In this document: positions 1-64,000 of the stretch, one piece after another
How positions within the stretch are numbered: position 1 is the first letter of the stretch
Layout: each line of letters starts with the position of its first letter
Made by a program: the position numbers and the translations under genes
Assembly (NCBI GenBank): GCA_028280285.1
Contig: JANQMA010000011.1
Coordinates: 58,520-122,519, forward strand
Length of the DNA: 64,000 nucleotides
DNA from: Candidatus Omnitrophota bacterium
GTDB taxonomy: Bacteria > Omnitrophota > Gorgyraeia > Zapsychrales > Zapsychraceae
Direction of reading: 5' to 3'
Notes under the pieces: model-generated
What the model was told of the DNA's origin: nothing
Databases searched by the model: none
The model's input: only the letters and a program-made list of their open reading frames with translations

Positions 1-222
1 ATGAACAATAACCTCAGGCTGGATTGTTTCGATACACGACGTAATGCTTTTCTCATCGGTCAGCTGCATCACAACAACAGTAAAGGCACTACTCCAGGCG
101 GGAAAATTGTCTCTGGTTGTCGTCAAAACAATATCACAGGCAGGTTGCCGCTGTTTCAAATATGTTGCCAGACGCCCGCCCACATAACCCAAGCCTCCTG
201 TAATCAATATTTTCTTCATAAA

Positions 223-663
223 TCACACATTCCAAGAGTAGGGAATATTTTTATCATCTAACGAAAGTGTTTCAGATTCTTGCGGTGAATGGGGCAAATC
301 CGCGCAATTCGCAATGATGGCCTTGGTATCCCCTAACGCTTTAAATGCGTATATAACTCCTGGCGGGATACGCACCAGTTGATAATGATCAACACCGATT
401 GTTATTTCTTGCACTTGACTTTTGGTCGAGGACTGGTCCCTTGCGTCATACAAGACAAGCTGTATATTACCTTCAACAACGGCAAAATTTTGTGTTTGCT
501 CACTATGCTTCTTCCACCCTTTAATGATGCCCGGATTAACGACAGAAAAATAAATTTCGCCAAACTGTGTAAAATGCCCGGCATCGTTTCTAAGCATATG
601 CATCACAGCGCCCCTGTCATCAGCAATAACTTTAAGCGGTTCAATCAAAATACCCTCAATCAT
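223..663 (-). CDS. Cupin-fold sugar-nucleotide epimerase/isomerase (dTDP-4-dehydrorhamnose 3,5-epimerase / 3,4-ketoisomerase WxcM/FdtA-like)
   Basis: ORF 223..675 (~150 aa). Size and hydrophobic beta-strand pattern fit small cupin NDP-sugar epimerases/isomerases. The first in-frame ATG at 663 overlaps the upstream stop as ATGA; the ORF-track start at 675 is GTG. Confidence 0.55.
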   Translation of the reverse strand: MIEGILIEPLKVIADDRGAVMHMLRNDAGHFTQFGEIYFSVVNPGIIKGWKKHSEQTQNFAVVEGNIQLVLYDARDQSSTKSQVQEITIGVDHYQLVRIPPGVIYAFKALGDTKAIIANCADLPHSPQESETLSLDDKNIPYSWNV

Positions 664-1766
664 GCCTTCACCCACCTTAGTTTTTTTGCTGATGCTTTGG
701 CAACATAGTCATTAATTTGTCCGACCGTTAATTCATAAATATCTTCTGTATTGCCGTAAAAACGTTTATACCAATCGGCTGTAAACTGTATCGTCTCTGA
801 AAAGTTAAGCGTCGGCGCCCATGCCAAATCCTTATGCGATTTTTCAATCGATAGCTTAAGCAGTTTGGCTTCCTTCATATTGCCTTCAAGAGGTTCATGC
901 ACCCAACCCCCTTTGCCCCAAAATTTAAGAAATTCATCAGCCAACTCGCCTACCGATTTGACCTCCCCACTATCAGGGCCAAAATTATAAGACTCTCCAT
1001 TCCCTTTGCCAGAATTTAAAAGTTCTGCCGCAAGCCACAAATACCCACTGAGTGGTTCCAGCACATGCTGCCAGGGACGCGTGGCATCGGGTTTACGGAT
1101 AACAGGTTTATCATTTTTGCTCCATGCCCGCACGCAATCCGGCACAATCCGGTCGCGGGCCCAGTCACCACCGCCAATCACATTGCCCGCACGGGCCGCC
1201 GCCACTTTCAATGTAGCGGAGTGCTGATAAAACGATCTAAAGTAGGAACTAAACGCAATCTCCGCACACGCCTTAGAGGCGCTATATGGATCAGCGCCGC
1301 CCAATTGATCTGACTCTTTATAGCCGACATCTAAACCAACATTCTCATAACACTTATCACTGGTGACAATCACTGCCGCCTGCACATAGTCGCGCGTGCG
1401 CAGTAAGTCCAAAACATTGACCGTGCCACCTAAATTCACATCAAATGTTTCTTTGGGATCATCATAAGACGCGCGCACAATCGGTTGGGCTGCCATATGA
1501 AAAACAATGTGCGGTTTAAAATCATCTACCGTTTTTACTAAAAATGAATTATCACGCACATCCCCCATAACATGGGTGATTTTTGACTCGATGTCCAACA
1601 CTTCAAAATGATTAGGATCTGACGGCAAATATTTAGAATAACCCAAAACTTCCGCGCCCAGTTCGAGTAACCACGTGGTGAGCCATGAACCCTTAAACCC
1701 GGTGTGGCCTGTTACTAAAACACGCTTATTTTTATATATATTATTGAATATCTGTAAATTATTCAT
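660..1766 (-). CDS. rfbG: CDP-glucose 4,6-dehydratase
   Basis: 368 aa. N-terminal VLVTGHTGFKGSWL Rossmann motif and SDR YxxxK core (YSASKACAE) are characteristic of CDP-glucose 4,6-dehydratases. Confidence 0.8.
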   Translation of the reverse strand: MNNLQIFNNIYKNKRVLVTGHTGFKGSWLTTWLLELGAEVLGYSKYLPSDPNHFEVLDIESKITHVMGDVRDNSFLVKTVDDFKPHIVFHMAAQPIVRASYDDPKETFDVNLGGTVNVLDLLRTRDYVQAAVIVTSDKCYENVGLDVGYKESDQLGGADPYSASKACAEIAFSSYFRSFYQHSATLKVAAARAGNVIGGGDWARDRIVPDCVRAWSKNDKPVIRKPDATRPWQHVLEPLSGYLWLAAELLNSGKGNGESYNFGPDSGEVKSVGELADEFLKFWGKGGWVHEPLEGNMKEAKLLKLSIEKSHKDLAWAPTLNFSETIQFTADWYKRFYGNTEDIYELTVGQINDYVAKASAKKLRWVKA

Positions 1767-1767
1767 T

Positions 1768-2754
1768 TTAACTCTTACGTAACAAAAAAGTTTTTTTGAT
1801 CCATTGCAAAATATTTTTACACCATTTCACTGTTATATTTGATTGTCCCAGGTCAAAAAACGTTGATTGTTTTTTGTATCGCAGAGGATCATTGCATTGT
1901 TTCTTTTGCGCAAGAATTGATAAAATCGTTACATTAACACTACCCGGTAATTTTTCATACGACGTTGATAAACATTCAAATCCGTTTTCCTCCAGGAGCC
2001 GCATCATGGCCCGTCTTGAAAAATACGTAAAATGCGTAACATCAATGGGAAGATTTCGCCCCCGCCACTTCAAAAAGAATAGCCAAAAAAATACTGTCCC
2101 TATATCATAAGGCACCTCCACATAAAGTAAGCCATCTTCTTTTAGAACATTGTGAAGATTCTTTACTTCTTTTTTCAAATCAACGCAATGCGCTAAAACA
2201 TCGCAAAAAAGAACCAGATCGACGCCTTCCGCGCAAGCAACGTCAGACGCCCATACATCTTTTTTTAAAACTTTTGGACTACATGATTGCCGTGGAATAG
2301 GGTCTAAAACAGTGCATTGATACCTTTCTTCTGCTAAATCTTTAAGCATAAATCCATCACGTCCTCCGATGTCATAAATTGTCTCTATCTTATAGTTATA
2401 TTTTTTTTCAGTATGTTTCACCATGTCATAGATGCGCTTTGAATACATGGATAAAAAATTTTGATCGGCATAAACGAATGTGTCCAAATGACGAATACGC
2501 TCCTCCAAAAGAAAATAGGATTGACTATAAATTTGATGCAGCTCTTCTTCATCAAAAAATTTACTATTATAAAAAAGACGGCAGGGTAAACAGCAGGATA
2601 TCTCACCTTTTGGTTGGGCTTGATTGGTTACTTTAAGCAATATTTCATCAATCTCAATATCTGCAATAACTCCATTTCCTGAAGGTTTTATATTAAACGG
2701 AAATGAAAATGATGGTTTTTTATGACAAACAGGACAAACAGCATACTTCTTCAT
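1768..2754 (-). CDS. SAM-dependent methyltransferase with N-terminal Cys4 zinc ribbon (NDP-hexose C-methyltransferase-like)
   Basis: 328 aa. CPVCHKK...CCLPC ribbon, then a class I methyltransferase glycine-rich motif (IYDIGGRDGF). This architecture matches TylCIII-type sugar C-methyltransferases. Confidence 0.6.
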   Translation of the reverse strand: MKKYAVCPVCHKKPSFSFPFNIKPSGNGVIADIEIDEILLKVTNQAQPKGEISCCLPCRLFYNSKFFDEEELHQIYSQSYFLLEERIRHLDTFVYADQNFLSMYSKRIYDMVKHTEKKYNYKIETIYDIGGRDGFMLKDLAEERYQCTVLDPIPRQSCSPKVLKKDVWASDVACAEGVDLVLFCDVLAHCVDLKKEVKNLHNVLKEDGLLYVEVPYDIGTVFFWLFFLKWRGRNLPIDVTHFTYFSRRAMMRLLEENGFECLSTSYEKLPGSVNVTILSILAQKKQCNDPLRYKKQSTFFDLGQSNITVKWCKNILQWIKKTFLLRKS

Positions 2755-2796
2755 TGGTACTCCTAACCGGTTAAAATCTTTAATTGTTTTTTGATA

Positions 2797-3570
2797 CTAC
2801 CACTTTATCCAGGACGCATTATTGGTTTCATATAAATTTTGAAGAAATTTATAATCCCGGAAAGTATCCATGCACTGCCAAAATCCGTTGTGAACATAAA
2901 CATTCAATTCCTGGTCCTTAGCAAGATTCTGCAAAGGATCCCGTTCCAAAACACATGTTTCATCGTCAGTTAAGTAATCAAAAATCTTTTTATTAAAAAC
3001 AAAGTACCCGCCGGAGATAGAACTGGTATGATTTCTCGGCTTTTCACTGAAGGAGACCACCTTATCGCCTTCAATAGCTAATTCACCGTATTGTGAAACA
3101 GGCGCAACGCCTGTCACCGTTCCGAGTTTATCATGCGACCGGTGATATTTAACCAATTCAGTAATATCTAAATCAATAACACCGTCACCATATGTCAGCA
3201 TGAATTCGTCCCCATCAATATATTTTTCAATCCGTTTAACACGTGCACCCGTCATGGCGTTTTCACCGGTATCAACCAGTGTCACCTTCCAGTCAGATTC
3301 CATGTGACGTGGATGAATAACAATCTCACTCTTTCCAAACTCTACGGTAAAATCATTAGTGATCATTTCATATTCATAAAAAAACCGGCGGACAACCTCT
3401 CCCTTATAACCTAAACATAAAATAAAATCGGTATACCCATAATGCGCATACGTCTTCATGATGTGCCATAAAATCGGCATCCCGCCGATCTCAACCATTG
3501 GTTTCGGCTTGACTTCCGTTTCTTCCCTAAGGCGTGTGCCTTGGCCGCCACACAATATGACAACTTTCAT
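2797..3570 (-). CDS. rfbF: Glucose-1-phosphate cytidylyltransferase
   Basis: 257 aa. MKVVILCGGQGTRLREETEVKPKPMVEIGG nucleotidyltransferase signature typical of RfbF/DdhA. Confidence 0.85.
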   Translation of the reverse strand: MKVVILCGGQGTRLREETEVKPKPMVEIGGMPILWHIMKTYAHYGYTDFILCLGYKGEVVRRFFYEYEMITNDFTVEFGKSEIVIHPRHMESDWKVTLVDTGENAMTGARVKRIEKYIDGDEFMLTYGDGVIDLDITELVKYHRSHDKLGTVTGVAPVSQYGELAIEGDKVVSFSEKPRNHTSSISGGYFVFNKKIFDYLTDDETCVLERDPLQNLAKDQELNVYVHNGFWQCMDTFRDYKFLQNLYETNNASWIKW

Positions 3571-3579
3571 AATAGTATC

Positions 3580-4704
3580 CTATTTAATAATTTCTTTAAC
3601 AGATTGAATGATGTACTCTACTTCCGCATCTGTAAGCTGCGGATAAAGCGGCAATGTGATCGTCGCATCACCGATAAATTCACAATTCGGAAAATCCCCA
3701 CGCACATATTCATATTTGTTTCGATAATAACTCATTAAATGAATAGAACGATAGTTAACAGCAACACCAATTTCAGCATCTTGAAGCGCATGTAAATATT
3801 CATCCCGTTTATTAGGATCGACCCAAATAGTATACAGGTGATACGCAGACTTTGATCCATCAACAACAGCAGGTAAACGAATATCTTTAATTTGACTAAA
3901 GGCCTTGTTGTATTTTTCTGTAATTATTCGGCGCTTTTCAAGAAAAGTGTCAATCGAATCCATCTGATGAACTAAAAGAGCGGCGGCAATATTGTTCATA
4001 TTGCATTTAAATCCCAAAAACTCCATATCGTAATGCTTGTATAATTTAGAATACCGGTCGGCCGCATCCGCGCTCATTCCATGCATCCTTGCCTTAATAA
4101 ACCACGCGTAAGCTTCTTTATCATGACATGTGATGGCCCCACCCTCTCCTGAGGTAATACTTTTTGTCGCATAAAAAGAAAAGCAGGCCATATTCGGCGC
4201 TGCTCCTATAGGTACACCATCACGCTCGCTTTCCAGACAATGCGCGCTGTCTTCAATAACTTTTACATTATGTTTTTGGGCAATCGCATTGATGCGTTTC
4301 ATATCACACATCTGCCCGTATAAATGGACCGGTAAAATCGCCTTAGTCCGCTCCGAAATTTTACCTGCAATCAACTCAGCATCAATATTGCCGGTAGATG
4401 CTTCAACATCGACAAAGACAGGTTTCGCTCCACAAGCCTCAATCGCATTGGCCGTGGCGATAAACGACATCGGTGTTGTAATAACTTCATCCCCCGGACC
4501 TATGCCGTAATAATGAAGACATAACTCCAACGCATTGGTCCCTGAACTTAACCCCACCGCATAAGAGGCGTTTAAATAGGCAGCTAACTTATCTTCGAAG
4601 GTCTTGGTCCACTCACCCGTCGTTAAAAAAAGTCCGTCCAGGACCTTACGTACTTCATCCTTATCTTTATCAGATAAATTATGCCTATAAAATTCAATTT
4701 TCAC
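3580..4704 (-). CDS. DegT/DnrJ/EryC1/StrS-family PLP-dependent sugar aminotransferase
   Basis: 374 aa. SFYATKSITSGEGG PLP-lysine motif and conserved N-terminal region. GTG start. Confidence 0.8.
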   Translation of the reverse strand: MKIEFYRHNLSDKDKDEVRKVLDGLFLTTGEWTKTFEDKLAAYLNASYAVGLSSGTNALELCLHYYGIGPGDEVITTPMSFIATANAIEACGAKPVFVDVEASTGNIDAELIAGKISERTKAILPVHLYGQMCDMKRINAIAQKHNVKVIEDSAHCLESERDGVPIGAAPNMACFSFYATKSITSGEGGAITCHDKEAYAWFIKARMHGMSADAADRYSKLYKHYDMEFLGFKCNMNNIAAALLVHQMDSIDTFLEKRRIITEKYNKAFSQIKDIRLPAVVDGSKSAYHLYTIWVDPNKRDEYLHALQDAEIGVAVNYRSIHLMSYYRNKYEYVRGDFPNCEFIGDATITLPLYPQLTDAEVEYIIQSVKEIIK

Positions 4705-4779
4705 GATTAAGTGTTTCTGAAATGTGTATGGTGCACTTTATTATGAAATACATGGAGAAGAAGAACGCTTCAGATGTGT

Positions 4780-6732
4780 TTAGTTAGGACTAACGGTCTC
4801 TGAAACAACCTCTCTTACAGGAATATTGTCTTCGATACTCTTCTTGGCCGCAGTACGCATTTTCAATCTTTTATTTCCATAGCTACTGCGTAGTTTAGCG
4901 TCAATGAGTTTTTGAAATTGAAAGGTCGCGTTAATTTTCTTATTGATATGCTTCCATCCAATGATCCTATGGAAAATGTTACGTAATTTCAATTTCCAGC
5001 CGGCCAATCCAGTTTGACGGAAGACCTCCAGCTGCTCCAAACTTTCAATATTGTCTTTGATCGACGTTAAAATAAACGTCTCTTCAAAATTATCACCATA
5101 CGGTAAAAGCTCAACGAGCGGCGGAAAAACATACTGCTGTTCAAGCGGTGTAAAATCACCGGTCTCTATCGCGTGCATCTTTAATTCTATCTCTTCTGTC
5201 CGGTCTTCCGGTTTAATTAATCCATACTCAATCTTAGCATTGTCGTATTCCTTGCTGACAAAGTAATATTCAAATAACAGTTTGTGCTTGTTAGGAAGTT
5301 CCTCGACGTTAAACAGATTATCTAATTTAAACTTTTTGGCAAGTTGACAAAACTCCTCGAAACGTTCCATACGTTTCAAATATGTGCTATTCCCGTCTAA
5401 ACTCTCCCAAAACAAATGCCCCTTGGCTAAATCAATACCATGTTTTTCCGGATCAGCATGTCCCGCCGATCCCGGATAATACTCACAAAAATTAAGTGAA
5501 GGATTAACCATGCTAAACGACTTTTTATTTTCAACGAGAAATTTAATCAAATATTGAAAATCATCCTCCGTCTCCGTTGGAAGACCAAACATAATGTTAA
5601 CGCTCACATAAAGCCCGGCCTTTTTCCCTTCACGCAACACAGCTCCGATGTCCACATCCTTACACAGGTTCTTGCCAACCTCGGCTAATAGACGCAGCGA
5701 AGGCGTTTCCATCCCATATCCAAGAAGTGTGCAGCCCGCTTTTTTAAGCTTTTTATAAAGCGGTGTGCGCATCTCTTTACGGATAACGGCATTTTCTAAA
5801 TTCCATTCAATCTCTTTATTCAAGCCTGATTCAATCATCATATCGCAAAATTTCTCCAACTCACCGATTTTTGAGTTCGAGATATTATCACACATGCGTA
5901 AATAATTTAAGTTCGGATATTTGGCCTTTTGATATTTCACCTCTTCGAACAACCGCTCAGCTGAACGCACGCGGAATGTTTTCATAAAACCGATCGCGCT
6001 GCAGTAGTTGCATTTATTCACACACCCGCGCGTCGTATAGGTTGGCAGCGCATTAGGCTGATCATAATAACTGAATTCAAAATCATCAAAATCAGGAAAA
6101 GGCAGTGAGTCTAGCTTCTTAATAAATTCCGCGTGAGGTCCCCGGATAACCTTTCCGTTATGTTTATAAACAAACCCCGGAACGGCTTGACCTTCCTGAC
6201 CATTTAAGACCATTTTCATAAACCCGAGAAGCGCATTCTCTCCTTCATCCTGGCTGACCGCGTCAATATAATCACGGGAAAGTAAGCTGTCAGTATTTTT
6301 CATAAAACTGGCAACATCAGGCCCGCCCAGCATATGAATATAACCAGGAAAGATATTACGTAAATCTTCTAAAAATATTTCTGCTAAAATACGGGAAGAA
6401 CATTGGCAAGAACAGGCCACAACCAACGGGTTTAAATCACGAATGCGCTGCATAAACTCAAGGAAAATCGCGCGGTTATTTTTGTAGTACTCATACATTG
6501 CTTCCTGATCCATGCAATAGTTGTACCCCTGCGCCATATCCCAATAAAATCTATATTTCTTGCCACCCAAATTATACGCGTGCGCGTTAATATCTAAGAT
6601 CTTACACTTGATATCGTTTTCCGCTAAAAAACTTTTTAGCAAAGCCGGCCCTAACGGCGGGCACCCTACGCCCCAAAAAGGCATTTGGATCAAAACAATA
6701 TCTGCTTCACGTGTTTCAGTTGATCTTTTCAT
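4780..6732 (-). CDS. Cobalamin(B12)-binding radical SAM enzyme
   Basis: 650 aa. N-terminal B12-binding Rossmann-like region (ADIVLIQMPFWGVGCPPLGPALLKSFL), canonical CxxxCxxC (TRGCVNKCNYC) and a long C-terminal extension. Confidence 0.75.
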   Translation of the reverse strand: MKRSTETREADIVLIQMPFWGVGCPPLGPALLKSFLAENDIKCKILDINAHAYNLGGKKYRFYWDMAQGYNYCMDQEAMYEYYKNNRAIFLEFMQRIRDLNPLVVACSCQCSSRILAEIFLEDLRNIFPGYIHMLGGPDVASFMKNTDSLLSRDYIDAVSQDEGENALLGFMKMVLNGQEGQAVPGFVYKHNGKVIRGPHAEFIKKLDSLPFPDFDDFEFSYYDQPNALPTYTTRGCVNKCNYCSAIGFMKTFRVRSAERLFEEVKYQKAKYPNLNYLRMCDNISNSKIGELEKFCDMMIESGLNKEIEWNLENAVIRKEMRTPLYKKLKKAGCTLLGYGMETPSLRLLAEVGKNLCKDVDIGAVLREGKKAGLYVSVNIMFGLPTETEDDFQYLIKFLVENKKSFSMVNPSLNFCEYYPGSAGHADPEKHGIDLAKGHLFWESLDGNSTYLKRMERFEEFCQLAKKFKLDNLFNVEELPNKHKLLFEYYFVSKEYDNAKIEYGLIKPEDRTEEIELKMHAIETGDFTPLEQQYVFPPLVELLPYGDNFEETFILTSIKDNIESLEQLEVFRQTGLAGWKLKLRNIFHRIIGWKHINKKINATFQFQKLIDAKLRSSYGNKRLKMRTAAKKSIEDNIPVREVVSETVSPN

Positions 6733-6861
6733 AATTTTCCTCGAATATAATAAATATTAATTAGAAATATTAAACCTGAATATCTATCTTGATCTGATTA
6801 GTAATTATAGCACAGGCTATTATAGACTCAACTTATTATGCAATAATTACTTAGAGCCCTA

Positions 6862-7893
6862 TTAATGCATTTCTACCTTCCCACTGGTGGTATGGATAGG
6901 CACATGTTTCATCCATTCCAGGGCCTCCCACCACTGCGGATTATCCTGGTACCATTGGATTGTTTTCGTAAGTCCTTCTTCCACAGTGGTTTTCGCTTCC
7001 CAGCCCAGCAAATCCTTCGCCTTTTGGGTGGTTGCCTTATGCAGGGCCACCTGCCCCGGGCGATTGCCGATATAATCAATCAGATCCTCGGGTTTGCCCA
7101 ACTGTTTGAGAATAATCTTAGCCATATCCAATACACTGACGGCTTCACCGGTCCCGATATTGATAATCTCATTTTTAATCGCATCAAAATCCTTGATATG
7201 GAGCGCCGCATCAATCGCCTGGCAATGATCTTCGACATAAATCCAGTCGCGCTTGGCTCCGCCATCGCCATGAACAGTCAACTTTTCATCTTTGAGTGCG
7301 CTTGTAATAAAACGCGGTGTCATTTTTTCTAAATGCTGGCGGGCTCCGTAATTATTAAACGGACGCAAAATAACCGCCGGCAGATCATGACAAGACCAAT
7401 AAGAGTAAACCAAACGATCGGCTCCGGCTTTAGCACCGGCATAAGGGGACAGTGGATTTAAAATATCTTCCTCACTGATAATCTCCCCTGCCGCCGTTCC
7501 ATATACCTCAGATGTTGAAATATGAATGAAGCGTTCGATATGATCATATTTAAGCAGCGCATTCATCATTGTTTGCGTGCCGATCACGTCCGTATCAAAA
7601 AACTTGGTATTATCAAAAATCGAACGCGCCACGTGTGTTTCAGCGGCCAGATGCACAACATGCGTTGCCTTGGCCATCAGTTCATTGACAATATACGGAT
7701 TGGTGACATCCCCGTACCAAAACTCAAAACGCCCTGAATCCCGGATTTCTTTGGAAATGTTTTTTTCATTACCCGCGTAGGTTAACGAATCCAAAACAAT
7801 GAAATGGTATTTCTTATATTTTGTAAATAAATAATCCAATAAATTACTGCCGATAAAACCAGCCGCGCCCGTTAATAAAATCGTTTTTTTCAT
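6862..7893 (-). CDS. rfbB: dTDP-glucose 4,6-dehydratase-like NAD-dependent sugar dehydratase
   Basis: 343 aa. GAAGFIGSN, HLAAETHVARS and HISTSEVYG motifs as in RmlB/RfbB. Confidence 0.7.
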   Translation of the reverse strand: MKKTILLTGAAGFIGSNLLDYLFTKYKKYHFIVLDSLTYAGNEKNISKEIRDSGRFEFWYGDVTNPYIVNELMAKATHVVHLAAETHVARSIFDNTKFFDTDVIGTQTMMNALLKYDHIERFIHISTSEVYGTAAGEIISEEDILNPLSPYAGAKAGADRLVYSYWSCHDLPAVILRPFNNYGARQHLEKMTPRFITSALKDEKLTVHGDGGAKRDWIYVEDHCQAIDAALHIKDFDAIKNEIINIGTGEAVSVLDMAKIILKQLGKPEDLIDYIGNRPGQVALHKATTQKAKDLLGWEAKTTVEEGLTKTIQWYQDNPQWWEALEWMKHVPIHTTSGKVEMH

Positions 7894-7912
7894 TTGTTTT
7901 ACCTTTTTTCAA

Positions 7913-8845
7913 TCAAGTTAGAACAGCGTTTGTATTAACAATACTACTTAGTTTAAGAAATTTATCGCTTGCGTATGCATAAGCCACCTGCAATACGCGC
8001 AAGACACCATCACTTGTTGCGACATCACCATAATCATCATTTAATTCAATAATCATCCCCGGAGATTCATTACTTGTATAACCGGCTATCTCCGCCTGCC
8101 AAATAATAATTTTCTCGTCATTATAAAAAAAGAATGCCCCGGGATAAGGAAATGACAAAGCTCTAATCAAATTCCAATTCGCTTTGGCCGGCTCATTAAA
8201 ATTAAGCCGCCCATCTTCAGGCCGCCGGCGTTTTAAATAAGTTGCCTGAGTATGATCTTGTTTGATGCGCTTGTTGGTTCCATTAATAATGGCCTCTAAA
8301 TTATTTAAAATAATTTTCGGATATAGAGGTGTAATTTTTTCATTCAACGTTGTTGCGGTTTCATCGGGGGCGATATCAATGCTCATCTGATCGACGATAT
8401 CTCCTGCGTCAACGGCTTCATTGATATAGAACAATGTCACACCGGAGGTTTTTTCTTCATTAATAATCGCCCAATTCGTTGGAGCAAATCCGCGGTTTTT
8501 TGGCAGTAAAGAATCGTGCAAGACAAAAATCCCCTGCGCCGGAATTGCAAAACAATCGTTATTAATCAGATAACGCCAACCGACAACAAAGACAATATCA
8601 ACATCACATCGTTGTAAATAGTCACTGTAATCTTCGGGTTTAATTCTGTCCGAGGTTTCGCACAGAATATTGTTTTGTTCACACAAAGCTATAATATCTT
8701 CTGTTTTATTATTCAATTCGTGCGCCTCTTGTTTAAGAACAAACGCATGTGTGACAGCACAACCATCGTCAAGCAGTGCTTTTAAAACGACCAGCCCGCG
8801 TTCCCCGGCAAGAAACAATCCGATGTTTGACTGTTTATCACTCAC
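7913..8845 (-). CDS. Sugar N-formyltransferase (Fmt/ArnA-N-like formyltransferase family)
   Basis: 310 aa. Formyltransferase core HDSLLPKNRGFAPTNWAIIN and the folate-binding region. GTG start overlapping the upstream stop (GTGA). Confidence 0.7.
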   Translation of the reverse strand: MSDKQSNIGLFLAGERGLVVLKALLDDGCAVTHAFVLKQEAHELNNKTEDIIALCEQNNILCETSDRIKPEDYSDYLQRCDVDIVFVVGWRYLINNDCFAIPAQGIFVLHDSLLPKNRGFAPTNWAIINEEKTSGVTLFYINEAVDAGDIVDQMSIDIAPDETATTLNEKITPLYPKIILNNLEAIINGTNKRIKQDHTQATYLKRRRPEDGRLNFNEPAKANWNLIRALSFPYPGAFFFYNDEKIIIWQAEIAGYTSNESPGMIIELNDDYGDVATSDGVLRVLQVAYAYASDKFLKLSSIVNTNAVLT

Positions 8846-10128
8846 ACCATTAATTCCTTAAATAAATTTTTGTAATTTTCCGCATACTTTTCGGGCAGTA
8901 TTTTTTCCCGTGCCGCTTTAATATCAGTTTTGGCAACATCTTCTTCAAATTCAAACAAAGTCTGGTATAAGCCACGGCTGAAATCTTCCTCATCATAACA
9001 ATCAACAAGATAACCTGTTTGGGGTGATGTAATAAAATCCGGGGCTACGCCTCTGTTAAACGCGATCACACGGCTGCCGCACATAATCGCTTCATTGATC
9101 ACCATCGGTCCACAGTCATCTATAGAAGGACAGGCAAATATGTCACACGCCTGATAGGCCTTGACAATTTTACGGTTATCATCCAATAATCCTAAATTAA
9201 TCCACGGGCAACCGATTTGATCAGCGGCGAAACCATTGGCATTGCCAAACGTCACCAAGGCAAAGTTGTCTTTCTCCTCTGCAGAAAGTCTTTGCATAAG
9301 CAGTTTAAGCGCACCGAGAAGATGCTTGCCCCCTTTGCGTGGATCGTTTAGATTAAAACATCCATATAAAATAATTTTTTTATTGAGCGGAAGCCCTAAA
9401 TCTTCACGCGCTTGCGTTTTATCACCCATCATAAATTCTTTATCATTAATACCGATTAATATCTTCTCTATACGACGATTACGCGATAATAAACTTTTAT
9501 GACACTGCTCATGCGACCATGATGTGGGCGCGACAAAGGTGAGCGGGATATCAGCAAACATGCTCCGTTTTTCCTCCCAATGCTTCGCAATCACATCATT
9601 TCTTAATTGAACTCCGAGCTGTGGACACTCTTCACACTTTTCTTTAAACTTTTCACAGCCAGCATTAAAATGGCAACCACCCGTGAGTGGCTCAATATCC
9701 ATCGTTGTCCACACCATTGGTGTTTTAAAAACATCGTAGATCCGCCGGATAAGTCTTGCCGAAAGAAAATCCTGAACCGAATGCAAACAAATAATATCCG
9801 CGCCTTTTAGATAAGATCGCAACCGGTTAAAAGACACAGCCGGCAGATTAAAATTAATTAAAGTTTTAGGCTCGCATTTAAGCGTGTAATACTTGCGCCG
9901 CAACCTGTGGATCACCAGGTTGATATAATGCCAATGATATTTAAAGACATTTAAAACAGATTTAACCGGATGGCCTTTAACAAGCTCAACCACCTTCTCT
10001 ACTTTAGATTTTTTTCTATAAACAAGCATTTGGGAATCGCAACCGCAGGCATTAAGCGCCTGGTGAAGTGTCAAAACAGCACGGCCGGCCCCATCAAAAT
10101 CATTGTTTGTTAAATGGATTATTCGCAT
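8842..10128 (-). CDS. Glycosyltransferase family 1 (GT4-like, GT-B fold)
   Basis: 428 aa. N-terminal MRIIHLTNNDFDGAGRAV and a C-terminal nucleotide-sugar-binding half typical of GT1/GT4 retaining transferases. Confidence 0.7.
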   Translation of the reverse strand: MRIIHLTNNDFDGAGRAVLTLHQALNACGCDSQMLVYRKKSKVEKVVELVKGHPVKSVLNVFKYHWHYINLVIHRLRRKYYTLKCEPKTLINFNLPAVSFNRLRSYLKGADIICLHSVQDFLSARLIRRIYDVFKTPMVWTTMDIEPLTGGCHFNAGCEKFKEKCEECPQLGVQLRNDVIAKHWEEKRSMFADIPLTFVAPTSWSHEQCHKSLLSRNRRIEKILIGINDKEFMMGDKTQAREDLGLPLNKKIILYGCFNLNDPRKGGKHLLGALKLLMQRLSAEEKDNFALVTFGNANGFAADQIGCPWINLGLLDDNRKIVKAYQACDIFACPSIDDCGPMVINEAIMCGSRVIAFNRGVAPDFITSPQTGYLVDCYDEEDFSRGLYQTLFEFEEDVAKTDIKAAREKILPEKYAENYKNLFKELMV

Positions 10129-12038
10129 TTCACATGTACTGTATTATATTTCTCAGCATTCTTGAAAAAAGATTCATATTCCTCAGCACCGCCAGAACTA
10201 TATCTTTCCGGTGGTAAAATATAATCACCGGCCGGAGCTCTTAAAAAATTATCAATAATCTCAATCGCTTCATCCGCATTAGTATAACCTTGCAAATTTT
10301 TATCAAATGTTTTTAAAGCATTTGGCCGCACCCTTTGATCACCGATGCGATATAGACCCAATGTCGGGATTTTGGAAAAAATAGATTCAAAGTAAGCCGT
10401 ACTTGCTATATCACATATGACATAATCGGCTTTTACCAACCATTCCTTTAATTTTTTTTCAGAATACAGAATATTTTTTGCTTTAGAATCCTCGATAACT
10501 TGCCCCATATAATCAAATCCTTGCCCCTGATTAATCAATCCCTTCCAAACAAAATCAAACTGTGGATTGTTTTGAAAATACTGAATGAATTTTTTATGAA
10601 GACTTATGTACTCCATAGGAAAAGATTGACATAATTCTACAGGACGGCTTGGCCATAAAGCATCCATAACAGGCACAAATAAAACCATTTTATTTTTATT
10701 AGCTGTTTTTTGTTTACGCTTCTCTATAATTTCACCATAAGATTGTTGAAAGTAAGAATATGAATAAAATTTGGTCGAAACGCCAGGCCATTGCCGGGCC
10801 AAAGTTGTTTCATGTTCAGCCTCTTGATCGGTCATCGTATAATAATAATCAAAAATCTTCTCCAGAAACATAAGCCTCGATGGTGAATCAGACACATCAC
10901 ACCCATGGGAAAGTCCTATCTTTTTACATGTTGTTATCCTCCTCGCCGCATCCAAAGCCCCGAGCGCTTCAGGAGTATACAAAACATGTACAGCAACAGC
11001 ATTTATTTTGAATTGAGTGAGGATCTGCTCAAAAACCTTGGAACTCTTAATTATCTCTGGAACATAAAATAATAAACACTTTTTTAAACGCGACATTATT
11101 AAAGGTGTAACCTGCGCTCCTGCATGATCATCAATCCAATCCAAAATTTTCGCATCAGATAATTTTTGCTCAACAGAGGCCCATTGAGGAAGATTGAGCT
11201 TTTGACCGGCATTTAAAGCGTCAACATTTTCAACAATATCACCGGTTTCCGCGTTAATCATCTTTCGTCTACTCAACCAATACACACTAATATTTTTTTT
11301 AAGAAGGCTGCGCGTCATATCCAAAATATAAGGACTTTGGGTTAAGAATAATACACGCCCATCAAAATCTGAATTTTGTTTAGAAGCCGCATTGGTTTTT
11401 AATTGAAAATTTTGGAAAAACTCTGAAAAAGAAAATTTAAACGGAAGAGGTTTTAAAATTTTGTTAATACTCTCTTTAAATAAAACAAATTTTGATCTGT
11501 AGCCGTGAGCGTTATTTACTATTTTATTTATGACTTGGACTCTTTCAAATTCAATACCCAACTGCTTGGCCACGACGCCACAAACTCTCGAATATGTACT
11601 CTCCGCTCCTCGAAAGGCTAAAAAACAATCAAATTCATCATTTGCATACTTTTGACTACAAAAAATAATACGTGTGGGATTTGCCGTATTACAAAATTTT
11701 TTTAAAATTTTTGTCGTTAAAATAATATTATCAACCAAATATTTAAGATGATGAAAATACAGCGAGGCCACGTTCATTTCCAAACGCTTGGCTTCATCAA
11801 AAATATCTTGCACAACATAATCGAAATCACTTAACCATTTTAACTGTTCAGATAAATACGCCTTTGTGTCACCACGCATTTCTCCTGAAGAGTAGTAATC
11901 TTCTAAAGCCTCAAAATCAATTCCACATTGCTCTAAACAATAGTAAACCTGCTGATTTAGAGCGACAACCTTAAAAGAGCTCTTATCTTCCGGAAAAACA
12001 ATGTCTTTTGAAAAATCTTCTATTAAATAATAAATCAT
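10119..12038 (-). CDS. Large TagF-like (CDP-alcohol phosphotransferase / capsule-synthesis GT-B family) putative transferase
   Basis: 639 aa. C-terminal motif ADYVICDIASTAYFESIF resembles the TagF D-x-L-I-T-D-Y-S-S-x-x-F-D active-site motif. A paralogue lies at 31620..33527. Confidence 0.4.
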   Translation of the reverse strand: MIYYLIEDFSKDIVFPEDKSSFKVVALNQQVYYCLEQCGIDFEALEDYYSSGEMRGDTKAYLSEQLKWLSDFDYVVQDIFDEAKRLEMNVASLYFHHLKYLVDNIILTTKILKKFCNTANPTRIIFCSQKYANDEFDCFLAFRGAESTYSRVCGVVAKQLGIEFERVQVINKIVNNAHGYRSKFVLFKESINKILKPLPFKFSFSEFFQNFQLKTNAASKQNSDFDGRVLFLTQSPYILDMTRSLLKKNISVYWLSRRKMINAETGDIVENVDALNAGQKLNLPQWASVEQKLSDAKILDWIDDHAGAQVTPLIMSRLKKCLLFYVPEIIKSSKVFEQILTQFKINAVAVHVLYTPEALGALDAARRITTCKKIGLSHGCDVSDSPSRLMFLEKIFDYYYTMTDQEAEHETTLARQWPGVSTKFYSYSYFQQSYGEIIEKRKQKTANKNKMVLFVPVMDALWPSRPVELCQSFPMEYISLHKKFIQYFQNNPQFDFVWKGLINQGQGFDYMGQVIEDSKAKNILYSEKKLKEWLVKADYVICDIASTAYFESIFSKIPTLGLYRIGDQRVRPNALKTFDKNLQGYTNADEAIEIIDNFLRAPAGDYILPPERYSSGGAEEYESFFKNAEKYNTVHVKCE

Positions 12039-12077
12039 TACCGAAACTTATATGATGTGCATCTATTGAATTAATAT

Positions 12078-13067
12078 TTATACTCTAATAAAGCACTCCT
12101 GAGCATTCTGTTCGTATTGATCCACAAGCCGCTTCACAATATTTTTACCTTCCTCAGATGCTAAGCTGCTAATCACATCCCATTTTTTCTTCCTGTCCGC
12201 TTCATCGATGACACGCGGACATTTTTCCCGTTTCATAATACTCAAAGTATCTTTTGAAAATTTTGTGCCAATCACATCGGAGCAATGACCCAAAACCTTC
12301 TCTGTATCTTCAGCTAATTGTTCAAATATGATTGTCGTAATTTGGTTTTTATGACTTTTATCCAACGCATCATACGCTTTGTTATGCTGATCATCGATAT
12401 AATCAATCATAAAGATAATACGATCCATCGGTTCTAAACTCATAAACTTTTCAGCCCATGGAAGCGCATAATAGGGCACTACCCCCCATTCGGTTTGTAT
12501 CGTTGTTGCCCCCATACGAGGGCTTTCATAAACATCCTCTCCATAGTTTTTTGTATGCCAAGAATATATAATGTCAACAGGGTGGCGAATGATATTAAAC
12601 ATTTTTACTTTAGGAAAGGCTTTAAAATACGTTTGATTTTGCCATACGCCATTATGAATCATATAAACATTTATAGGATTAACATTTTTAATCCGTTCAT
12701 ACACCTCCACCCCTTCTTTGGTATATAATCGACGGACATACTCCTGAGGATCTCTATAGCTCCAGGCTCCTGTATAATCTCCGGGACGAAAATTAACATT
12801 GCGCCCTAAAAAACTATCATAAAGCGCTAAATTAACATGATACCGAGCAAGATATGCCGCTGACTCATGATCCATATACCCGATCGTACTCAGTATGGCC
12901 ACCTGCTCTAGAATTGCACTGTGCACAATGTTTTCTGCACGCTCTAAACTACATATTAATGGGCACAGAAGTGTTTTTCCTGATCTAGTAAAGCCGGTGA
13001 CAAAAACTAAATTATCGGAGACAATAGATTTAAATAATTTTTGTGAATTCACATATATTCCTTCCAC
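12078..13067 (-). CDS. PAPS-sulfotransferase-fold protein
   Basis: 329 aa. 5'-PSB loop FVTGFTRSGKT and 3'-PB motif RHPVDIIYSW match sulfotransferase nucleotide-binding signatures. GTG start. Confidence 0.65.
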   Translation of the reverse strand: MEGIYVNSQKLFKSIVSDNLVFVTGFTRSGKTLLCPLICSLERAENIVHSAILEQVAILSTIGYMDHESAAYLARYHVNLALYDSFLGRNVNFRPGDYTGAWSYRDPQEYVRRLYTKEGVEVYERIKNVNPINVYMIHNGVWQNQTYFKAFPKVKMFNIIRHPVDIIYSWHTKNYGEDVYESPRMGATTIQTEWGVVPYYALPWAEKFMSLEPMDRIIFMIDYIDDQHNKAYDALDKSHKNQITTIIFEQLAEDTEKVLGHCSDVIGTKFSKDTLSIMKREKCPRVIDEADRKKKWDVISSLASEEGKNIVKRLVDQYEQNAQECFIRV

Positions 13068-13076
13068 ATGCCCTCT

Positions 13077-13625
13077 TTATTTCTGTAATACTCCTTTTTG
13101 AGATAAAAATGCTTTAATTTTTTGAAGACTATCTTCAACAGACTCCTTATAAGGATGCACTATAACATCAGGAGTTCTAGGCCTCTCATATGGCAAATCC
13201 ACACCTAATAGTTGTGGGTTATCTTTCGGCATAGTTGTAGCGTAAACTTTTTTAGGATCATTGTTAATGCAATCAGCAATATCCGCATCTAAAAATATTT
13301 GTATATAATTTTCCCATTTCCGTCTTAAAAAATCTCTGACAATATATTGTCCGGCAATATTAGCCACAATGACATCTATTCCGTTTTTTGCAAGCAAGCT
13401 TGCAGCAAATGCAATATTTTTTGTTACGGCGAAACGTTCTTCTAAACCATATCCAAATTTCTGCTCATAAAAATCTCTTACAGTATCTCCATCAATTAAT
13501 TCTACAGGATGGCGGTCGCACTGCTGAAGTTCCTTTTTTAAAGCTAAACCTAATGTGGTCTTACCAGAACCTGATACGCCTGTTAACAAAATAATAAAAC
13601 CAGAACGCTCTTTAACTTTTAACAT
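13077..13625 (-). CDS. Adenylylsulfate (APS) kinase homologue; candidate CDP-phosphoramidate 3'-kinase (Cj1415-like)
   Basis: 182 aa. P-loop LLTGVSGSGKTTLG and CysC-like length. Confidence 0.8.
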   Translation of the reverse strand: MLKVKERSGFIILLTGVSGSGKTTLGLALKKELQQCDRHPVELIDGDTVRDFYEQKFGYGLEERFAVTKNIAFAASLLAKNGIDVIVANIAGQYIVRDFLRRKWENYIQIFLDADIADCINNDPKKVYATTMPKDNPQLLGVDLPYERPRTPDVIVHPYKESVEDSLQKIKAFLSQKGVLQK

Positions 13626-13631
13626 AATTGT

Positions 13632-14564
13632 TTAATCTTTTTTCTGAGCACACACAATAGCTGTTTTTGCTAAACAGCACAAAAATCCGAGAAAGGATAC
13701 CTTAGTAATTTTGTTAAAAAACCCGTCAACATTGCGGTTCAACGTAAAATTATTTACCTTTTCAGAAATACAATAGTAAGCACCATCGCATGACACCATT
13801 TGAAACAATGCATTTTTTAAAACTTTCCTTAATCTCATATAAGAATAAAGTCTCTTTTTAAGCGTATAAGATTTTTTCGTAATTCCTTTTGTCATAAACG
13901 GCAAGTTAAAAAAAGAAGTATTACGAAAACGTCCGAATATAATGCCCAATCTAGAATCACATAAAATTGATTTAAACGCCGGAAATAGCTCGTTTTCTTC
14001 ATAACAAATAAAATAAACACCCGAACGTATAAACTCTCTAAAAGAATTAAATGCCAGCCCCATCCCGCTACAATTACGCTGGGCTAATAGAATACGGCCT
14101 CCCTTTTTTAAAACACGTCGAGCTTCTGTCAGGCAAAAATTAATATCATAAACATACTGTAAAACACCTACCGCTATGACCACATCAAATGATTCATCTT
14201 CATAAGGCAACCTTTCATCTAAGTTTCCACATCGGAAATCAAATAAATCTTCTGAAACAACATTTTTGCAACGCTGTTTTGCACACACAAGTAACTTTTC
14301 ACTAACATCAAGTCCAGAGACTTTATATCCCAGCTCACATAATTTAGCAGCAGTATGCCCTGCCCCACAGCCGAGTTCAAGTACACGCGAACCTTGAGGA
14401 AGGTTAAACTTTTGTACATGATTAATAACTTTTTGTTGGCGTGAATTAACATAATAAGCAACATGTTGATCGGAAGAATCATAATGCTTATCCCACGCCA
14501 AAATATTTTCGGTATTCCACCACCCTTTCACATTTTCCATTTGAACATCTCGATCAATTGCCAT
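13632..14564 (-). CDS. Class I SAM-dependent methyltransferase
   Basis: 310 aa. VLELGCGAGHTAAKL SAM-binding motif. Confidence 0.65.
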   Translation of the reverse strand: MAIDRDVQMENVKGWWNTENILAWDKHYDSSDQHVAYYVNSRQQKVINHVQKFNLPQGSRVLELGCGAGHTAAKLCELGYKVSGLDVSEKLLVCAKQRCKNVVSEDLFDFRCGNLDERLPYEDESFDVVIAVGVLQYVYDINFCLTEARRVLKKGGRILLAQRNCSGMGLAFNSFREFIRSGVYFICYEENELFPAFKSILCDSRLGIIFGRFRNTSFFNLPFMTKGITKKSYTLKKRLYSYMRLRKVLKNALFQMVSCDGAYYCISEKVNNFTLNRNVDGFFNKITKVSFLGFLCCLAKTAIVCAQKKD

Positions 14565-14579
14565 TCTAACCCCTTCATC

Positions 14580-15872
14580 TTAAGTATAATTTTGTTTACC
14601 CTTTCCCGGAAAAATTTTTAATTTTAATAATCTAGGTACATGTAAAATGCGGACAAAAAATGCATAAACATAAGCTGCAATGGCTGTAAAACGTGGAGGA
14701 GCAATCATCGCCCGACGGGTTCCTGTATTCATAAGCGTTAAATAGAGTGTTATTTTCTCAACATCATCAAAATATTTTTTTTGATAATCATAATCAAAAA
14801 AAAATTTTTTATCTAATTGCGTCAAATCCAGCACAACATCCTTTGTAGATTCAATCAATTCAATCAGCGCTTTGGTTTCTTTCTTAATCAAATCAATTTC
14901 ATCATCCCGCAGCCACTTATTATATGATTGAAGGAGTCCTTTATTAACGCCCTGTTGTTTACCAGAATGGGAATTACCATGCCAATCAACGCCGCCTATT
15001 GTCGGATTAATTAAAGTGTCATCATAATCAATACCGACGCATTTAGATAACATCTGCATAGATTCAACAACATTTTTAACCAGGTAGTCATAACTCAAAA
15101 CAATAAACCTTTGATCACACCCGTATTTTTCCTGCAATAATACTAACCGGGTAACCGCCACCTTCCACGCGCGGATTAACGCCTTTAAATCATAATTGTT
15201 AAAACTCTTGATAAAATTATTAGGAAAAGGCGGATAGGAAAACCTCCGTGATCCATAATACCGTTTAACCAGTCGTGATTTTTCAGAAGCAATAAGGCCG
15301 AGTGGATTTCTGAGCGAATGCATAAAAACCGAACCGGAAAATTCTTGAAAAAAATCTTCAATATTGGTCAAATAAAGCCCCGCACTGGCATGCATCACCA
15401 CATACCCGGCCTCTTTACCGTGGGCCCCATTATCCCATGCCTCAAAATAGGCCTTATGCCGCGCGTCATAATACCCGGCGACAGAACCGGCATCTTTGGC
15501 ATAATCAACAACGAGATCTTTAAATTGATCAAAACTAAAATCGGTTTTAACCGCACCGTAATATTGCTTCTCTAAATAATTTTGCCTTACCCCGATTTTA
15601 TCACCCTGTTCTTTACCATATTTTAAAATGACATCCGGTTTTTCTTCAGGGATACCTAATAATGAAAATAACGATTCCTGATTAAAATCATCCCGTTTAG
15701 GAACCGTCATGGGTATTCCCAAATGATTTTCAAAACGCTTATAAAATTTATCAGAAAAAGGAAACCCTACTTCCACAGGATAACTGGCTATTTGTGGATG
15801 CCCATCAAATAAACGTGCTAACAAAGATCCGCCGCTCCTTTGCACACCCCCGATAAAAATGGTCTTATACAT
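14580..15872 (-). CDS. PAPS-sulfotransferase-fold protein
   Basis: ORF 14580..15890 starts at TTG. The in-frame ATG at 15872 gives MYKTIFIGGVQRSGGS (5'-PSB loop). A 3'-PB-like motif LRNPLGLIAS is present. It abuts the stop of the upstream cytidylyltransferase gene. Confidence 0.6.
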   Translation of the reverse strand: MYKTIFIGGVQRSGGSLLARLFDGHPQIASYPVEVGFPFSDKFYKRFENHLGIPMTVPKRDDFNQESLFSLLGIPEEKPDVILKYGKEQGDKIGVRQNYLEKQYYGAVKTDFSFDQFKDLVVDYAKDAGSVAGYYDARHKAYFEAWDNGAHGKEAGYVVMHASAGLYLTNIEDFFQEFSGSVFMHSLRNPLGLIASEKSRLVKRYYGSRRFSYPPFPNNFIKSFNNYDLKALIRAWKVAVTRLVLLQEKYGCDQRFIVLSYDYLVKNVVESMQMLSKCVGIDYDDTLINPTIGGVDWHGNSHSGKQQGVNKGLLQSYNKWLRDDEIDLIKKETKALIELIESTKDVVLDLTQLDKKFFFDYDYQKKYFDDVEKITLYLTLMNTGTRRAMIAPPRFTAIAAYVYAFFVRILHVPRLLKLKIFPGKGKQNYT

Positions 15873-15874
15873 GA

Positions 15875-16639
15875 TTATTCCCATCTCCAATCATGTATCC
15901 AGGGCGAATCACCAACAGCCACCAACTGTTGTTGATATAACTGCAAATCATTGACATTATCTGCTTCACACCAACGGCCATCAACACCGACCGTCTCAAT
16001 CCTTCCCTGAACCATCAAAACTTTATTTAATAATGCCGTCATATCTAATTTATCTAAATCCTCTGAAGACATTGTTTGAGTTATAGCATCAACACCCGCC
16101 CAACCTGCGGGAGTGAATTTTAGCAGTCCCATGTATTGGCCTTGAATATCGTCAACCGAACGCGGAGTCTGGCCAATTTCCGTCAACAGTCCATCATCAT
16201 CAACCTTGAACGTTTCCGCATCAGACAAAGGATCTTCAAAACGTAAACGCCACAACTTTTCCCATAAGCGGTCGTAGCTAATAACGATATCCCCCTTTGC
16301 CTGTTTAATACTTTCAATAATTTTAGGGTGATAAACTATATCCGCGTAGGAAACAATGCAGTCTTCATTCATTAAATAAGAACCGGCGCAAAACAAAGAT
16401 TGCACCATATTAGTCTGTTCCCATCTTTCGTTAACCAAAACCTCACAACCGCTGTCAACTAACATATCTTTACGGTATCCGCCAACGACAACCACGTCAT
16501 CCAACCCGGCATCCTTTAACGCGCTTATTTGCCAAGACAATAAACTTCGATCAACAAGCTTGGCTAAACACTTGGGCTTGTCTGCTGTTTCATCCCCCAT
16601 CCGGGATCCCCGTCCCGCCGCTAAAATAATGGCCTTCAT
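15875..16639 (-). CDS. Sugar/phospho-nucleotidyltransferase (candidate CTP:phosphoramidate cytidylyltransferase, Cj1416-like)
   Basis: Internal ATG gives MKAIILAAGRGSRMGDETADKPK. ATGA overlap with the upstream stop. ~254 aa. Confidence 0.75.
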   Translation of the reverse strand: MKAIILAAGRGSRMGDETADKPKCLAKLVDRSLLSWQISALKDAGLDDVVVVGGYRKDMLVDSGCEVLVNERWEQTNMVQSLFCAGSYLMNEDCIVSYADIVYHPKIIESIKQAKGDIVISYDRLWEKLWRLRFEDPLSDAETFKVDDDGLLTEIGQTPRSVDDIQGQYMGLLKFTPAGWAGVDAITQTMSSEDLDKLDMTALLNKVLMVQGRIETVGVDGRWCEADNVNDLQLYQQQLVAVGDSPWIHDWRWE

Positions 16640-17292
16640 GAGCAACTCATCTTTTCTTTAAAAATTTTGTGGAATAACCGCTGATCACAGGTTTGAAAAG
16701 GGTTATTGCGTTCCGGATGCCACATCGTCGCAAAGATTGGTAATCCCTTTACACCCATGGCCTCAACAATTTCATCTGAAGTTTGTGCCACAACATCCAA
16801 CTGCTTATCGACATCAGATGCTTTAAAACCAAAATGATGGTAGGAGTTCACCCTTATACTTTCAGATTCAAAACATGATTGAAAAGCACCGGGCGTTATA
16901 TCAACCTCGTGTTCTTTGGCGACATGCACATCCGCGTCACATTGGCTTAACTTTCCGCCAAAATAAACATGTAAGAGCTGCAAACCTCGGCAAATACCAT
17001 ATAAAGGCAACTTATTTTCAATGGCGAACTTCAATAATGTTTTCTCTGTTGCGTCACGTACTGGAGAATCTCCCACGCTATCTCCACCGGTTAAAATGAA
17101 CCCGTTTAACGCGTGTGCATTCACATAATCAAGAACCGGCTCTCCAAGATTAGGAATTAAAACCCACTTTTCCCCCTCTAATAAAAAATCAAGGCACGCG
17201 TACCAATCCCGCGCTAAAGCATCTCTTGGTTCGTTATATCCCTCCGCGTTAGATGTTCTTAGCGTAACGCCTATACGTAATTCTTTATTCAT
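16636..17292 (-). CDS. Class I glutamine amidotransferase / gamma-glutamyl hydrolase (Cj1417-like)
   Basis: 218 aa. GATase1 nucleophile elbow LPLYGICRGLQLL, and HPE near the C-terminus. Confidence 0.75.
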   Translation of the reverse strand: MNKELRIGVTLRTSNAEGYNEPRDALARDWYACLDFLLEGEKWVLIPNLGEPVLDYVNAHALNGFILTGGDSVGDSPVRDATEKTLLKFAIENKLPLYGICRGLQLLHVYFGGKLSQCDADVHVAKEHEVDITPGAFQSCFESESIRVNSYHHFGFKASDVDKQLDVVAQTSDEIVEAMGVKGLPIFATMWHPERNNPFQTCDQRLFHKIFKEKMSCS

Positions 17293-19684
17293 AAAGCGGA
17301 TTTAATGCCTTTGCCCCACAATTAAGTTCAACGGTTCCTGATTTAACTAATCTCTCAAAGGTGCCTTCTCCGCATCCAATAGCCGCCAATAATCCAAATT
17401 CCGCGCAACGGATTGCCATATGGGAATTAGCCCCGCCATATTTGGTTATTACACCCGCAATATCTTTTGTAAAAATCCAATCAAATCCAGGATCCGCGTT
17501 TTCGATACAAACAATTTTACCCGTCATATCCGCATTGGCTTTGGTCGCTGAATCAACAAAAATAACCGGCGCGACTATTGATAATGTACCGATAAAATTG
17601 GGCGCGCTGCGATGCAGAGGCAAAACATACATATCTTTTATATCGCGCAAAATATAACAAAATTTAATTTCCTTGGATAACTTAAATTTACTCTTTGCCT
17701 GCTTTATTTCCTTTTTAAAATAAGATTTTTGATCCTCATGTTTGATCGATACAGGACTATTTAATATCGATTCAATTGTCAAATGTGAAATATCTTCCCG
17801 TGACAATCCTATTTGGCCTCCCCACACAGCTAAAGACTCAAGAATATCTGAAATATTTTTGGTAAATACAAACTTCCCGTATTCACGCCCCACAATAGAC
17901 AAACGCATATACTCCAATAAATCGTCTACTGAGAAATGACCGAAATCAGATTCTTTGAGTAAATTTTCTATAGATACACGTTCTTGAGATGTCAGCAAAA
18001 ACTCATCTGTTATGACATGCGCGTGCAAACCATTAGAATGATTAAATAATTGATCCCGGTCAGAGTAACATAACGATGTAATATCATATGTTCCGGGCCG
18101 CAAGTGTCCGTAACGCTTCAGAAAGGATTCCTGTGATTTTATCTCTTTACTAACAGCTTCGATGTCCATAGCCATTTCAGAAGCAACCGTTACAATCGAA
18201 CGTTTAAATAATTTCATGCGCTCAGCGGTGATCGCCCCTCTTTTGACCATTGATCTTAGAAGTGACTCGACAATAAAAGCGTGCCTTGCGATGATCGAAA
18301 ATGGGAACGTACCTAACTCTTTGCATTCATCAATCAAATGTTGAATATGTCCCAATGTTTCCCGTTGCACCTCTTTGTTTTGATCACGTCTGTTTTGACG
18401 CTTGGCCAAATCGTCAATAGAAGTCAGCGCCATACGCAAGGAAGAAGTTTCCGCTAAATTCAAACATTGTTTGGTTAACTTGGATAATGCTGTTTTAAAT
18501 TCCTGATATTCCTGTTTTGTAAAAATATCACCGTATCGCTCATGAAAAGTTTCTTCAAATGAAAAATCAACACACGTTTGCATAACATCAAACTCTACTT
18601 TATCGTGCAGCTCGGGATGTTCGCGTAAGCGGTCTAACCACGCATTAACCATTTTTTCCGCCAAGCCACCAGTAAGGCCCTCTGGCAATAATGAATTAAA
18701 ACTATTTCTCACATCGATATAGGGCCGCCCCATTATTCCGGTCATTAACTCTACATCGGGCAGTGTAGAATACTTCATTTCCTGACGGGCTAACCGCCAT
18801 ACTGTCTGGGTAATTAATTTACGGTACAACGAAAAGGCTAACGGTTTAGGGGTGACACCTATCATCTCTGCCGGATTCCAGTCAGACATGGTTGTTAAAA
18901 TACTTTTTTCTCCAAAAATATTGTCACGTCTTTGGACATATGATTCAATTGTCCTGGTAACATCTGGTAAATTTTCCAAAACCCGCTTTTTAATTCCCTT
19001 TTCCCAGGCAGTAGTCAAACAAATCGGCCGTACTTGAAATAAATACGGTATTTCATTATGTGTGAGTCCAAACTCAATATCTAAGGCGGATTGCTCAGAT
19101 AATAATTTAACTTCTTCAACCAAATCCAAAACACTTTTGATTCGTTTAGACTGGATATACTCCTTCTGGTATTGGTGGTTTATTAAAACTGTTTTATGAA
19201 CACCCGTTCCTCCCGTGACAGAATCCGTTCTCCCTGAAAAATCGTCATAATTGATCACATAGTACGGCGCTCCGTCCTCGAGGTTATACGTCATAACAAC
19301 ACCACTGACCGCAACATCACTAATCATCGGCTGCACCAAAACCTGGTCATCCCCGTGTTCCTGATAGGAAGAAATAACCTTATCAATGGCCTTTGTAATG
19401 TCTGTTTTACTTTGCACATCAATATGTAGACAACTATGAAAAGCCCCGGCCATAGACTGCTCATGCGTATCTTCACATTGCGCACTGCTGCGTACAATTA
19501 GCTCTTTAAAGGAAATAAATTCTTTCTGAATTTGATTTAAAACCGCCTCTGATTGCGAACGCCATTGGGCGACAGTAAAATAATATAGCGGCGCAACCTG
19601 TCCTGTCTTAAGTAATGGCGCGATCCGCTCAAGCGTCTCAGCCTTTGTTCCGAATTTAAATTTTGATTTAGTGATTGAGCCCAT
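17285..19684 (-). CDS. PEP-utilizing / pyruvate-phosphate-dikinase-like kinase (candidate L-glutamine kinase, Cj1418-like)
   Basis: 799 aa. N-terminal PPDK_N ATP-grasp-like domain (LIVRSSAQCED...VLVQPMI...SGVVMTYN). C-terminal phosphohistidine mobile domain (GGANSHMAIRCAEFGLLAAIGCGEG). Confidence 0.75.
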   Translation of the reverse strand: MGSITKSKFKFGTKAETLERIAPLLKTGQVAPLYYFTVAQWRSQSEAVLNQIQKEFISFKELIVRSSAQCEDTHEQSMAGAFHSCLHIDVQSKTDITKAIDKVISSYQEHGDDQVLVQPMISDVAVSGVVMTYNLEDGAPYYVINYDDFSGRTDSVTGGTGVHKTVLINHQYQKEYIQSKRIKSVLDLVEEVKLLSEQSALDIEFGLTHNEIPYLFQVRPICLTTAWEKGIKKRVLENLPDVTRTIESYVQRRDNIFGEKSILTTMSDWNPAEMIGVTPKPLAFSLYRKLITQTVWRLARQEMKYSTLPDVELMTGIMGRPYIDVRNSFNSLLPEGLTGGLAEKMVNAWLDRLREHPELHDKVEFDVMQTCVDFSFEETFHERYGDIFTKQEYQEFKTALSKLTKQCLNLAETSSLRMALTSIDDLAKRQNRRDQNKEVQRETLGHIQHLIDECKELGTFPFSIIARHAFIVESLLRSMVKRGAITAERMKLFKRSIVTVASEMAMDIEAVSKEIKSQESFLKRYGHLRPGTYDITSLCYSDRDQLFNHSNGLHAHVITDEFLLTSQERVSIENLLKESDFGHFSVDDLLEYMRLSIVGREYGKFVFTKNISDILESLAVWGGQIGLSREDISHLTIESILNSPVSIKHEDQKSYFKKEIKQAKSKFKLSKEIKFCYILRDIKDMYVLPLHRSAPNFIGTLSIVAPVIFVDSATKANADMTGKIVCIENADPGFDWIFTKDIAGVITKYGGANSHMAIRCAEFGLLAAIGCGEGTFERLVKSGTVELNCGAKALNPLYE

Positions 19685-19690
19685 TTTAAA

Positions 19691-20758
19691 TTACTTTAAG
19701 ATTTGCGCACTTTCTTCAATTAAACTCCATGTGAGTGGACAACCTCTTTGAATAGACTGCGTTGCCTTTTTTCCTAAAATATCTTTTAAATATTTTGGCG
19801 GTAATCCGTGACCGGGACGAATAGAACGCACATTCTCAGCATTAAACTCTTCGCCTTCCGCTATATCTTTGACGGCAAAAAGAGACCTGGAAAATACCCT
19901 GGATTTTTCACCCTCTTCGGTTAACCGAAACTCTTCTTCTCCCAGGCTTTTTTCAACCTCCCGCACCAATTTAACCATTTCTTTAAATTCCTCTGGCTGC
20001 ATGGAAAAAGCAGAATCCGGCCCTCCCATGCTTCTATCCAAAATAAAATGCTTTTCAATAATACAGGCTCCAAGAGCCACAGCACCGGCGGCCACAGATG
20101 AAGTGAGTGTATGATCGGACAATCCAATCTCCACGCCTAATCTTGATTGCAATGCTTTAATCGCATTAATATTCATCTCTTCCAACGGTGCCGGATACGT
20201 CGATGTACACTTAAGAACCGCAACCTGCTTATTGCCTACTTTGTAACAAGCCGCTAATGCCTCCTCCAAGTCTTCCCAAGTAGCCACACCAGACGACATT
20301 ATGATAGGCTTACCTTTTGAGGCCGTATACTCAATCAACGGAATATCATTGATTTCACATGAAGCAATTTTATATGCCGGTACTCCGGCTGACTCCAAAA
20401 AATCAACAGAAGAATTATCAAATACCGAGGAAAACCCGATCACACCGCAATCTTTCGCATACTCAATTAACTCTTTTTGCCACTCCCAGGGAGTATAGGC
20501 TTCCTTATATAAATCATATAATGTGCGGCCATCCCAAAGCGTACCGTGATTGAGTTTAAAATAATCGGTATCCGCGTCTATTGTGATGGTATCAGGCGTA
20601 TACGTTTGCAATTTAACCGCATCAGCACCGCTATCCGCCATTGCCTTAATCGTCTTCTTAGCCAACTCTTTGTCATGCAAATGATTAGCCGATAATTCAG
20701 CAATAATAAAAGCCGGATACCCCGCTCCAACACTTCTACCTTCTATGTCAAAACTCAT
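19691..20758 (-). CDS. NeuB-family nonulosonic acid synthase (N-acetylneuraminate/pseudaminate/legionaminate synthase type) with C-terminal SAF domain
   Basis: 355 aa. AELSANH, DAVKLQTY and SDHT motifs, plus a SAF-like C-terminus. Confidence 0.85.
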   Translation of the reverse strand: MSFDIEGRSVGAGYPAFIIAELSANHLHDKELAKKTIKAMADSGADAVKLQTYTPDTITIDADTDYFKLNHGTLWDGRTLYDLYKEAYTPWEWQKELIEYAKDCGVIGFSSVFDNSSVDFLESAGVPAYKIASCEINDIPLIEYTASKGKPIIMSSGVATWEDLEEALAACYKVGNKQVAVLKCTSTYPAPLEEMNINAIKALQSRLGVEIGLSDHTLTSSVAAGAVALGACIIEKHFILDRSMGGPDSAFSMQPEEFKEMVKLVREVEKSLGEEEFRLTEEGEKSRVFSRSLFAVKDIAEGEEFNAENVRSIRPGHGLPPKYLKDILGKKATQSIQRGCPLTWSLIEESAQILK

Positions 20759-21442
20759 TTAATTGTCCTTTAAAATAATTGGTAGAATTTTATCCAAAGC
20801 GTTAACAACGTAATCCGCCGGCACAGGATTTGCCTGGCTTTCCGGATAAAACATTCTCTGTCCATTTTGTTCTAATTGAATACTCATCATTCCCATTACT
20901 TTTGGTGCATGAAAATCTTTATAAGGGTTATCGCCGACATATGCGGCCACTTCAGCATCTATATCAAATTCATTTAAAATTTGCTCATAAGGCACCTGCG
21001 AAGGCTTGGCATTCTCTCCTTCTAATTCATCGGTATATACAATACTTTGCATGTGATCTTCTAAACCCAATACCTTTACTTTATTGCGCTGGACGCTCGC
21101 CATTCCGTCAGTAATCAACCCTATCATGCAACTCTTGTTATGCAATTCAGATAAAATTTCTTCGACGCCATCAAATAAATTGATATTTGGCAAATGTGTT
21201 CTATAGGCAGTTACCATCTTTTTTACAAAACGCTCTTGATCCAAATCATGTTGAGCGCATAACACATTAAATACCTTGCCGCGGCCGTTTTGCTCTACAA
21301 TAGAAACCAATTGATCAAATATGCGTTTGTCATCCAATCCACATTCTTTTGTTACAAATTTAGCAACAGCCCGAAAACCGCTTAAAACATAATCGTATTC
21401 GCGATACAATGTGTCGTCTAAATCAAATATAACAGCCTTCAC
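20759..21442 (-). CDS. HAD-superfamily hydrolase
   Basis: 227 aa. MKAVIFDLDDTLY (DxD HAD motif I). GTG start. Confidence 0.7.
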   Translation of the reverse strand: MKAVIFDLDDTLYREYDYVLSGFRAVAKFVTKECGLDDKRIFDQLVSIVEQNGRGKVFNVLCAQHDLDQERFVKKMVTAYRTHLPNINLFDGVEEILSELHNKSCMIGLITDGMASVQRNKVKVLGLEDHMQSIVYTDELEGENAKPSQVPYEQILNEFDIDAEVAAYVGDNPYKDFHAPKVMGMMSIQLEQNGQRMFYPESQANPVPADYVVNALDKILPIILKDN

Positions 21443-22425
21443 AAAACAGCACCCTCTACGACGGAATCACCTTCTATAAAAAAATCATCTGTATAACGCA
21501 GCATCACAACATCTTCTTTATATTGTGATAGATGACCATCAAGTTTTTGACCGGATAATAACTTAATTAAAAACCGGGGCGTATTAACTCCTGCGGCAAA
21601 TCCTAAAGACGCGCCACCGCCAAAACGCGGATTAATTTCTAAAATTTGGATTACTTCACCAACTTTAATACATTGAAATGTCGTATGCCCTATCAAACCT
21701 AACCGCCCGGCTAAGGCAGTCACCTCACTGACCATTTTTTCGTCCTTAACCGTCCGCCCTTTATAAGACTCCCCACTGACAACTTCGATACGCTCTCTTG
21801 GAACAGCAGAAACAACACGCCCTTCAAAATCCGCAAATACATCGATGGTATATTCCGTCCCCTCGATAAACTCCTGGATAACGGCATCGTCTATGTAGCT
21901 TGTAAAAAAATCGAGTTCTTTTTCATTGTTTACCTTAAAAATATTTTCCGATCCGCTACCAAATCTGGATTTAACAATATAGGGAAATTTTAAATCCACC
22001 CCCTGAAGGTCTTTAGATAAATATGTTACCGGAGCATTAAAGCCATTTTCTTTTAAGAAATGAAAAAATAAATGCTTATCATTACAAATATTAACGGCCT
22101 CCGGCGGGGAAACCATTACCTGAATATTCTCTTTTTCAAACAGGGATTTATTTTCAGAGAATATGATCAATTCAGCGTCACGCGTCGGCACAATAAGACT
22201 GATCTTTTCTTTTTTGCATATATCCAAAATGACCGGCAAAAAATCCTTATCGGATGAGCGCGGAACGAGATAATAACGGTCACCGGCAATAAACCCGGCA
22301 CTCAATGGATCAATATCGACCGTGATTACTGACCCGGTGTTTTTTTCTTGTTGTAATGCTCCTAAAAAAGCCTTAACCAGCCATACCTTACGCGAAACAC
22401 TCGTAATTAATACATTGACATCCAT
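21439..22425 (-). CDS. ATP-grasp domain ligase
   Basis: 328 aa. ATP-grasp pattern (KSRFGSGSENIFKV, EINPRFGGG). Confidence 0.6.
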   Translation of the reverse strand: MDVNVLITSVSRKVWLVKAFLGALQQEKNTGSVITVDIDPLSAGFIAGDRYYLVPRSSDKDFLPVILDICKKEKISLIVPTRDAELIIFSENKSLFEKENIQVMVSPPEAVNICNDKHLFFHFLKENGFNAPVTYLSKDLQGVDLKFPYIVKSRFGSGSENIFKVNNEKELDFFTSYIDDAVIQEFIEGTEYTIDVFADFEGRVVSAVPRERIEVVSGESYKGRTVKDEKMVSEVTALAGRLGLIGHTTFQCIKVGEVIQILEINPRFGGGASLGFAAGVNTPRFLIKLLSGQKLDGHLSQYKEDVVMLRYTDDFFIEGDSVVEGAVL

Positions 22426-23015
22426 TATTGTTCCTGCTCTTGTTGCAACATCTCTTTCACTCTATTTTTCGTGCGCACCCAATCTTCTTCTAAGAAATCA
22501 TGGACAAATGAATCACAAAACGCGCCATTAATCACCACATGATCTTTCATAACGCCTCCCTGCTTCATTCCAAACTCTTCCATCACACTTAAAGTAAAAT
22601 GACGTATAGCATATGTTTCACTGTGCAGCTTATGCAGTTTAAGCTCTTCAAATAAATACGTGCACATCATATAAAGAACACTGAGAAAATCTATTCGATA
22701 AACAGGCCGGTCCTGCCTCCTCTTGGGAGAAACCAGAAACGACAACTCTGCCCGTTTATGGTCATAATCTATATTGGTTAAACCACAGTAACCGATAAAT
22801 TCATCATTGTGATCCAGTAAAGAAAATATAACCTGATTCTGATCTTCCTGTATCTTTTTAAACCACCTGTCCTGATCTTCATCGGTCAGTGGTTGTTTTT
22901 GACGAAGAACATCGATTTGCGCGTTCCGCCATTCTTTGAGAGTAGACAAATACTCCCTTTTCATTGATGAAAGACTTCGTCCACAAATAGAATCTATTTT
23001 GCTTTCAACCAGCAT
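22425..23015 (-). CDS. GNAT-family N-acetyltransferase (PseH-like)
   Basis: 196 aa. Acetyl-CoA-binding-like segment IGYCGLTNIDYDHKRAELSFLV. Confidence 0.5.
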   Translation of the reverse strand: MLVESKIDSICGRSLSSMKREYLSTLKEWRNAQIDVLRQKQPLTDEDQDRWFKKIQEDQNQVIFSLLDHNDEFIGYCGLTNIDYDHKRAELSFLVSPKRRQDRPVYRIDFLSVLYMMCTYLFEELKLHKLHSETYAIRHFTLSVMEEFGMKQGGVMKDHVVINGAFCDSFVHDFLEEDWVRTKNRVKEMLQQEQEQ

Positions 23016-23050
23016 AGATTTAAAAAGTTTTGAATGTGTAAAATTAACAA

Positions 23051-23797
23051 TTAGGCCGCTATTTCTGCCGTGTTCGCAATTGTCTGCTGTTGTAGTTTAT
23101 CTAAATAATATTGTGCCAAAAAGAAATCATCCCAATTATCAATTTCAATTGAAAAATAATCATCTTTTTGTATGGTGGGCAAGACCTTCTCACCTAAAAA
23201 GACATGAGCTCTTCTAATCCCTCTTGTATCATAGAGATTTTGGGCTAGCACTGCTGCAACCGAACCATCCAACATATACCTGTCGGGAAATTCTTGTCGC
23301 CTAATAGCTTTAACATCTTTGACAAGAGGTTGTAAAAATCCTTGTTCATCAACCACTTTCATTAACTCAGGAGCTTGTGTAACGGGATGGCAAGTAACAG
23401 ACGCGTGCGCGTCGGAGTGGACGAGCTTTTCCACCACTTCATCAATCAATCCGTCTGCTCTAAAAGGAACATTCGCCTGCATCAAAACGACAATGTCCGT
23501 TTCATAATTTTCTTCCTTCTTTAAAGTCTCAACAACATGAAGCAAGGCCTCCTCAATAGGCGAATCATCTAAAGCCAACTCACTTGGGCGCATAATGATT
23601 TCAACATCATAGTGTTGACGCACGACATCCGCAATTTCTTCACTGTCGGTTGAAACAATAACTTTGTCTAAAGTTTTTGCTTTTTGTGCCGCTTCAATGG
23701 TATGTCCAATAACAGGCTTGCCACCTAAATCTAAGATGTTTTTTGATTTAACTCCCTTAGACCCACCACGCGCAGGTATAACACCAATAATATTCAT
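23051..23797 (-). CDS. Acylneuraminate cytidylyltransferase family (CMP-nonulosonic acid synthetase)
   Basis: 248 aa. MNIIGVIPARGGSKGVKSKN signature. Confidence 0.8.
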   Translation of the reverse strand: MNIIGVIPARGGSKGVKSKNILDLGGKPVIGHTIEAAQKAKTLDKVIVSTDSEEIADVVRQHYDVEIIMRPSELALDDSPIEEALLHVVETLKKEENYETDIVVLMQANVPFRADGLIDEVVEKLVHSDAHASVTCHPVTQAPELMKVVDEQGFLQPLVKDVKAIRRQEFPDRYMLDGSVAAVLAQNLYDTRGIRRAHVFLGEKVLPTIQKDDYFSIEIDNWDDFFLAQYYLDKLQQQTIANTAEIAA

Positions 23798-23809
23798 GCT
23801 TTCCTCTCT

Positions 23810-25543
23810 CTATAAATTCGCTGTAGATGCCCCCCGCACAGCTGTTTCTTTATCTTTTCTTCCCGGATGCCGTTTTGTGTTTTGAGCGCCCAACTCATTT
23901 ATCGCCCACCATGAAAGCTCAACAATCTCTTCATCAGGCAGATCGCTAAAGTTCGTCCTAACGGCGTCGCCTTGTTCGCCTAAACGTAGGAAATATTGTT
24001 CAACCATATCATCATCCGCCGGGGCCACAACGCCGGTGACCGCTTTGGTAATAAGTCCCTTTTCCATGGCCAAGTCCCAGAAACTTGTGCCAGGGTATGC
24101 TGTTACAAAAAAGAACACTTCAGGCTTAAGCCCGATTTCTTTACACACCTCAACCGTTTCGGCAACTGTCTGGCGTGTTTCGCCTGGAGAACCAATCATA
24201 AAGGAACAGTCCGCATACCCGAGAACCCTTTGTGTCTCCCGCACAGCAATTTTGATTTTTTCCTGTGTTTGCCCGGATTTATCAATGCTTTTTAAAATGG
24301 TTGGACTTGCCGTTTCAACACCATAACCTGCCTGACGCATTCCTACCTCACGCCCTAATTCCAGAATATTAGGCCGGCCCTGCTTTTTCGCACGGACGAC
24401 ATCATCCGCAATAATATTGGTCCTGCACGCGCCTCCCCAAGTCACATCAAGCCCTGTTTTTTTACGTTGATTCTTAAGGGCCTCACAAAATTCCATAGCC
24501 CAACGATAATCTGTAAAAAGAAGATCATCTAAGAAATGCATATACCCTGCATCGTATCTGTCATGCAGATATTGCATTTCATCAACAATTTCCTGAGGAG
24601 ATCTTAAACGATACGTTTTACCCAAGTAAGAGGCATAGCAATAATCACATGCCTTTGCCGCATACGGACAACCACGTGAAGCCAAAAGCTCCACCGAGTA
24701 GGTATCACACGTACTCTTTCCGTCACTCCACTTATTTTCCCAGTTTAAATGACCAAGAGGATTCTGTTTATAAATTTCATCAATAGCAAAACGTGAACGA
24801 AGCGGCCACGGCAGTGTATCAAGACCATCCCATCTTGTCTTAAAACCGGTACGCTCGCCATTATTTCTAATTTCCCACTCACCTTTTTTTATTTCATGTT
24901 TATAGACAACGCCGGCACATCCTTCCAGTGAAACACCTTCTTCTAAGCGATGCAAAAGTTCTGATGTTGTCATCTCTCCTTCTTTATTAACGGCGATATC
25001 AATGGGAAGCATTTTGACCATAAATTCCGGCATACAGGAAGAAATACCCCCACCAAGAACAATGGGTATTTCTGGAAATACTTTCTTACAGTAGGTAGTA
25101 ATCTGTTTAATGCGGGCGTACTGCGGTATAATCCCACCAATCATGATCACATCAGGATGATAATGATTAAATTTTTCATCAATTTTCGCCTCAACCCACT
25201 TTGACATCTCCTCCGGGGTTTTATCCATAGGCTCCTTACGCAAAGCATTCAAATCCAGTGTTTCGACATAGTGACCATCCATAGCCGCTACGGAACAGAC
25301 ATAAGCCTGGCCTAAAGGAAATATATTGGGGTAGGACCACTCACGGATCGGCGCATTGATCATAAGGACCTTAAGTCCTTTATTCCGTAGAGGAAAGAGA
25401 CCCTCAGAATCATCTGTTGTAATCCGCGGAGCTTCAGGGAACTCATTCCCGCCTAAGGCATTAAACCGCTGGTAAAAGCGCTCCGGCGCCTTAGGCACAT
25501 TGATATTAACGAACGCGTCATTTTCTTTGGTTTTTGTAGTCAT
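23810..25543 (-). CDS. Cobalamin(B12)-binding radical SAM enzyme (non-canonical Cys spacing)
   Basis: 577 aa. N-terminal B12-binding-like region (KVLMINAPIREWSYPNIFPLGQAYV). Cys cluster GCPYAAKACDYC (CX6CX2C). Confidence 0.7.
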   Translation of the reverse strand: MTTKTKENDAFVNINVPKAPERFYQRFNALGGNEFPEAPRITTDDSEGLFPLRNKGLKVLMINAPIREWSYPNIFPLGQAYVCSVAAMDGHYVETLDLNALRKEPMDKTPEEMSKWVEAKIDEKFNHYHPDVIMIGGIIPQYARIKQITTYCKKVFPEIPIVLGGGISSCMPEFMVKMLPIDIAVNKEGEMTTSELLHRLEEGVSLEGCAGVVYKHEIKKGEWEIRNNGERTGFKTRWDGLDTLPWPLRSRFAIDEIYKQNPLGHLNWENKWSDGKSTCDTYSVELLASRGCPYAAKACDYCYASYLGKTYRLRSPQEIVDEMQYLHDRYDAGYMHFLDDLLFTDYRWAMEFCEALKNQRKKTGLDVTWGGACRTNIIADDVVRAKKQGRPNILELGREVGMRQAGYGVETASPTILKSIDKSGQTQEKIKIAVRETQRVLGYADCSFMIGSPGETRQTVAETVEVCKEIGLKPEVFFFVTAYPGTSFWDLAMEKGLITKAVTGVVAPADDDMVEQYFLRLGEQGDAVRTNFSDLPDEEIVELSWWAINELGAQNTKRHPGRKDKETAVRGASTANL

Positions 25544-25725
25544 TTTGTCCCCCTTTTGCGGGTCTTTAATATGGCAATATTATTACAACTTATTGGCAAA
25601 TATACCAGTTTTTTCTTTAAAAAAAATTGACGTTCAATATTTGAACATTTTAAAAAATTGATCATGATTATTGTTCAATTTATGAACACGATCTACTGTC
25701 TAATTTTAAAAATACACCTACTTTT

Positions 25726-26928
25726 TTAAACAACCACCGCAATAACAGCATCGATAACGCGTTTAATTTCTTCTGCTTTCATAGAAGGAAACAATGGAAT
25801 GGTGAGCGCCGTATCATAATATTTTTCTGCTTCTGGGAAATCACCGCGCTTAAACCCGAACTTGTTTTGATAGTATGGCAATAAATGCAATGGAATATAA
25901 TGCACATGGACACCTATTTGCATTGCCCTGAGCTCTTCAAAGATTTCCCGGCGTGTCTTTTGTACTTTATCAAGATCAATTCTCAACATATACAGATGCC
26001 AGGCGCTTTGACGGTCAGCCTCCTGAAACGGCGTGATTAAAGCTTCAACCGGACTAAACGCTTCATTATATTGTTCGATAATTTCACGACGGCATTCATT
26101 AAACTTATCAAGTTTTCTTAGCTGGCTTAATCCCAGCGAACACTGAATATCGGTAATACGATAATTATAGCCAAGTTCTTGCATCTCATAATACCAGGGC
26201 GCACGATTAGCAAACCGCTTACCGCGATTAAAGGCGTTCTCATTATCAAAGGCCTGCTCTTCTAAAGTCATCGCATCATTGGCATTGGTGATGCCATGCG
26301 TGCGAAACAGCTTTAGCTTTTCATACAATGCTTCATCATTGGTTACAATCATACCGCCTTCCCCCATCGCGACATGCTTAACCGGATGAAACGAAAAAAT
26401 GGTCATATCAGCTAAAGACCCTACCGGTTTTCCCTTATAAGTAGCGCCGATGGCATGCGCGCCATCTTCAATCACAATCAAATTATGCTTCTTGGCAATA
26501 GCATTGATCTCATCCATATCACATGGCTGACCGGTGAAATCGACTGGAATGATCGCTTTCGTTTTTTCAGTAATAACCGCCTCTAACTTTTGAGGATCCA
26601 TACAATAGGTATCCGGACGGATATCACAGAACTTAACATCAGCCCCGAGAAACAACGCGCAATTACCACTCGCCGCAAACGTAATAGGAGCGGTGATGAT
26701 CTCATCGCCTGCTTTCACACCGGCGGCGTAACACGCGCAATGAAGCGCCGCCGTTCCGGTAGCAACGGCAACAGCGTATTTGGCTCCAACCTTTTCGGCC
26801 ACTGCCTTTTCAAACTCGGCAATTTTAGGACCCTGCGTTAACCAGTTACTTTTAAGTGTTTCGATGACAGCATTAATGTCGTCGTCATCGATCGTCTGTT
26901 TGCCGTAAGGAATAAAATCAGTGCTCAT
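25726..26928 (-). CDS. DegT/DnrJ/EryC1/StrS-family PLP-dependent aminotransferase (PseC/LegC-like)
   Basis: 400 aa. FSFHPVKHVAMGEGG PLP-lysine motif. Confidence 0.85.
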   Translation of the reverse strand: MSTDFIPYGKQTIDDDDINAVIETLKSNWLTQGPKIAEFEKAVAEKVGAKYAVAVATGTAALHCACYAAGVKAGDEIITAPITFAASGNCALFLGADVKFCDIRPDTYCMDPQKLEAVITEKTKAIIPVDFTGQPCDMDEINAIAKKHNLIVIEDGAHAIGATYKGKPVGSLADMTIFSFHPVKHVAMGEGGMIVTNDEALYEKLKLFRTHGITNANDAMTLEEQAFDNENAFNRGKRFANRAPWYYEMQELGYNYRITDIQCSLGLSQLRKLDKFNECRREIIEQYNEAFSPVEALITPFQEADRQSAWHLYMLRIDLDKVQKTRREIFEELRAMQIGVHVHYIPLHLLPYYQNKFGFKRGDFPEAEKYYDTALTIPLFPSMKAEEIKRVIDAVIAVVV

Positions 26929-26937
26929 AAAATTTTC

Positions 26938-28374
26938 CTATGAATATTTAAGCGCCTGCAGGGCGCGCACATTACTGAAATGAAGTGAATCCAAGTCCTC
27001 TGTGCTTTTGTTTTCAAATAACTCTTTAAATTCCTGAAGCGCTTCCACAACACTGTGTTTAGCCTTAAACCCAACTACTCTTTCTAACTTTTCGAAACTC
27101 ACCCGGTAATTGCGGGGATCGATCAGGTCACTGTTTCTGATAATTTCCGTTGCGGGAAACACTTGCTTAGTTAGCTCGGCCAGATCATTAATTGTGTGAT
27201 TCTGCGCGTCGCCGCCGACATTAAAAGTTTGCGCGCGCACATCATCGATCGGCGCGTTTAAAACCGCGTTAATCGCCCCGGCAACATCCTTCACATGCAC
27301 ATTGGGTCGCCATTGATTGCCCCCGCCATGCACCTCAATTTTTTTATTTTGATAAGCATTCTTCGCAAAAATATTAACCACTAAATCAAACCGTGGACGA
27401 TAAGACGGCCCGAACACAGTTGCCAAACGTAAAATCGTCGGGGCAAAAAGCGGATTCGGCAGATTACATACCGAAAGGATTGACTCTTCCACAAGCGATT
27501 TAATACGCGCATAAAGAGAAACCGGATTTAAAGCAGACTCTTCGGTTAAAAATTCATCCGGATTTTCGCTCGCGCCATAAACACTGCACGACGACATATA
27601 AACAAACCGGTTAATATTTAAATGTGAGCATAAATGCGCCATGGATGTCACGGCCAGATAGTTGGTCTTAAGCGCTGCCTGCGGGGCCTCCGCACAGGCT
27701 GGATCCCCAACGAGCTCGGCCAAATAAACAACAGCATCGACCCCATCAACCGCGCGGACAATATCATCAATATTAGCCGCGTCACCTTCCATCAGCTCAA
27801 ACCGGTTATTATCAATCCCTTTGAGTGAGTCACCATAATAAATAAATTTATCCAGCACACGCACCGACCAACCGTCATTAAGTAAGACACGCGCCAGCGT
27901 TGAACCAATGTAACCACCTCCACCGACAATCAAGACCGTACGATGATTAGTTGCCATCGGTTCTTGATCTTTAGAAACATAAACAGTCAATGAATCGAGA
28001 TTAATGAGCCCGACAACTTTCTTATCTTTTCTCACAACAGGAGCCATAGCATAACGGAAATAAATATCTCCATAAGCCGCTTTCATGTCCTCCAAGACCT
28101 GATTGACATCTTCTGTTTTTTTCAACTGCTCCTCTTCAATCAAAATCGGTTCATCATTCATAACACGCTTAAGCGTCGTACTTACCGGATGGCCTTGCAA
28201 AATAGCTCTGCGTAAATCCCCTGGAGAGGCCACACCCACCAAACAACCTTGATCATCCACAACGGTGACAATCATCCAATGTTTACCCTCAATATTCTTG
28301 AGCGCATCAAAAATAGTATCCGTTTGACGCAGCTCAATAGGAGGAATTAAGTTTAATTGACCGTTTTTCTTCAT
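26938..28374 (-). CDS. CBS-pair domain fused to NAD-dependent epimerase/dehydratase (SDR)
   Basis: 478 aa. N-terminal tandem CBS-like region, then VLIVGGGGYIGSTLARVL Rossmann motif and an SDR core. Confidence 0.65.
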   Translation of the reverse strand: MKKNGQLNLIPPIELRQTDTIFDALKNIEGKHWMIVTVVDDQGCLVGVASPGDLRRAILQGHPVSTTLKRVMNDEPILIEEEQLKKTEDVNQVLEDMKAAYGDIYFRYAMAPVVRKDKKVVGLINLDSLTVYVSKDQEPMATNHRTVLIVGGGGYIGSTLARVLLNDGWSVRVLDKFIYYGDSLKGIDNNRFELMEGDAANIDDIVRAVDGVDAVVYLAELVGDPACAEAPQAALKTNYLAVTSMAHLCSHLNINRFVYMSSCSVYGASENPDEFLTEESALNPVSLYARIKSLVEESILSVCNLPNPLFAPTILRLATVFGPSYRPRFDLVVNIFAKNAYQNKKIEVHGGGNQWRPNVHVKDVAGAINAVLNAPIDDVRAQTFNVGGDAQNHTINDLAELTKQVFPATEIIRNSDLIDPRNYRVSFEKLERVVGFKAKHSVVEALQEFKELFENKSTEDLDSLHFSNVRALQALKYS

Positions 28375-28385
28375 AAAAAACTCCC

Positions 28386-28829
28386 TTATCTTTCCTCAAC
28401 ACTCCATGGATCCCAGTAATAGGCATCAAAACGGTAGTCATCATCCAGACTTTCCTCGAGTGATGAAGTTGAAAAAAACATGATTTTTGTATCAGATTGT
28501 AATGTCTTAAACCCGTTAGCATACCCTGCCGGTATTTTTAAAACTCCGGGTTTTTTTTCAGTAAGAACAAAACGTGCCACCTCTAAATCTTTCCCCGGAT
28601 TATCCCAATTATCAATTTTGACTGCCGCCACAATCGCTGCACCTGAAACAACATATACATATTTCATTTCATTTTTATGCCCATGCCAGGCACGGATAAA
28701 TTCCGCTCTATGATTGCTGACCGTATAAAACCGGCGGATCGTGCGTAAATCAAAGTCATTGCAAAATTGAATCTGACCGCGGTCATCAACAGCTAATCCT
28801 CCCGCAATTAGTTCTACTTGATCACTCAT
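28386..28829 (-). CDS. Cupin-fold NDP-sugar isomerase/epimerase (FdtA/WxcM C-terminal-like 3,4-ketoisomerase)
   Basis: 147 aa. RAWHGHKNEMKYVYVVSG cupin His motif typical of FdtA/QdtA-like enzymes. Confidence 0.6.
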   Translation of the reverse strand: MSDQVELIAGGLAVDDRGQIQFCNDFDLRTIRRFYTVSNHRAEFIRAWHGHKNEMKYVYVVSGAAIVAAVKIDNWDNPGKDLEVARFVLTEKKPGVLKIPAGYANGFKTLQSDTKIMFFSTSSLEESLDDDYRFDAYYWDPWSVEER

Positions 28830-28853
28830 TAATACATCCTTTCTAAAATTTGC

Positions 28854-29690
28854 TTACGATGCAATATGTGCCCTTAATTTATTGGCAACAGGAACTTCCT
28901 TTTCATGTATCCCTAAAACACCGTCTCCCATCGCGAGCTCAATTTTGCGTACAGCCCCAACCAACCGGCGAAATCCTTCCGGCTCAACCGAAGCAGACTG
29001 ATCAGAGCCATACATCGACCGTGAAAGCGTAATGTGCCGTTCAAGCGAGGTAATCCCCATAGCCGCCGCCGCATAAGATACAGCCAGTCCAACTTCATGC
29101 CCGCTGTAGCCAACAGCGCAGTCATATCTTTGACGCAATGTGTTGATGCAATTTAAATTCGCGTCCGTATCTTCCATCGGATAGGTCGACATGCAGTGCA
29201 TAAGTTCATAAGGACACTTGGCATCCTGGAAAATCTCCACCGCCGCATCGATCATAGCCACATCTGTCATGCCTGTGGAAATAAAGGTATGTCTTCCTTC
29301 GGAGGCCACCTCTTTAAGGAAGTTTTTATCGACAATCATCGCCGAGGCAATCTTGTTATACTTGCAATTATATTGAGCCAAAAACTTTTGGCTTTCTATA
29401 TCCCAGGCGGACGCGAACCAATCAATTCCCTTTTCTTTACAATACCGGTCGACTTCATCATATTCGGCCTTGCCAAACTCGAGCCCTTCTTTTTGTTCGC
29501 GCTGCGTTGTCCCCCAAGGGCTTTCCCGGGGAGAATCAAGCATCTCTTTGGTGTAGACAAGGTCAATGGTCCTTTTTTGAAACTTAACCGCATCAGCTCC
29601 GGCATCTTTGGCCACATCGATCAGCTTCTTTGCGGTTTCAATATCACCATTATGATTAATCCCTATTTCTGCAATGACATAAATGGACAT
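28854..29690 (-). CDS. NeuB-family (ulosonic acid / sugar-phosphate aldolase-type) synthase lacking the SAF domain
   Basis: 278 aa. IAEIGINHNGD and DAVKFQK motifs, no C-terminal SAF extension. Good AGGAG Shine-Dalgarno upstream. Confidence 0.75.
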   Translation of the reverse strand: MSIYVIAEIGINHNGDIETAKKLIDVAKDAGADAVKFQKRTIDLVYTKEMLDSPRESPWGTTQREQKEGLEFGKAEYDEVDRYCKEKGIDWFASAWDIESQKFLAQYNCKYNKIASAMIVDKNFLKEVASEGRHTFISTGMTDVAMIDAAVEIFQDAKCPYELMHCMSTYPMEDTDANLNCINTLRQRYDCAVGYSGHEVGLAVSYAAAAMGITSLERHITLSRSMYGSDQSASVEPEGFRRLVGAVRKIELAMGDGVLGIHEKEVPVANKLRAHIAS

Positions 29691-29698
29691 AACATCTC

Positions 29699-30181
29699 CT
29701 AGTTCTTTTTGATTAATAAATTGTCATATAGTTTACGGATAACCCCATCCCCGCCATTTTGGGGAACAATCACTTGCGCTATATCCAAAATTGTTTGGCT
29801 AGCATCTTGCGGCGCAACAGGATAACCGACAGCTTTCATCACTTCAAGATCATTAATGTCGTTACCGACATACAAAACATCATTAAGATCAACACCGCGT
29901 TCTTGGCAATATTTTGTAAGAACGCTTAATTTGTCTTCAACACCGTGAATCACATCAATGGCCAGCTTATTGGCACGGACCTTTACAACCGCATTGGTTT
30001 CTGTCGAAATGATGACTTGGGGTTTGTCCATCTTCTTAATCAGTGAAATCGCCAGTCCGTCACCACGATGACAAAAAACCGCCTCGGTGCCGTTCTGGTC
30101 AACCAAAACCCGGTTATCCGTTAACACACCGTCAAAATCGTAAACAATCAACTCTATTTTTTCTAAATCTAACTCTTTCAT
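29699..30181 (-). CDS. KdsC-like HAD phosphatase (ulosonic acid-phosphate phosphatase)
   Basis: 160 aa. IVYDFDGVLTDN motif I and overall KdsC/YrbI family pattern. Confidence 0.8.
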   Translation of the reverse strand: MKELDLEKIELIVYDFDGVLTDNRVLVDQNGTEAVFCHRGDGLAISLIKKMDKPQVIISTETNAVVKVRANKLAIDVIHGVEDKLSVLTKYCQERGVDLNDVLYVGNDINDLEVMKAVGYPVAPQDASQTILDIAQVIVPQNGGDGVIRKLYDNLLIKKN

Positions 30182-30186
30182 AACAA

Positions 30187-30909
30187 CTATAGTTTATGCG
30201 CATAAAATGTCATGATATTCCCCGGAAAAGGCGGCGACATTTCTGTATTATCAAACAATCGCATGAGATTTTCTTTTGTAAAATGACGTGTCTCAAAAAA
30301 AGGATAATCGACATGCTCTACTTCAAACCCATGATCACGTAACAAACGGAACACAGACTCATTAGAAAACAGACTGATATGTGTCTGATCGTGCAGCATC
30401 CTGAAATGCTCACCAAAGTGTCTGGCCAAATGGCAATCAAAATCCGGCGTTCCCAACACAATTTTTCCACCTGGCTTCATCACACGATTAATTTCCTTAA
30501 TAATAGATACAGGGTCCTCTAAATGTTCCAAAACGTGCATCAGTACAACGACATCAAAAGAATCACTTTCATATTTGGCATCATGTAATGGCCCTATAAA
30601 TATCTCAGCCCACTTCTTGGCTTGCTCGCCGGCAAATTTTGAAATTTCGACCCCATGTTTTTCCCAGTCATCATTAATCCCGGAAAGAAAAAAGCCAATC
30701 CCACAACCCACATCCAATATCCGCCCTGGGGGTAAGGCATTAATGTAGGCTAAATCATTTTTGACATCTTCCAGAATCCTGTCCCTCTCGTCCGCACGTT
30801 TGCGCTCCATTCCGTCAGGATCAATTGTCACTTTCCAATAATTTTCTTCAAAGACAGACTCTTTGCTTGTTTCTCTTCTAACAAAATATTTATCCGGGCT
30901 TACAAACAT
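30187..30909 (-). CDS. Class I SAM-dependent methyltransferase
   Basis: 240 aa. ILDVGCGIGFF SAM-binding motif. Confidence 0.65.
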   Translation of the reverse strand: MFVSPDKYFVRRETSKESVFEENYWKVTIDPDGMERKRADERDRILEDVKNDLAYINALPPGRILDVGCGIGFFLSGINDDWEKHGVEISKFAGEQAKKWAEIFIGPLHDAKYESDSFDVVVLMHVLEHLEDPVSIIKEINRVMKPGGKIVLGTPDFDCHLARHFGEHFRMLHDQTHISLFSNESVFRLLRDHGFEVEHVDYPFFETRHFTKENLMRLFDNTEMSPPFPGNIMTFYAHKL

Positions 30910-30919
30910 TTATACTCCT

Positions 30920-31609
30920 TTACCTAACATTGTTTTCCATTAATGCTGTTAATTTTTGAAACAGCTCAACATCTTGGGGCTCATCAATTTGAAATGAGTT
31001 TAGTGCCCCCATTTGATAGTGTGTAATCTTACCACCTAAGCGGTTATTTTGCTCCATTAAAATTTCCGGTCTGAAAATATAGATAGAACCATTTTCTATA
31101 AAATCTTCAGGGCAATCTTGCCTGCGCATACGCGCGTTCTTATCATAATTGAGCGGCTCAATGCCTCCGTTATTTTCCCTCCATAAAAATCCATGCACCA
31201 GACATGACGAAAACAGTGAATCGGCATTCTCTTCTATAATATGGTCAATCGCATTGGCTATATCATTTTCTTCTCTCAGCGGAGATGTTGCCTGCAAGAA
31301 AACGACCCAATCGGGGCTGTAATCTTCTTTAGCCCGGTAAACTTCAAGTGTGTGTTTAAGCGCAGATTCCGATGTTGCAAAATCATCACTCAATTCAGCC
31401 GGACGATCAATCACTTCTGCCCCCGCCTTAATAGAAACATTTTTAATATCCTCATTATCCGTTGAAACGACAACGCGATTAATCCTGGCCGTAGTTAGCG
31501 CCTGCTCAATAGAATGCACAATGAGCGGCTTACCGTTAAAAGGAATCAAATTTTTGCGTGGAATCCCTTTTGATCCACCGCGCGCTGGAATAATAGCCAT
31601 TATTTCCAT
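30920..31609 (-). CDS. Acylneuraminate/KDO-type cytidylyltransferase (second CMP-ulosonic acid synthetase)
   Basis: MEIMAIIPARGGSKGIPRKN signature. Start is ambiguous: in-frame ATGs at 31600, 31609 and 31618, and the ORF-track GTG at 31639 would overlap the upstream gene. Confidence 0.8.
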   Translation of the reverse strand: MEIMAIIPARGGSKGIPRKNLIPFNGKPLIVHSIEQALTTARINRVVVSTDNEDIKNVSIKAGAEVIDRPAELSDDFATSESALKHTLEVYRAKEDYSPDWVVFLQATSPLREENDIANAIDHIIEENADSLFSSCLVHGFLWRENNGGIEPLNYDKNARMRRQDCPEDFIENGSIYIFRPEILMEQNNRLGGKITHYQMGALNSFQIDEPQDVELFQKLTALMENNVR

Positions 31610-31619
31610 AGACAGCATC

Positions 31620-33527
31620 CTAAACACATACTTTTTCACTCACAGAGTCACGTGAAGCATCGATTGTCTTTTCATCACTTAAAAAGGAAATAACCCGGTT
31701 AAGCCCACTTTTCTCATCACAAAAAGGGTCGACTATCCTTTTAATATAATTCTCTTTAAATGCAACAAACTCTTCGTCTACTTCTTCTCTTAACCAGAAC
31801 GCAACACAATCAAACAACTCATCGCGACTAAACGCGGATAAATGCGGAATATCCTTAATCCAAATATCTAAAGAGTGATAATACTCTTCCGGAGCATAAT
31901 AAATAGCCTTCACGCCACCCGAAATCGCCTCAAACCCGGCTGATGAGGTAAAAAACGAGATGACCAGGTCGGATACCGCCATAATTTCTTGTGTTGTGTA
32001 AGCAGACGTTTTCTTGTCTATACATATAACCCTTTCCATGTGTTTTAACTTTTTGACAGCTAAACTAATAGGGCTACCCTCGGCATACTTATCAAAAGAA
32101 GACTTCATTTTATAAATCAAAAAATAATCATCATTAGCATCAATGAGTTGAGCAATATCTTCCAACCTCCTTGCCGATTGTGCTTCATCTGTCCAAGAAA
32201 ACCGCCCCATGGGTGCATCACACAAACAAATAATTTTTTTATTTTCCGGAATATTTAACTGCTGCCGCAGTTTATGACGCGCTTCCTTAATAGACGATAA
32301 TTCTTTAACAAAAGAAGATGTTACTGTTCCCACGTCAACCTTTTTCCCAAATGCATCTTGATTGGCTTCGAAAAGCCTTTGCGATAAACGGTTAGATAAC
32401 AGCACATTATGCGGTAAATAGCTATAATAAGTTATGTATAAGTCCGCCAACACCTTATCACTAAAAGGAAAAAACGACGTTGATAAATAAAGGAACGAAT
32501 TATGAGAACCGTTCAACTGCTGTATCATAATACTGTTACTGCTTCCCGGCTCCTGCACGTATAAAAAATGATTTACAGAATACTGTTCAAAAAAAGAAAA
32601 CCAAAGTATCTTTTGCCTCAATGTTTTTATATAAGACAGGAGAAAAATAATATTTTTATTTTTTAGAGATAAAAGCCTCAAATTCAAAGCAAATAACCGA
32701 TGTAACAAGCCGCCCAAATAACGAAACACATTACATTGATTAAGCAGCTCATCTAAGGTATAGCAATTTTTATACTTTACTTTTAACGCATTTAACTGAG
32801 GTTCGTTTATTTTTGTGTTCACAACAAATAAACTCTCCTCATCCTTGATAGTTTCGTCCACCTTTAATTTATCAATGAATCTTTCGCAAACCGATTTGGG
32901 AAAGGTCCCCCATATATTAATGGCGTAATAAAAGTTCTGTTTTCTCGACGCTTTAGCCATAGTCATTTTAAAAATAACATATAGCGGATAAACCAAAGCA
33001 GCAGCCAGATATTTCAATTGATTTCCTCGCGCTTCACGTTTCAAGCGTGAAACACAGCTTGGCGCGATATGAAACCATTTTGGCATGCTTTGCTTCCCGG
33101 CCAACAGAGTATATAATCTATACGGAAAATTTTGCGCAGGCACTAGTTCAACATGATCACATCCGTATTTTTCTCTGAATTTTTTAACAAATATAATCAT
33201 AAGCGTGATTTCTTTAAGATGGAGAATTAAATCTTTTTTCAAGCATAACGCAGAGTTGGAATGCCCCAATAAATCCTTATAGAGGCTTATTTCATCTTCG
33301 GAAAAATAAAAATCAAAAACCTCCTCTATCTTTTTTCCTGCCTCGATATCCGAGGAAAATAAATCAAAGCCGCTTATAAAATCACCGGCAAGCTTGTGTC
33401 CGTTTGTCAAAGAGCCTTCGAAATAAAAAACATCATCATATTGCCTGCACAACCGCTCATGCGTTTGATCAGCATTATAAATTAACAGTGTCTTTGTTTT
33501 TTTGCTGTCCGGCATCCTGCACCTCAT
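31620..33527 (-). CDS. Large TagF-like putative transferase (paralogue of 10119..12038)
   Basis: 635 aa. C-terminal SDLVISFFTSSAGFEAI resembles the TagF D-x-L-I-x-D-Y-S-S motif. Similar length and motif spacing to the ORF at 10119..12038. Confidence 0.4.
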   Translation of the reverse strand: MRCRMPDSKKTKTLLIYNADQTHERLCRQYDDVFYFEGSLTNGHKLAGDFISGFDLFSSDIEAGKKIEEVFDFYFSEDEISLYKDLLGHSNSALCLKKDLILHLKEITLMIIFVKKFREKYGCDHVELVPAQNFPYRLYTLLAGKQSMPKWFHIAPSCVSRLKREARGNQLKYLAAALVYPLYVIFKMTMAKASRKQNFYYAINIWGTFPKSVCERFIDKLKVDETIKDEESLFVVNTKINEPQLNALKVKYKNCYTLDELLNQCNVFRYLGGLLHRLFALNLRLLSLKNKNIIFLLSYIKTLRQKILWFSFFEQYSVNHFLYVQEPGSSNSIMIQQLNGSHNSFLYLSTSFFPFSDKVLADLYITYYSYLPHNVLLSNRLSQRLFEANQDAFGKKVDVGTVTSSFVKELSSIKEARHKLRQQLNIPENKKIICLCDAPMGRFSWTDEAQSARRLEDIAQLIDANDDYFLIYKMKSSFDKYAEGSPISLAVKKLKHMERVICIDKKTSAYTTQEIMAVSDLVISFFTSSAGFEAISGGVKAIYYAPEEYYHSLDIWIKDIPHLSAFSRDELFDCVAFWLREEVDEEFVAFKENYIKRIVDPFCDEKSGLNRVISFLSDEKTIDASRDSVSEKVCV

Positions 33528-35301
33528 TAAGATACGTATATAATCCCCTGTTTTTCATGAGAGCATCGTGCGTACCCTGATCTTTAACCACGCCATCATC
33601 CAGAATAACGATTTTATCCGCTCTTTTGATCGTCGATAAACGATGCGCAATAACAATAACTGTTGTAAATTTAGCAATATCCTCAATAGCATCTTGAATC
33701 TTTTTTTCGGAAATATTGTCCAAAGAGCTTGTTGCTTCATCCATAATAAGAATGGTCGGCTTTCTTAACATAGCCCGCGCGATGGCAATCCTCTGCTTTT
33801 GCCCTCCGGATAGTTTTATACCCGAATCGCCGACTAGCGTGTCATACCCATTTGGCGTTTCGTTAATAAAATCATGCGCATTGGCCAATTTAGCCGCCGC
33901 GACAATCTCTTGCTCAGAGTAATCCTCACGGCCAAAACATATGTTTTCTCGAATCGTACTGTTATAAATAAAAGAGGTCTGGCTCACATAAGCAATGTGG
34001 TCCAGGTAAGATCTATTTGTAAAAGAAAAAATATCCTCACCATCTATGAATATCGTTCCGCGATTGGGTTTATATAATCTGAGCAACAAATTAATAATCG
34101 TTGTTTTTCCCGCCCCTGAAACACCGACAAGAGCCGTAAAATCCCCCATATGAATATCAAAGGAAATACCTTTCACAACATCTTTCGTGTCATCGGTATA
34201 ACGGAACCAGACGTCCTTAAACGTGATTTTATCTTTTGGATTTTCTAACGCGATATCCCCGTAGGTTAAAGTAGAAACCTCCTGCAAAGACAATTCACGC
34301 ACCACCTGCGCATGAGGCAGACATTCACAAATCGACAAAAAAGAAGTCCCTATAATCTGCACTGATGGGAGCAGACGGTTGGTGACGACAACAAATGTTC
34401 CAAAAACAGGCAAAAGCTCTTTCATCATAACTTCCGGCTGATAACTAAGATAAATCCCAACACCGCCTAAGAGCCCAAAAAAGGCTAATTTAATAAACGA
34501 TTCGGGTAGTGCACGCCCCATCAACATTTTTAATTGATTATTCAAATGCTGGTCCATCGCCTTATAAAATTTATCCCTCCAGGTTTGAATTGATTGATAA
34601 ACCTTGATGGATTTGATGCCCGTAATGAGCTCATTTAAGACGACATTTTTCTCCTTTTCCCCCTCCATAGACAAAATGGAGCAACGCAGGGTGATCTTTT
34701 GAATAATCTTTTTAGTAAAAAATGCATAACAAAACCCTACAACAAATAAAACCAATGCGGCCTCAAGGCTTAACAACAAAAGAAGACTCAACAAAAACAA
34801 GGCGTTAACAGCATCGTAAAACAAACGGATAGTCGCCAAAACAAGCCCTGATGCATACCTTGGGGCGGTAGCTCCATTATAAATTAACTTACCTTGCTGA
34901 TGAGTATGGTAGAAATCAATGTCAGCTTGAACAAACTGCTGAAAAGCCTTTTTCTGCGCTTCACGGGAAATCTGCATCATAAAGGAGTATCCAAAATAGT
35001 GATACATAAATCTTGCCGTTACAGCAAAAAACGCCACTACCAATAAAAGAATGCACGCGCTACGCAACGAACCCTCAACTGAAAACGATGCCAGCAGGCC
35101 TTCGAAAAACCCGACCATAGTGCCCTGCGCCTGCACATCTAATCCATAGTTGATAACCGGATACAATGCCGCCAAACTCATAGTTTCCAGCCCGCCAGCA
35201 AGAAATGCCAGCATAATTAACAGACAGGATTTAATCTTATGCGGCTTAAAAAAATACCAAACAGTTTTGGGATATAATAAAATGTTATCTAATTTACTCA
35301 T
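33475..35301 (-). CDS. ABC exporter, fused transmembrane + ATPase (MsbA/type I exporter-like)
   Basis: Six predicted TM helices, then Walker A GVSGAGKTT, ABC signature LSGGQKQRIAIARA and Walker B ILIMDEAT. The ATG at 35301 avoids overlap with the regulator gene; the ORF-track TTG start is at 35343. Confidence 0.8.
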   Translation of the reverse strand: MSKLDNILLYPKTVWYFFKPHKIKSCLLIMLAFLAGGLETMSLAALYPVINYGLDVQAQGTMVGFFEGLLASFSVEGSLRSACILLLVVAFFAVTARFMYHYFGYSFMMQISREAQKKAFQQFVQADIDFYHTHQQGKLIYNGATAPRYASGLVLATIRLFYDAVNALFLLSLLLLLSLEAALVLFVVGFCYAFFTKKIIQKITLRCSILSMEGEKEKNVVLNELITGIKSIKVYQSIQTWRDKFYKAMDQHLNNQLKMLMGRALPESFIKLAFFGLLGGVGIYLSYQPEVMMKELLPVFGTFVVVTNRLLPSVQIIGTSFLSICECLPHAQVVRELSLQEVSTLTYGDIALENPKDKITFKDVWFRYTDDTKDVVKGISFDIHMGDFTALVGVSGAGKTTIINLLLRLYKPNRGTIFIDGEDIFSFTNRSYLDHIAYVSQTSFIYNSTIRENICFGREDYSEQEIVAAAKLANAHDFINETPNGYDTLVGDSGIKLSGGQKQRIAIARAMLRKPTILIMDEATSSLDNISEKKIQDAIEDIAKFTTVIVIAHRLSTIKRADKIVILDDGVVKDQGTHDALMKNRGLYTYLNEVQDAGQQKNKDTVNL

Positions 35302-35854
35302 TTTTAAGATTACTGCCGATAACCAGATTTGAGTCTTGGACAAGTTCTGAGACTAAGTCGATACTACGCTCTTTGTTAATTTCATTAACTTCCACATTCT
35401 CTTTACACAACAATAAAACACCATCAATAGTTTGATCAGGAATCTCATTAATCAATGTATATGATAAATCATCCAAATCTAATTCTTGCAGCACAACCTC
35501 GACCAATTTGCCAAAATCAGATGAACCGTAAATATAAAACTTACGATTACCCTGGGCGTATAAATCGGAAAGGTATTTATACATCGCGTCTTTAATCGAT
35601 CCAATCGAATGAATAGTCTTCCAGGCATATTTAACGGACTTGCGCAGCTTCTCAGAAATACCCTTTGGTGTCAGGAGGTACTGCACCTTACGCTTATCCA
35701 ATTGGACAATACGGATATACCCCTTAGAAATAAGACGGCGCAGAACCATATTAACCATTCCGAGGGACATACCTGTTTGTTTGGAAAGATACCGCTGGTT
35801 GGCATTCAGCTCAGGGCCGATAATATTAACAAGCTCAAATTCTCTTTCGTCCAA
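35294..35854 (-). CDS. Winged-helix (MarR/GntR-like HTH) transcriptional regulator
   Basis: 186 aa. N-terminal HTH LVNIIGPELNANQRYLSKQTGMSLGMVNMVLRRLISKGYI; the C-terminal domain has no recognised family. TTG start. Head of the island, divergent from 36114. Confidence 0.5.
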   Translation of the reverse strand: MDEREFELVNIIGPELNANQRYLSKQTGMSLGMVNMVLRRLISKGYIRIVQLDKRKVQYLLTPKGISEKLRKSVKYAWKTIHSIGSIKDAMYKYLSDLYAQGNRKFYIYGSSDFGKLVEVVLQELDLDDLSYTLINEIPDQTIDGVLLLCKENVEVNEINKERSIDLVSELVQDSNLVIGSNLKNE

Positions 35855-36019
35855 ATCCTGTTATCTCCGTTGAACTTAAAACGTGGGGGAATTAATATGT
35901 TCAATAATTGAACGATTGTATAATATAGAATAATACCGACAGTGTCAAGATAAATATGGTTCTTAGTCGTTGGTCGTTAGTATTTAGTCATTGGTTTGAC
36001 AACTAAAAGGTAGATTCAT

Positions 36020-36047
36020 TTGCTTTTTTCAGCATGCTTTGTATAAT
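36020..36047 (+). promoter_or_regulatory. Candidate sigma70-type promoter (TTGCTT -35, 16-bp spacer, TGTATAAT extended -10-like) for the GT-C gene
   Basis: TTGCTT near 36020-36025 and TATAAT at ~36042-36047, ~67 nt upstream of the ATG at 36114. A similar TTGTATAAT is at ~35916-35924. Confidence 0.3.
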
Positions 36048-36113
36048 ACCCTCAAAAAGGTTAAATGCTTTCATCCTTAGCCTTTGACCTTACACCAATA
36101 AAACTAACAGGTT

Positions 36114-37697
36114 ATGAACAAAATCATCCCTTTTTTCCTGGTTTTGACCTTTATTGCGGCCAGCTTCATTCTAAAGGTCCCGCATTTAGACGATCCTTAC
36201 TTCGGTCAGCATATATCAAGGCAGCTGCAAACCGTTGCAACTATTGACTATTACACACATTTCGGCATCGACCCGCTCTACCCAAGAGTCAATTATGAAG
36301 GCTGGCCCGGCTATTTGATTTATGAAATGCCGCTTTATCAAATGCTTACAACATGGCTGGCCCCTTCACCGGATAAAACGCTCATAACAGCCCGTATGCT
36401 CAATATATTCTTTGGGGCCCTGTCCACTATTTTCCTCTATCTGATAGCCGCGTTTTGGTTTAACCGCCGTGTCGGGGTCTATACGGCGCTCATATTCACG
36501 TTTGTACCTTTAAATATTGCTTTTATGCAGTCTTCGCTGCCGGATATATCCGCGGTAGCCATGGCCTTAGGCGCCTTATTATTCCTTATATATTGGCATC
36601 ACCTGCGCAAATGGTGGTTGATCATCCCCTATTGCCTGCTTGGCAGCATCGCATCACTCATTAAACCGATATTTTTATTGCCGGCTTTGATTTATATCGG
36701 CTTTTTTATTATCCAGAAATTATTCATACAAAAATCAACAAAGATAGGCCCCCTTATAAAGGAATACATCCCTTTTATTATCGCAACTTTTGTTATAGGC
36801 GTTCTATGCTTGCTGTGGATTAATCATAGCCATACTGTCCACGAAGGCAGCGGCCTTCTTAAACATCTATCATGGAAAGCTTTGCTCCATCCTAAGTTTT
36901 ATTATGTCATCGTCATTAGAATACTTAGACAACTTCTTAATCCGTTTAATACGCTTCTTTTTGTTATAGGCGGATTTTATCTTATTAAAAATTACCGCAG
37001 CAAAGAACAAATCACACTTTTAATTATACCGTTTTTGTTTTATCCACTGTTCGCCCATGTCGCAACAGTACATACCTATTATTCCTTAAGCATGTCACCG
37101 TATTTTTGCATGATCGCCGGGCTCGGCCTTTTTTGGATTGAAGAAAAACTCAGGTGTGACAATAAAAAGGTGGTTGTGATTATTATTATCACCATCTTGT
37201 GCGGATTTTCCGCTTTATCGTCGGTGGTCATGTACCTTAATTACGTAACAACTTCCATGATTCTGCCCAATCAGCGCTACACAGAAATGACAAACGAGGT
37301 TGGACATTTACTTGAACCTATGCAGTTTTCTACTGTGATCATTAATCCTAACGGCAACTTTTCCCTCGAAGAACGATTGCGCCACCTGCCTTCACGTTAC
37401 ATCAAATCATTTTTCAAAAAACCATCGGCAGCACAACTTTCTGAACGTGTTTCCAATGACCATCCTCTGGTTATGTCAGCGACGATGTACGCCCTTAAAC
37501 AATACGGGCGCTGCATTTATATTGATGACATTTCAACGTTTGATTTGGAAAACACAAAGGAAGATTTTAAGGGGCACTTGCGTTATGTCATCTACTATTT
37601 ATATGACGATCATAAACAAATTTATCAGCAGATGTCCGGCTATAGACCGGTTTTTGAGGATAAAAAGTGGGTTGTGTATGATTTAGCTGCAAAATAG
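36114..37697 (+). CDS. GT-C fold membrane glycosyltransferase (ArnT/PMT GT39/GT83-like, polyprenyl-phosphate-sugar dependent)
   Basis: 527 aa. ~11-13 TM helices, an acidic first loop (HLDDPYFG) and a C-terminal soluble domain of ~150 aa. Confidence 0.55.
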   Translation: MNKIIPFFLVLTFIAASFILKVPHLDDPYFGQHISRQLQTVATIDYYTHFGIDPLYPRVNYEGWPGYLIYEMPLYQMLTTWLAPSPDKTLITARMLNIFFGALSTIFLYLIAAFWFNRRVGVYTALIFTFVPLNIAFMQSSLPDISAVAMALGALLFLIYWHHLRKWWLIIPYCLLGSIASLIKPIFLLPALIYIGFFIIQKLFIQKSTKIGPLIKEYIPFIIATFVIGVLCLLWINHSHTVHEGSGLLKHLSWKALLHPKFYYVIVIRILRQLLNPFNTLLFVIGGFYLIKNYRSKEQITLLIIPFLFYPLFAHVATVHTYYSLSMSPYFCMIAGLGLFWIEEKLRCDNKKVVVIIIITILCGFSALSSVVMYLNYVTTSMILPNQRYTEMTNEVGHLLEPMQFSTVIINPNGNFSLEERLRHLPSRYIKSFFKKPSAAQLSERVSNDHPLVMSATMYALKQYGRCIYIDDISTFDLENTKEDFKGHLRYVIYYLYDDHKQIYQQMSGYRPVFEDKKWVVYDLAAK

Positions 37698-37704
37698 TAA
37701 AACT

Positions 37705-38583
37705 TTATTTTTCGCCGTAAGCAATAATAGTATCTGTTTTGTCTATTTTGTGTAAAAGGGTGTTATACATTTGCTCAAGCCACGCGGCTCTTAAAAAGGG
37801 CCATTTTTTATGCCCTCCCGGCTTACCACAAAAAATCCAGTAAATATGATTGGCCAGAGGATATCTTTGATATCCTTCTACTCTGACATTTTTAAATCCC
37901 GCCTCTTCTAAAAACACCTTCAAACTGGTTTTGGTGTGTAACAGCATATGCTCACTCCAAAATGTGAATTTTTTAAAACTTTTTAAATGAAATAAAGTGA
38001 TCAGCGCGTCCTTCGCGTGTGGTACTTCAACAACGATTTTTCCGCCGGGCGCAAGCATATTATAAATTCTTTCGAAAGCTGCGGAGGCATCAATTAAGTG
38101 CTCAACAACATGAAATAATGTGATGATATCAATATTTTCTACTGGGCAGTCATCAATACTCGTATAGACCTTATACCCTTCTTTGGCCAATTCATTACGA
38201 ATATGATCTTGCGGTTCAACCGCATAAACGTCAGACGCATATTTTCCTAATAAATCAAGCACTCCTCCAACACCTGTACCGCAATCCATCCATTTCTTTC
38301 CACGGATAAGTTCTTTAAACTGTGCACACCTTCTTTCATCATCATCTTTGACAAGCTGTTTTGCCTGCTCTCTGTCACTCGAAGACCAATACTCGCACCC
38401 CTCCTTTGCCTCATAATACTGCAAATCAATATGATCAGATTGTGAAAGAAAAATCACGCCCGACTTTTTATCACATAAAACTGAAATATCATCCCGGTCA
38501 CGTACTTGAGGGAATATCTCAACCACATCTTCCTGCTTAGTAATCCCCAGTGCGCATAATTGATCTAAAACTTTATGTCCCAT
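37705..38583 (-). CDS. Class I SAM-dependent methyltransferase
   Basis: 292 aa. MDCGTGVGGVLDLL SAM-binding motif. Confidence 0.6.
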   Translation of the reverse strand: MGHKVLDQLCALGITKQEDVVEIFPQVRDRDDISVLCDKKSGVIFLSQSDHIDLQYYEAKEGCEYWSSSDREQAKQLVKDDDERRCAQFKELIRGKKWMDCGTGVGGVLDLLGKYASDVYAVEPQDHIRNELAKEGYKVYTSIDDCPVENIDIITLFHVVEHLIDASAAFERIYNMLAPGGKIVVEVPHAKDALITLFHLKSFKKFTFWSEHMLLHTKTSLKVFLEEAGFKNVRVEGYQRYPLANHIYWIFCGKPGGHKKWPFLRAAWLEQMYNTLLHKIDKTDTIIAYGEK

Positions 38584-38591
38584 ATTATTTT

Positions 38592-39644
38592 CTATCTGCA
38601 GCTTTCATATATTTGCTGACAAGTGTCTTTTAAGCTATATTTTTGCTGCCAGGCAGAATAGTCTCGCTCAAAAGCTTTAAGACTGCTGATATACCAGATA
38701 TGATCGCCGCTGCGGTTTTGATCAGAAACACTATAATTCATTTTCTTTCCGGATATTTCTTCACACAGACTGATCGCCTCGAGGACCGAACAACTATTGT
38801 CCCGGCCGCCGCCCATATTATAAACAGCTGACGATTTAGGACTTTGCACATAGTGATAAAAGGCATTGACCATATCATAACTATGAATATTATCGCGCAC
38901 CTGCTTACCCTTATAGCCGAAAATGGTGTACTCTTTCCCCGTGATGCAGCATTTCATTAAATAGGAAAGAAACCCGTGCAACTGCGCACCGCTATGATTA
39001 GGCCCGGTCAAACATCCTCCACGGAAACACACGGTATTCATATCAAAATACCGTCCGTACTCCTGCACAAGCACATCAGCCGCCACTTTAGAAGCCCCAA
39101 ACAGAGAATGCTTACTCTGGTCAATACTCATCGTCTCATCAATCCCGTCCCAAAAGGCATGGTCTTGTTCAATTTCCCAACGCGTATCTGTTTCAATCAA
39201 AGGCAAACTGTTCGGCAAATCTCCGTAGACTTTATTAGTGCTGGTAAATATAAAGGCCGCTTTGGGGCAATGCAAACGCGTTAATTCCAACAGATTAAGC
39301 GTGCCGTTGGCATTAATTTCAAAATCAACAAATGGCTCCCGCGCCGCCCAGTCATGCGATGGCTGCGCTGCGGTATGGATAATAACCGAAATATCGGCTC
39401 CATACTCCTTAAAAATATTTTCTAAATCAGCATGATTACGGATATCAACCGGTTTATGTGTGTAGGCGGGAATTTCTTCCTGCAGAATTTTGAGGTTCCA
39501 GGCCGTTGACCCCTCTTCTCCGAAAAAATATTGGCGCATGTCATTGTCAATCCCGACAATGTTAAAGCCTTTATCGGCAAAAAAACGGACGGATTCTGAA
39601 CCAATCAAGCCCGCCGAACCTGTAATGAGAGCAATGTTATTCAT
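38592..39644 (-). CDS. CDP-paratose 2-epimerase (Tyv)-like NAD-dependent epimerase
   Basis: 350 aa. [28 protein letters not shown] and GKQVRDNIH motifs align with the Tyv/RfbE family. Confidence 0.7.
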
Positions 39645-39650
39645 AAAATT

Positions 39651-39697
39651 AGTTGCTGGTTGCTCGTTGCTAGCAACAAGCGACTAGCAACTGTTTG
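39651..39697. repeat. Intergenic palindromic repeat family R2 (GTTGCTAGCAAC core), copy 1
   Basis: agttgctggttgctcgttgctagcaacaagcgactagcaactgtttg, starting ~6 nt from the start codon of 38592..39644. Second copy at ~54292-54357. Confidence 0.6.
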
Positions 39698-39820
39698 AAT
39701 AATTATTAAGCCACCAAGATTATACATCAATCCTCACAGATTGAAATATGAATTCTTTGATTTAATTGTGGGCAAATCGCCAAATATTCCTATAATAGAC
39801 TATGAAAGTTGGGAAAAATC

Positions 39821-40690
39821 ATGGGCAACATACGCGATATATTCAAAACTAAGGACAAAACCTTTTCTATCGAACTGTTTCCGCCCAAGACGGAAAAAGG
39901 CTACAGCAATTTGATGGGAACCATCGCCAAAATGGCTGCCCTTAAGCCGGACTTTATTTCATGCACCTATGGCGCCGGTGGCAGCAGCCGCGGCAAAACA
40001 CTTGATATTGTTGAACATATTGAAAAAGAGCACAATATAGCCGCCATGCATCATTTGACGTGCGTTATGCACAGCAAAGATGAAATGGAATCTATACTTT
40101 CTGATATTAAATCCCGTGGTGTTGACAATATATTGGCCCTGCGCGGAGATCCTCCGCAGGATAATCCTGATTGGATGCCGGGAGAAAATAACTTTAAGTA
40201 TAGCTCCGAATTAATCGCATTTATCCGGGAAAAATTCGGTGATGATTTTACGATCGGTGTGGCAGGCTTTCCGGAAGGCCATATTCTTTGCCCGGACCTT
40301 AATCAGGATGCTCAATATTTAAAAGGAAAAGTCCAAAGCGGCGCTGATTTTGTAATCACTCAGCTCTTTTTTGATAACCGTGATTACTTTGAGTATATGG
40401 GAAGGCTTAAAAATATTGATGTGACTGTACGCATTATTCCGGGCATTTTGCCGATAACGGATTATCAGGCCTTGCTCCGGTTCACAAAACTGTGTGGCGC
40501 AAGTGTACCAGATAAAGTGCATAAAATCTTTGAGCCTATTCAAGACGATAAAGAAGCAACACTTAAAGCCGGCATCGCATTCTGTATCGAGCAATGCGAG
40601 CGGCTGCTTGCCGCAGGCGCCCCGGGCATCCACTTCTACGCGCTTAACAAAATCCATCCGGTCGATGAAATATTATCAGCGATTTGTTAA
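39821..40690 (+). CDS. metF: 5,10-methylenetetrahydrofolate reductase
   Basis: MetF signature region SIELFPPKT...ISCTYGAGGSSR and ~290 aa length. ATG at 39821 is preferred over TTG at 39809. TATAAT at ~39791. Confidence 0.85.
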   Translation: MGNIRDIFKTKDKTFSIELFPPKTEKGYSNLMGTIAKMAALKPDFISCTYGAGGSSRGKTLDIVEHIEKEHNIAAMHHLTCVMHSKDEMESILSDIKSRGVDNILALRGDPPQDNPDWMPGENNFKYSSELIAFIREKFGDDFTIGVAGFPEGHILCPDLNQDAQYLKGKVQSGADFVITQLFFDNRDYFEYMGRLKNIDVTVRIIPGILPITDYQALLRFTKLCGASVPDKVHKIFEPIQDDKEATLKAGIAFCIEQCERLLAAGAPGIHFYALNKIHPVDEILSAIC

Positions 40691-40743
40691 ATTAAGGGGA
40701 CACAATACTTAATTCAATAATTAAGTATTGTGTCCCCTTAATT
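40690..40743. repeat. Intergenic hairpin repeat family R1 (perfect 25-bp stem aattaaggggacacaatacttaatt), copy 1
   Basis: Left arm ~40690-40714, 4-nt loop, right arm ~40719-40743, immediately after the metF stop. Identical arms at ~55705-55767. Confidence 0.6.
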
Positions 40744-40756
40744 TTAACCGCTACCT

Positions 40757-40794
40757 GCACCGGGTGCGGGCGCACCCGGTGCGCGGAGAGGTTT
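40757..40794 (+). terminator. GC-rich hairpin + T-run (intrinsic terminator between convergent metF and 40794..42083)
   Basis: gcaccgggtgc-gggc-gcacccggtgc (11-bp stem) followed by gcggagaggtttta. Confidence 0.5.
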
Positions 40795-42083
40795 TATTCC
40801 CAAGAAAATCCGATACCATGAATTTCAATGTCTGCTGTACCTGGTGCCGTAACTTTATAAACCAGATCATTAGTACTTGTAGAGGTTAAAGAAACATCTG
40901 CCTCAATAATACGGATGTTCCCCTGATACTCACCAACATCTGTTATTGTGCTGGCTGCATCAAATGTGCCTGTACTACCATTACGTGCCACCGAAACGGT
41001 AAGATCGTTTGTTAAATCATCACCGACAGCTAACAGCATAACTTTCGCACTTGTCGGGGTTGACTCAGCCTCAAACGTCTCAGATACTAATGTAAATGTT
41101 TGCCCTGACTGCGAAGCTAAATAGGATGATGTTTTCTCAGGAGCTTGTGCTGGTGCTGTTGGCACTGTGAATGATGGTGGTGTCGTTGTATCCGGTATAA
41201 TCCCGAATACATTCGGACTACTTACACGAAATTCATCAATATTGCCTTTCATATAAACAGTATCAACAATTTGACCAATAAAAATCGGTGAATCCTCAAC
41301 AAGTGTTGTGGTTACGGTGCTTGATACATGAGCCTTCTGACTCCCATCAAGATAAATACCAAACTCGGTACCTTCTTTAATAAATGCCACATGATACCAG
41401 TCATCATCTTCAATACTATTACCATTGGCATAACCAGTGTTAAGATTGATAATATTTGAACCATCCTTTAGAAAAAATTGTAACATTGATCCCTGCACAG
41501 GATCATAACTCGCCATGTAATATCTAATCAGATTATTAGATGGGGCCCAACCAGAAAAAAAGTACTGATTATCATACTGACCATCTAACTTAACCCAAAA
41601 ATCAATCGATAATGAGGATGTTGTACTGCTAAATGATAAAAAATCTTTTTCATCATTCAAAATAGCTGCATGATCACCGGATCCATCAACATATAAAGAC
41701 GCACCCCCAAAATAACCTTCCGATGTATCAATTGTTGCATCATATTTAAGCTCAATAATCTGACAATTTTGAGAAACATCAGATGTTAAATCACTTGTAT
41801 ATCCAGGCAAAGACTTTGATTCATCAAAATGAACAAGTGCTATAATATCGTCGTTATCATCTGATATAAAATCTACATAACTAGTATTGCTGTAATTAAT
41901 TCCACATTTATCAACAAACGCATCTATAAACCCATCTTGCATTTTACTTACTGATCTATTACTATTCTCAAGTATACGGTACCCGTTAAGAAACTCATTA
42001 ATAGACATTTCCGTTGCTTGCGCCTGCAAGGCACAAAACATTACACCAAAAAACATCAAACAGAAAATAATTCGTTTTTTCAT
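40794..42083 (-). CDS. Secreted LamG/concanavalin-A-like lectin domain protein
   Basis: 429 aa. Signal peptide MKKRIIFCLMFFGVMFCALQAQA. Central region matches the Laminin_G_3-type pattern (SIDFWVKLDG...YHVAFIKEGTEFGIYLDG). Confidence 0.5.
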   Translation of the reverse strand: MKKRIIFCLMFFGVMFCALQAQATEMSINEFLNGYRILENSNRSVSKMQDGFIDAFVDKCGINYSNTSYVDFISDDNDDIIALVHFDESKSLPGYTSDLTSDVSQNCQIIELKYDATIDTSEGYFGGASLYVDGSGDHAAILNDEKDFLSFSSTTSSLSIDFWVKLDGQYDNQYFFSGWAPSNNLIRYYMASYDPVQGSMLQFFLKDGSNIINLNTGYANGNSIEDDDWYHVAFIKEGTEFGIYLDGSQKAHVSSTVTTTLVEDSPIFIGQIVDTVYMKGNIDEFRVSSPNVFGIIPDTTTPPSFTVPTAPAQAPEKTSSYLASQSGQTFTLVSETFEAESTPTSAKVMLLAVGDDLTNDLTVSVARNGSTGTFDAASTITDVGEYQGNIRIIEADVSLTSTSTNDLVYKVTAPGTADIEIHGIGFSWE

Positions 42084-42291
42084 AACACCCTCCTTTTTGT
42101 AGTAGATGAAAGATAAAACAATTCGTTAAAATTGAAAAGGAGGAAAAGGAAGTTTATAGAAAGAGGCGAAGGTGCTCTGGCGGAGCGCCCCTTCAATCAG
42201 AAGTAATATAATATATATCAGTTAACATTATTATGCTATGAAAATTTTATGAGGAGGAAATGACAATTGGGTGAATTGTTTGTGAAAAAAA

Positions 42292-42365
42292 AGACCCAAG
42301 ACACCGGACACATGACACAGGGTAAAACTTGTGTCTTGTGTCATGTGACTTGTGTCCTATTTCAA
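42292..42365 (-). terminator. Imperfect hairpin + U-run downstream of yceI-like gene (minus strand)
   Basis: gacacatgacacag / ctgtgtcatgtgac-type inverted repeats at ~42300-42358, followed on the minus strand by a U8 run (plus-strand A-run ~42285-42292). Confidence 0.45.
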
Positions 42366-42372
42366 GTCTTGC

Positions 42373-42960
42373 TTACGACGCGTGGCCTTCGATTTCAATC
42401 ACGAGCGTGACTTCATCGTCGACAACTAGCCCGCCCCCATCAAGGGTCTTATTCCAGGAAATACCGAAATCCTGACGGTTGATCGTGACCCGTCCTTTAA
42501 GCCCGATAGCCGTCCCTCCGAATGGATTATTGACCGGCCCGGCAATCTCAACGGGAATATAAATCCTCTTCTCAACGCCTTTCATGTTGAGAATCCCAGC
42601 AATTTGATAACCATCATCGTTTTTGACAAGCGCTTCGCCTTTAAACGTAATGATCGGATACTTTTCAACATCAAAAAAATCAGCGCCGACCAGATGATTG
42701 TCACGCCCTTCGTGATTGGTATCAATAGATTTGGCTTGAATAGTAACCGCCGCACTAAAACCGGAAAGATTATCTTTATCCAAGGTAAACGATCCTTTGT
42801 AGTCATCAAATTGACCCCTGACCGTTGAGATGCCTAAATGCTTAACCTCAAACCCAAGTGTCGTATGCGAATTATCAATATTGTAGTCGACTGCATGAGC
42901 AGAAAGAGCGACCCCTGAGATCAATGTTAATGTTACACCTATAATCAAAATCTTCTTCAT
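42373..42960 (-). CDS. YceI-family periplasmic protein
   Basis: In-frame ATG gives MKKILIIGVTLTLISGVALSAHA, a signal peptide, then the YceI-like core (YNIDNSHTTLGFEVKHLGISTVRGQF). Two nt from the MarR gene stop. Confidence 0.75.
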   Translation of the reverse strand: MKKILIIGVTLTLISGVALSAHAVDYNIDNSHTTLGFEVKHLGISTVRGQFDDYKGSFTLDKDNLSGFSAAVTIQAKSIDTNHEGRDNHLVGADFFDVEKYPIITFKGEALVKNDDGYQIAGILNMKGVEKRIYIPVEIAGPVNNPFGGTAIGLKGRVTINRQDFGISWNKTLDGGGLVVDDEVTLVIEIEGHAS

Positions 42961-42962
42961 TA

Positions 42963-43439
42963 TTAGACCCCTTCTGTTTTTTGAATTGTATCCATCACTT
43001 CGGATAATTCCTGGCAAAGCGCGTCAATACGCTCCTGGCCAACAGATTGATTAAGTTGTTGTTGAAATGCTTTAAATAGCGCAGACGCCTGATTTGATTT
43101 TTTAAGTCCCTGCTCGGTAATAACAACCTTTTTAACACGCTTATCTTCTCCGGGTTTAAGATCAATCAGCCCATCTCTCTCCAGAATTTTTAAATTGCGT
43201 GTTAAGGTGGTTCTATCGGTGGCAATAGCCTCGGCCAGTTCATTCACTGTCAGCGGGCCCAACTCTCTAATCGATGCCAGCAGAGTCCCTTGGGGGGCAG
43301 TGATCCCAACCGGCTTAAACATACGTTCATATATGGCTGTAATTACCTTAGAAGCCCGGCGCACATTAAAACAAATACATGGACTTTCTTTGGCAAATTT
43401 TTGAACTTCGTCTTTTTTGTTTGCATCAAGTGTACACAT
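42963..43439 (-). CDS. MarR-family transcriptional regulator
   Basis: 158 aa. Winged HTH LLASIRELGPLTVNELAEAIATDRTTLTRNLKILERDGLI. Confidence 0.8.
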   Translation of the reverse strand: MCTLDANKKDEVQKFAKESPCICFNVRRASKVITAIYERMFKPVGITAPQGTLLASIRELGPLTVNELAEAIATDRTTLTRNLKILERDGLIDLKPGEDKRVKKVVITEQGLKKSNQASALFKAFQQQLNQSVGQERIDALCQELSEVMDTIQKTEGV

Positions 43440-43511
43440 AACTTATCCCAGTGGATAGGAGTATATACACATATTTGATGCTTGTCAATGAAAAAGCCCC
43501 GGCCGCCCTAC

Positions 43512-43946
43512 TTAATAACTTCCTTTATGCTCATGGTCAGATCCGTGGTGATCATGATCTGAGCCTTTCATACTACCTTTACCTTCCTTCATCTTTTTCT
43601 TATATTCTTTTTTTAGTTCTATAGCCTTGGCTTCAAAATCTTCTAAATATTTAGCTGGGTCTTCCAAGAACGTGTCCAACTGCTCTTGACCAACAAAATA
43701 GTAGGTTTTGCCTTCATACTCAGCCTTAAAAGCATCTGTCCCTTTCATAAACTTACCCTTAAAAACACACACAGGGCACAGACCACCCATTTCCGCTCCT
43801 TCAGCCATTTCCTTAGCCATGCTGCCTTTATCGCTGTCTCCCTTCATGTAACCACTTCCCTTTTTCTCATAACCGGATGCGGCAGCACTGTGCGTAAAAG
43901 CAACAACAAATGCTAATACTAAAAATCCTAACAATGTTTTTTTCAT
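43512..43946 (-). CDS. Periplasmic YHS-domain metal-binding protein with His-rich C-terminus
   Basis: Signal peptide. CPVCVFKGKFMKGTD...EYEGKTYYFVGQE matches the YHS-domain pattern. C-terminal GSDHDHHGSDHEHKG. Confidence 0.6.
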   Translation of the reverse strand: MKKTLLGFLVLAFVVAFTHSAAASGYEKKGSGYMKGDSDKGSMAKEMAEGAEMGGLCPVCVFKGKFMKGTDAFKAEYEGKTYYFVGQEQLDTFLEDPAKYLEDFEAKAIELKKEYKKKMKEGKGSMKGSDHDHHGSDHEHKGSY

Positions 43947-43977
43947 AATCTCCTCACTTTACTTTTGGTTAAACGAT

Positions 43978-44472
43978 TTAAAATACCTCTTCGAGATTCC
44001 CAGGAAGCTCATGTTCAACAGCTTTGACGATCCCTTGACTATCGACAAAGAAAAATGTCGGCACGCCGATGAGCTCATATGGTTCTTCGAGCGTTGCTCC
44101 CTGATCAACAATCATATCCAACTCAATCTTATTACGTTTGGCATACTTAGCGACCGTTGCAATATCTTCCCCATAATCAACAATGACCAACTTAATCCCT
44201 TGTTGTAATATATTTTCACTTTTCGCACTTAACTCTTTAAGTTGTGTGCGACAATGCGGGCACCATGTGGCCCAGAAAAATATAATCGCTTTATCATCAC
44301 CTCTGTATTCGGTTAAATTGATTTCTTTGCCATTGGTCGCCGGGAGTGTAAAGTCGGGGGCAGGCTTTCCGATATTGCTGTTTTCCATATAAAAAAGCTG
44401 CGCCGAGGCCGACGCAGCTAGCATGGGGGGCATAAAAACTAATGCCATACAAATAACTAGAAATTTTCTCAT
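43978..44472 (-). CDS. TlpA/ResA-like periplasmic thiol:disulfide oxidoreductase (thioredoxin fold)
   Basis: Signal peptide, WATWCPHCR active site, 164 aa. Confidence 0.75.
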   Translation of the reverse strand: MRKFLVICMALVFMPPMLAASASAQLFYMENSNIGKPAPDFTLPATNGKEINLTEYRGDDKAIIFFWATWCPHCRTQLKELSAKSENILQQGIKLVIVDYGEDIATVAKYAKRNKIELDMIVDQGATLEEPYELIGVPTFFFVDSQGIVKAVEHELPGNLEEVF

Positions 44473-44565
44473 GTATCCTATCCTTTATGAAATTCTTAAA
44501 ATTAATCCAAGACAACATGCTATCACCTAACGTTTACAATTGCCACGGGTATCTTATCTTTACAA

Positions 44566-45339
44566 TCAACTCATTAATTCGATAAGCTCGCTTTCCGGCA
44601 TATCGGTCACAATCACACACCCGACACCGGAATGCCTCTTATCAAGGCACAAAAGACTGGAATAGCCTTGCTCATTGCGAACATACATCTCTTTATCACC
44701 TTTACTTACATCTTTACCTTTAGTAAATTTCATATCCGTCGAGTCAATCATATAAAGTGACATGCGGTGTCCGTCTTTTTCGTAAAATAAAAGCGCAACC
44801 GGCTTTTCTTTTAAATGGCAAAGCCTCGCCCCGATCAGTTTGGCTCCTTTAACAGAAAGGTCCGGCGGACGCACTGGAAAAGATAGGCGGCCTTCAAACC
44901 ATTTGGTCACTTCCTCTAAATTATCAGTCTGTACTTCGGAAGAATACCGGCCACCCAAGCAATCAATATGACGTTCGATAGAGGCCTTAAATATAGGAAA
45001 GGCATTGGTGCTGCTTGTTAAAACAACAACAGCAAACACCGCAATCAAACCAACTGTGGCAAACCGGCCAAGCAAAGGGAAATCAAAGTCAAACCGCGGT
45101 ATCCAGGACAGCCAGCTTTTTTTTGCGAGACTCGCGACAACCTGCTCGCGCAATTCATACGGTGCTTCTTCTTGAACCATATGTTTGGCAACCAGCCCGT
45201 CAAACCGCTTTTCTTTTTCGTATTCCAGACGGGCCAGGGGATCCTCTGTCATCTTGGCCTTCATCTGAATGGCAAGGGTTTGGTCTAATTCATTGTGAAT
45301 ATAGGCCTGTAAATTTTCTCTAAACTGTTTTTCGTCCAT
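44566..45339 (-). CDS. Membrane-spanning anti-sigma factor (putative)
   Basis: 257 aa. Immediately downstream of the ECF sigma gene. Cytoplasmic N-terminal domain, a single TM helix (ATVGLIAVFAVVVLTSS) and a periplasmic C-terminal domain. Confidence 0.45.
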   Translation of the reverse strand: MDEKQFRENLQAYIHNELDQTLAIQMKAKMTEDPLARLEYEKEKRFDGLVAKHMVQEEAPYELREQVVASLAKKSWLSWIPRFDFDFPLLGRFATVGLIAVFAVVVLTSSTNAFPIFKASIERHIDCLGGRYSSEVQTDNLEEVTKWFEGRLSFPVRPPDLSVKGAKLIGARLCHLKEKPVALLFYEKDGHRMSLYMIDSTDMKFTKGKDVSKGDKEMYVRNEQGYSSLLCLDKRHSGVGCVIVTDMPESELIELMS

Positions 45340-45353
45340 AATACACCTTCAAT

Positions 45354-45908
45354 TTAAATTTCTGCCTGCACTTTTGGGTCCAACATTTTTTTAAGCGCAT
45401 TTTTAGCTGTGTGTAGCCTCGACATAACTGTTCCGATCGGCGTTTTCATAATCTTGGCAATCTCTTTATAGGCAAAACCTTCGACATAATAAAGCGTCAA
45501 AACCGTCCGTAATTCCTCGGGCAATTTATCAATCGCTACTTGCAGCGACTCACCAAATATCTCCTCCTGGGCCCCACTGAGCTCGGTTGTCCCGATCATC
45601 CCCTGATATTCATCAAAATCGATTTTGACCGGCTCTTTGGCTTTTTTGCGGTAATCATTGATGAACAAATTACGCAAAATCGTCAAAATCCAGCCTTTAA
45701 AATTCGTCCCTTCCTCAAATTTATGGTAAAAGCGGAAGGCCCTGAGCGATGCCTCCTGAACCAAGTCAGAGGCATTGGCATGATTGAGCGTCAACCTATA
45801 GGCGAGGTTATACATGGAATCCATAGCCTTAAGCAAATTCTCTTCAAAGTCTCTTGTAGACGTATTTTTTTGGGCTGCACTTAACATATCAAATCCTACC
45901 GGCTTCAT
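45354..45908 (-). CDS. ECF-type RNA polymerase sigma-70 factor
   Basis: 184 aa. Region 2 (LVQEASLRAFRFYHKFEEGTNFKGWILTILRNLFINDYRK) and region 4 HTH (YKEIAKIMKTPIGTVMSRLHTAKNAL). Confidence 0.85.
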   Translation of the reverse strand: MKPVGFDMLSAAQKNTSTRDFEENLLKAMDSMYNLAYRLTLNHANASDLVQEASLRAFRFYHKFEEGTNFKGWILTILRNLFINDYRKKAKEPVKIDFDEYQGMIGTTELSGAQEEIFGESLQVAIDKLPEELRTVLTLYYVEGFAYKEIAKIMKTPIGTVMSRLHTAKNALKKMLDPKVQAEI

Positions 45909-45956
45909 CTCTATAACAGCAGAAATAGTGGATTTATTCGAAAAAAGTGAGTTGGA

Positions 45957-47312
45957 TTAATAGAGAACGTCAAATTCCGGGCGGAATTCCTTGGGGTCTT
46001 TTTCATAGACAAATTGGCTGGTGGCCTCATCAAAGTCCTGTATCTTGGGAACGACCAGGTCGTCACTAATGCAGGTGTCGCTATTTTCGGCATAATACTG
46101 TATTTCTTCAGAAAAACTGTTCAGAATACTTTGCGACACGATAGAGGCTTGTTGGGGGAGAAAACAACGTGTTTGCTGGGTACACCGCCCACTGATATCA
46201 CGAATCATATCAATATCATTCTGCGAGCCCTTCCCGTTTCTCAGATTCTCAAAATGCTCCATAATATTGCGTGTGCCCGAATTGCAAGGAATACATTGCC
46301 CGCAGCTTGAGACAGCTAAAAATTTGGTCATCATCCATGCGATCTCGCACATGGAACGGTCTGCGTCATAGACAATAAATCCGGCGGAACCCAAACCAAT
46401 CCCTGCATTGCGCAATGTCCCGAAATCAATTTTCAGATCAAAATGCTCAGGCAGCATCATACGATTAGACATACCTGATAAAATGGCCTTAAATTCCTTA
46501 TCGCCGCGCGGGCCGCCGCCGATATCGTATAATAATTGTCTTACAGTTAACCCCGTCTCCACCTCATACATCCCGGGGTTTTTCACATCACCCGATAAAG
46601 TAAAAATAACAGTGCCGGGGGTGTCTTCGGTCCCCATTGAGGTAAACCATTCGGCACCATTTTGAATAATTTTAGGAACATGACTTAAGGTTTCACAATT
46701 ATTAACAACCGTTGGATTAGTTTCCGTGGCATTCACGCCAACACCGACCATAAACGGCGGGAAAAAACGTGGCATGGGCTGACGACCATCAATGGATTCT
46801 AATAAACCCTTTTCTTCACCTAATAAATAATCGTCCGGACCAAGATGTATTTGAAGAAAACCTTTTTCGACAACACCCTGCTGCTCAAATTCACGCAGCG
46901 CTTGCTCAAGACGGGCTACCGTTGATTTAAATTTATCTTTTGTTCCAAGAATCGCCTGCTTGGCGCCAATGGCATAAGCCCCGATCAACATCCCTTCAAA
47001 AACAAGATAAGGATTTTTACCGATTAAATAACGGTCTTTATAGGTGCCCGGCTCGCCCTCCGCCATATTACACACAAGATATTTCTTTTCATCTGGAGTA
47101 GCGCGGACCCCGGCCCATTTGATCGCCGCCGGAAAACCAGCTCCGCCGCGACCACGTAGGTTTGCCGCTTTAATCTCGGCAATCACATCATTAGGATCCA
47201 TGGCGCGTGCTTTTTTAAGCGCTTCAAGACCGCCCTGGGCTATGTATTCTTTAATATTCTTAAGTGGCTTTAAATCTTCCGGCAGTAAATTCCGTTTTTC
47301 GAGAGGATGCAT
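45957..47312 (-). CDS. NuoF-like (respiratory complex I 51-kDa family) NAD(H)-binding FMN/Fe-S flavoprotein, stand-alone
   Basis: GRGGAGFPAAIKW FMN/NADH motif and C-terminal CGQCIPC 4Fe-4S motif. ATG at 47312 is preferred; the ORF-track TTG start is at 47324. Confidence 0.75.
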   Translation of the reverse strand: MHPLEKRNLLPEDLKPLKNIKEYIAQGGLEALKKARAMDPNDVIAEIKAANLRGRGGAGFPAAIKWAGVRATPDEKKYLVCNMAEGEPGTYKDRYLIGKNPYLVFEGMLIGAYAIGAKQAILGTKDKFKSTVARLEQALREFEQQGVVEKGFLQIHLGPDDYLLGEEKGLLESIDGRQPMPRFFPPFMVGVGVNATETNPTVVNNCETLSHVPKIIQNGAEWFTSMGTEDTPGTVIFTLSGDVKNPGMYEVETGLTVRQLLYDIGGGPRGDKEFKAILSGMSNRMMLPEHFDLKIDFGTLRNAGIGLGSAGFIVYDADRSMCEIAWMMTKFLAVSSCGQCIPCNSGTRNIMEHFENLRNGKGSQNDIDMIRDISGRCTQQTRCFLPQQASIVSQSILNSFSEEIQYYAENSDTCISDDLVVPKIQDFDEATSQFVYEKDPKEFRPEFDVLY

Positions 47313-47338
47313 ATCTTGCTCCAAAATAATTTAAAAAT

Positions 47339-47411
47339 CGTACTTCGTACTTAGAACTTCGTACCTCGTGGATTACGATGTACTAAGTACGATGTGCGAA
47401 GTACGACTGTA
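47339..47411. repeat. Palindromic repeat family R3 (GTACTTAG / CTAAGTAC modules), copy 1
   Basis: cgtacttcgtacttagaacttcgtacc ... gatgtactaagtacgatgtgcgaagtacg, imperfect inverted repeats. Related copy at ~59582-59655. Confidence 0.5.
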
Positions 47412-47465
47412 TTAATTTAATTATATAATACTCACTTTTCGACCTATGACAAATGATATTTAATA

Positions 47466-47531
47466 AATTGGTGACAGGCACTTATTTTCAAAAAACAAAT
47501 TGGTGATGAAAATAAGTGCCTGTCACCAATT
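47466..47531 (+). promoter_or_regulatory. Perfect 23-bp inverted repeat (20-nt spacer) in the 5' leader of the ZIP transporter gene
   Basis: aattggtgacaggcacttatttt ... aaaataagtgcctgtcaccaatt, followed by tttta ~20 nt before the ATG at 47553. A TATAAT sits ~40 nt upstream of it at ~47424. Confidence 0.5.
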
Positions 47532-47552
47532 TTATGTTATGATGATTGCATT

Positions 47553-48329
47553 ATGGGCACAATGACTCTCATTTACTGGGCACTTGTGACCGGTGTTTTA
47601 AGCGCGCTGGCAACCGGCCTCGGAGCAATCCCTGTTAAATTCTTGAAGGAAGACTCACACAAGGTCCGCGGCATGGCTTCGGCGATTGCCGCCGGGATGA
47701 TGATTTCCGCGTCCGTCTTTTCGCTCGCCCAAGAAGGCATTGCCCTAGAAGCCAAAATCCCCTTTTCTCCTTATATTGTCATTATCGGTTTATTGTTGGG
47801 GGCTGCTTTTTTTCATTGGTCAGAACGGTTTTTGGATGAACCTGATATTACAAAGTTTTATACAAAACAAGGGTTTAGCCGTAAAGGATTTCTGATTTTC
47901 ATTGCGATGTTTATTCATTCCATCCCCGAAGGGATTGCCATCGGTGTGGCCTTTGCCACCGATAATCTCACCTTTGGTTTGACCATGGCAATCGCGATTG
48001 CTGTGCACAATATCCCGGAAGGGATCGCCATTTCTCTACCTCTTAAGGCCGAAGGGATCAGCACACCCAAATGTGCCTGGATTTCCATTCTCACAAGTGT
48101 TCCACAACCGGTCATGGCTGTGCCCGCGGCTGTGCTCGCCTGGTTTTTTGAGCCACTTCTACCGATCGGCTTAGGCTTTGCCGGCGGAGCCATGATTTAT
48201 CTGACTATTTCTGAGTTAATTCCTGATGCGTTTGAAGAGGGTGGCCACCAGTTAACTGCCTGGGGCGTTATGATTGGTTTGTGCGGGATGCTTCTTATTA
48301 CAACACTGCTTAATTTGATTCCTTATTAA
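47553..48329 (+). CDS. zupT: ZIP-family divalent metal transporter (ZupT-like)
   Basis: 258 aa, 8 TM helices. HSIPEGIAIG and HNIPEGIAIS metal-binding motifs. Confidence 0.8.
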   Translation: MGTMTLIYWALVTGVLSALATGLGAIPVKFLKEDSHKVRGMASAIAAGMMISASVFSLAQEGIALEAKIPFSPYIVIIGLLLGAAFFHWSERFLDEPDITKFYTKQGFSRKGFLIFIAMFIHSIPEGIAIGVAFATDNLTFGLTMAIAIAVHNIPEGIAISLPLKAEGISTPKCAWISILTSVPQPVMAVPAAVLAWFFEPLLPIGLGFAGGAMIYLTISELIPDAFEEGGHQLTAWGVMIGLCGMLLITTLLNLIPY

Positions 48330-48360
48330 AAAAGGGCGGCCACAAGGGCCGCCCCTACGA

Positions 48361-48855
48361 TCACTCCACCGACACAACTGTCACATCAAAGTTCAACACC
48401 TTACCGGCCAGTGGATGATTAAAACTGACAACAACTGTTGTTTCTTTCACTTCCGTCACAACAGCTGGAACAGGCTTTCCTTCAGGATCATTAAACTGCA
48501 AAATCATTCCAACAGACACTTGAAAATCTTCAGGGAATTGCTCCATAGGAAGTTCCGTAAAGGCATCGGGATTAACTGCACCATAGGCGTCTTCTGGTTG
48601 AAGGGTGACCTTCTTTGAATCGCCTGGTTCTAGACCCAACAAGGCATTTTCAAGCCCGGGGATGATTTGACCTGATCCGTGCACATATTCCAAAGGTGTT
48701 TTACCCGATGTTGTGTCAAGCACCTCGCCTTCGACTGTTAAGACATAATCAAACTTAACTGTTTTTCCTTCCTCAATCTTTGCTGCCAACGCCGACGAAC
48801 TTAACGCAAAAATTAAACCGGCACTCACTGCAACACCCTTAAGAATAGATTTCAT
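48361..48855 (-). CDS. Periplasmic FKBP-type peptidyl-prolyl cis-trans isomerase
   Basis: Signal peptide, then FKBP fold pattern (VKFDYVLTVEGEVLDTT...IIPGLENALLGLEPGD). Confidence 0.75.
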   Translation of the reverse strand: MKSILKGVAVSAGLIFALSSSALAAKIEEGKTVKFDYVLTVEGEVLDTTSGKTPLEYVHGSGQIIPGLENALLGLEPGDSKKVTLQPEDAYGAVNPDAFTELPMEQFPEDFQVSVGMILQFNDPEGKPVPAVVTEVKETTVVVSFNHPLAGKVLNFDVTVVSVE

Positions 48856-48924
48856 AACAATCCCCTTTACGGATAGTAGATTAATGTATAGCTCACCATA
48901 CGCGGTTGTTGGAAGTTTGTCAAA

Positions 48925-49941
48925 TTAAAACGCCTTCTGCCAACCAATGGTTGTAGTCAAGTCCGTCATCAACTGCGGGCCCTCCGCGTGAATATACGCA
49001 GGAAAACCGATTTCTAAAGCCAGACGGTGATCCTTAAAGATTCCTGAGGGAATCACGATATTAGTTCCAAACAAAAGATCCAAACGCTCATGTGCATAAT
49101 TATTAGGATCTGCGGTTGGAACCATACTAGCATTTAATTGATGATCACGTCCACGGATATGTCCGCGCTTGGTCGCGTTAACACGGAAAGACGTGCTGAA
49201 CCAATCAAGCCACTCATAGGCAATCCATGTCGTTAACCGGTACTCATTACCCAGCGTATACTTGTGTTCATTACGCCCATTACGTACAACGGAGCTGACT
49301 TGCGTGCCCCAGTTCCATTTGTCGTGTGTATCACTATAGGTAAGCCCCGGAAGCAGATCAAATGTGCCTGAACCAAGCTGCATCGGATATGGCAATTTTC
49401 GATCAGGCCCCATTAATGTCGCATCACGTTCACCAATCGAACCAGTCGGCATGCTTACTCCGAAATTAAACTGAACCTTTTTATTTAAGTATCTTTCCAA
49501 AGAAAACATCCCAGTTAATTTAAGGTCCCCAATGCCTTCGGTCCTTGTAGTGAAGGTTTTGCCATCTGTCCGGCGGACATGCGACATGGATTTAAAATGA
49601 TAAGGAAGCATAGCCATTAACGTCACCTCATCAGTGAGACCATACATCATTCCAACCATGTGCATATGCATATTCATCTTCGTTGGAGCAATCATAAATT
49701 CGTTATGCACTGACTCCTTTGATATATTTTTTGAGCCGGCATAAAGTTCGTCCATATCCATATACATATGTCGGTAAGAGACCATCCACTCCCCTTGTTT
49801 ATGCATATGATCGGCCATCACACCGATCGGCGCATGACCGGTAGGCGAAGCATGACCTTCATGTCCTGCATGAACTGCACCGGCACTAGCATTAAAAGCC
49901 AAAGTTAATAAAAACAAAAATGTTAAGAATAATTTTTTCAT
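48925..49941 (-). CDS. Outer-membrane beta-barrel protein with His/Met-rich N-terminal region (CopB-like?)
   Basis: In-frame ATG gives MKKLFLTFLFLLTLAFNASAGA, a signal peptide. Followed by HAGHEGHASPTGHAPIGVMADHMHKQ and alternating amphipathic strands. C-terminal ...GWQKAF ends in Phe. The ORF-track N-terminal extension to 50079 is probably spurious. Confidence 0.5.
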   Translation of the reverse strand: MKKLFLTFLFLLTLAFNASAGAVHAGHEGHASPTGHAPIGVMADHMHKQGEWMVSYRHMYMDMDELYAGSKNISKESVHNEFMIAPTKMNMHMHMVGMMYGLTDEVTLMAMLPYHFKSMSHVRRTDGKTFTTRTEGIGDLKLTGMFSLERYLNKKVQFNFGVSMPTGSIGERDATLMGPDRKLPYPMQLGSGTFDLLPGLTYSDTHDKWNWGTQVSSVVRNGRNEHKYTLGNEYRLTTWIAYEWLDWFSTSFRVNATKRGHIRGRDHQLNASMVPTADPNNYAHERLDLLFGTNIVIPSGIFKDHRLALEIGFPAYIHAEGPQLMTDLTTTIGWQKAF

Positions 49942-50147
49942 AATATTGATAGAACAATGGGTAAAATCATTGTTCAACCTTTCTATATATTGGAAATTGA
50001 AATTACATAAGTATTTCGGTATTCGGTATCGATGCCCGTATCGGTTTTCGGTTGCGTTAAGCGTGTTGTATAACGACAACCGTTAACCGAACATACGAAA
50101 CGGGCTTCGCAACCGTAACCGAAAAACGTTACCGGTTTATGTATTTA

Positions 50148-50510
50148 TTATGAAGTGATAGGAACGTGCTCGATGGAAGGATAACTGCCTTCTTGTTTAA
50201 CAAGAACATGAAACAAAGAAAATAATAAAAACCGATGTGGGTGCGCACTTTGTTGTTTCTGCGCCATAATAAACTGTGGTGAACCGGCCTTATCTGTTTG
50301 CATAGGTGTATGTTGAGGTGCGGTTGCAACAAACGCAATGCCATCAATGGCTTGATGTTTTTTAATAAGCGCCTGCGTACATAGACAAATCGCCCGTCGG
50401 CCACCACACAGATTAGCTTCTTGCGCAACTTTAATGTAAATACCCAGCGGAAAAATCCATAGAAGGAAAGCGGCACACACACAAAGAGTAAGAAATTTAA
50501 AACCTGACAT
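50148..50510 (-). CDS. Hypothetical small membrane/secreted protein (doubtful)
   Basis: 120 aa with an N-terminal hydrophobic segment. An ORF in another frame overlaps it. No recognisable family. Confidence 0.2.
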   Translation of the reverse strand: MSGFKFLTLCVCAAFLLWIFPLGIYIKVAQEANLCGGRRAICLCTQALIKKHQAIDGIAFVATAPQHTPMQTDKAGSPQFIMAQKQQSAHPHRFLLFSLFHVLVKQEGSYPSIEHVPITS

Positions 50511-50555
50511 AAGAGCTTACTTATAACAAAAAGAAGACTTGAGGTAAAGAAAAAT

Positions 50556-51263
50556 TTATTGTCCCTTAGGTTTATGTAGAAGCTTCCACGGATTGTTTTT
50601 CAAATCCTGGCTCATTTCCTCCAAATTAACACTTAAGCCGTGCATATGGGTCACAAGATCATCAATCTTTTGTTTATTCACTTCAAGACGCTCATCCGCA
50701 TTATTAAAAAACGACGACATTTTTGTCATGGTTGTATCCATCTGCGCCAAAATATTATCAATATGATCTTTGTTTTTGGTTAGACGCTCATTAAGGTTTT
50801 GCATAATGCCTTTTATATCGCCGGCAATGATCTTGCCTTCTTTAACAAGCTCTTCAATACTTTGCGGTTCGGTTCCGGCAATAACGGCTCCTTCAACAAG
50901 CTCAGCGGCCCCGGTATCGCCCGACTCAAGGCCAATATATTTCTCCCCCATAAACCCTAAATTCTTAACATGGGCCGTCGCGCCTTCACGCAAAACAGCA
51001 TCCGATTGCAGCCATAAGGTCAGCTCCATCGCCACATCATCGGCGATTTCCATAATCTGAATATCCTGAACGATTCCAACCTCATACCCATTATACATAA
51101 CAGGAGAATTCATATTAACACCGTCGATGTTTTTAAAATGAACTTTTATGATATACCCATCGCTCTTAAAAGCAAACTTTCCCGTCTGGAATGTCAGTAT
51201 GCCGAGTGCCGTTAAGACAATCGCTACCATAATTCCTACTTTGGTTTCTTTATTCAGTGCCAT
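50556..51263 (-). CDS. mlaD: MlaD (MCE-domain) periplasmic component of phospholipid ABC transport system
   Basis: 235 aa. N-terminal TM anchor and MCE-domain pattern (VHFKNIDGVNMNSPVMYNGYEVGIVQDI). Confidence 0.75.
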   Translation of the reverse strand: MALNKETKVGIMVAIVLTALGILTFQTGKFAFKSDGYIIKVHFKNIDGVNMNSPVMYNGYEVGIVQDIQIMEIADDVAMELTLWLQSDAVLREGATAHVKNLGFMGEKYIGLESGDTGAAELVEGAVIAGTEPQSIEELVKEGKIIAGDIKGIMQNLNERLTKNKDHIDNILAQMDTTMTKMSSFFNNADERLEVNKQKIDDLVTHMHGLSVNLEEMSQDLKNNPWKLLHKPKGQ

Positions 51264-51311
51264 AACTTGCTCCTTTTTAAAAGATAGGGATTTATCCCTC
51301 TAACCCTATTT

Positions 51312-52082
51312 TCAATTAATCTGTATAGGTCCCTCAATTTCTCCATTGATAAACTGCTTCACAATGGGATCAGTCGAATTTTTAATTTCTTCGGGCGTTG
51401 CGATCTGTAAAATTTTCCCCTTATAAATCATCGCCATACGATCCGCTATTTTAAACGCGCTTTCCATGTGGTGCGTCACGACAATAGAAGTTAAATTTAA
51501 CTTTTTCGTCAAATCTAAAATCAGTTTATCCACATGCGAACAAACAACCGGATCAAGCCCGGCCGAAGGCTCGTCATAAAACACAATCTCGGGATCCATG
51601 GCAATGGCGCGGGCCAGGCCCACACGTTTTTTCATCCCCCCGGATATTTGACTTGGATAAAGATGCTCAAATCCCTGCAAGCCAACCAAACTCAACTTCA
51701 TTTTGGCAATAATCCCGATAATCTTTTCATCCAAATTTGTATGCTCCCTTAAAGGCAGACTCACATTTTCCTCAACGGTTAAAAAATCAAGCAGGGCTGA
51801 GGATTGAAAACTCATCCCAAAACGCCGTTTGACTTTTTCGCGTTCCTCCTCATTCAAATCGCCAATATTATTATCATTAAAATATATCTGCCCTGAAGTC
51901 GCTTTCACACCTCCGGTCATAATCCTGAGCAATGTGCTCTTCCCGCTTCCCGAGCCTCCCATAATGACAAATGTCTCTCCTTTATAAATATCAAGCGAAA
52001 CATCATCAAGAACTTTACGCTCATCATCAAATATTTTCACAATGTTTTTGACGGATATTGCAATGTCTTTATGTTCGCTCAT
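51312..52082 (-). CDS. mlaF: MlaF ABC transporter ATP-binding protein
   Basis: Walker A GGSGSGKST, signature ISGGMKKRVGLARA, 256 aa. Confidence 0.8.
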   Translation of the reverse strand: MSEHKDIAISVKNIVKIFDDERKVLDDVSLDIYKGETFVIMGGSGSGKSTLLRIMTGGVKATSGQIYFNDNNIGDLNEEEREKVKRRFGMSFQSSALLDFLTVEENVSLPLREHTNLDEKIIGIIAKMKLSLVGLQGFEHLYPSQISGGMKKRVGLARAIAMDPEIVFYDEPSAGLDPVVCSHVDKLILDLTKKLNLTSIVVTHHMESAFKIADRMAMIYKGKILQIATPEEIKNSTDPIVKQFINGEIEGPIQIN

Positions 52083-52084
52083 AA

Positions 52085-52882
52085 CTAAAAGTCCGAAAAG
52101 AAAAAGATGCCGGTTAATATGGCATCCGCAATAATAATTAATATAAAACTGGTGACGACACTGACTGTTGTCGCCTGCCCTACCCCAACAGCCCCGCCAC
52201 GCGTCTTAAGCCCCTGATATGCACCGACGAGAACAATAATAATGGCAAACACGACCGATTTGACTAAGCCAGTATAAATATCGGCTAAGGCTAAAAATTT
52301 GATCGCCGTCTGCCAATAAAGTCCGCTGTTAATATTTAGATTAAACACTCCGATCGCATAACCGCCGAATATCCCGGAAAAATCCCCGACAACCGTCAGA
52401 CACGGCAGCATAATGACAAGTGAAACAAGTTTCGGGACAACCAAAAACCGCACCGGATCAATGGCCATGGTATCAAGTGCTTCGAGCTGCTCATTAACTT
52501 TCATCGAACCGATCTCGGCCGTAATCGCCGCGCCAATCCTGCCGGCAATAACAAGCGCCGTTAAAACAGGACCCAACTCACGACAAATCGAGACAGTCAC
52601 AAGCCCCGCGACATAAAAGACCCCGCCCATTTTCTCAAGCTGCGGGGCCGACTGCATCGCCAGAACAACGCCGGTGAAAAACGTCACAAAAAAAACGATA
52701 ATGATCGAATGAATCCCCATGTAGACCATTTGATCAACAACGGCCTTGGGGTTGATGGGTTTCTTTCGAAAGGGACCAATACAAATCCAATAGATTGTGG
52801 CAAACATCAGCTGGCAAAATTCAAAGAAAACTGTAATCCAGCCGTATATCGCTCGCCCAATCTTTTCGAAAAATAAGATCAT
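52085..52882 (-). CDS. mlaE: MlaE ABC transporter permease
   Basis: 265 aa, 5-6 TM helices. MlaE/YrbE family pattern. Confidence 0.8.
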   Translation of the reverse strand: MILFFEKIGRAIYGWITVFFEFCQLMFATIYWICIGPFRKKPINPKAVVDQMVYMGIHSIIIVFFVTFFTGVVLAMQSAPQLEKMGGVFYVAGLVTVSICRELGPVLTALVIAGRIGAAITAEIGSMKVNEQLEALDTMAIDPVRFLVVPKLVSLVIMLPCLTVVGDFSGIFGGYAIGVFNLNINSGLYWQTAIKFLALADIYTGLVKSVVFAIIIVLVGAYQGLKTRGGAVGVGQATTVSVVTSFILIIIADAILTGIFFFSDF

Positions 52883-52895
52883 ATATTTTGATTAG

Positions 52896-53285
52896 CTACT
52901 GGCTATTTTGTGCGGTGACGAGGTCTATTGTCCGGAATAATTCTTCTATATCGACCGGCTTTATCAGATAAGCATCTGCCCCCATATCGAGGCCTATAGC
53001 AACATCCTCTTGCGCGTCACGGGAGGTTAGAAGAATGATCGGAATATGGCCGGTAGCCTCTTCTGTTTTGAGCAGACGACAGACATTATAACCGTTGATC
53101 ACCGGCATCATGACATCCAGAATGATGAGATCAGGCCCGTCATTCATGGCCTTCTGAAGTCCAACAGGGGCCTCACTACTCACATCAACAGTATACCCAT
53201 GTTCGCCAAGGCGTTTTTCCAGCATTTTGTTGATCACAGGGTCATCGTCAATCACTAATATTTGCAACGATTTACTTTCACTCAT
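52896..53285 (-). CDS. Stand-alone response-regulator receiver domain protein (CheY-like)
   Basis: 129 aa. ILVIDDD...DLIILDVMMP...LLTS...K receiver motifs. Confidence 0.75.
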   Translation of the reverse strand: MSESKSLQILVIDDDPVINKMLEKRLGEHGYTVDVSSEAPVGLQKAMNDGPDLIILDVMMPVINGYNVCRLLKTEEATGHIPIILLTSRDAQEDVAIGLDMGADAYLIKPVDIEELFRTIDLVTAQNSQ

Positions 53286-53373
53286 GGACTTATTCTATAC
53301 AGACTTTAGGCCTTAGACAAATTAAAAAACCATTTTTTGTAGATTGGTGGATTCAGATAAGTAAATGCGACCT

Positions 53374-53503
53374 CAGAATACCAGCACATCAGAAAGAGAA
53401 TTCAGAGTGTCAGATTATCAGAAAAAGATTTCTGCCTTCAGAGATCAGATTTTATCTGAATTCCTTAATCTGCGTTCTCTTTCTGATAATCTGATATTCT
53501 GGA
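53374..53503. promoter_or_regulatory. Highly structured non-coding region with nested inverted repeats upstream of the response-regulator/mlaEFD operon
   Basis: 14-bp perfect IR cagattatcagaaa / tttctgataatctg (~53411-53424 and ~53480-53493), plus gaattcaga / tctgaattc and cagaataccag / ctgatattctgg. Confidence 0.4.
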
Positions 53504-53511
53504 CTCTGTAT

Positions 53512-54285
53512 TTATGTGCGCAAGCCCACACCCTTTTTCATCAGGTATAGGTTAACTGAGGTTAGGCCTATGATAAGAAATATCAGAAGAAACAGGCTTC
53601 CCATGATGCTGACATCGGTAAAGCCGTAAAATCCGAAGCGAAAACCATTGACCATATAAAGGATCGGATTGAATTTGGAAAGATTCTGCCAAATAGCCGG
53701 TAAATTAGAAATAGAATAAAAAACCCCGCCTAAATAAATGAGCGGTGCTAAAACAAATGTCGGAAATATAGAAACATCATCAAAGGTCTTGGCAAAGATC
53801 GCATTGGTAAATCCGGCCAGAGCAAACATAGCCGCTGTTAAAACCATAAACACAAATATGATACCTAAATCACTTATCACCGGTTTAGCAAAAAATATCG
53901 ATACAGCAAATACAAGGCTCCCTGCCATGATCCCTCTTAACATGCCTCCGGCCACATACCCCGCAATAATAATTCCGTTTGGAACGGGGGATACCAAAAG
54001 CTCTTCAACACTCCGTTGGAATTTAGAACTGAAAAATGAACCAACGACATTTGTATAAGAACCGGTGATAATCGCCATCATAATCAGACCGGGAATAATA
54101 AAAGCCATATAATCGACGCCATTGATATTGTTAATCTGTCGACCAAGAAATTTACCAAAAACCAAAAAATATAAACTCTGTGTAATAACCGGTGGAAGCA
54201 TTGTTTGCGTCCAGATCCGCAGAAAGCGCGTCATCTCCTTGCGCAAGATCGTCATAAAAGCGATGTAGTTCTGTCTGATTCGCAT
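53512..54285 (-). CDS. ABC-2 family transporter permease
   Basis: 257 aa, 6 TM helices, ABC-2 type. Confidence 0.6.
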   Translation of the reverse strand: MRIRQNYIAFMTILRKEMTRFLRIWTQTMLPPVITQSLYFLVFGKFLGRQINNINGVDYMAFIIPGLIMMAIITGSYTNVVGSFFSSKFQRSVEELLVSPVPNGIIIAGYVAGGMLRGIMAGSLVFAVSIFFAKPVISDLGIIFVFMVLTAAMFALAGFTNAIFAKTFDDVSIFPTFVLAPLIYLGGVFYSISNLPAIWQNLSKFNPILYMVNGFRFGFYGFTDVSIMGSLFLLIFLIIGLTSVNLYLMKKGVGLRT

Positions 54286-54291
54286 GATAAA

Positions 54292-54357
54292 AGTTGCTGG
54301 TTGCTAGTTGCTAGCAAGTCCCCGAGCGACTAGCATCGAGCAACTAGCAACTGTTTG
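54292..54357. repeat. Intergenic palindromic repeat family R2, copy 2
   Basis: agttgctggttgctagttgctagcaag...gcgactagca...gcaactagcaactgtttg between the ABC ATPase stop and the permease start. Shares both termini and the gcgactagca core with copy 1. Confidence 0.6.
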
Positions 54358-54358
54358 T

Positions 54359-55270
54359 CTATTTCCTTAGAATACTTAAAAACAAATTCTCAAGCCGGTT
54401 GTCCTTAGGTCGTATATCTTTCAAACACATGCCGGCCTTAACAAGCTCATTAACAAAAATACTTAAACGTTCCTTTTTATCCGAAACGATTTCAAACGTT
54501 TCCTCGTCAATTTCAAGCGGATTGTATTTGCTCAACTTATTAAGGTTCTTAACCTGATCGACGTGCACAACCAATGTCTCTTGCTCGACTAAATCAAGCA
54601 GATTACGCACCCGGTCATTTTTAATAATTTGACCGGTCTTAATGATGGCCGCCCGCTCACATAACCGTTCAACCTCTTCAAGATAATGTGTTGTCAGTAA
54701 AATCGTTGTCCCCTGCTCATTTAACTTAGTCAAAAACTTCCACATCGAATGACGCAACTCCACATCAACGCCTGCTGTTGGCTCGTCAAGGATAAGCAGT
54801 TTAGGCCGTGTAATCAAAGCGCGCCCGATCATAAGCCGGCGTTTCATCCCCCCCGAAAGGCCGCGCGAGGCAATATCACGCTTGCCCCATAACTCGAGGC
54901 TTTTTAAAATACCTTCAGCGTCAGCCAAAGCCTGAGCGCGCGGTATACCAAAATAGCCGGCCTCTGTAGTGAGAATATCAATGACTTTCTCGAATTGATT
55001 GAAATTAAACTCTTGTGGAACAACACCGATGGTTTGTTTAGCTGCAGAGAGATGTGTATCGATATCATGACCAAAGACACGGACTGTCCCACTGGTTTTA
55101 TTAACCAGTCCGGTCATAATACCGATGATCGTTGTTTTGCCGGCCCCGTTGGCCCCGAGAAGCGCGAAAAAATCACCTTCATCAACGGTTAAGTTGATTC
55201 CTTTCAGTGCTTCTGTCCCATCGGCATAAACTTTTTTTAAATTTTCTATTTCAACTGCATATTCTGACAT
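54359..55270 (-). CDS. ABC transporter ATP-binding protein (ABC-2 exporter partner)
   Basis: Walker A GANGAGKTT, signature LSGGMKRRLMIGRA, Walker B LLILDEPT. Confidence 0.85.
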   Translation of the reverse strand: MSEYAVEIENLKKVYADGTEALKGINLTVDEGDFFALLGANGAGKTTIIGIMTGLVNKTSGTVRVFGHDIDTHLSAAKQTIGVVPQEFNFNQFEKVIDILTTEAGYFGIPRAQALADAEGILKSLELWGKRDIASRGLSGGMKRRLMIGRALITRPKLLILDEPTAGVDVELRHSMWKFLTKLNEQGTTILLTTHYLEEVERLCERAAIIKTGQIIKNDRVRNLLDLVEQETLVVHVDQVKNLNKLSKYNPLEIDEETFEIVSDKKERLSIFVNELVKAGMCLKDIRPKDNRLENLFLSILRK

Positions 55271-55273
55271 CTA

Positions 55274-55696
55274 TTACTCTTCATCTGTATGCAAACCAAT
55301 ATGCAATACTTCCCCCGTCTTGCCATCAATTTCAATGGCTATCGGAATAACAGGATACACCCCGGCAAAATACGTGTTTTCCCGGTCCTTAAAAAGCACA
55401 ACCCATTTGTCTTGCACATCGAATTGGAAGTTATCGCTCGGCGGACCTTCCAGATAAACCGGGCCTGTGGCCGTGTCCCAGATATATTGATGTTCAACTT
55501 TGATCGGTTTAAAACTATAAACGCGATCGCCTAACCCTCTATTTAAAATTTCTTTGTGCGCGATGAGAATCACTTCATTACGGTCAATGCCGTCGGTTAA
55601 ATCGACATATTTATACGCCTGATGAATATCTTGATAGCTGATCCTGTTCGCGCAGCCAGTGGTAAAAATTAATAATAAAAAAATGAAATATTTCAT
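55274..55696 (-). CDS. Putative lipoprotein
   Basis: 140 aa. MKYFIFLLLIFTTGCANR, a lipobox-like Cys after the signal sequence. Confidence 0.4.
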   Translation of the reverse strand: MKYFIFLLLIFTTGCANRISYQDIHQAYKYVDLTDGIDRNEVILIAHKEILNRGLGDRVYSFKPIKVEHQYIWDTATGPVYLEGPPSDNFQFDVQDKWVVLFKDRENTYFAGVYPVIPIAIEIDGKTGEVLHIGLHTDEE

Positions 55697-55704
55697 ATTG
55701 TTTT

Positions 55705-55767
55705 AATTAAGGGGACACAATACTTAATTATTAGTCTGATCGAATTAAGTATTGTGTCCCCTTAATT
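55705..55767. repeat. Intergenic hairpin repeat family R1, copy 2 (25-bp stem, 13-nt loop)
   Basis: aattaaggggacacaatacttaatt - attagtctgatcg - aattaagtattgtgtccccttaatt. Overlaps the stop codon of 55762..56532; ~9 nt from the start of 55274..55696. Confidence 0.6.
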
Positions 55768-56532
55768 CCTCAGTCGCTGTTGTTCATGAAGCGCACGCCT
55801 GCGCATTTCCTGTTCGTATTGATTCTTTAAGATCTGCTGCTGCTTATAATAATCTTGTTGTATTTGCCGGTACTGCCTTTCGACTTGTTGAACCTGCTCT
55901 ATCCTTTCTCTCTGTATAGCCTGCATGCGCTGAGCCATGGCCTGCTGAATGGCTTCCTGATAGTAGCGCTGCATCATTTGCTGCATATATATATGCTGTG
56001 CCTGTATCGCAGCCAGCTGCGCCTGCTGCTGGGCGACCGCCATGACAATAATCTTGCGGTTTTGAACCATCGCCTCTTTAACCCCGAGCTTGATCACCTC
56101 TTGATAAACATACTCATCGCGCAAAGGATCAAGGATGCCGTTAATCACATTCCGGATTTGATTTTGCATCTGTTGCGGCGAGGCCCCTTTATCACGCAAT
56201 TCACGAAACTTATCGACGGCGTCCTTATACGCATCCTGAGGAAATGACTTAAGCGCTTCTTGCTTAAATACCTGCATGGCAATCATCTGAACAGCATTAT
56301 AGGTAATCTGCGGAAACACATTAATGTTTTGCGACTTCATAAAATCGGTGACAATTTTCCCTGTCTTTTCAATAATCGTAGCAATCACCATTTGTTCAAT
56401 AAGCTTCTGCGCTTGGCTGTCAACCTTTTGCTGCGTATACCGTGTATTCCCACTGGCATAAATGCCTTCATTGGCAGACGCCGGCGCGGATAAAAACACA
56501 CTTACAAACAATAACAGTATTATCCGTTTCAA
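55762..56532 (-). CDS. Secreted Gln/Arg-rich coiled-coil protein
   Basis: Signal peptide MKRIILLLFVSVFLSAPASA. C-terminal ~90 aa is low-complexity Q/R/E-rich (QQQAQLAAIQAQHIYMQQMMQRYYQEAIQQAMAQRMQ...). Confidence 0.45.
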   Translation of the reverse strand: MKRIILLLFVSVFLSAPASANEGIYASGNTRYTQQKVDSQAQKLIEQMVIATIIEKTGKIVTDFMKSQNINVFPQITYNAVQMIAMQVFKQEALKSFPQDAYKDAVDKFRELRDKGASPQQMQNQIRNVINGILDPLRDEYVYQEVIKLGVKEAMVQNRKIIVMAVAQQQAQLAAIQAQHIYMQQMMQRYYQEAIQQAMAQRMQAIQRERIEQVQQVERQYRQIQQDYYKQQQILKNQYEQEMRRRALHEQQRLRN

Positions 56533-57212
56533 ATTAATACCTTCTCTCCTTGCAGAATGGGAGACAGTGGTGTTACATCGATACGTAATCCCCCGTCGTG
56601 TTCGATCACAATTGTATAGATATACCCTGGAATAAACAGTGTGCCCGGTGCTTCAATCTGGGCATTCTTGACTCCGCGCGCCTTTTGTGTGGCAGGATCA
56701 AGTGCCACCGTCCAAAACTGATCCCACATTGTCTTCTCATACACCGTTTCGGAATGCTCTAGCTTATAGCCGGCTGGTATTTCATTGACCGGGGTCAGCT
56801 CATACTCCTGCGTGTTTTCCCCGTCTAACATAAAAACCTTCCAAAACAAAAACGCACTCTTTCCGCGCAAGCGGTCGGCATGTTTAACATGCTCATCATC
56901 AAAACGGATCACAAGCGATTGAAATTGGATAATATTTCCGGAAAAAGTGAAATACTTCGGCGCAAGCGGATTACCCTTAACATCATATTCCAAAAACTTA
57001 ATCGTCGTAAACGGCTTTTTCTTTTCTTCATTATAATGAACATTAGTGACCAACACCTCAGCCACACGGCTATCAGCCTGAAGGCGTTCGATCACCTGCT
57101 TAAGTACTCTATTCTCACTAAGCTTTGTATCAATGAACAAATACCCCTTTATCCCCACGACTGACACAACCACAATAATGACAATGTTTTTGACATTAGA
57201 AAGCCACTTCAT
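56529..57212 (-). CDS. Membrane-anchored hypothetical protein
   Basis: 227 aa. N-terminal TM helix (IVIIVVVSVVGIKGYLFI). ATGA overlap with the downstream gene. No recognised family. Confidence 0.4.
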   Translation of the reverse strand: MKWLSNVKNIVIIVVVSVVGIKGYLFIDTKLSENRVLKQVIERLQADSRVAEVLVTNVHYNEEKKKPFTTIKFLEYDVKGNPLAPKYFTFSGNIIQFQSLVIRFDDEHVKHADRLRGKSAFLFWKVFMLDGENTQEYELTPVNEIPAGYKLEHSETVYEKTMWDQFWTVALDPATQKARGVKNAQIEAPGTLFIPGYIYTIVIEHDGGLRIDVTPLSPILQGEKVLI

Positions 57213-57275
57213 GCCACCATTCTAGGGCGAATCAGGCCGATACGCAAATGTCTTAATAAATTTCTCAACCCTTAA

Positions 57276-57626
57276 CTATTGGCGTATAATTGATTCAACA
57301 TTATACCCGCCCCATTCAATCTTCTCTGTGATAAGTGCATCAGACATTTCATGCCCTTTTTTAAGATTAATTAATATTTCTTTCGTCGTTAAATCAATCC
57401 CCATCCCTGATACAGAATCTTCTTTAAAAAACACTTTTTCCAAGGATGTCGCGCAAAATGCACATACCAAACCCTTAGCCTTAACAATAATCACCTTTCC
57501 ATCAGGGTCATATACACCCTGTGTGATAGTAGACTCAACTTGTTGCTTTTCCTCAGCCAAGACAGAGACCACATTTATTGACATAAACATCAATATTGAT
57601 AAGAAAAATATAATAAATTTTTTCAT
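57276..57626 (-). CDS. Secreted heavy-metal-associated (HMA/CopZ-like fold) domain protein
   Basis: Signal peptide. IVKAKGLVCAFCATSLEKVF...ILINLKKGHE...KIEWGGYNV follows the HMA beta-alpha-beta-beta-alpha-beta pattern with a CxxC metal site. Confidence 0.45.
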   Translation of the reverse strand: MKKFIIFFLSILMFMSINVVSVLAEEKQQVESTITQGVYDPDGKVIIVKAKGLVCAFCATSLEKVFFKEDSVSGMGIDLTTKEILINLKKGHEMSDALITEKIEWGGYNVESIIRQ

Positions 57627-57640
57627 GACTAACTCCTTAT

Positions 57641-58315
57641 TTAAAATCTAATGATTACATTTCCTAAAACATCTCCTTCATCACTTATACCCATTTCAAA
57701 CATAGATACACCTTTAATAAAACGGACAAACGGTGTTACTCTAAACTGATCAGGGTCATCAGGCTTATGATCTAATTTAAGCATAAGCCAAGTATGCAAA
57801 TCACCATACTCTCCTATATAAGGCGCAATGCCTAAAGTAATGCTTTGCTCAAACTCACGATCAAAGTCACCGAAATAATGATAACTATTTTCGTACTTTG
57901 TAAAATAACGCCTATCCTCCCAGTCAAGCGCCAGCCCGGTATAAACATGCGGCTGCACGGTGTGATCAAGCTCATTGCTTGTATCATGCGCAATACCGAC
58001 ACCGGACTTAAGATAAAAATTGGCCTGAGAGTCGATTTGATTCCATCGTTTAAGCAAATTATTCAACTGCAAAGAATGCGTTTGAATCTTTTTCTCATAC
58101 CAATAGGCGCCTTTATAGCCTACAGAATATTTGGCTGTAGGCGAGTAATGCCAATGAAGCGAACTTTTTTCTTTATCGTTTTTCTGCATCACCGTCCATC
58201 CACCAGGATAAGATACAGGACGGGCCTCGCCTAAGGTGGCAAAACACACGGCAATCATCACTGTCAAGCAAGTGACGAATGTTGAATTGAATTTATTTTT
58301 AATGCGTTTATTCAT
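57641..58315 (-). CDS. Small outer-membrane beta-barrel protein (putative)
   Basis: 224 aa. Signal peptide, alternating aromatic/hydrophobic strands, C-terminal ...NVIIRF ending in Phe. Confidence 0.4.
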   Translation of the reverse strand: MNKRIKNKFNSTFVTCLTVMIAVCFATLGEARPVSYPGGWTVMQKNDKEKSSLHWHYSPTAKYSVGYKGAYWYEKKIQTHSLQLNNLLKRWNQIDSQANFYLKSGVGIAHDTSNELDHTVQPHVYTGLALDWEDRRYFTKYENSYHYFGDFDREFEQSITLGIAPYIGEYGDLHTWLMLKLDHKPDDPDQFRVTPFVRFIKGVSMFEMGISDEGDVLGNVIIRF

Positions 58316-58377
58316 ATAAATCTCCTACTAAAAACATCCATTAGAAACAGCATGTAGTGTTCTTATGAAGCAAGAGA

Positions 58378-58755
58378 TTAAATGCGTAGGACAGAATTCT
58401 TGATATAAAGTGGTACGGCGTGGACTATGCCAGGCGGGGCACTGTCAGTGGCCACTACCCTTAATTGAGGTAAGTTATTAAATGTTGCCTTTTGCGGAAA
58501 TTCGATGACCGAGTAAGCTAAATAAAAGGTCATTGAATTGCTTTTCTCAACCGTTGCTTGCAGGCTCATGCAATCACAGTCTGCCGCCTCAGAGGCGGCA
58601 TCAGAAGTCGCTGTTGGCGCATCAGCCCCGTGACAGGACGGGTACGCCTGCTCTACCTGTTGATCCGGGATCTGCGCGGCCTCAGCCAGGCAACAACACG
58701 TTAAACTGGAAAACAGTACGGTCGCGCTTAATAAAATATAAGCTGTTTTTTTCAT
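58378..58755 (-). CDS. Small secreted Cys-rich protein
   Basis: Signal peptide MKKTAYILLSATVLFSS. CCC, SCHG and CDC motifs. Unknown family. Confidence 0.35.
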   Translation of the reverse strand: MKKTAYILLSATVLFSSLTCCCLAEAAQIPDQQVEQAYPSCHGADAPTATSDAASEAADCDCMSLQATVEKSNSMTFYLAYSVIEFPQKATFNNLPQLRVVATDSAPPGIVHAVPLYIKNSVLRI

Positions 58756-58789
58756 TATACCCATAATTATAGTATATCACCTTCTGATC

Positions 58790-59581
58790 TTGACTGTCCA
58801 ATCAATCATAGATATATTACTACCACTTGCTACTTCAACAATCGGCCGTACCGATTTATTCACAGGACCTATTTATTTGAAACCCGAACTGACTATAGTC
58901 ATTCCAACCTACAATGAGCGGGACAATATCCGTCCTCTGATTGAGAAAATCGATCAAACCCTTGTTAATGAGTCCTGGTCCGTCCTGTTCGTCGATGATG
59001 ATTCCACCGACGGAACGCTCGATACGGTCCGTGCAATTATCAAAAATGATTCCCGTATAGAACTGCTTCACCGCATCGGCCGGCGCGGGCTTTCCTCGGC
59101 CTGCATTGACGGGATGTCTGCCTCTCAGTCGACGTATCTGGCCGTTATGGATGGCGACCTTCAGCATGATGAGTCGCTTCTCAAATACATGTTAGCCTCC
59201 CTTAAAAATGAAAATCTTGATCTGGTCATCGGCAGCCGCTACATGCCAGGCGGCAGTGTGGGCAATTGGAAGTGGTCACGCAAAACAACAAGCTTGATTG
59301 CCACGTGGATGGCCAAGATTGTCTCTGACTATCATCTGAAAGATCCGATGAGTGGATTTTTTATGCTGAGGCGTGATTTTTTCGAACAGGCTAAACCGCA
59401 TCTTCATGGCGGCGGCTTTAAAATCCTCTTGGATTTGATTGTCTCTTCTCCCCGGGAAGTGAATTTTAAAGAAATCCCTTTTACATTCCGCAATCGTCAT
59501 TCCGGCGAAAGCAAATTAGGGGCTGAGGTAGTGTGGGAGTATGTGAAGTTTATCGTAGATAAGAAAATCGGAAAGAAATAA
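58790..59581 (+). CDS. GT2 polyprenyl-phosphate sugar synthase (Dpm1/GtrB-like, soluble)
   Basis: TIVIPTYNERDNI, FVDDDSTDGT and GSRYMPGGS motifs. The ORF-track start is TTG. A TTG at ~58877 would give MKPELTIVIPTYNE, a typical N-terminus. Confidence 0.75.
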   Translation: MTVQSIIDILLPLATSTIGRTDLFTGPIYLKPELTIVIPTYNERDNIRPLIEKIDQTLVNESWSVLFVDDDSTDGTLDTVRAIIKNDSRIELLHRIGRRGLSSACIDGMSASQSTYLAVMDGDLQHDESLLKYMLASLKNENLDLVIGSRYMPGGSVGNWKWSRKTTSLIATWMAKIVSDYHLKDPMSGFFMLRRDFFEQAKPHLHGGGFKILLDLIVSSPREVNFKEIPFTFRNRHSGESKLGAEVVWEYVKFIVDKKIGKK

Positions 59582-59653
59582 TACTTGGTACTTAGGACAT
59601 TGGACTTAGGACTTGGGAAGCCTAGGTCCTAAGTACTAAGTCCCAAGTACTAT

Positions 59654-59655
<2 letters not shown>
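59582..59655. terminator. Palindromic repeat R3 copy 2; likely bidirectional terminator between convergent genes
   Basis: tacttggtacttaggacattggacttaggacttgggaag / cctaggtcctaagtactaagtcccaagta, imperfect inverted repeat between the stops at 59581 (+) and 59654 (-). Confidence 0.5.
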
Positions 59656-61303
<1,648 letters not shown>

Positions 61304-61360
61304 TCAGGGTGAGATTATACACGATTTTCATATTTAGTAAATTATTAATATTAGAGCGGC

Positions 61361-62035
61361 CTAGAGTATTTGTGGCGTGAGTTTAACCAAACCATTTTGC
61401 TTAATCTGCTGGAAAGAAACCCCTTTTTGGGCCAACTGGACCGATTTGATTAAATCGGCATAACCCATTTTCAGATGTTGCGTTAAATCCTGACTGGAAA
61501 GTTTTTGATCAACAATAATTTGCTGATAGATGCGTGAGGACATTATTTTTTGGATTGACTCGCCCGGCTCGATCTTAAGACTGGACTGAAGCATGGCGGC
61601 GGCTTTTGTATATTCGTTCAGATCTAAATAAACAGAAACGAGATTATAGCTATTCCAGAAAAAATTTGGGACCAATGCATGGGCTTTTTCATAATTTATT
61701 CTGGCCTGTGTTAAATCACCGATTTGATAAAAATAAAAACCAAGCATAGCATACGCCTGGTCATTATTCGGAAAAACATTTAAGACAGCCTCATAATAGG
61801 CCTTATACATTTTGAGCCTTGCCTTACTGACCTCATCCTGAAAGAGAAAATCATAGGTCTTTGGCATCAGGCTATTGAGCCTTCTTATATGCGCACGGCT
61901 AAGGCTTTCTTTTTGTGAAAAGTTTTGTTTCTTAACAATACGGTGATTGATATGAAATGCGGTAAAGACCATCCCGTACACAATGCCTACAAAAACTAAG
62001 AAAAATAAACTGCGGCCTAGGAATTTTTTCATCAT
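61361..62035 (-). CDS. TPR-repeat protein with N-terminal membrane anchor
   Basis: 224 aa. TM segment, then TPR-like repeats (AYAMLGFYFYQIGDLTQARINYEKAHALVPN). Confidence 0.55.
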   Translation of the reverse strand: MMKKFLGRSLFFLVFVGIVYGMVFTAFHINHRIVKKQNFSQKESLSRAHIRRLNSLMPKTYDFLFQDEVSKARLKMYKAYYEAVLNVFPNNDQAYAMLGFYFYQIGDLTQARINYEKAHALVPNFFWNSYNLVSVYLDLNEYTKAAAMLQSSLKIEPGESIQKIMSSRIYQQIIVDQKLSSQDLTQHLKMGYADLIKSVQLAQKGVSFQQIKQNGLVKLTPQIL

Positions 62036-62038
62036 TGA

Positions 62039-62986
62039 TTAATGGTTTGGTCCCCGGTAATCTTTATCAAACCACATCGCAAAAAACAGCGATTGAAACC
62101 CCATGGAAATACTAAACAGCCACGACAATGTCGTAATCGGCGGGAAAAATCCGTTTTCTATCCGCCCGGCAATAAGGGAACTAAAAAACCACAAGCTTAA
62201 GGCCAAAAGCCCCATACCCATAATGTAAAAAAAGACCAATGGATGAAAATCGCGGACAATATATTTCTCCTTAAGCCTCCACAAAAAGAGTTTAAACAAC
62301 ATCCAGCCAATGGTAAAAATGACCACATAAATTTTCATGTTCGATTTCTCGCCGACATTATAAATGGGCGCAACCGCGACGTCCTTAACACGAAAGTCAA
62401 AGACATTTAACCGCACCAAGACATCATTGGGATTGCCATAGCGTTTATACATCTTATTCCAGTCAATCATCTTTAATGCACGGTAGTGGATCGCACAAAA
62501 CCCGGACTGTGAATCGGCAATGTCCCAATACCCCGATGCTATTTTCGTGAGAAGCGAAAGAACAGAATTACCAAAATATCTGATTTTAGGGATTTTAGAA
62601 AATGCCTCGCCGGTAAACAAGCGGTTACCTTTCGTATAATCGGCCATATTATCAACAATCGGATCGAGTAATTTGACAATATCATCCGGATTCATTTGCC
62701 CGTCGCCATCCATCCGGACAACAATATCAACCGGATTATCCTTCACCCAATTATATCCGTTCGCCAAAGAACCCCCGCAACCGGAGTTAGTTGCGTTTTC
62801 AATCAAAACAATCGCGGCATTTTCTTTTTGATAGTCTTTTACAACAAAAACGGTTTCGTCTTTACTCTTATCATCGACAATAATAATTTTATCGACAAAA
62901 TCAGGCATGGTCTCAATAACCCGCCCAATTTGCTTCGCCTCATTATACGCCGGAATAACAACACCAATTGTATGCTCTTTATACAT
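62039..62986 (-). CDS. GT2 polyprenyl-phosphate glycosyltransferase with C-terminal TM helices (GtrB/ArnC-like)
   Basis: IGVVIPAYNE, IIVDDKSKD and VVRMDGDGQ motifs, plus two C-terminal TM helices. Confidence 0.8.
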   Translation of the reverse strand: MYKEHTIGVVIPAYNEAKQIGRVIETMPDFVDKIIIVDDKSKDETVFVVKDYQKENAAIVLIENATNSGCGGSLANGYNWVKDNPVDIVVRMDGDGQMNPDDIVKLLDPIVDNMADYTKGNRLFTGEAFSKIPKIRYFGNSVLSLLTKIASGYWDIADSQSGFCAIHYRALKMIDWNKMYKRYGNPNDVLVRLNVFDFRVKDVAVAPIYNVGEKSNMKIYVVIFTIGWMLFKLFLWRLKEKYIVRDFHPLVFFYIMGMGLLALSLWFFSSLIAGRIENGFFPPITTLSWLFSISMGFQSLFFAMWFDKDYRGPNH

Positions 62987-62994
62987 AGACCCTC

Positions 62995-64000
62995 TTAGAT
63001 GGCAATGTTTAAATTTTTCTTAACTAGCCCTTTGAGTATAAAAATACCGATAAAAGACGACACTCCTGTGGCAACAGCTGCCCCGTAGAGCGAAAACTTT
63101 GGAATCAATATCCAATTCAACACAACATTTAACATAACGATCAAAAATATATATATAGTGTTGTGCCCAACAAATCCTGTTTGAATCAAAATCATATTAA
63201 ACGGATAATAGCCCGCGCTGAACCACAGCCCAATGATTAACCAGACAAAAATCATCCAGCTCTGCAAAAAGTCACTGTAAGGAAAAATCCACTGAATGAT
63301 CAGATAAAATCCTCCGATTAAAATAGCACTCAATACCAGCATACTCAAATAAAATGTAAAGACACCTGATTTGATAATTTGCTTCATTTCGTCAATCTTC
63401 TTATCATGATACAAAGCGGTTAATTTCGGATTAACATTGGCACGGACAACCACCATCAATTGAATGACCCCCTCAATGGCTATGGCGGCCAGACTATAAA
63501 TGCCCACAATATGATCAGCCGTTAAAATACCGAGCATAATAATATCAACCCGGATATTTATCTCATAGAACAGCCCTGAAAGAGACCCTTTGCGGATAAA
63601 ATCATAATGCCGCATAAACCATTGATGTAATGCCACACAAGGTGTACGCCAATAATACTGAACAAAATAAATGACATTAACCAAAAAAACCACTATCTCA
63701 GAAGCACTTAATATGACAGGCAAATGATGCGCGTTATGCCGTCCGAAATAAAAAACAACGAGCGCCAACACAACACCAATATAACGCAGACTCTGCAGGC
63801 AGGCATACGCTCGCATATGCCGTAATCCGTTGAGCCCGGCGAGCAATGTTTTGTTAACAGCAAAACACCACAGCCCCGGAATAATCCAGACAATACCAAG
63901 GCCAACGGCTGCGCTATCAAAAACCTGCGCTAAAACGCCACGCAAGGCATATAAAACACCACACACAAACAAAGCAAAAAGAGCAACAATCACTACCGCG
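62995..64000 (-). CDS. Polytopic membrane protein, partial (flippase/Wzx-MurJ-like or GtrC-like), N-terminus beyond window end
   Basis: The ORF is open to the window edge. >8 TM helices. C-terminal GAAVATGVSSFIGIFILKGLVKK resembles PST-family flippases. Confidence 0.45.
   Translation of the reverse strand, partial: AVVIVALFALFVCGVLYALRGVLAQVFDSAAVGLGIVWIIPGLWCFAVNKTLLAGLNGLRHMRAYACLQSLRYIGVVLALVVFYFGRHNAHHLPVILSASEIVVFLVNVIYFVQYYWRTPCVALHQWFMRHYDFIRKGSLSGLFYEINIRVDIIMLGILTADHIVGIYSLAAIAIEGVIQLMVVVRANVNPKLTALYHDKKIDEMKQIIKSGVFTFYLSMLVLSAILIGGFYLIIQWIFPYSDFLQSWMIFVWLIIGLWFSAGYYPFNMILIQTGFVGHNTIYIFLIVMLNVVLNWILIPKFSLYGAAVATGVSSFIGIFILKGLVKKNLNIAI

Follow-up and report, generated by a model that had tools for sequence, protein, structure and literature searches.

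Short imperfect palindromes of the REP, BIME and REPIN families, together with bacterial MITEs, are dispersed in extragenic and intercistronic DNA, and REP-like or MITE hairpins carried in mRNA can change the stability or translation of neighbouring cistrons. Intergenic heptamer repeats of cyanobacteria, known as STRR sequences, were reportedly described by Mazel et al. in 1990. Tandem heptamers adjoining start codons have long been reported in Beggiatoaceae, cyanobacteria and Bacteroidetes (PMC4679880). These are the sets of TAACTGA repeats of Beggiatoaceae, some Cyanobacteria and Bacteroidetes, for which translational control was proposed; the BOGUAY genome carries 169–170 such sets, one of them inverted (MacGregor 2015, PMC4679880). 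More generally, heptamers are an over-represented class of long simple-sequence repeats in intergenic DNA, and the G-rich GGGAATC repeats of Xanthomonas, for which quadruplex formation was proposed, include some inverted sets capable of forming stem-loops (Rehm 2015, PMC4692102). In Nostoc, heptamer repeats were proposed to modulate the binding of regulators (bioRxiv 10.1101/2022.06.06.494920). Two systems are informative about hairpins close to start codons. The (ATCTTTC)n repeat in the 5′-UTR of Haemophilus influenzae hmw forms an experimentally tested hairpin, which is processed by RNase III and controls expression after transcription (PMC12721329), and in the split ribosome-binding sites of the T4 genes 38 and 25 a hairpin at an intercistronic junction lies between the Shine-Dalgarno sequence and the AUG and reduces their spacing to a working distance (PMC3014915).

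Here, we analyzed a 64-kb stretch of an Omnitrophota genome (hereafter the window), which contains two copies of a short repeat, R2, of 47 bases (copy 1) and 66 bases (copy 2). As originally predicted, both copies have the same orientation and end close to a minus-strand ATG; the distance is exactly 6 nt in each case. They are identical in 44 of their 47 shared columns, and in repeat detection they emerge as the pairs D6 and D7, at 86% and 83% identity. The extra sequence of copy 2 is likewise real, but a single 19-nt indel suffices to explain it and the two internal insertions suggested earlier are not required. For neither half of the element (TTGCTAGCAACNAGCAACCAGCAACT, 26 nt, and CAAACAGTTGCTAGTYGCT, 19 nt) did a search of the window allowing up to 3 mismatches find a site outside the two R2 loci, and no third copy was found; shuffled sequences gave chance expectations of 0.00 for TTGCTAGCAACNAGCAACCAGCAACT and 0.04 for CAAACAGTTGCTAGTYGCT. 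Because an independent Logan assembly (SRR20820735) matches both copies base for base, R2 is not an assembly artefact.

The element is made wholly of 7-nt units. Two tandem arrays of heptamers face each other as an inverted pair, which on the mRNA reads 5′-(NGTTGCT)3–4 (AGCAACN)3-3′, and the order (NGTTGCT)n (AGCAACN)n is found on either strand. TRF reports period 7 at positions 39652, 54292 and 54325, and three AGCAACN units adjoin each ATG. The plus strand of copy 1 reads (AGTTGCT GGTTGCT CGTTGCT)(AGCAACA AGCGACT AGCAACT)GTTTG, corresponding to CAAAC(AGTTGCT AGTCGCT TGTTGCT)(AGCAACG AGCAACC AGCAACT) on the mRNA; copy 2 has the mRNA sequence CAAAC(AGTTGCT AGTTGCT CGATGCT AGTCGCT)CGGGGACTTGCT(AGCAACT AGCAACC AGCAACT). 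In both copies, the AGCAAC cores are perfect in the arm next to the ATG, and the distal arm is degenerate. The original prediction had described a repeat family with a GTTGCTAGCAAC core that folds through palindromic GCTAGC cores. A stable mRNA hairpin in the initiation region is indeed predicted; GCTAGC, however, is a mere junction of the opposed heptamer arrays, and instead of forming a genome-specific family R2 belongs to a broad class of hairpins made of inverted heptamer repeats.

The predicted folding energies on the mRNA strand are −24.6 kcal/mol for copy 1 (z = −3.3) and −28.6 kcal/mol for copy 2 (z = −2.3), compared to −32.3 and −39.2 kcal/mol for the more stable plus strand, which is antisense to both genes. 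Predicted stems of R2 and its look-alikes comprise 20–30 near-perfect base pairs, and most of the AC arm is base-paired in the predicted ensemble, with a mean unpaired probability of 0.20. When G:U and A·C pairs were compared across nine ATG-adjacent elements, the folding advantage of the sense strand had no consistent direction. Since a consistent sense advantage is missing and the copies of the window fold even better in antisense, we see no sign of RNA-level selection on the stem. Across the whole 64-kb window, Rfam 15 gave no match at gathering score; its E-value mode gave nothing but models for eukaryotic miRNA precursors and comparable hairpins, at E 0.3–6 and far under the thresholds.

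Table 1 Features of the R2 loci and further heptamer-array hairpins in the window.
Feature	Position	Strand	Description
Candidate upstream ORF, 28–29 codons	39641–39730	−	ATG at 39727–39725, GAGGA 3 nt upstream; reality uncertain
Epimerase start codon	39642–39644	−	NAD-dependent epimerase/dehydratase gene 38592–39644; AATTTT (6 nt, mRNA) after copy 1
R2 copy 1	39651–39697	−	Inverted heptamer-array hairpin; same sequence in independent Logan contig L001
ATG-proximal arm, copy 1	39651–39671	−	Three perfect AGCAACN units; A/C-rich; without ATG, GTG or TTG
ATG-distal arm, copy 1	39672–39692	−	AGTTGCT AGTCGCT TGTTGCT; middle unit degenerate
GACAC/GTGTC heptamer-array hairpin	42300–42356	−	Followed by T8; looks like a terminator after a yceI-like gene
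TCGTACT/AGTACGA heptamer-array hairpin	47338–47406	−	About 26 nt upstream of a nuoF-like ATG (47312); GGAG Shine-Dalgarno between
Permease start codon	54283–54285	−	ABC-2 (YadH-like) permease gene 53512–54285; TTTATC (6 nt) after copy 2
R2 copy 2	54292–54357	−	R2 with extra 19-nt block; same sequence in Logan contig L140
ATPase stop TAG and Shine-Dalgarno-like AAGGA	54359–54368	−	TAG at 54359–54361; AAGGA at 54364–54368, in the last ATPase codons
ACTTGGT/CCTAAGT heptamer-array hairpin	59583–59652		Occupies precisely the space between two convergent stops (59581 and 59654)

The spacers separating the element from the ATG read AAAATT (39645–39650, copy 1) and GATAAA (54286–54291, copy 2) on the plus strand. 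The gene behind copy 1, earlier called Tyv-like, encodes a generic NAD-dependent epimerase/dehydratase, and its start is supported by the alignment of its N-terminus with an orthologue. Copy 2 is located between the ATPase stop codon and the permease ATG. The start of the permease is supported by a match to NF011648 over residues 2–257 of 257 and by its homologues, which all comprise 257 aa; automatic gene callers place it 28 codons too far downstream (P0121, 229 aa vs 257 aa in the homologues). In both genes, the region from −18 to −4 is free of the tetramers GGAG, GAGG, AGGA, AAGG and GGGA. The lack of a Shine-Dalgarno sequence was thus correctly noted in the original prediction, but it is not an unusual feature, as 23 of the 45 called genes share it. 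The ancestral Shine-Dalgarno sequence of the permease, AAGGA, is still present and now lies just upstream of the copy 2 hairpin. Its distance to the stem is 11 nt if the heptamers alone pair and 4 nt if the helix is extended by A-U pairs; the AUG follows the stem after 6 nt and 0 nt, respectively. For copy 1, the only Shine-Dalgarno candidate for bridging is a weak GGUGG 18 nt upstream. The candidate upstream ORF passes through copy 1 in the sole open frame and ends with a TGA that shares bases with the epimerase ATG (ATGA). This ORF lacks conservation at the orthologous locus L146 and overlaps a promoter-like match (39730–39702), which would put the transcription start inside the ORF; the promoter consensus scan performs at chance level (2 matches vs 1.4 expected).

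Related Omnitrophota operons with the same gene order allowed us to compare the ATPase–permease junction. The gap between both genes amounts to 73 nt in the window vs 0 and 22 nt in the relatives (L144, L141–143). In the orthologues, the Shine-Dalgarno sequence lies 6 nt from the permease ATG, whereas the window has the 66-nt element within its 73-nt gap. The empty site of L144 reads GAGGAAATAA followed by ATG, and the window has AAGGAAATAG-(element)-ATG, or more precisely AAGGAAATAG-A-CAAAC...AACT-TTTATC-ATG. R2 is also absent from the epimerase/metF locus of GCA_020430025.1. Therefore, both copies look like lineage-specific insertions relative to the orthologous loci examined, and because of this lineage specificity R2 is not an old conserved regulator. 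By eye, no target-site duplication was found at copy 1 or in the comparison of copy 2 with the L144 empty site. Together with the lack of a known partner transposase, this speaks against the small MITE considered in the original prediction.

R2 is not the only heptamer-array hairpin in this genome. In addition to those in Table 1, a GTTGTT/AACAAC hairpin is located just outside the window, 19 nt before an ATG (L122:770–837), and at least six of these hairpins (two R2 and at least four others) fall within about 73 kb (64 kb plus about 9 kb). Within the window, about ten tandem arrays reach at least 2.9 copies; seven of them have period 7, and all seven lie within hairpins (TRF and inverted-repeat finder). 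In the operon of copy 2, an unrelated perfect palindrome (55705–55767) is likewise inserted behind a GAGG and ahead of an ATG, which follows 8 nt later; the corresponding junction in the relative L144 has a 2-nt gap.

Hairpins built from the same GTTGCT/AGCAAC unit recur in unrelated phyla. In metagenome contigs of 55–65% GC, they are located 4–7 nt after a stop codon and 2–11 nt before an ATG, and the genes behind them are rpsC, rpsG, hisG, an MFS gene and fliF. The named genomes were scanned with a loose pattern of three GTTGCT units, giving an unbiased sample of arrays with at least 120 matches. Among the matches listed, 23 of 102 AGCAACN arrays were found in sense orientation within 30 nt before a long ORF starting with ATG and 9 of 102 in antisense orientation, compared to about 10% for random positions. 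The inverted pairs showed a clear polarity, with 15 GT-first and no AC-first cases among the matches listed from the named genomes (p = 6e-5); of the two arms, the GT arm contains TTG starts and the AC arm none. The look-alike arrays end 1–18 nt from the ATG, and their downstream genes are functionally diverse. In line with the association with gene starts originally predicted, related elements elsewhere are associated with starts instead of being scattered at random. The polarity and orientation biases could, however, reflect only those insertions that are tolerated. The number of units differs between near-identical contigs (L126/L137, L127/L129 and L131/L134), which is ordinary behaviour of simple-sequence repeats. 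Carriers of AGCAACN arrays are also available in culture, among them Kordia algicida, Terriglobus and Chryseobacterium indologenes; in the last of these, 10 AGCAACT units precede a gene of 130 aa. A scan of viral contigs for the array gave one chance-type match only. In the full-text literature, the literal repeat sequences retrieved only unrelated primer or genome strings, and a search for Omnitrophota and repeats returned nothing relevant.

As judged from these sequence comparisons, it appears that R2 was copied in this Omnitrophota lineage to two positions directly ahead of start codons, namely the 5′ leader of the epimerase gene and the formerly tight stop/Shine-Dalgarno/start junction of the ABC ATPase and permease genes. 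Our preferred reading, which we put forward tentatively and at slightly less than even confidence, is that R2 is a palindromic repeat derived from simple-sequence repeats that now forms the translation-initiation region of both genes, with initiation being independent of a Shine-Dalgarno sequence and coupled to upstream translation. In the stem-loop that the mRNA would form, the arm next to the AUG is A/C-rich, contains no start codon and stops 6 nt short of the AUG, so that the element would provide the upstream half of the initiation region. With no Shine-Dalgarno sequence in reach, the most likely driver of initiation at the epimerase and permease AUGs would be upstream translation. In the case of the permease, this would involve ribosomes that terminate at the ATPase stop codon 6 nt before the stem; they may act together with the hairpin, which could keep the old AAGGA and the AUG close to each other, by analogy to the T4 split sites. 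For the epimerase, the possible 28-codon upstream ORF would cross the hairpin and stop on the ATG. Once the stem opens, the AGCAACN tract might serve as an unstructured landing region independent of a Shine-Dalgarno sequence, as proposed for the TAACTGA repeats. Several of the above observations weigh against this scheme, namely the lineage specificity of R2, the varying unit number of related elements, the unconserved upstream ORF with its overlapping promoter-like match, the missing sense-strand advantage in folding, and the polarity and orientation biases that tolerated insertions could produce. In addition, coupling requires different geometries at the two copies, with the upstream ORF stopping before the stem in one case and reading through it in the other, and bridging fits only copy 2 on paper and does not extend to the metagenome examples as a rule. 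Altogether, R2 probably affects the translation of the adjoining genes, and a role in translation or mRNA processing is plausible.

The observations can also be read without any regulatory role. R2 would then be a selfish or neutral palindromic repeat, either REP/REPIN- or MITE-like or derived by fold-back duplication of a slippage-prone heptamer array, and its adjacency to start codons would merely result from short intercistronic gaps being least harmed by the insertion of a compact hairpin. We regard this as somewhat unlikely, even though several observations agree with it: R2 is missing from the orthologous sites in relatives, its unit copy number varies between near-identical contigs, the downstream genes have diverse functions, folding shows no strand asymmetry, and half of the genes here manage without a Shine-Dalgarno sequence anyway. 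Other hairpins of the window, heptamer ones included, are located at gene ends and convergent junctions, and a further palindrome family is found at a junction of this type. However, neither a target-site duplication nor a conserved GTAG-type end nor a known mobilising enzyme accompanies R2. Further arguments against a selfish or neutral repeat are the strict 15:0 polarity (among the matches listed) with its sense-orientation bias towards starts, the tolerance of a hairpin directly before rpsC and rpsG, and the perfect AGCAAC cores that both window copies keep next to the ATG while the distal arm is degenerate. Finally, the element now replaces the region to be bound by the ribosome, so that translation can hardly be left unaffected, whatever the origin of the element.

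An influence on the mRNA itself has to be considered as well. The stem-loop might shield the downstream cistron (as a 5′ hairpin) or the upstream cistron (as a 3′ hairpin) from RNases or provide an RNase III site, thereby setting the relative expression of neighbouring cistrons. The intercistronic or 5′-leader location, the long and near-perfect stems and the tested precedent of the RNase III-cut heptamer hairpin of hmw are all compatible with this, and the promoter-like match would set the 5′ end of the epimerase transcript at the base of the hairpin. This match is, however, at chance level, and neither the AC arm always facing the gene nor the distance of 2–11 nt to the ATG would be accounted for, which makes a stability or processing element quite improbable. 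Far less probable is an intrinsic terminator or attenuator, in which the hairpin and the U-rich spacer (AAUUUUAU, UUUUAUCAU) would partly stop transcription before the downstream gene. In both copies, the mRNA does carry a short U-rich tract behind the stem, and the heptamer hairpin at 42300–42356 looks like a textbook terminator with T8, but the consensus scan calls neither R2 copy, the tract consists of only four consecutive U and continues into the start codon, look-alikes occur inside ribosomal-protein operons, and the GT-first polarity sets the AC-rich instead of the GU-rich arm beside the tail. Repeated symmetric half-sites in the divergent promoter region at copy 1, as well as the regulator binding proposed for Nostoc heptamers (bioRxiv 10.1101/2022.06.06.494920), would suit a protein-binding site at the DNA level, such as an operator or an iteron-like array in which a regulator would bind direct and inverted repeats of 7 bp. 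This is the most improbable of all explanations, given that copy 2 and most look-alikes are intercistronic within operons, where an operator makes little sense, and that the unit recurs in unrelated phyla.

Returning to translation, a bolder extension of our preferred reading, which we consider doubtful at present, is that inverted GTTGCT/AGCAAC and other heptamer-array hairpins constitute a widespread, undescribed class of bacterial translation elements that pass terminating ribosomes across the stem to an A/C-rich landing arm. Here, the hairpin would follow an upstream stop by few nt and precede an AUG without Shine-Dalgarno sequence by few nt, and crossing of the stem might rely on shunt-like or coupled re-initiation or on bridging from a Shine-Dalgarno sequence. 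If true, this would explain why the hairpins have a fixed polarity, why they occur in ribosomal-protein operons of Acidobacteriota, Planctomycetota, Bacteroidota and Omnitrophota, and why heptamer repeats cluster at start codons in several phyla.

New in the present analysis are the unit AGCAACN, the combination of an array and its inverse as a hairpin that exactly fills stop-to-start gaps, and the strict polarity rule across unrelated phyla, including the positions before rpsC and rpsG. A functional hairpin would provide a general means of translation without Shine-Dalgarno sequences, or of coupling that is kept across an insertion; a neutral one would show that palindromic repeats can colonise initiation regions without harm. 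In practical terms, such insertions mislead gene callers, as seen for the permease start. The cultured carriers make a function testable.

By inspection, several known elements were rejected as candidates for R2: AGCAAC does not fit the RYYYAAC of an integron attC site, pairing with the 3′ end of the 16S rRNA would involve a complementary GGUUG that lies inside helix 45, and an RNA thermometer would have no Shine-Dalgarno sequence available for masking. Among the systems introduced above, the T4 split sites resemble copy 2, in which AAGGA and AUG are 78 nt apart in linear distance and would be about 4–17 nt apart with the modelled stem formed; bridging of this type is plausible on this model for copy 2 only. 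Unlike the R2 repeat insertion, the T4 hairpins are unique sequences, conserved in T-even phages and tested by mutation. With REP, BIME and REPIN elements, R2 shares the short imperfect palindrome in extragenic DNA, the lineage-specific insertion and the ability to form a hairpin, whereas its arms consist of tandem heptamers instead of unique sequence and, in contrast to REP elements and MITEs, it has no target-site duplication; the GTAG-type tetranucleotide is absent from both ends of the element. Like hmw, R2 combines a heptamer simple-sequence repeat with a complementary arm into a predicted long hairpin, which would lie in a transcribed leader. The hmw repeat differs in its G-rich, non-repeat complementary arm and its at least 11 units, and it is phase-variable, restricted to a single locus and of demonstrated RNase III dependence. 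STRR and Xanthomonas heptamers are similarly intergenic and vary in length between close relatives, but they are G-rich, and neither a fixed 6-nt distance to the start nor a GT-first rule has been described for them. The TAACTGA sets differ from R2 in their unit (AGCAAC(C/T/G) in R2), in the pairing of the R2 array with an inverted copy as a long hairpin, in their number (169 sets vs two copies in 64 kb plus about 9 kb of genome) and in the host phylum. In both cases, however, short tandem sets of 7-nt units are intergenic, point at a start codon and end a few nt away from it without a Shine-Dalgarno sequence in between, as is usual for TAACTGA. The AGCAACN elements also share with the TAACTGA sets the 7-nt-step indels between strains, the patchy spread across phyla and the diversity of downstream genes, including those for ribosomal proteins.

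R2 is a real, non-random and correctly located element. The repeat finder pairs its two copies (labels D6 and D7) where the original prediction had placed them, and they are identical at 44 of 47 shared columns of a MAFFT alignment, which needs just one 19-nt indel instead of the two insertions formerly assumed inside copy 2. Searching the window with the R2 halves, allowing up to three mismatches, returned these two loci only (chance expectation from shuffles 0.00 and 0.04). An assembly artefact is excluded, because independent Logan contigs from run SRR20820735 match base for base over 28592-39924 and 47377-60870, spanning both copies. R2 had been described as built around a GTTGCTAGCAAC core; instead, a 7-nt unit (TRF period of 7) is repeated in two tandem arrays of opposite orientation, a GT arm of GTTGCT units and an AC arm of AGCAAC units. 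Three AGCAACN units, all perfect, make up the ATG-proximal arm of either copy; degenerate units are in the distal arm. The gene-facing arm is always the A/C-rich one and is free of ATG, GTG and TTG. In the two initiation regions, R2 takes up positions -7 to about -53 with copy 1 and -7 to about -72 with copy 2. As a side observation, CTAG is strongly avoided across the window (31 seen versus ~228 expected from base composition), and the two copies, 113 nt together, contain 6 of the 31 occurrences.

Positions and layout of R2, the candidate upstream ORF and other features
Feature	Position	Strand	Layout or setting
R2 copy 1	39651-39697	-	mRNA: CAAAC-AGTTGCT-AGTCGCT-TGTTGCT-AGCAACG-AGCAACC-AGCAACT-AATTTT-ATG
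R2 copy 2	54292-54357	-	mRNA: CAAAC-AGTTGCT-AGTTGCT-CGATGCT-AGTCGCT-CGGGGACTTGCT-AGCAACT-AGCAACC-AGCAACT-TTTATC-ATG
Candidate upstream ORF, 28-29 codons	39641-39730	-	GAGGA 3 nt before ATG
Promoter-like match, chance-level	39730-39702		overlaps candidate upstream ORF
Permease gene	53512-54285		
Heptamer hairpin, GACAC/GTGTC units	42300-42356	-	T8 after; looks like a terminator
Heptamer hairpin, TCGTACT/AGTACGA units	47338-47406		26 nt before nuoF-like ATG, GGAG between
Heptamer hairpin, ACTTGGT/CCTAAGT units	59583-59652		exactly fills convergent stop-stop gap
Heptamer hairpin, GTTGTT/AACAAC units	L122:770-837 (contig just beyond the window)		ends 19 nt before ATG without Shine-Dalgarno
Heptamer hairpin, GCGTATA-like units	L122:1-76		at contig end
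Perfect 25-26-bp palindrome (AATTAAGGGGACACAATACTTAATT + complement), unrelated to R2	40689-40744		at convergent end of metF
Same palindrome family	55705-55767		ends upstream 256-aa gene, supplying last codon and stop (AAT TAA)
Perfect 26-nt inverted repeat (AAATTGGTGACAGGCACTTATTTTCA, 16-nt loop)	47465-47532		just upstream of ZIP-family metal transporter gene (47553)
Imperfect inverted repeat with arms of 32 nt (84% complementarity, 47-nt separation)	53397-53507		contains TCTGATAA-type 8-mers
Heptamer hairpin of a relative	L146:1240-1300		epimerase-metF intergenic region, closer to metF than to epimerase

The gene downstream of copy 1 is a generic NAD-dependent epimerase/dehydratase gene; it reaches no NCBIfam equivalog, so the earlier name 'Tyv-like' is unsupported. 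Copy 2 separates an ABC ATPase gene from a YadH-like ABC-2 permease gene. Homologues make the permease start secure at 54285, immediately past the hairpin: they are uniformly 257 aa (100% coverage), and NF011648 aligns to residues 2-257 of 257. Automatic and public callers start the gene 28 codons too late (P0121, 229 aa), and it seems that such hairpin insertions lead start-codon prediction astray. As had been noted, both genes are devoid of a Shine-Dalgarno-like tetramer at -18 to -4; this is not unusual here, since only 22 of the 45 called genes of this genome have one. MetF and the permease have their best named matches in Omnitrophota/Omnitrophica MAGs (65-73% identity), making a Candidatus Omnitrophota bacterium the most likely host; the G+C content of the window is 41%. 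Its first 39000 nt hold mostly a long minus-strand cluster for sugar-nucleotide/polysaccharide (O-antigen-like) biosynthesis, with epimerases, an aminotransferase, glycosyltransferases, NeuB, methyltransferases and an ABC exporter, and copy 1 probably lies at the promoter-proximal end of this cluster.

The stable mRNA hairpin originally proposed was recovered as a predicted stem-loop of -24.6 kcal/mol for copy 1 (86-nt folding window, z = -3.3) and -28.6 kcal/mol for copy 2 (105 nt, z = -2.3). On the antisense strand folding is stronger (-32.3 and -39.2 kcal/mol), as the G:U pairs formed there turn into A·C mismatches in the mRNA. In longer context, the predicted mean unpaired probability is 0.20 for the AC arm, and that of the AUG is 0.38 (copy 1) and 0.10 (copy 2).

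Gene order around both sites is kept in related Omnitrophota contigs. At the ATPase-permease junction, contig L144 reads ...GAGGAAATAA directly followed by ATG (0-nt gap), with the Shine-Dalgarno sequence within the last ATPase codons, and contigs L141-143 have a 22-nt gap with its own AAGGGA; the window reads ...AAGGAAATAG-A-R2-TTTATC-ATG (73-nt gap), copy 2 displacing the permease Shine-Dalgarno by 73 nt. R2 is likewise absent before the epimerase ATG in the divergent epimerase/metF locus of GCA_020430025.1 (L146). As these orthologous sites are without R2, both copies look like lineage-specific additions, with two or three relatives compared per site. Their common idiosyncrasies (CAAAC end, AGTCGCT variant, AGCAACC-AGCAACT end) suggest that one element was copied, not that the arrays arose by slippage independently. 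The suggestion of a small MITE finds no support in a target-site duplication, none being visible at either copy. L146 carries its own heptamer hairpin, whose units of the xxACTGG type (GTACTGG/TCACTGG/AGACTGG/CGACTGA) resemble the TAACTGA and STRR1 families. The permease/response-regulator gap, where the imperfect inverted repeat lies, is unusually long (226 nt versus 66-80 nt in relatives).

Across the ~73 kb of this genome sampled, R2 is not alone. Heptamers dominate the tandem repeats of the window (period 7 in 7 of ~10 arrays with at least 2.9 copies), and all seven period-7 arrays occur in inverted pairs. The AATTAAGGGGACACAATACTTAATT palindromes fold at -34.6 and -37.5 kcal/mol (z of -8 and -11.6). 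GAGG abuts the 5' base of the second, an ATG without Shine-Dalgarno follows 8 nt past its 3' base, and the gap at the matching L144 junction is 2 nt. Given this palindrome and the further heptamer hairpins, R2 shares with other palindromes a habit of this genome, insertion into the space that separates an upstream stop or Shine-Dalgarno sequence from the following start. Within the loop of the TCGTACT/AGTACGA hairpin, one Logan contig breaks off. The AAATTGGTGACAGGCACTTATTTTCA inverted repeat could be a regulator site or terminator.

Sequence collections were scanned for one heptamer family. Among the matches listed in named genomes (three consecutive GTTGCT units, one genome per species, at least 120 rows), arrays occur in Acidobacteriota, Planctomycetota, Bacteroidota, Verrucomicrobiota, Cyanobacteria, CPR lineages, an Omnitrophota MAG and others. 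An AGCAACN array is followed within 30 nt by the ATG of a long ORF in 23/102 listed matches in sense and 9/102 in antisense, compared with about 10% of random positions, gene starts being assigned crudely by a simple ORF heuristic. Inverted pairs at most 150 nt apart, among the matches listed, have the GT arm 5' of the AC arm in 15 cases and the reverse in 0 (p = 6e-5). Arrays in named genomes precede, for example, prfC, queC, rpe-like and glycosyltransferase genes and end 1-18 nt before the ATG. A stricter pattern returned 15 loci from JGI metagenomes (55-65% G+C, none from the organism of the window), where 4-7 nt separate the upstream stop from the hairpin and 2-11 nt the hairpin from the ATG; Pfam-confirmed downstream genes encode ribosomal proteins S3 and S7, HisG, an MFS transporter and FliF. 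Unit number differs between near-identical contig pairs, as expected for simple-sequence repeats. In Chryseobacterium spp. (contigs L063, L109, L075), (AGCAACT)n lies 12-13 nt upstream of one small gene (MITDKEF..., 130 aa), with about 4 units in one species and 10 in C. indologenes J31; such variation in cultured strains could serve as an experimental system.

We tentatively favour, at a little under an even chance, a composite reading in which R2 acts in translation, its descriptive part being far more secure than its mechanistic part. Initiation at both AUGs would probably be driven by upstream translation, because a closed stem would block usual ribosome binding there. In the permease case, 6 nt separate the ATPase stop from the heptamer stem of copy 2, and folding of the stem would shorten the distance between AAGGA and the AUG to about 4-17 nt. 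For the epimerase, the candidate 28-codon ORF would deliver translation through the hairpin to the start: it crosses copy 1 in the single frame that is open, its stop overlaps the epimerase start as ATGA, and it is not conserved at L146. The promoter-like match would instead make the hairpin the mRNA 5' end. By analogy, the AGCAACN tract may be a Shine-Dalgarno-independent landing region.

The main rival, which we consider rather unlikely, is a neutral palindromic repeat surviving only where a compact fold is harmless; the consistent order of the arms would then reflect which insertions are tolerated, not function. An mRNA stabilisation or RNase III processing element has a precedent for processing (PMC12721329) and seems improbable here. 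Termination deserves very little credence, as a consensus scan calls neither copy, and a DNA operator marginally less still.

R2 matched no Rfam family, and the GTTGCT/AGCAAC hairpin, its stop-to-start placement and its polarity are not described in the literature searched, most subscription journals lying outside it. Like REP/REPIN elements and MITEs, R2 is a dispersed palindromic insertion; it has no visible target-site duplication, and neither of its ends carries GTAG. The bridging of AAGGA and AUG proposed for copy 2 resembles the split ribosome-binding sites of genes 38 and 25 in T4, whose hairpins shorten a spacing of 22 nt to 5 nt and one of 27 nt to 11 nt (PMC3014915). Heptameric simple-sequence repeats are over-represented in intergenic DNA, with occasional inverted sets in Xanthomonas (PMC4692102), and for TAACTGA repeats a Shine-Dalgarno-independent landing role was proposed and never tested (PMC4679880). 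Among known systems, R2 comes closest to the heptamer repeats that lie next to start codons in Beggiatoaceae, cyanobacteria and Bacteroidetes: it agrees with them in position, differs in sequence and adds an inverted arm. It belongs with the intergenic heptamer repeats, and the translational role proposed for it is a specific hypothesis.

Follow-up and report, generated by a model that had tools for sequence, protein, structure and literature searches.

Two identical hairpins in an Omnitrophota-like genome are very probably orphan terminal inverted repeat dimers of a TIRYT-type Y1 transposase family

Why would two unrelated intergenic sites in one bacterial genome carry the same perfect hairpin, closed by different loops? 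The question is raised by a repeat family, R1, in the window (the whole stretch of DNA analysed, 64,000 nucleotides with a GC content of about 41%). From the sequence, R1 had been predicted to be a dispersed, possibly mobile, REP/MITE-like element that probably acts as a terminator or mRNA stabilizer. In our scan of the window, the 25-mer AATTAAGGGGACACAATACTTAATT occurs on the + strand at 40690–40714 and 55705–55729, and its exact reverse complement at 40719–40743 and 55743–55767. These four matches compare with 0.00 expected from 100 dinucleotide-preserving shuffles. An independent repeat finder also identifies both sites as inverted repeats whose arms, 4 and 13 nt apart, are 100% complementary. 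Both methods agree with the original prediction of identical, perfect 25-bp stems. The hairpins and the features around them are as follows:

39809–40690, + strand: metF (MTHFR; Pfam E 6e-97), whose TAA at 40688–40690 abuts and overlaps the outer end of copy 1
40689–40744, no strand: R1 copy 1, read here as a head-to-head dimer of terminal inverted repeats (TIRs), with arms 40690–40714 and 40719–40743 and loop 40715–40718 (CAAT)
40746–40793, no strand: a further GC-rich hairpin, GCACCGGGTGCG..CGCACCCGGTGC, located between copy 1 and the gene at 40794–42083 (−), outside the R1 family
55274–55696, − strand: 140-amino-acid lipoprotein-like open reading frame (ORF), N terminus MKYFIFLLLIFTTGC, ATG at 55696
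55705–55767, no strand: R1 copy 2, read here as a head-to-head TIR dimer and a 63-nt insertion, with arms 55705–55729 and 55743–55767 and loop 55730–55742
55762–56532, − strand: 256-amino-acid ORF, whose last codon and stop (AAT-TAA) lie inside a copy 2 arm

The loops, CAAT (4 nt) in copy 1 and ATTAGTCTGATCG (13 nt) in copy 2, are unrelated, and the palindrome of copy 1 extends by one base on each side, giving 26-nt arms (40689–40744). GC pairs make up 7 of the 25 pairs in the R1 stems (arm GC, 28%). Folded as single-stranded DNA, copy 1 is predicted to reach −26.9 kcal/mol (z = −12.8) and copy 2 −24.3 kcal/mol (z = −10.4). The arm TAAGGGGACACAATACTTAATT carries the motif GGGGWSAS by way of GGGGACAC. 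Both copies consist of two inverted units and a spacer that together form one hairpin, which is a trait of REPINs, and GTAG and GTGG are absent from both strands of the arm, so that the GT[AG]G tetranucleotide at the foot of canonical REPs is missing. No Rfam family matched at the gathering threshold anywhere in the window. There is no unambiguous direct repeat around either copy that would mark a target-site duplication (flanks ..TTGTT/TAACC.. and ..GTTTT/CCTCA..), which is the outcome expected from an HUH/Y1 mechanism.

Copy 2 provides the clearest view of how the hairpin came to be where it is. The TAA at 55762–55764 falls within the hairpin, ahead of the lipoprotein gene on the same strand, as originally described. 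The arm thus donates the stop codon (AAT-TAA) to the upstream 256-amino-acid ORF, which ends ..LRN* in the window and ..LRR* in orthologues, and the hairpin ends 9 nt ahead of the lipoprotein start codon (55696). We compared this junction with three syntenic orthologous loci (L118, L119/L120 and L121), which keep the gene order 227-amino-acid protein, ~255-amino-acid protein, ~140-amino-acid lipoprotein and ABC ATPase, and in which the ~255-amino-acid protein shares 63%, 59% and 56% identity, respectively, with that of the window. The ~255-amino-acid and lipoprotein genes are separated by 65 nt in the window, 63 of which are the hairpin, and by 2–3 nt in the orthologous loci, and GGGGACAC was not found anywhere in those three loci. 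By this comparison of sequences, copy 2 is demonstrably an insertion relative to its syntenic relatives. Removing exactly these 63 nt in silico yields an ORF that ends ..LRKTI* and whose stop overlaps the downstream start as ATGA. This reconstruction of the ancestral state is suggestive only, as the orthologues have a 2–3-nt spacer instead, and orthologues that are just 56–63% identical do not fix the ancestral junction, the element boundary or a hidden 2–4-nt AATT/TTAA duplication. We also considered that the loop of copy 2 might be host DNA trapped between two separately inserted single TIRs, and rejected this because the orthologues have 2–3 nt at the junction and nothing that resembles the loop.

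Copy 1 lies after the metF stop between convergent genes, in the ORF context that had been described. The metF protein in the database (P0001) is 289 amino acids in length, which places the probable true start a few codons downstream of 39809. Its nearest named homologues are from Omnitrophica (65–73% identity), and it is on these that the description of the host as Omnitrophota-like is based. The convergent gene, at 40794–42083 on the − strand, encodes a 429-amino-acid Laminin_G_3 protein, and the hairpin at 40746–40793 is probably a native bidirectional terminator. Three metF orthologues (79%, 77% and 73% identity) have the stop codon at the same position and no R1 hairpin after it, a comparison that is weaker than that for copy 2 because the gene downstream of metF differs in those loci.

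If R1 is a mobile repeat, it should be expected beyond this genome. The original prediction proposed a genome-wide count of the 25-mer and held that only two copies, lacking from orthologous regions in relatives, would indicate coincidence or local duplication. We scanned GTDB, with one genome per species, for the inner 20-mer of the arm (TAAGGGGACACAATACTTAA) and found exact matches in at least 111 stretches from about 60 other genomes, all from metagenome-assembled genome (MAG) assemblies, in more than 12 phyla. We rejected chance and local duplication, given the shuffle statistics and this wide occurrence. Among the matches listed, all sources are MAGs, and many assemblies contribute several contigs. 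The hosts among these matches include Alpha-, Gamma- and Deltaproteobacteria, Omnitrophota, Elusimicrobia, WOR-3 and Planctomycetota, as well as Nitrospirae, Aminicenantes, Hydrogenedentes, SAR324, Clostridia, Flavobacteriaceae, Thermoleophilia and Abditibacterium. The GC content of the loci listed ranges from 33 to 72%, compared with 28% for the arm, which indicates genuinely different genomes rather than one mis-binned organism, and a 22-nt core is identical in more than 12 phyla among these matches. As all of the matches listed are from MAGs, we considered an adapter or assembly artefact and rejected it, given the unique gene contexts, the conserved gene that the arms bracket (see below) and the recovery of the repeat in both of two independently assembled data sets of one strain (L112 and L117). 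No paper on the arm sequence turned up in a search of the literature.

A census of arms with up to 4 mismatches, over the 766 kb of DNA fetched for the 111 loci listed, recovered 226 arms, which form 76 head-to-head pairs and leave 78 arms unpaired. The loops of the dimers in these loci span 1–142 nt, with a mode of 6 and a broad group at 30–40. Loop length tends to be typical of a genome (6 nt in one MAG; 10–12, 30–32 or 38 nt in others), and within one genome the loop sequences are mostly unrelated and the arms intact. The consensus of the arms in the loci listed extends to G-A-A-T-TAAGGGGACACAATACTTAATT-C, which makes each arm a small palindrome in itself: GAATTAAG, an 11-nt loop (GGGACACAATA) and CTTAATTC. 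A single arm is predicted to fold into a 7–9-bp stem (−2.3 to −5.4 kcal/mol; z of about −5 to −7), and the 11-nt loop contains GGGACAC. Just outside the full arm there is often a truncated copy of its outer end (flank plus TAAGGGGACA..), which accompanies 17.8% of the arms compared with 3.2% of control windows. These ‘stutters’ end around GGGGACA(C) and frequently occur as mirror images to the left and right of the hairpin; from its position in the sequence, this endpoint may be a site of cleavage or joining by the enzyme. For 24 of the 183 arms considered, the outer TAA terminates an ORF that is 100 codons or more in length, compared with 10–12 for the other two frames.

Which enzyme might recognize such a repeat is indicated by the loci themselves. 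In about ten of the matches listed, including L033, L035, L038, L062, L063, L089, L105 and L106, the arm brackets an ORF of 216–224 amino acids. The order in L033 is hairpin, gene, hairpin, and L038 has a hairpin at 649–724, the gene at 765–1415 and a second hairpin at 1422–1497. The encoded proteins start with MARLARVVxPGxPHHxxQRGNRRQ and end with KPGPKPK. They match Pfam Y1_Tnp (PF01797) with 54 bits (E 1.7e-14; cut-off, 23), the NCBIfam model for REP-associated tyrosine transposases (NF047646) with 64.5 bits, which is under its equivalog cut-off of 80, and the IS200 model with 21 bits (cut-off, 55). Y1_Tnp is the sole Pfam domain at E ≤ 0.01; Bac_DnaA_C, HTH_23 and HTH_28 were not found at this threshold. 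An AF2 model of the Omnitrophota member P0125 (pLDDT, 90.7) has a helical C-terminal region (residues 140–201), and its best Foldseek match is 4ER8, the E. coli TnpA-REP with a REP hairpin (E 2.4e-8; TMt, 0.74), followed by the IS608, ISDra2 and IS200 transposases. The proteins carry the motifs NHVH, LWQGRF, RYVELNP and WSS, and in our alignment (A1) N59-H-V-H62, W99-Q100, Y119-V-E-L-N-P124 and S139-S140 are invariant or conserved. Judged by these sequence features, the bracketed enzyme fits TnpA-Y1 subclass 2.1, which Quentin (2018; PMC6006769) equates with the TIRYT of Di Nocera (2013) and which corresponds to RAYT group 1 of Bertels. The term TIRYT, which we adopt, was found in our literature search in Di Nocera 2013 and Quentin 2018 only.

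TIRYTs that are bracketed by the identical 22-mer share 48–81% identity among themselves. This identity follows host class: three alphaproteobacterial proteins are 69–74% identical and two deltaproteobacterial proteins 81%, and all other pairs are about 50–59% identical. The protein family is large, with at least 6,943 clusters at 90% identity, whose members are named only ‘transposase’ or ‘hypothetical’. The 20-mer was not found in viral contigs, and among plasmids 23 of 72,556 records have relatives of the transposase, at no more than 45% identity. We therefore rejected a phage or plasmid as the vehicle across phyla, as no viral 20-mer was found and plasmids have distant relatives of the transposase only. 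An identical 22-mer beside TIRYTs of 48–81% identity that group by host class, no viral copy and only distant plasmid relatives together argue that the repeat has long been resident under strong constraint, and against a recent transfer.

The loci above were chosen by the repeat itself, however, and choosing by an exact 20-mer makes the core appear more conserved than it is. A less biased sample consists of 80 metagenome loci picked by similarity to the TIRYT protein alone. Most of these are also flanked by an inverted repeat with the family consensus g.aatT.cGGgGACAc.ataCttaatt. The left TIR commonly lies ~36 nt before the ATG, and the right TIR mostly within ~50 nt of the stop codon and often within less than 20. 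In the 26 protein-selected loci with anchored TIRs on both sides, the left and right TIRs agree at 23.7 of 32 positions within a locus, compared with 16.9 ± 0.45 between loci, from which we conclude that each gene has its own allele of a graded TIR family. The arm of the window is very close to the consensus of this family, and the exact 19-nt core occurs in 3 of the 80 protein-selected loci.

Neither a motif scan nor tblastn revealed a TIRYT gene in the 64-kb window. The same strain is present in Logan assemblies of SRR20820735, and ~10 kb of flanking sequence beyond the window in Logan contigs contains neither a TIRYT gene nor further R1 copies. R1 thus has two copies in the 64 kb of the window and the ~10 kb of flank, and over this range they are orphan head-to-head TIR dimers whose mobilizing enzyme in this genome is putative. 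Two contig ends of the short-read assembly of the strain fall inside a neighbouring long hairpin (47338–47406).

In other genomes, TIRYT genes lie between copies of this very arm. Where such genes were selected by protein similarity only, the repeats that flank them form a graded series of alleles, and gene-less dimers, in which each arm is self-complementary, are dispersed. We conclude that the R1 hairpins are very probably non-autonomous TIRtron TIR dimers, that is, two inverted TIRs of ~25–28 nt and a short unrelated spacer, mobilized by a TIRYT. The original view of a dispersed, possibly mobile, REP/MITE-like element is thereby upheld, with copy 2 absent from three syntenic sites, and sharpened to the TIR of a TIRYT/RAYT-type Y1 transposase family.

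A mechanism can be proposed by analogy. The biochemistry of IS608, ISDra2 and E. coli TnpA-REP (PDB 4ER8) is the basis on which hairpin binding, cleavage by tyrosine and rejoining are proposed here. A TIRYT that is encoded elsewhere in the genome, or was formerly present, would act on the R1 arms, as TnpA-REP and the IS608 transposase do on their substrates. It would recognize the small single-stranded stem-loop of each arm (GAATTAAG, 11-nt loop, CTTAATTC), cleave through its tyrosine and rejoin single strands, probably at the replication fork; such strand transfer, with no target-site duplication, could spread dimers into intergenic DNA. Unrelated loops between intact arms within a genome are not predicted by simple copy-and-paste of whole dimers. 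Effects on neighbouring genes would be by-products. These may include, for the mRNAs of metF and the 256-amino-acid ORF, a 3′ RNA hairpin of high stability and, at copy 2, a wider gap with loss of the tight coupling to the lipoprotein gene.

The hairpins could instead be kept by the host as regulatory structures, either intrinsic terminators or 3′ mRNA-stabilizing stem-loops, with mobility secondary or absent. Both copies lie at gene 3′ ends and form very stable stems when folded as RNA, a loose terminator pattern fits copy 1 on the + (metF) strand, and E. coli REPs are established to affect 3′ UTRs. However, the T-run in the copy 1 pattern comes from the element’s own TTAATTTT end, and copy 1 adjoins the separate GC-rich hairpin at 40746–40793. 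On the transcribed (−) strand, a T-run is missing from copy 2, which lies 9 nt ahead of a start codon at an operon junction that measures 2–3 nt in relatives; termination inside so tightly packed an operon would be polar and harmful. Moreover, what a terminator requires is a stem with a U-tract, not an identical 22-nt sequence across genomes of 33–72% GC, and the hairpin is missing at the orthologous sites of both copies. We consider regulation as the reason for these hairpins improbable, and the terminator role that had been suggested for R1 is not borne out, as copy 2 lacks a U-tract within its operon and copy 1 offers a loose pattern only; altered mRNA decay through the stable 3′ RNA hairpins may be a side effect. 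As short, non-coding elements that lie between genes and end in perfect inverted repeats of 25 nt, the hairpins would also suit the description of a classical MITE, an internally deleted insertion sequence mobilized through its TIRs by a DDE-type transposase with target-site duplication, and the palindromic AATT/TTAA ends could conceal a duplication of TA or TTAA. Yet the sole gene class seen bracketed is the Y1/HUH transposase (about ten of the loci listed and most of the 80 protein-selected loci), neither copy is flanked by an unambiguous direct repeat, and the outer ‘AAT/ATT’ of the arm belongs to the palindrome and differs from one genome to another, which makes a DDE-type origin very improbable.

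A further possibility concerns function rather than origin. Each TIR might be maintained for a host role, for example as a site that a TIRYT binds or processes in single-stranded DNA metabolism or chromosome organization, in which case the copies in the window would be functional sites and not selfish relics. Such domestication would be consistent with the 22-nt core that is identical across more than 12 phyla and 33–72% GC among the matches listed, with TIRYTs that diverge to 48–59% identity and group by host class, with loops that are randomized yet genome-specific in length, and with the lack of viral copies and the distant plasmid relatives noted above. Bertels (2017; PMC5581495) argues that RAYTs behave like housekeeping genes, but the same study ranks group 1 among the two most IS-like RAYT groups. 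In addition, locus selection by the exact 20-mer inflates conservation (the exact core is in 3 of 80 protein-selected loci), and the insertion of copy 2 damages an operon junction and looks selfish. For the hairpins of the window, we regard this reading as quite unlikely. The broader idea, that the TIR is more than debris and marks an ancient, vertically inherited TIRYT–TIR partnership with a host-level role, in which each copy is under purifying selection or active homogenization, seems to us unlikely. It would be implied by the contrast between a core that is unchanged across phyla and GC backgrounds, enzymes that diverge to ~50% identity along host lines, and loops that are randomized at a genome-specific length. 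If true, the partnership would be comparable to, or deeper than, the association of REPINs with RAYTs.

With the hairpins read as TIRYT-mobilized TIR dimers, several consequences follow. To our knowledge, no other group of RAYT-like proteins is as large or as widespread as RAYT group 1 (subclass 2.1), and we know of no substrate or function for it. Our analysis supplies this group with a self-complementary DNA partner and a family-wide consensus, its putative substrate, as well as with a clean empty-site insertion and a candidate cleavage position after GGGGACA. A defined partner, an insertion event and a candidate cut position make the biochemistry testable with short oligonucleotides. For annotation, hairpins of the R1 type can introduce stop codons and separate genes that are otherwise tightly coupled. 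As REP-type repeats are as a rule confined to one lineage, it is unusual for a 22-nt non-coding sequence to be unchanged across phyla.

How do these elements compare with known systems? Like IS200/IS605 elements (IS608 and ISDra2), they appear to combine an HUH/Y1 transposase that acts on single-stranded DNA hairpins with no target-site duplication. The ends of IS200/IS605 elements are dissimilar subterminal hairpins, whereas the ends of R1 are inverted repeats, and their TnpA is ~150 amino acids in length with Y...Q, whereas the TIRYTs have Y...NP and score 21 bits against the IS200 model. The REPIN/REP–RAYT systems of Pseudomonas and E. coli, reportedly the subject of work by Bertels and Rainey in 2011, Nunvar in 2010, Ton-Hoang in 2012 and Messing in 2012 (PDB 4ER8), are closer. 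In these systems, too, two inverted palindromic units form one long, non-autonomous intergenic hairpin and units flank a single Y1 transposase gene, and the predicted TIRYT fold is closest to TnpA-REP. Unlike REPINs, R1 has no GT[AG]G at the foot of its hairpin, the stem of its own unit is weak and AT-rich, and its core is common to many phyla, whereas REP sequences are lineage-specific. Canonical REPs number tens to hundreds per genome; for R1, the 64 kb and ~10 kb covered in this genome contain 2 copies. The TIRYTs also differ from E. coli-type RayT in scoring below the NF047646 equivalog cut-off (64.5 against 80 bits).

Closer still are subclass 2.1 and RAYT group 1. The motifs of subclass 2.1 are an HuH NHVH, W[EQ], Y[IV]ELNP and SS in the tail (Table 1 of PMC6006769), and the TIRYTs share NHVH, WQ, Y[IV]ELNP and the SS tail, along with a wide, patchy distribution. 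Subclass 2.1 proteins have a median length of 238 amino acids, compared with 216–224 here, and a C-terminal HTH-like domain (Bac_DnaA_C, HTH_23 or HTH_28) (PMC6006769). Quentin (2018) reported no REP-like sequences near subclass 2.1 genes (PMC6006769), whereas the flanking repeat here is clear, self-complementary and dispersed; the 16-mers that flank RAYT group 1 genes occur ~12 times per replicon (Bertels 2017, PMC5581495).

The closest match is with TIRtrons, in which a RAYT-like Y1 gene (TIRYT) lies within long TIRs that share GGGGWSAS (Di Nocera, De Gregorio & Rocco 2013, BMC Genomics 14:522; PMC3733652). TIRtron TIRs are dispersed as single, dimeric or grouped copies, and some are self-complementary (PMC3733652). 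Likewise, inverted TIRs with GGGGWSAS surround a Y1 gene in the other genomes studied here, and singles and dimers are dispersed. TIRtrons were described in isolates such as Stenotrophomonas and Koribacter, whereas the host here is an Omnitrophota-like MAG that has orphan dimers only. An identical 22-nt allele across phyla is not mentioned in the text, figures aside, of Di Nocera 2013 or Quentin 2018. R1 is therefore an element of an already described but obscure kind, the TIRtron TIR dimers of RAYT group 1 (TnpA-Y1 subclass 2.1), here in an Omnitrophota-like host, to which the proof of an empty site and the identity of the core across phyla add a modest new element.

The outer end of the R1 arm, the side away from the dimer loop, carries a TAA. 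Of the 183 arms found in the window and in L001–L111, stretches of other genomes' MAGs that contain the exact inner 20-mer of the arm, 24 have this TAA as the stop codon of an open frame 100 codons or longer; in the other two frames, 10–12 of the same 183 arms close such open frames. Window copy 2 of R1 is among the 24 stop-supplying arms and, because its TAA closes an open frame, the element is able to donate stop codons.

Dimers of the terminal inverted repeat (TIR) that brackets the gene for the RAYT-like transposase TIRYT have a loop length that is characteristic of each of the five genomes compared. The loop sequences of these dimers are mostly unrelated, with the arms still intact.

Loop lengths of TIR dimers
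JACZUY (L006, L009, L016, L049, L097, L103): 6 nt
CBFCWR (L014, L023, L043, L050): 10–12 nt
CAWELC (L029, L062, L067): 31–32 nt
Genome of L033: 38 nt
Genome of L038: 32 nt

Beyond the full arm, the outer arm end is repeated in truncated form (flank + TAAGGGGA.. or ..GGGGACAC) in other genomes, with stacked copies at L032 3230–3330, L023 400–520 and L074 3020–3150, and in L069, L099, L035 and L095. Such copies accompany 17.8% of arms, compared with 3.2% of control windows, and are often arranged symmetrically to the left and right of the hairpin. Nested footprints or hairpin-templated repair may account for these copies, which may also mark the cut site of the enzyme.

The WOR-3 MAG JAUWNN01 has no fewer than five places (L010 5311 and 6472, L090 7288, L018 1112 and L082 5887) where an identical sequence 60 nt or more in length (ttctggccctcatcaccatcgaattctcggataaggcgcaagacggcctaccgctgacc) follows a single arm; these are copies of a longer, composite repeat with one TIR built into it. 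Many TIR copies, together with a TIRYT gene, occur in CAMDCO01 (L002, L020, L053, L072, L081, L086, L106 and L107), a MAG labelled 'Bordetella parapertussis'; this label looks doubtful, as the MAG was assembled from an environmental sample.

The window also contains five long imperfect intergenic palindromes and a second perfect hairpin:

39638–39705, imperfect palindrome
42300–42356, imperfect palindrome
47338–47406, imperfect palindrome
53374–53507, imperfect palindrome
59588–59650, imperfect palindrome
47465–47532, perfect 26-bp hairpin (arm AAATTGGTGACAGGCACTTATTTTCA, loop 16 nt)

The five imperfect palindromes are made up of short degenerate motifs (for example, TCGTACTTCGTACTTAGAACTTCGTA and GTACTTAGGACATTGGACTTAGGAC) and share no sequence relationship with R1. 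Two Logan contigs from the same strain have ends inside the palindrome at 47338–47406: L112 ends at 47405 and L117 starts at approximately 47377, the latter position being a calculated one.

Within the loop of the perfect hairpin lies a truncated copy of its arm, AAATTGGTGA. The arm itself contains GGTGACAG, the 'GGTGAC' variant found in many TIRYT TIRs, and its best matches are the TIRs around the TIRYT gene of L187 (score of 13–14, against a shuffled maximum of 11). This hairpin probably represents another TIR allele or family, in dimer form, within the genome that carries R1.

Follow-up and report, generated by a model that had tools for sequence, protein, structure and literature searches.

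The locus lies in a window of 64 kb (the whole stretch of DNA analysed) and centres on five co-oriented genes on the minus strand. They encode a stand-alone NuoF-like flavoprotein of 451 aa (45957..47312; Complex1_51K, SLBB, and NADH_4Fe-4S in Pfam), an ECF sigma factor of 184 aa (45354..45908; Sigma70_r2 and r4_2), a single-pass membrane anti-sigma factor (44566..45339), a secreted TlpA/ResA-like thiol-disulfide oxidoreductase with a WCPHC motif (43978..44472; AhpC-TSA/Redoxin), and a secreted YHS-domain protein with a His-rich C-terminus (43512..43946; profile match), which is a probable metal binder. The gaps between them are 48, 14, 93, and 31 nt. All the open reading frames that a preliminary description had listed for this cluster and its neighbours were recovered, with the same positions and families. 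Beyond the YHS gene, the minus strand carries a MarR/OhrR-like regulator (42963..43439; profile match), with a strong predicted sigma-70-type promoter (43460-43488; 11/12 consensus match) that is conserved in the related locus L124, and a gene for a YceI-family periplasmic protein (42373..43017; Pfam), whose true start is probably the ATG near 42960. L002, L004, L037, L121, and L122 also have a YceI-family gene downstream of their NuoF-like gene. A convergent gene for methylene-THF reductase (MTHFR, MetF; 39809..40690, plus strand) lies about 5 kb from the NuoF-like gene.

On the other side, a ZIP (ZupT-like) metal transporter gene (47553..48329, plus strand; profile match) diverges from the NuoF-like gene. 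The same divergent pair is found in L124, L125, L001, and L045, and in L002 and L004 MetH lies between the two. An FKBP with a signal peptide (48361-48855; profile match) and an open reading frame that, once trimmed to its MKKLF start, likely spans 48925-49941 are also present. The latter had been described as a His/Met-rich outer-membrane barrel. It has a signal peptide, a His/Met-rich N-terminus, and a C-terminal Phe; with no match in Pfam, NCBIfam, or PDB, the barrel can only be surmised. Farther on, an HMA-like protein (57276-57626) matched the CopA HMA domains in PDB (E = 2e-7) and nothing in Pfam.

The NuoF-like protein, whose ATG at 47312 agrees with the family N-terminus MHPLE, has no predicted signal peptide or transmembrane segment. 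It shares domain order and fold with NuoF/Nqo1, the 51-kDa subunit of complex I, and with HydB, NfnB, HoxF, and FdsB. Its AF2 model (pLDDT 91.9) was matched by Foldseek to NuoF, HydB, and NfnB chains with a TM score of 0.85, an rmsd of about 2 A, and 32-37% identity. Motif comparison revealed that the FMN loop GRGGAGF, the GEPGT motif, and all four cluster cysteines (CGQCIPC...RCFLP) are kept. The protein is predicted to retain the sites for transfer of a hydride from NADH to FMN, and of single electrons from there to one [4Fe-4S] cluster. The NADH-site motif, however, is altered, reading GPDDYLLGEEKGL in place of the canonical GAGAYxCGEETAL; the corresponding clade-wide forms are GPxxYLxGEEK, against GAGA(Y/F)xCGEET in NuoF/Nqo1. 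The fourth cluster cysteine stands in RCFLP rather than in the LCxLG of canonical NuoF, and a C-terminal extension of about 40 residues, conserved in the family and confidently modelled, is absent from canonical NuoF. The score against the NuoF equivalog TIGR01959, 355 bits, falls below its cutoff of 558.65. No conserved CxxC beyond the cluster ligands was found in the family alignment. Most of the named relatives come from Omnitrophica MAGs.

The preliminary description had pointed out a NuoF homologue without NuoE or NuoG partners, and this was borne out well beyond the locus. No NuoE or NuoG homologue is encoded anywhere in the 64-kb window or in 16 loci related to it. In a survey of 80 metagenome loci, NuoF genes with the canonical GAGA motif had a NuoE neighbour in 23 of 23 cases, whereas none of the 44 genes with the altered GP motif (GPxxYLxGEEK) adjoined NuoE or NuoG. 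The lone state is therefore a property of the clade. Simple gene shuffling, which nearby NuoE and NuoG genes in relatives would have indicated, is rejected by the 16 related loci and the 44 GP-motif homologues. The NuoF-like protein belongs to a large uncharacterised GP-motif clade that is never adjoined by the usual complex I partner genes.

We inspected the sequence upstream of the NuoF-like gene for promoter motifs; all promoters reported here are motif predictions. A sigma-70-type promoter was predicted at 47425..47452 on the minus strand (TTGTCA-N16-TATTAT; 10/12 consensus match). The form TTGT(C/G/T)A-N16/17-TAT(T/G)AT is also found upstream of the orthologues in L124, L125, L037, and L122, with a similar element in L121. 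The predicted leader contains an imperfect hairpin with 32-nt arms followed by U5 (47338..47406, minus strand; dG -30 kcal/mol, z = -5.85), which is attenuator-like and lineage-specific, being missing from L124 and L125. A terminator follows the NuoF-like gene in L125, where the gene is monocistronic, and in L038 and L040 the gene is solitary.

The ECF sigma gene is preceded by a candidate promoter of a different kind (45914..45939, minus strand). Its sequence, cGAATAAA-N14-TGTTAT, equals xGAATA-N17-GTT and fits the published sigma-H consensus, GGAAT-N18-19-GTT and GGAATA-N17-GTT (PMC10012870). The window, L124, and L002 each have a single copy of the strict form GAATAA-N15-TGTTA, which shortly precedes the sigma gene with identical spacing, and the motif is never found upstream of the NuoF-like gene in these three loci. 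The sigma factor, with orthologues in L124 (75% identity) and L002 (55%), has SigH_actino as its best NCBIfam match, under cutoff at 147 bits. The anti-sigma factor has no Pfam match; it shows a weak RsrA-like N-terminus (E = 1.5e-4), one transmembrane segment, and a periplasmic domain with invariant H124, D126, C127, C174, H175, and C231. The ZAS motif is lost in the window protein, whereas HxxxCxxC is present in the L002 orthologue, which also gives a weak zf-HC2 match. The sigma model, the promoter, the HxxxCxxC of L002, and a thiol-redox gene in the operon thus recall the actinobacterial SigR-RsrA and SigH-RshA systems. In contrast to these, the window anti-sigma factor is anchored in the membrane, carries its Cys/His domain in the periplasm, and has no zinc motif, the scores are below equivalog level, and the phylum is different.

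What adjoins the NuoF-like gene more regularly was sought in the 17 related loci (the window included). In 11 of them, with each of the three subclades in the family tree represented, CcdA and/or a TlpA-like redoxin is encoded downstream in the same orientation, and the pairing persists across five different upstream contexts. The gaps are 8-53 nt in L004, L037, L041, L122, L123, and L001. The TlpA-like orthologue directly follows the NuoF-like gene in L001, L041, L042, and L121, and comes after CcdA in L004 and L122; in L039, the start of the NuoF-like gene shares 14 nt with a thioredoxin-coupled gene of the ArsC type. An earlier suggestion, that the protein is a diaphorase serving the thioredoxin, agrees with this context. 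Inherited gene order rather than selection may lie behind part of the count of 11 loci. CcdA is not encoded in the window. Only the Omnitrophota-type branch shows the CcdA/redoxin link, which occurs in none of about 40 more distant GP-motif loci and so cannot represent the core function of the whole clade. B12 and methionine genes are nearly as frequent beside the NuoF-like gene, with MetH or a cobalamin-riboswitch receptor near it in 9 of 17 loci and MTHFR in 7, including the window; MTHFR lies 0.1-7 kb downstream and convergent in L001, L002, L041, L042, L121, and L122. In the MetF-MetV-RnfC2 methylene-THF reductase of Acetobacterium woodii, RnfC2 is a NuoF/RnfC-type NADH-oxidising FMN/Fe-S protein that serves MTHFR. 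Here, however, MTHFR is always convergent and never co-transcribed with the NuoF-like gene, no MetV was seen, and the window protein is NuoF-type and not RnfC-type.

The preliminary description had proposed that the flavoprotein is a redox input module, sensing NADH/NAD+ or redox state and signalling to the sigma/anti-sigma pair. The order NuoF-like, sigma, anti-sigma does recur in two loci, L124 (82% identical) and L002 (67%), the latter having one gene between, and the sigma factor resembles the thiol-stress factors sigma-H and sigma-R. However, the orthologous pair follows the NuoF-like gene only in the window and these two loci and is absent from the other 14 of 17, among them L125 (76% identical) and L001 (75% identical), and in dozens of contexts members of the flavoprotein clade have no sigma factor beside them. 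A conserved promoter motif belongs to the sigma gene alone, and the NuoF-like gene has a sigma-70-type one. The anti-sigma Cys/His sensor domain is predicted to be periplasmic, out of step with a flavoprotein devoid of export or membrane signals. Synteny largely refutes the proposal, and we regard it as very improbable. A predicted promoter of its own and non-conserved synteny both set the NuoF-like gene apart, whereas a terminator of its own was not found; because no intrinsic terminator separates it from the sigma gene in the window, the two may be co-transcribed by read-through. From gene order and promoter motifs, the two appear to be separate units, brought together only in a few close relatives. 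It also seems improbable that the protein is an ordinary NuoF/HydB-type subunit with NuoE- and NuoG-like partners encoded elsewhere, in a split operon or as a remnant of complex I, hydrogenase, or formate dehydrogenase. Every structurally solved relative is part of a multi-subunit complex, genome coverage here is 64 kb, and an independent survey of 176 complete Omnitrophota genomes reports fragmentary complex I, with nuoF in 43 and nuoE in 24 (10.64898/2026.06.07.730766). The same survey, however, reports nuoG in none, and the clean division by motif, the sub-cutoff equivalog score, and the conserved C-terminal extension all speak against such a subunit.

Two other readings deserve more weight, though each is unlikely. 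In the main rival, the protein would be an NADH-dependent corrinoid reductase like PduS, passing electrons through FMN and Fe-S to cob(II)alamin, for instance in MetH reactivation or the processing of imported B12, and the thiol and ECF genes would be mere neighbours. PduS, of similar size and the same Rossmannoid and SLBB superfamily, offers a precedent as a stand-alone FMN and [4Fe-4S] NADH-dependent cob(III)/cob(II)alamin reductase (PMC2982820), and B12 binding has been proposed for its SLBB domain (PMC1796856). In L002, L004, L121, and L122, the NuoF-like gene is immediately preceded by a co-oriented MetH gene, and in L043 MetH lies at a distance of 4 kb; a cobalamin-riboswitch-controlled btuBFDC-like operon is directly upstream in L037; and L041, L042, L043, and L123 have a riboswitch with a TonB receptor 1-3 kb downstream. 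These arrangements, with MTHFR close in seven loci, vary by locus and span all three subclades. The window itself, however, has no MetH, cobalamin riboswitch, or TonB receptor, and distant GP-motif relatives have no B12 context. Terminator-like hairpins part MetH from the NuoF-like gene, which has its own promoter; the B12 genes are therefore neighbours and not operon partners. The protein has the helical single-cluster domain of NuoF instead of the two ferredoxin-type [4Fe-4S] clusters of PduS and its RnfC branch, RnfC-type models match it only weakly (2e-15), and the pdu operon setting and shell-protein binding are missing. A somewhat weaker candidate is a general NADH diaphorase or oxidative-stress reductase, which would have no dedicated partner and would feed ferredoxin, rubredoxin, quinones, metals, or peroxidase systems. 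A generic role would explain why neighbours vary: none is conserved over the broad GP-motif clade, the stress-type partners are scattered (a hemerythrin fusion in L048, OsmC downstream in L055, a cytochrome b/c fusion upstream in L052, ArsC in L039), and the gene stands alone in L125, L038, and L040. Such a role is vague and hard to test, and leaves unexplained both the tight, recurrent CcdA/redoxin operon of the Omnitrophota branch and the recurrent B12 context.

The region consists of two separable units and not of one NuoF-ECF device. The reading that we tentatively prefer takes the NuoF-like protein as a source of electrons that is driven by NADH and co-expressed with thiol reduction in the envelope, and the ECF unit as separate and inserted later. 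The first unit, whose usual operon partners in the Omnitrophota-type branch are the membrane thiol shuttle CcdA and the secreted TlpA/ResA-like redoxin, would provide envelope thiol-disulfide reduction with reducing power derived from NADH, or be co-expressed in support of such a supply. Electrons would pass from NADH to FMN and [4Fe-4S] and then, by steps that we infer beyond the cofactor sites, through some cytoplasmic thiol carrier to CcdA and the redoxin. To our knowledge, there is no known chemistry by which an FMN/[4Fe-4S] protein reduces CcdA or thioredoxin. A precedent comes from the MsrQ-like extracytosolic electron-transfer clusters of Meheust et al. (2021), where a NuoF-like gene (PF10589) that likewise has no complex I partners accompanies a membrane protein that carries electrons outward; for 31 of these clusters, NuoF-like proteins were put forward as donors of electrons from NAD(P)H on the cytosolic side (10.1101/2021.01.07.425746). 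The membrane partner there is MsrQ-like, binds haem, and comes with flavinylated (ApbE) components, whereas in the present family the thiol shuttle CcdA takes this place, and the NuoF-like locus has neither ApbE nor FMN-binding genes. The second unit would comprise the sigma-H/sigma-R-type ECF factor and the membrane anti-sigma factor with its Cys/His periplasmic domain, under an autoregulatory-type promoter of its own. In the lineage of the window it lies between the flavoprotein and redoxin genes, where it presumably arrived by insertion rather than being repeatedly lost elsewhere. The YHS protein has a homologue in L002 and none in L124. The ECF unit would probably activate itself, the redoxin, and the YHS protein under what may be envelope thiol or metal stress.

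The preliminary description had placed five minus-strand ORFs, with several neighbours, in this part of the window. All were recovered at those positions, and Pfam and NCBIfam agreed with most of the labels. The five comprise the NuoF-like gene (45957–47312), in whose product Pfam recognised the Complex1_51K, SLBB and NADH_4Fe-4S domains; an ECF sigma gene (45354–45908) whose product has regions 2 and 4 only and best matches the SigH_actino model (147 bits, below cutoff); an anti-sigma gene (44566–45339); a gene for a secreted ResA/TlpA-like redoxin with a signal peptide and a WCPHC motif (43978–44472; ResA model match, 2.9e-22); and one for a secreted protein that combines a YHS domain and a His-rich tail (43512–43946). 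The anti-sigma assignment is based on its position 14 nt past the sigma gene, a weak RsrA-like N-terminus (E = 1.5e-4), one transmembrane segment and an HxxxCxxC motif in its orthologue in the metagenome locus L002. Adjacent are genes for a ZupT-like ZIP transporter (47553–48329, plus strand) and a secreted FKBP (48361–48855). The HMA-like protein (57276–57626) had no Pfam match, but its PDB match was to the HMA domains of CopA (E = 2e-7). The proposed barrel protein (48925–49941) has outer-membrane-protein-like features by eye, but Pfam, NCBIfam and PDB structure searches gave no match. A stretch of about 470 nt (~50000–50555) upstream of the gene for the secreted His/Met-rich protein has CGGTTA/TAACCG-type inverted repeats; it is probably non-coding, the ORFs at 50129–50510 look spurious, and no Rfam match was found even at E ≤ 1. 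Between the YceI-family and MTHFR genes, at 40794–42083, is the gene for a secreted protein of 429 aa that carries a Laminin_G_3 (concanavalin-like) domain, and a Laminin_G_3-domain protein occupies the same position in locus L122.

Whether the ECF pair travels with the NuoF-like gene was determined from 17 Omnitrophota-type loci, namely the window and metagenome loci L001, L002, L004, L037–L043, L045 and L121–L125. Conserved synteny of the flavoprotein, sigma and anti-sigma genes was not observed. An orthologous pair follows the NuoF-like gene in only three of the 17: the window, L124 (82% identical NuoF-like protein) and L002 (67%), the last with one extra gene in between. The pair is absent from L125 (76%), where the NuoF-like gene is followed by an unrelated gene and a terminator is present, and from L001 (75%), where a redoxin gene follows directly. 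In L001 an rRNA operon (16S end, two tRNAs, 23S and 5S; 1–5565) lies just upstream of the FKBP–ZIP–NuoF-like block. The three ECF-bearing loci do not form one group in a simple identity tree.

Inspection of the flanking sequences revealed separate candidate promoters. The motif (C/T)GAATAAA-N14-TGTTA(C/T) precedes the sigma gene in the same register in the window, L124 and L002, and its strict form occurs exactly once in each sequence. The window copy (45914–45939) reads cGAATA-N17-GTT, a putative autoregulatory-type promoter that agrees with the GGAAT-N18-19-GTT consensus for sigma-H and with the trxB1-type GGAATA-N17-GTT (PMC10012870). It took the place of an initial candidate, GGAAT-N17-CGTT at 45990, within the 3′ end of the NuoF-like ORF, which was discarded for want of conservation in L124. 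For the NuoF-like gene a sigma-70-type element of its own is predicted, TTGTCA-N16-TATTAT, which recurs in L124, L125, L037 and L122, with a similar one in L121. No terminator was found in the 48-nt spacer between the NuoF-like and sigma genes, so read-through from the former is possible. The conserved residues H124, D126, C127, C174, H175 and C231 of the anti-sigma protein lie in its periplasmic part, whereas the flavoprotein is cytoplasmic. The non-conserved synteny, the separate promoters and the different compartments together argue against the earlier proposal that the NuoF-like protein is a redox input module for sigma signalling. The supposed NuoF–ECF coupling is a lineage-specific juxtaposition.

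The ECF, anti-sigma, redoxin and YHS genes make up a stress module of an ordinary kind, whose anti-sigma protein is anchored in the membrane and of decayed ZAS type. It shares its sigma regions, gene pairing (kept in L124 and L002) and promoter motif with the sigma-H/sigma-R systems, but the window anti-sigma lacks their zinc motif. HxxxCxxC is complete in L002 (10519–11304), reduced to one cysteine in L124 (2954–3727) and gone from the window protein, and the periplasmic Cys/His positions are invariant despite this stepwise decay. This pattern suggests that sensing may have moved to the periplasmic domain.

Two hairpins lie upstream of the NuoF-like gene. An imperfect one at 47338–47406, whose 32-nt arms consist of GTAC-rich repeats and which runs into a U5 stretch, separates the start codon from the predicted promoter (dG −30 kcal/mol, z = −5.85); it resembles a transcription attenuator and had no Rfam match. 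The other, at 47465–47532, is perfect: two 26-nt arms enclose a 16-nt loop, with a dG of about −40.6 kcal/mol and z = −11. This inverted repeat has no second copy in the window and stops 20 nt short of the ZIP start codon, within the divergent ZIP/NuoF-like promoter region. It may serve as an operator or, as a leader hairpin, mask the ribosome-binding site of ZIP, or it may be a small mobile repeat; the corresponding intergenic regions of L124 and L125 do not contain it. An Rfam search of the NuoF-like leader, this palindrome and the region upstream of the barrel gene gave nothing at gathering score, the other matches being generic sub-threshold hairpins.

The oddity that merits following is the stand-alone NuoF-like clade. 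The window protein has many near relatives of about 445 aa and 52–82% identity, mostly from Candidatus Omnitrophica MAGs where the source names them. The NuoF domain order and fold are present, and alignment of the relatives against canonical NuoF/HydB genes demonstrated that the family retains the FMN loop GRGGAGF, EGEPGT, and CGQCxPC with a fourth cysteine. GRGGAGF, CGQCIPC and RCFLP are invariant and represent the putative FMN loop and the four cysteines of the N3 [4Fe-4S] cluster; the fourth cysteine sits within RCFLP, as opposed to LCxLG in canonical proteins. The alignment shows that the predicted sites for hydride transfer from NADH to FMN and for one [4Fe-4S] cluster are kept. The NADH-site motif differs, being GPDDYLLGEEKGL in the window protein and GPDEYLFGEEKAL in the family consensus, compared with canonical GAGA(Y/F)xCGEETAL. 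At its C-terminus the family also carries a conserved addition of about 40 residues, at positions 410–445. An AlphaFold (AF2) model built from 60 family members reached a pLDDT of 91.9, was confident in the extension too, and placed a beta-hairpin in it at 424–436. Foldseek superposed it on NuoF, HydB and NfnB chains with a TM of 0.85 (8e9g_F, 2fug_1, 9n5u_B), all of them subunits of larger complexes. An active disulfide like that of ferredoxin:thioredoxin reductase, formed through an extra cysteine in GRCTNQTRC, was also considered and rejected, since L040, L045 and the sister clades lack that cysteine.

In its predicted working the protein resembles the NADH module of NuoF. It is not a member of the NuoF equivalog family on three counts: score, NADH-site motif and partner genes. 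Its score against the equivalog model TIGR01959 was 355 bits (cutoff, 558.65), and it also fell under the cutoffs of NF010120 and NF008436. Partners were examined with NuoE and NuoG profiles run against all ORFs of the loci. An earlier scan of genome contigs with the single NuoF-like protein had returned only canonical NuoF/HydB genes (33–40% identity), and these loci supplied the NuoE/NuoG queries and the positive controls; a metagenome scan seeded with family-specific stretches then gave 80 loci. NuoE adjoins NuoF in all 23 canonical, GAGA-type control loci, most of which also carry a NuoG/HydA-like gene, whereas none of the 44 loci of the GP type (GPxxYLxGEEK) has either partner; some GP-type contigs are short, which weakens single negatives but leaves the pattern unaffected. 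Nor did the 64-kb window or any of the family loci yield either homologue, in agreement with the initial observation of a partner-less NuoF homologue. The clean split by motif, together with the positive control, establishes the GP-type proteins as a broad stand-alone clade and excludes simple gene shuffling. An independent survey from 2026, covering 176 complete Omnitrophota genomes, reported nuoF in 43, nuoE in 24 and nuoG in none (10.64898/2026.06.07.730766). In our literature searches on stand-alone NuoF, the GP-type clade was nowhere described.

Neighbour clustering revealed no partner common to the whole GP clade and no shared neighbour outside its Omnitrophota-type branch, where isolated hints were an OsmC neighbour, a cytochrome neighbour and a fusion. 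The fusion was the one informative case in a search for Rosetta-stone fusions among longer GP-type proteins: a single ORF in L048 (9038–10972) joins a hemerythrin (HHE) domain to the N-terminal side of a GP-type protein, a possible O2, NO or iron link.

Within the branch, the observed gene order shows the NuoF-like gene to be an independent unit with thiol-disulfide proteins as its tightest partners. CcdA, a TlpA-like redoxin or both are encoded downstream in the same orientation in 11 of the 17 loci, across all three subclades, with gaps of 8–53 nt in L004, L037, L041, L122, L123 and L001. CcdA adjoins the NuoF-like gene in L002, L004, L037, L122 and L123. The pairing is kept with five upstream contexts (divergent ZIP, MetH, a btu-like operon, pst-phoU and another ABC system). 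A gene for a thioredoxin-coupled ArsC-type low-molecular-weight phosphatase in L039 (7577–8014), which comes after a pst-phoU cluster, overlaps the start of the NuoF-like gene (8001–9338) by 14 nt. The window encodes the secreted CxxC thioredoxin-fold protein at 43978–44472, and no CcdA/DsbD-family shuttle was found in its 64 kb.

B12 and methionine genes also recur nearby. MetH or a cobalamin-riboswitch/BtuB gene occurs within about 5 kb in nine of the 17 loci, as separate transcription units. MetH is directly upstream in four, with terminator-like hairpins between; in L037 a cobalamin-riboswitch btuBFDC-like operon ends 78 nt before the NuoF-like gene, and in four loci a riboswitch and TonB receptor lie 1–3 kb downstream. 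The riboswitches before TonB-dependent receptor genes are at 2955–3094 (L037), 11632–11804 (L041), 13285–13480 (L042), 12067–12316 (L043) and 11675–11980 (L123). MTHFR is convergent, 0.1–7 kb away, in seven loci including the window, which holds no link to a B12-dependent enzyme.

On the basis of these neighbours, we tentatively favour a thiol role. The NuoF-like protein would pass NADH-derived electrons through a postulated carrier to a CcdA/TlpA route of envelope reduction; the ECF unit would have come later to lie within this flavoprotein–thiol operon, where it would control the redoxin and YHS protein in response to thiol or metal stress in the envelope. Against this stand the missing CcdA of the window and the limitation of the CcdA/redoxin link to one branch of the GP-type clade, and we know of no chemistry that joins an FMN/Fe-S protein to a dithiol shuttle. 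A hidden NuoE partner, set beside the profile results, is improbable, and the ECF-input role retains hardly any credibility.

The main rival, which we regard as doubtful, is a corrinoid reductase like PduS. PduS belongs to the same superfamily and is a stand-alone, NADH-dependent reductase of cobalamin with FMN and [4Fe-4S] (PMC2982820); its SLBB domain has been proposed to bind B12 (PMC1796856). The NuoF-like protein is likewise self-contained and has the Rossmannoid FMN domain and SLBB core described for PduS (PMC1796856). However, PduS carries two ferredoxin-type [4Fe-4S] clusters and an RnfC-like C-terminus, while the NuoF-like protein has only the helical NADH_4Fe-4S domain with one cysteine set and scores 56 bits against the RnfC model (cutoff, 246); moreover, the B12 genes are neighbours, not operon partners, and the window has none. 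A generic diaphorase role also appears unlikely to us. The nearest published parallel to the NuoF-like protein is the occurrence of NuoF-like genes in 31 MsrQ-like transmembrane electron-transfer clusters (10.1101/2021.01.07.425746).

More speculatively, the GPxxYLxGEEK clade may be a widespread unrecognised class of self-sufficient NuoF. In Omnitrophota it might serve as the NADH entry for CcdA trans-membrane thiol reduction, in place of the route through NADPH and thioredoxin reductase, or for reactivating the B12-dependent methionine synthase by reduction in organisms that lack the flavodoxin system. The NADH-oxidising module of complex I is usually studied only within large complexes. A thiol or MetH role, if true, would give it a new physiological role, and a large clade working alone would offer a simple, tractable NADH/FMN/[4Fe-4S] enzyme, distinguished by its altered nucleotide-site motif, its additional C-terminal element and its recurring links to envelope thiol reduction and to B12/methionine genes. 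The ECF part serves chiefly as a warning that adjacency in a single genome is weak evidence. The stand-alone clade, if true, would also explain the orphan nuoF calls behind the fragmentary-looking complex I of Omnitrophota surveys, and such calls should then not be taken as remnants of respiration.
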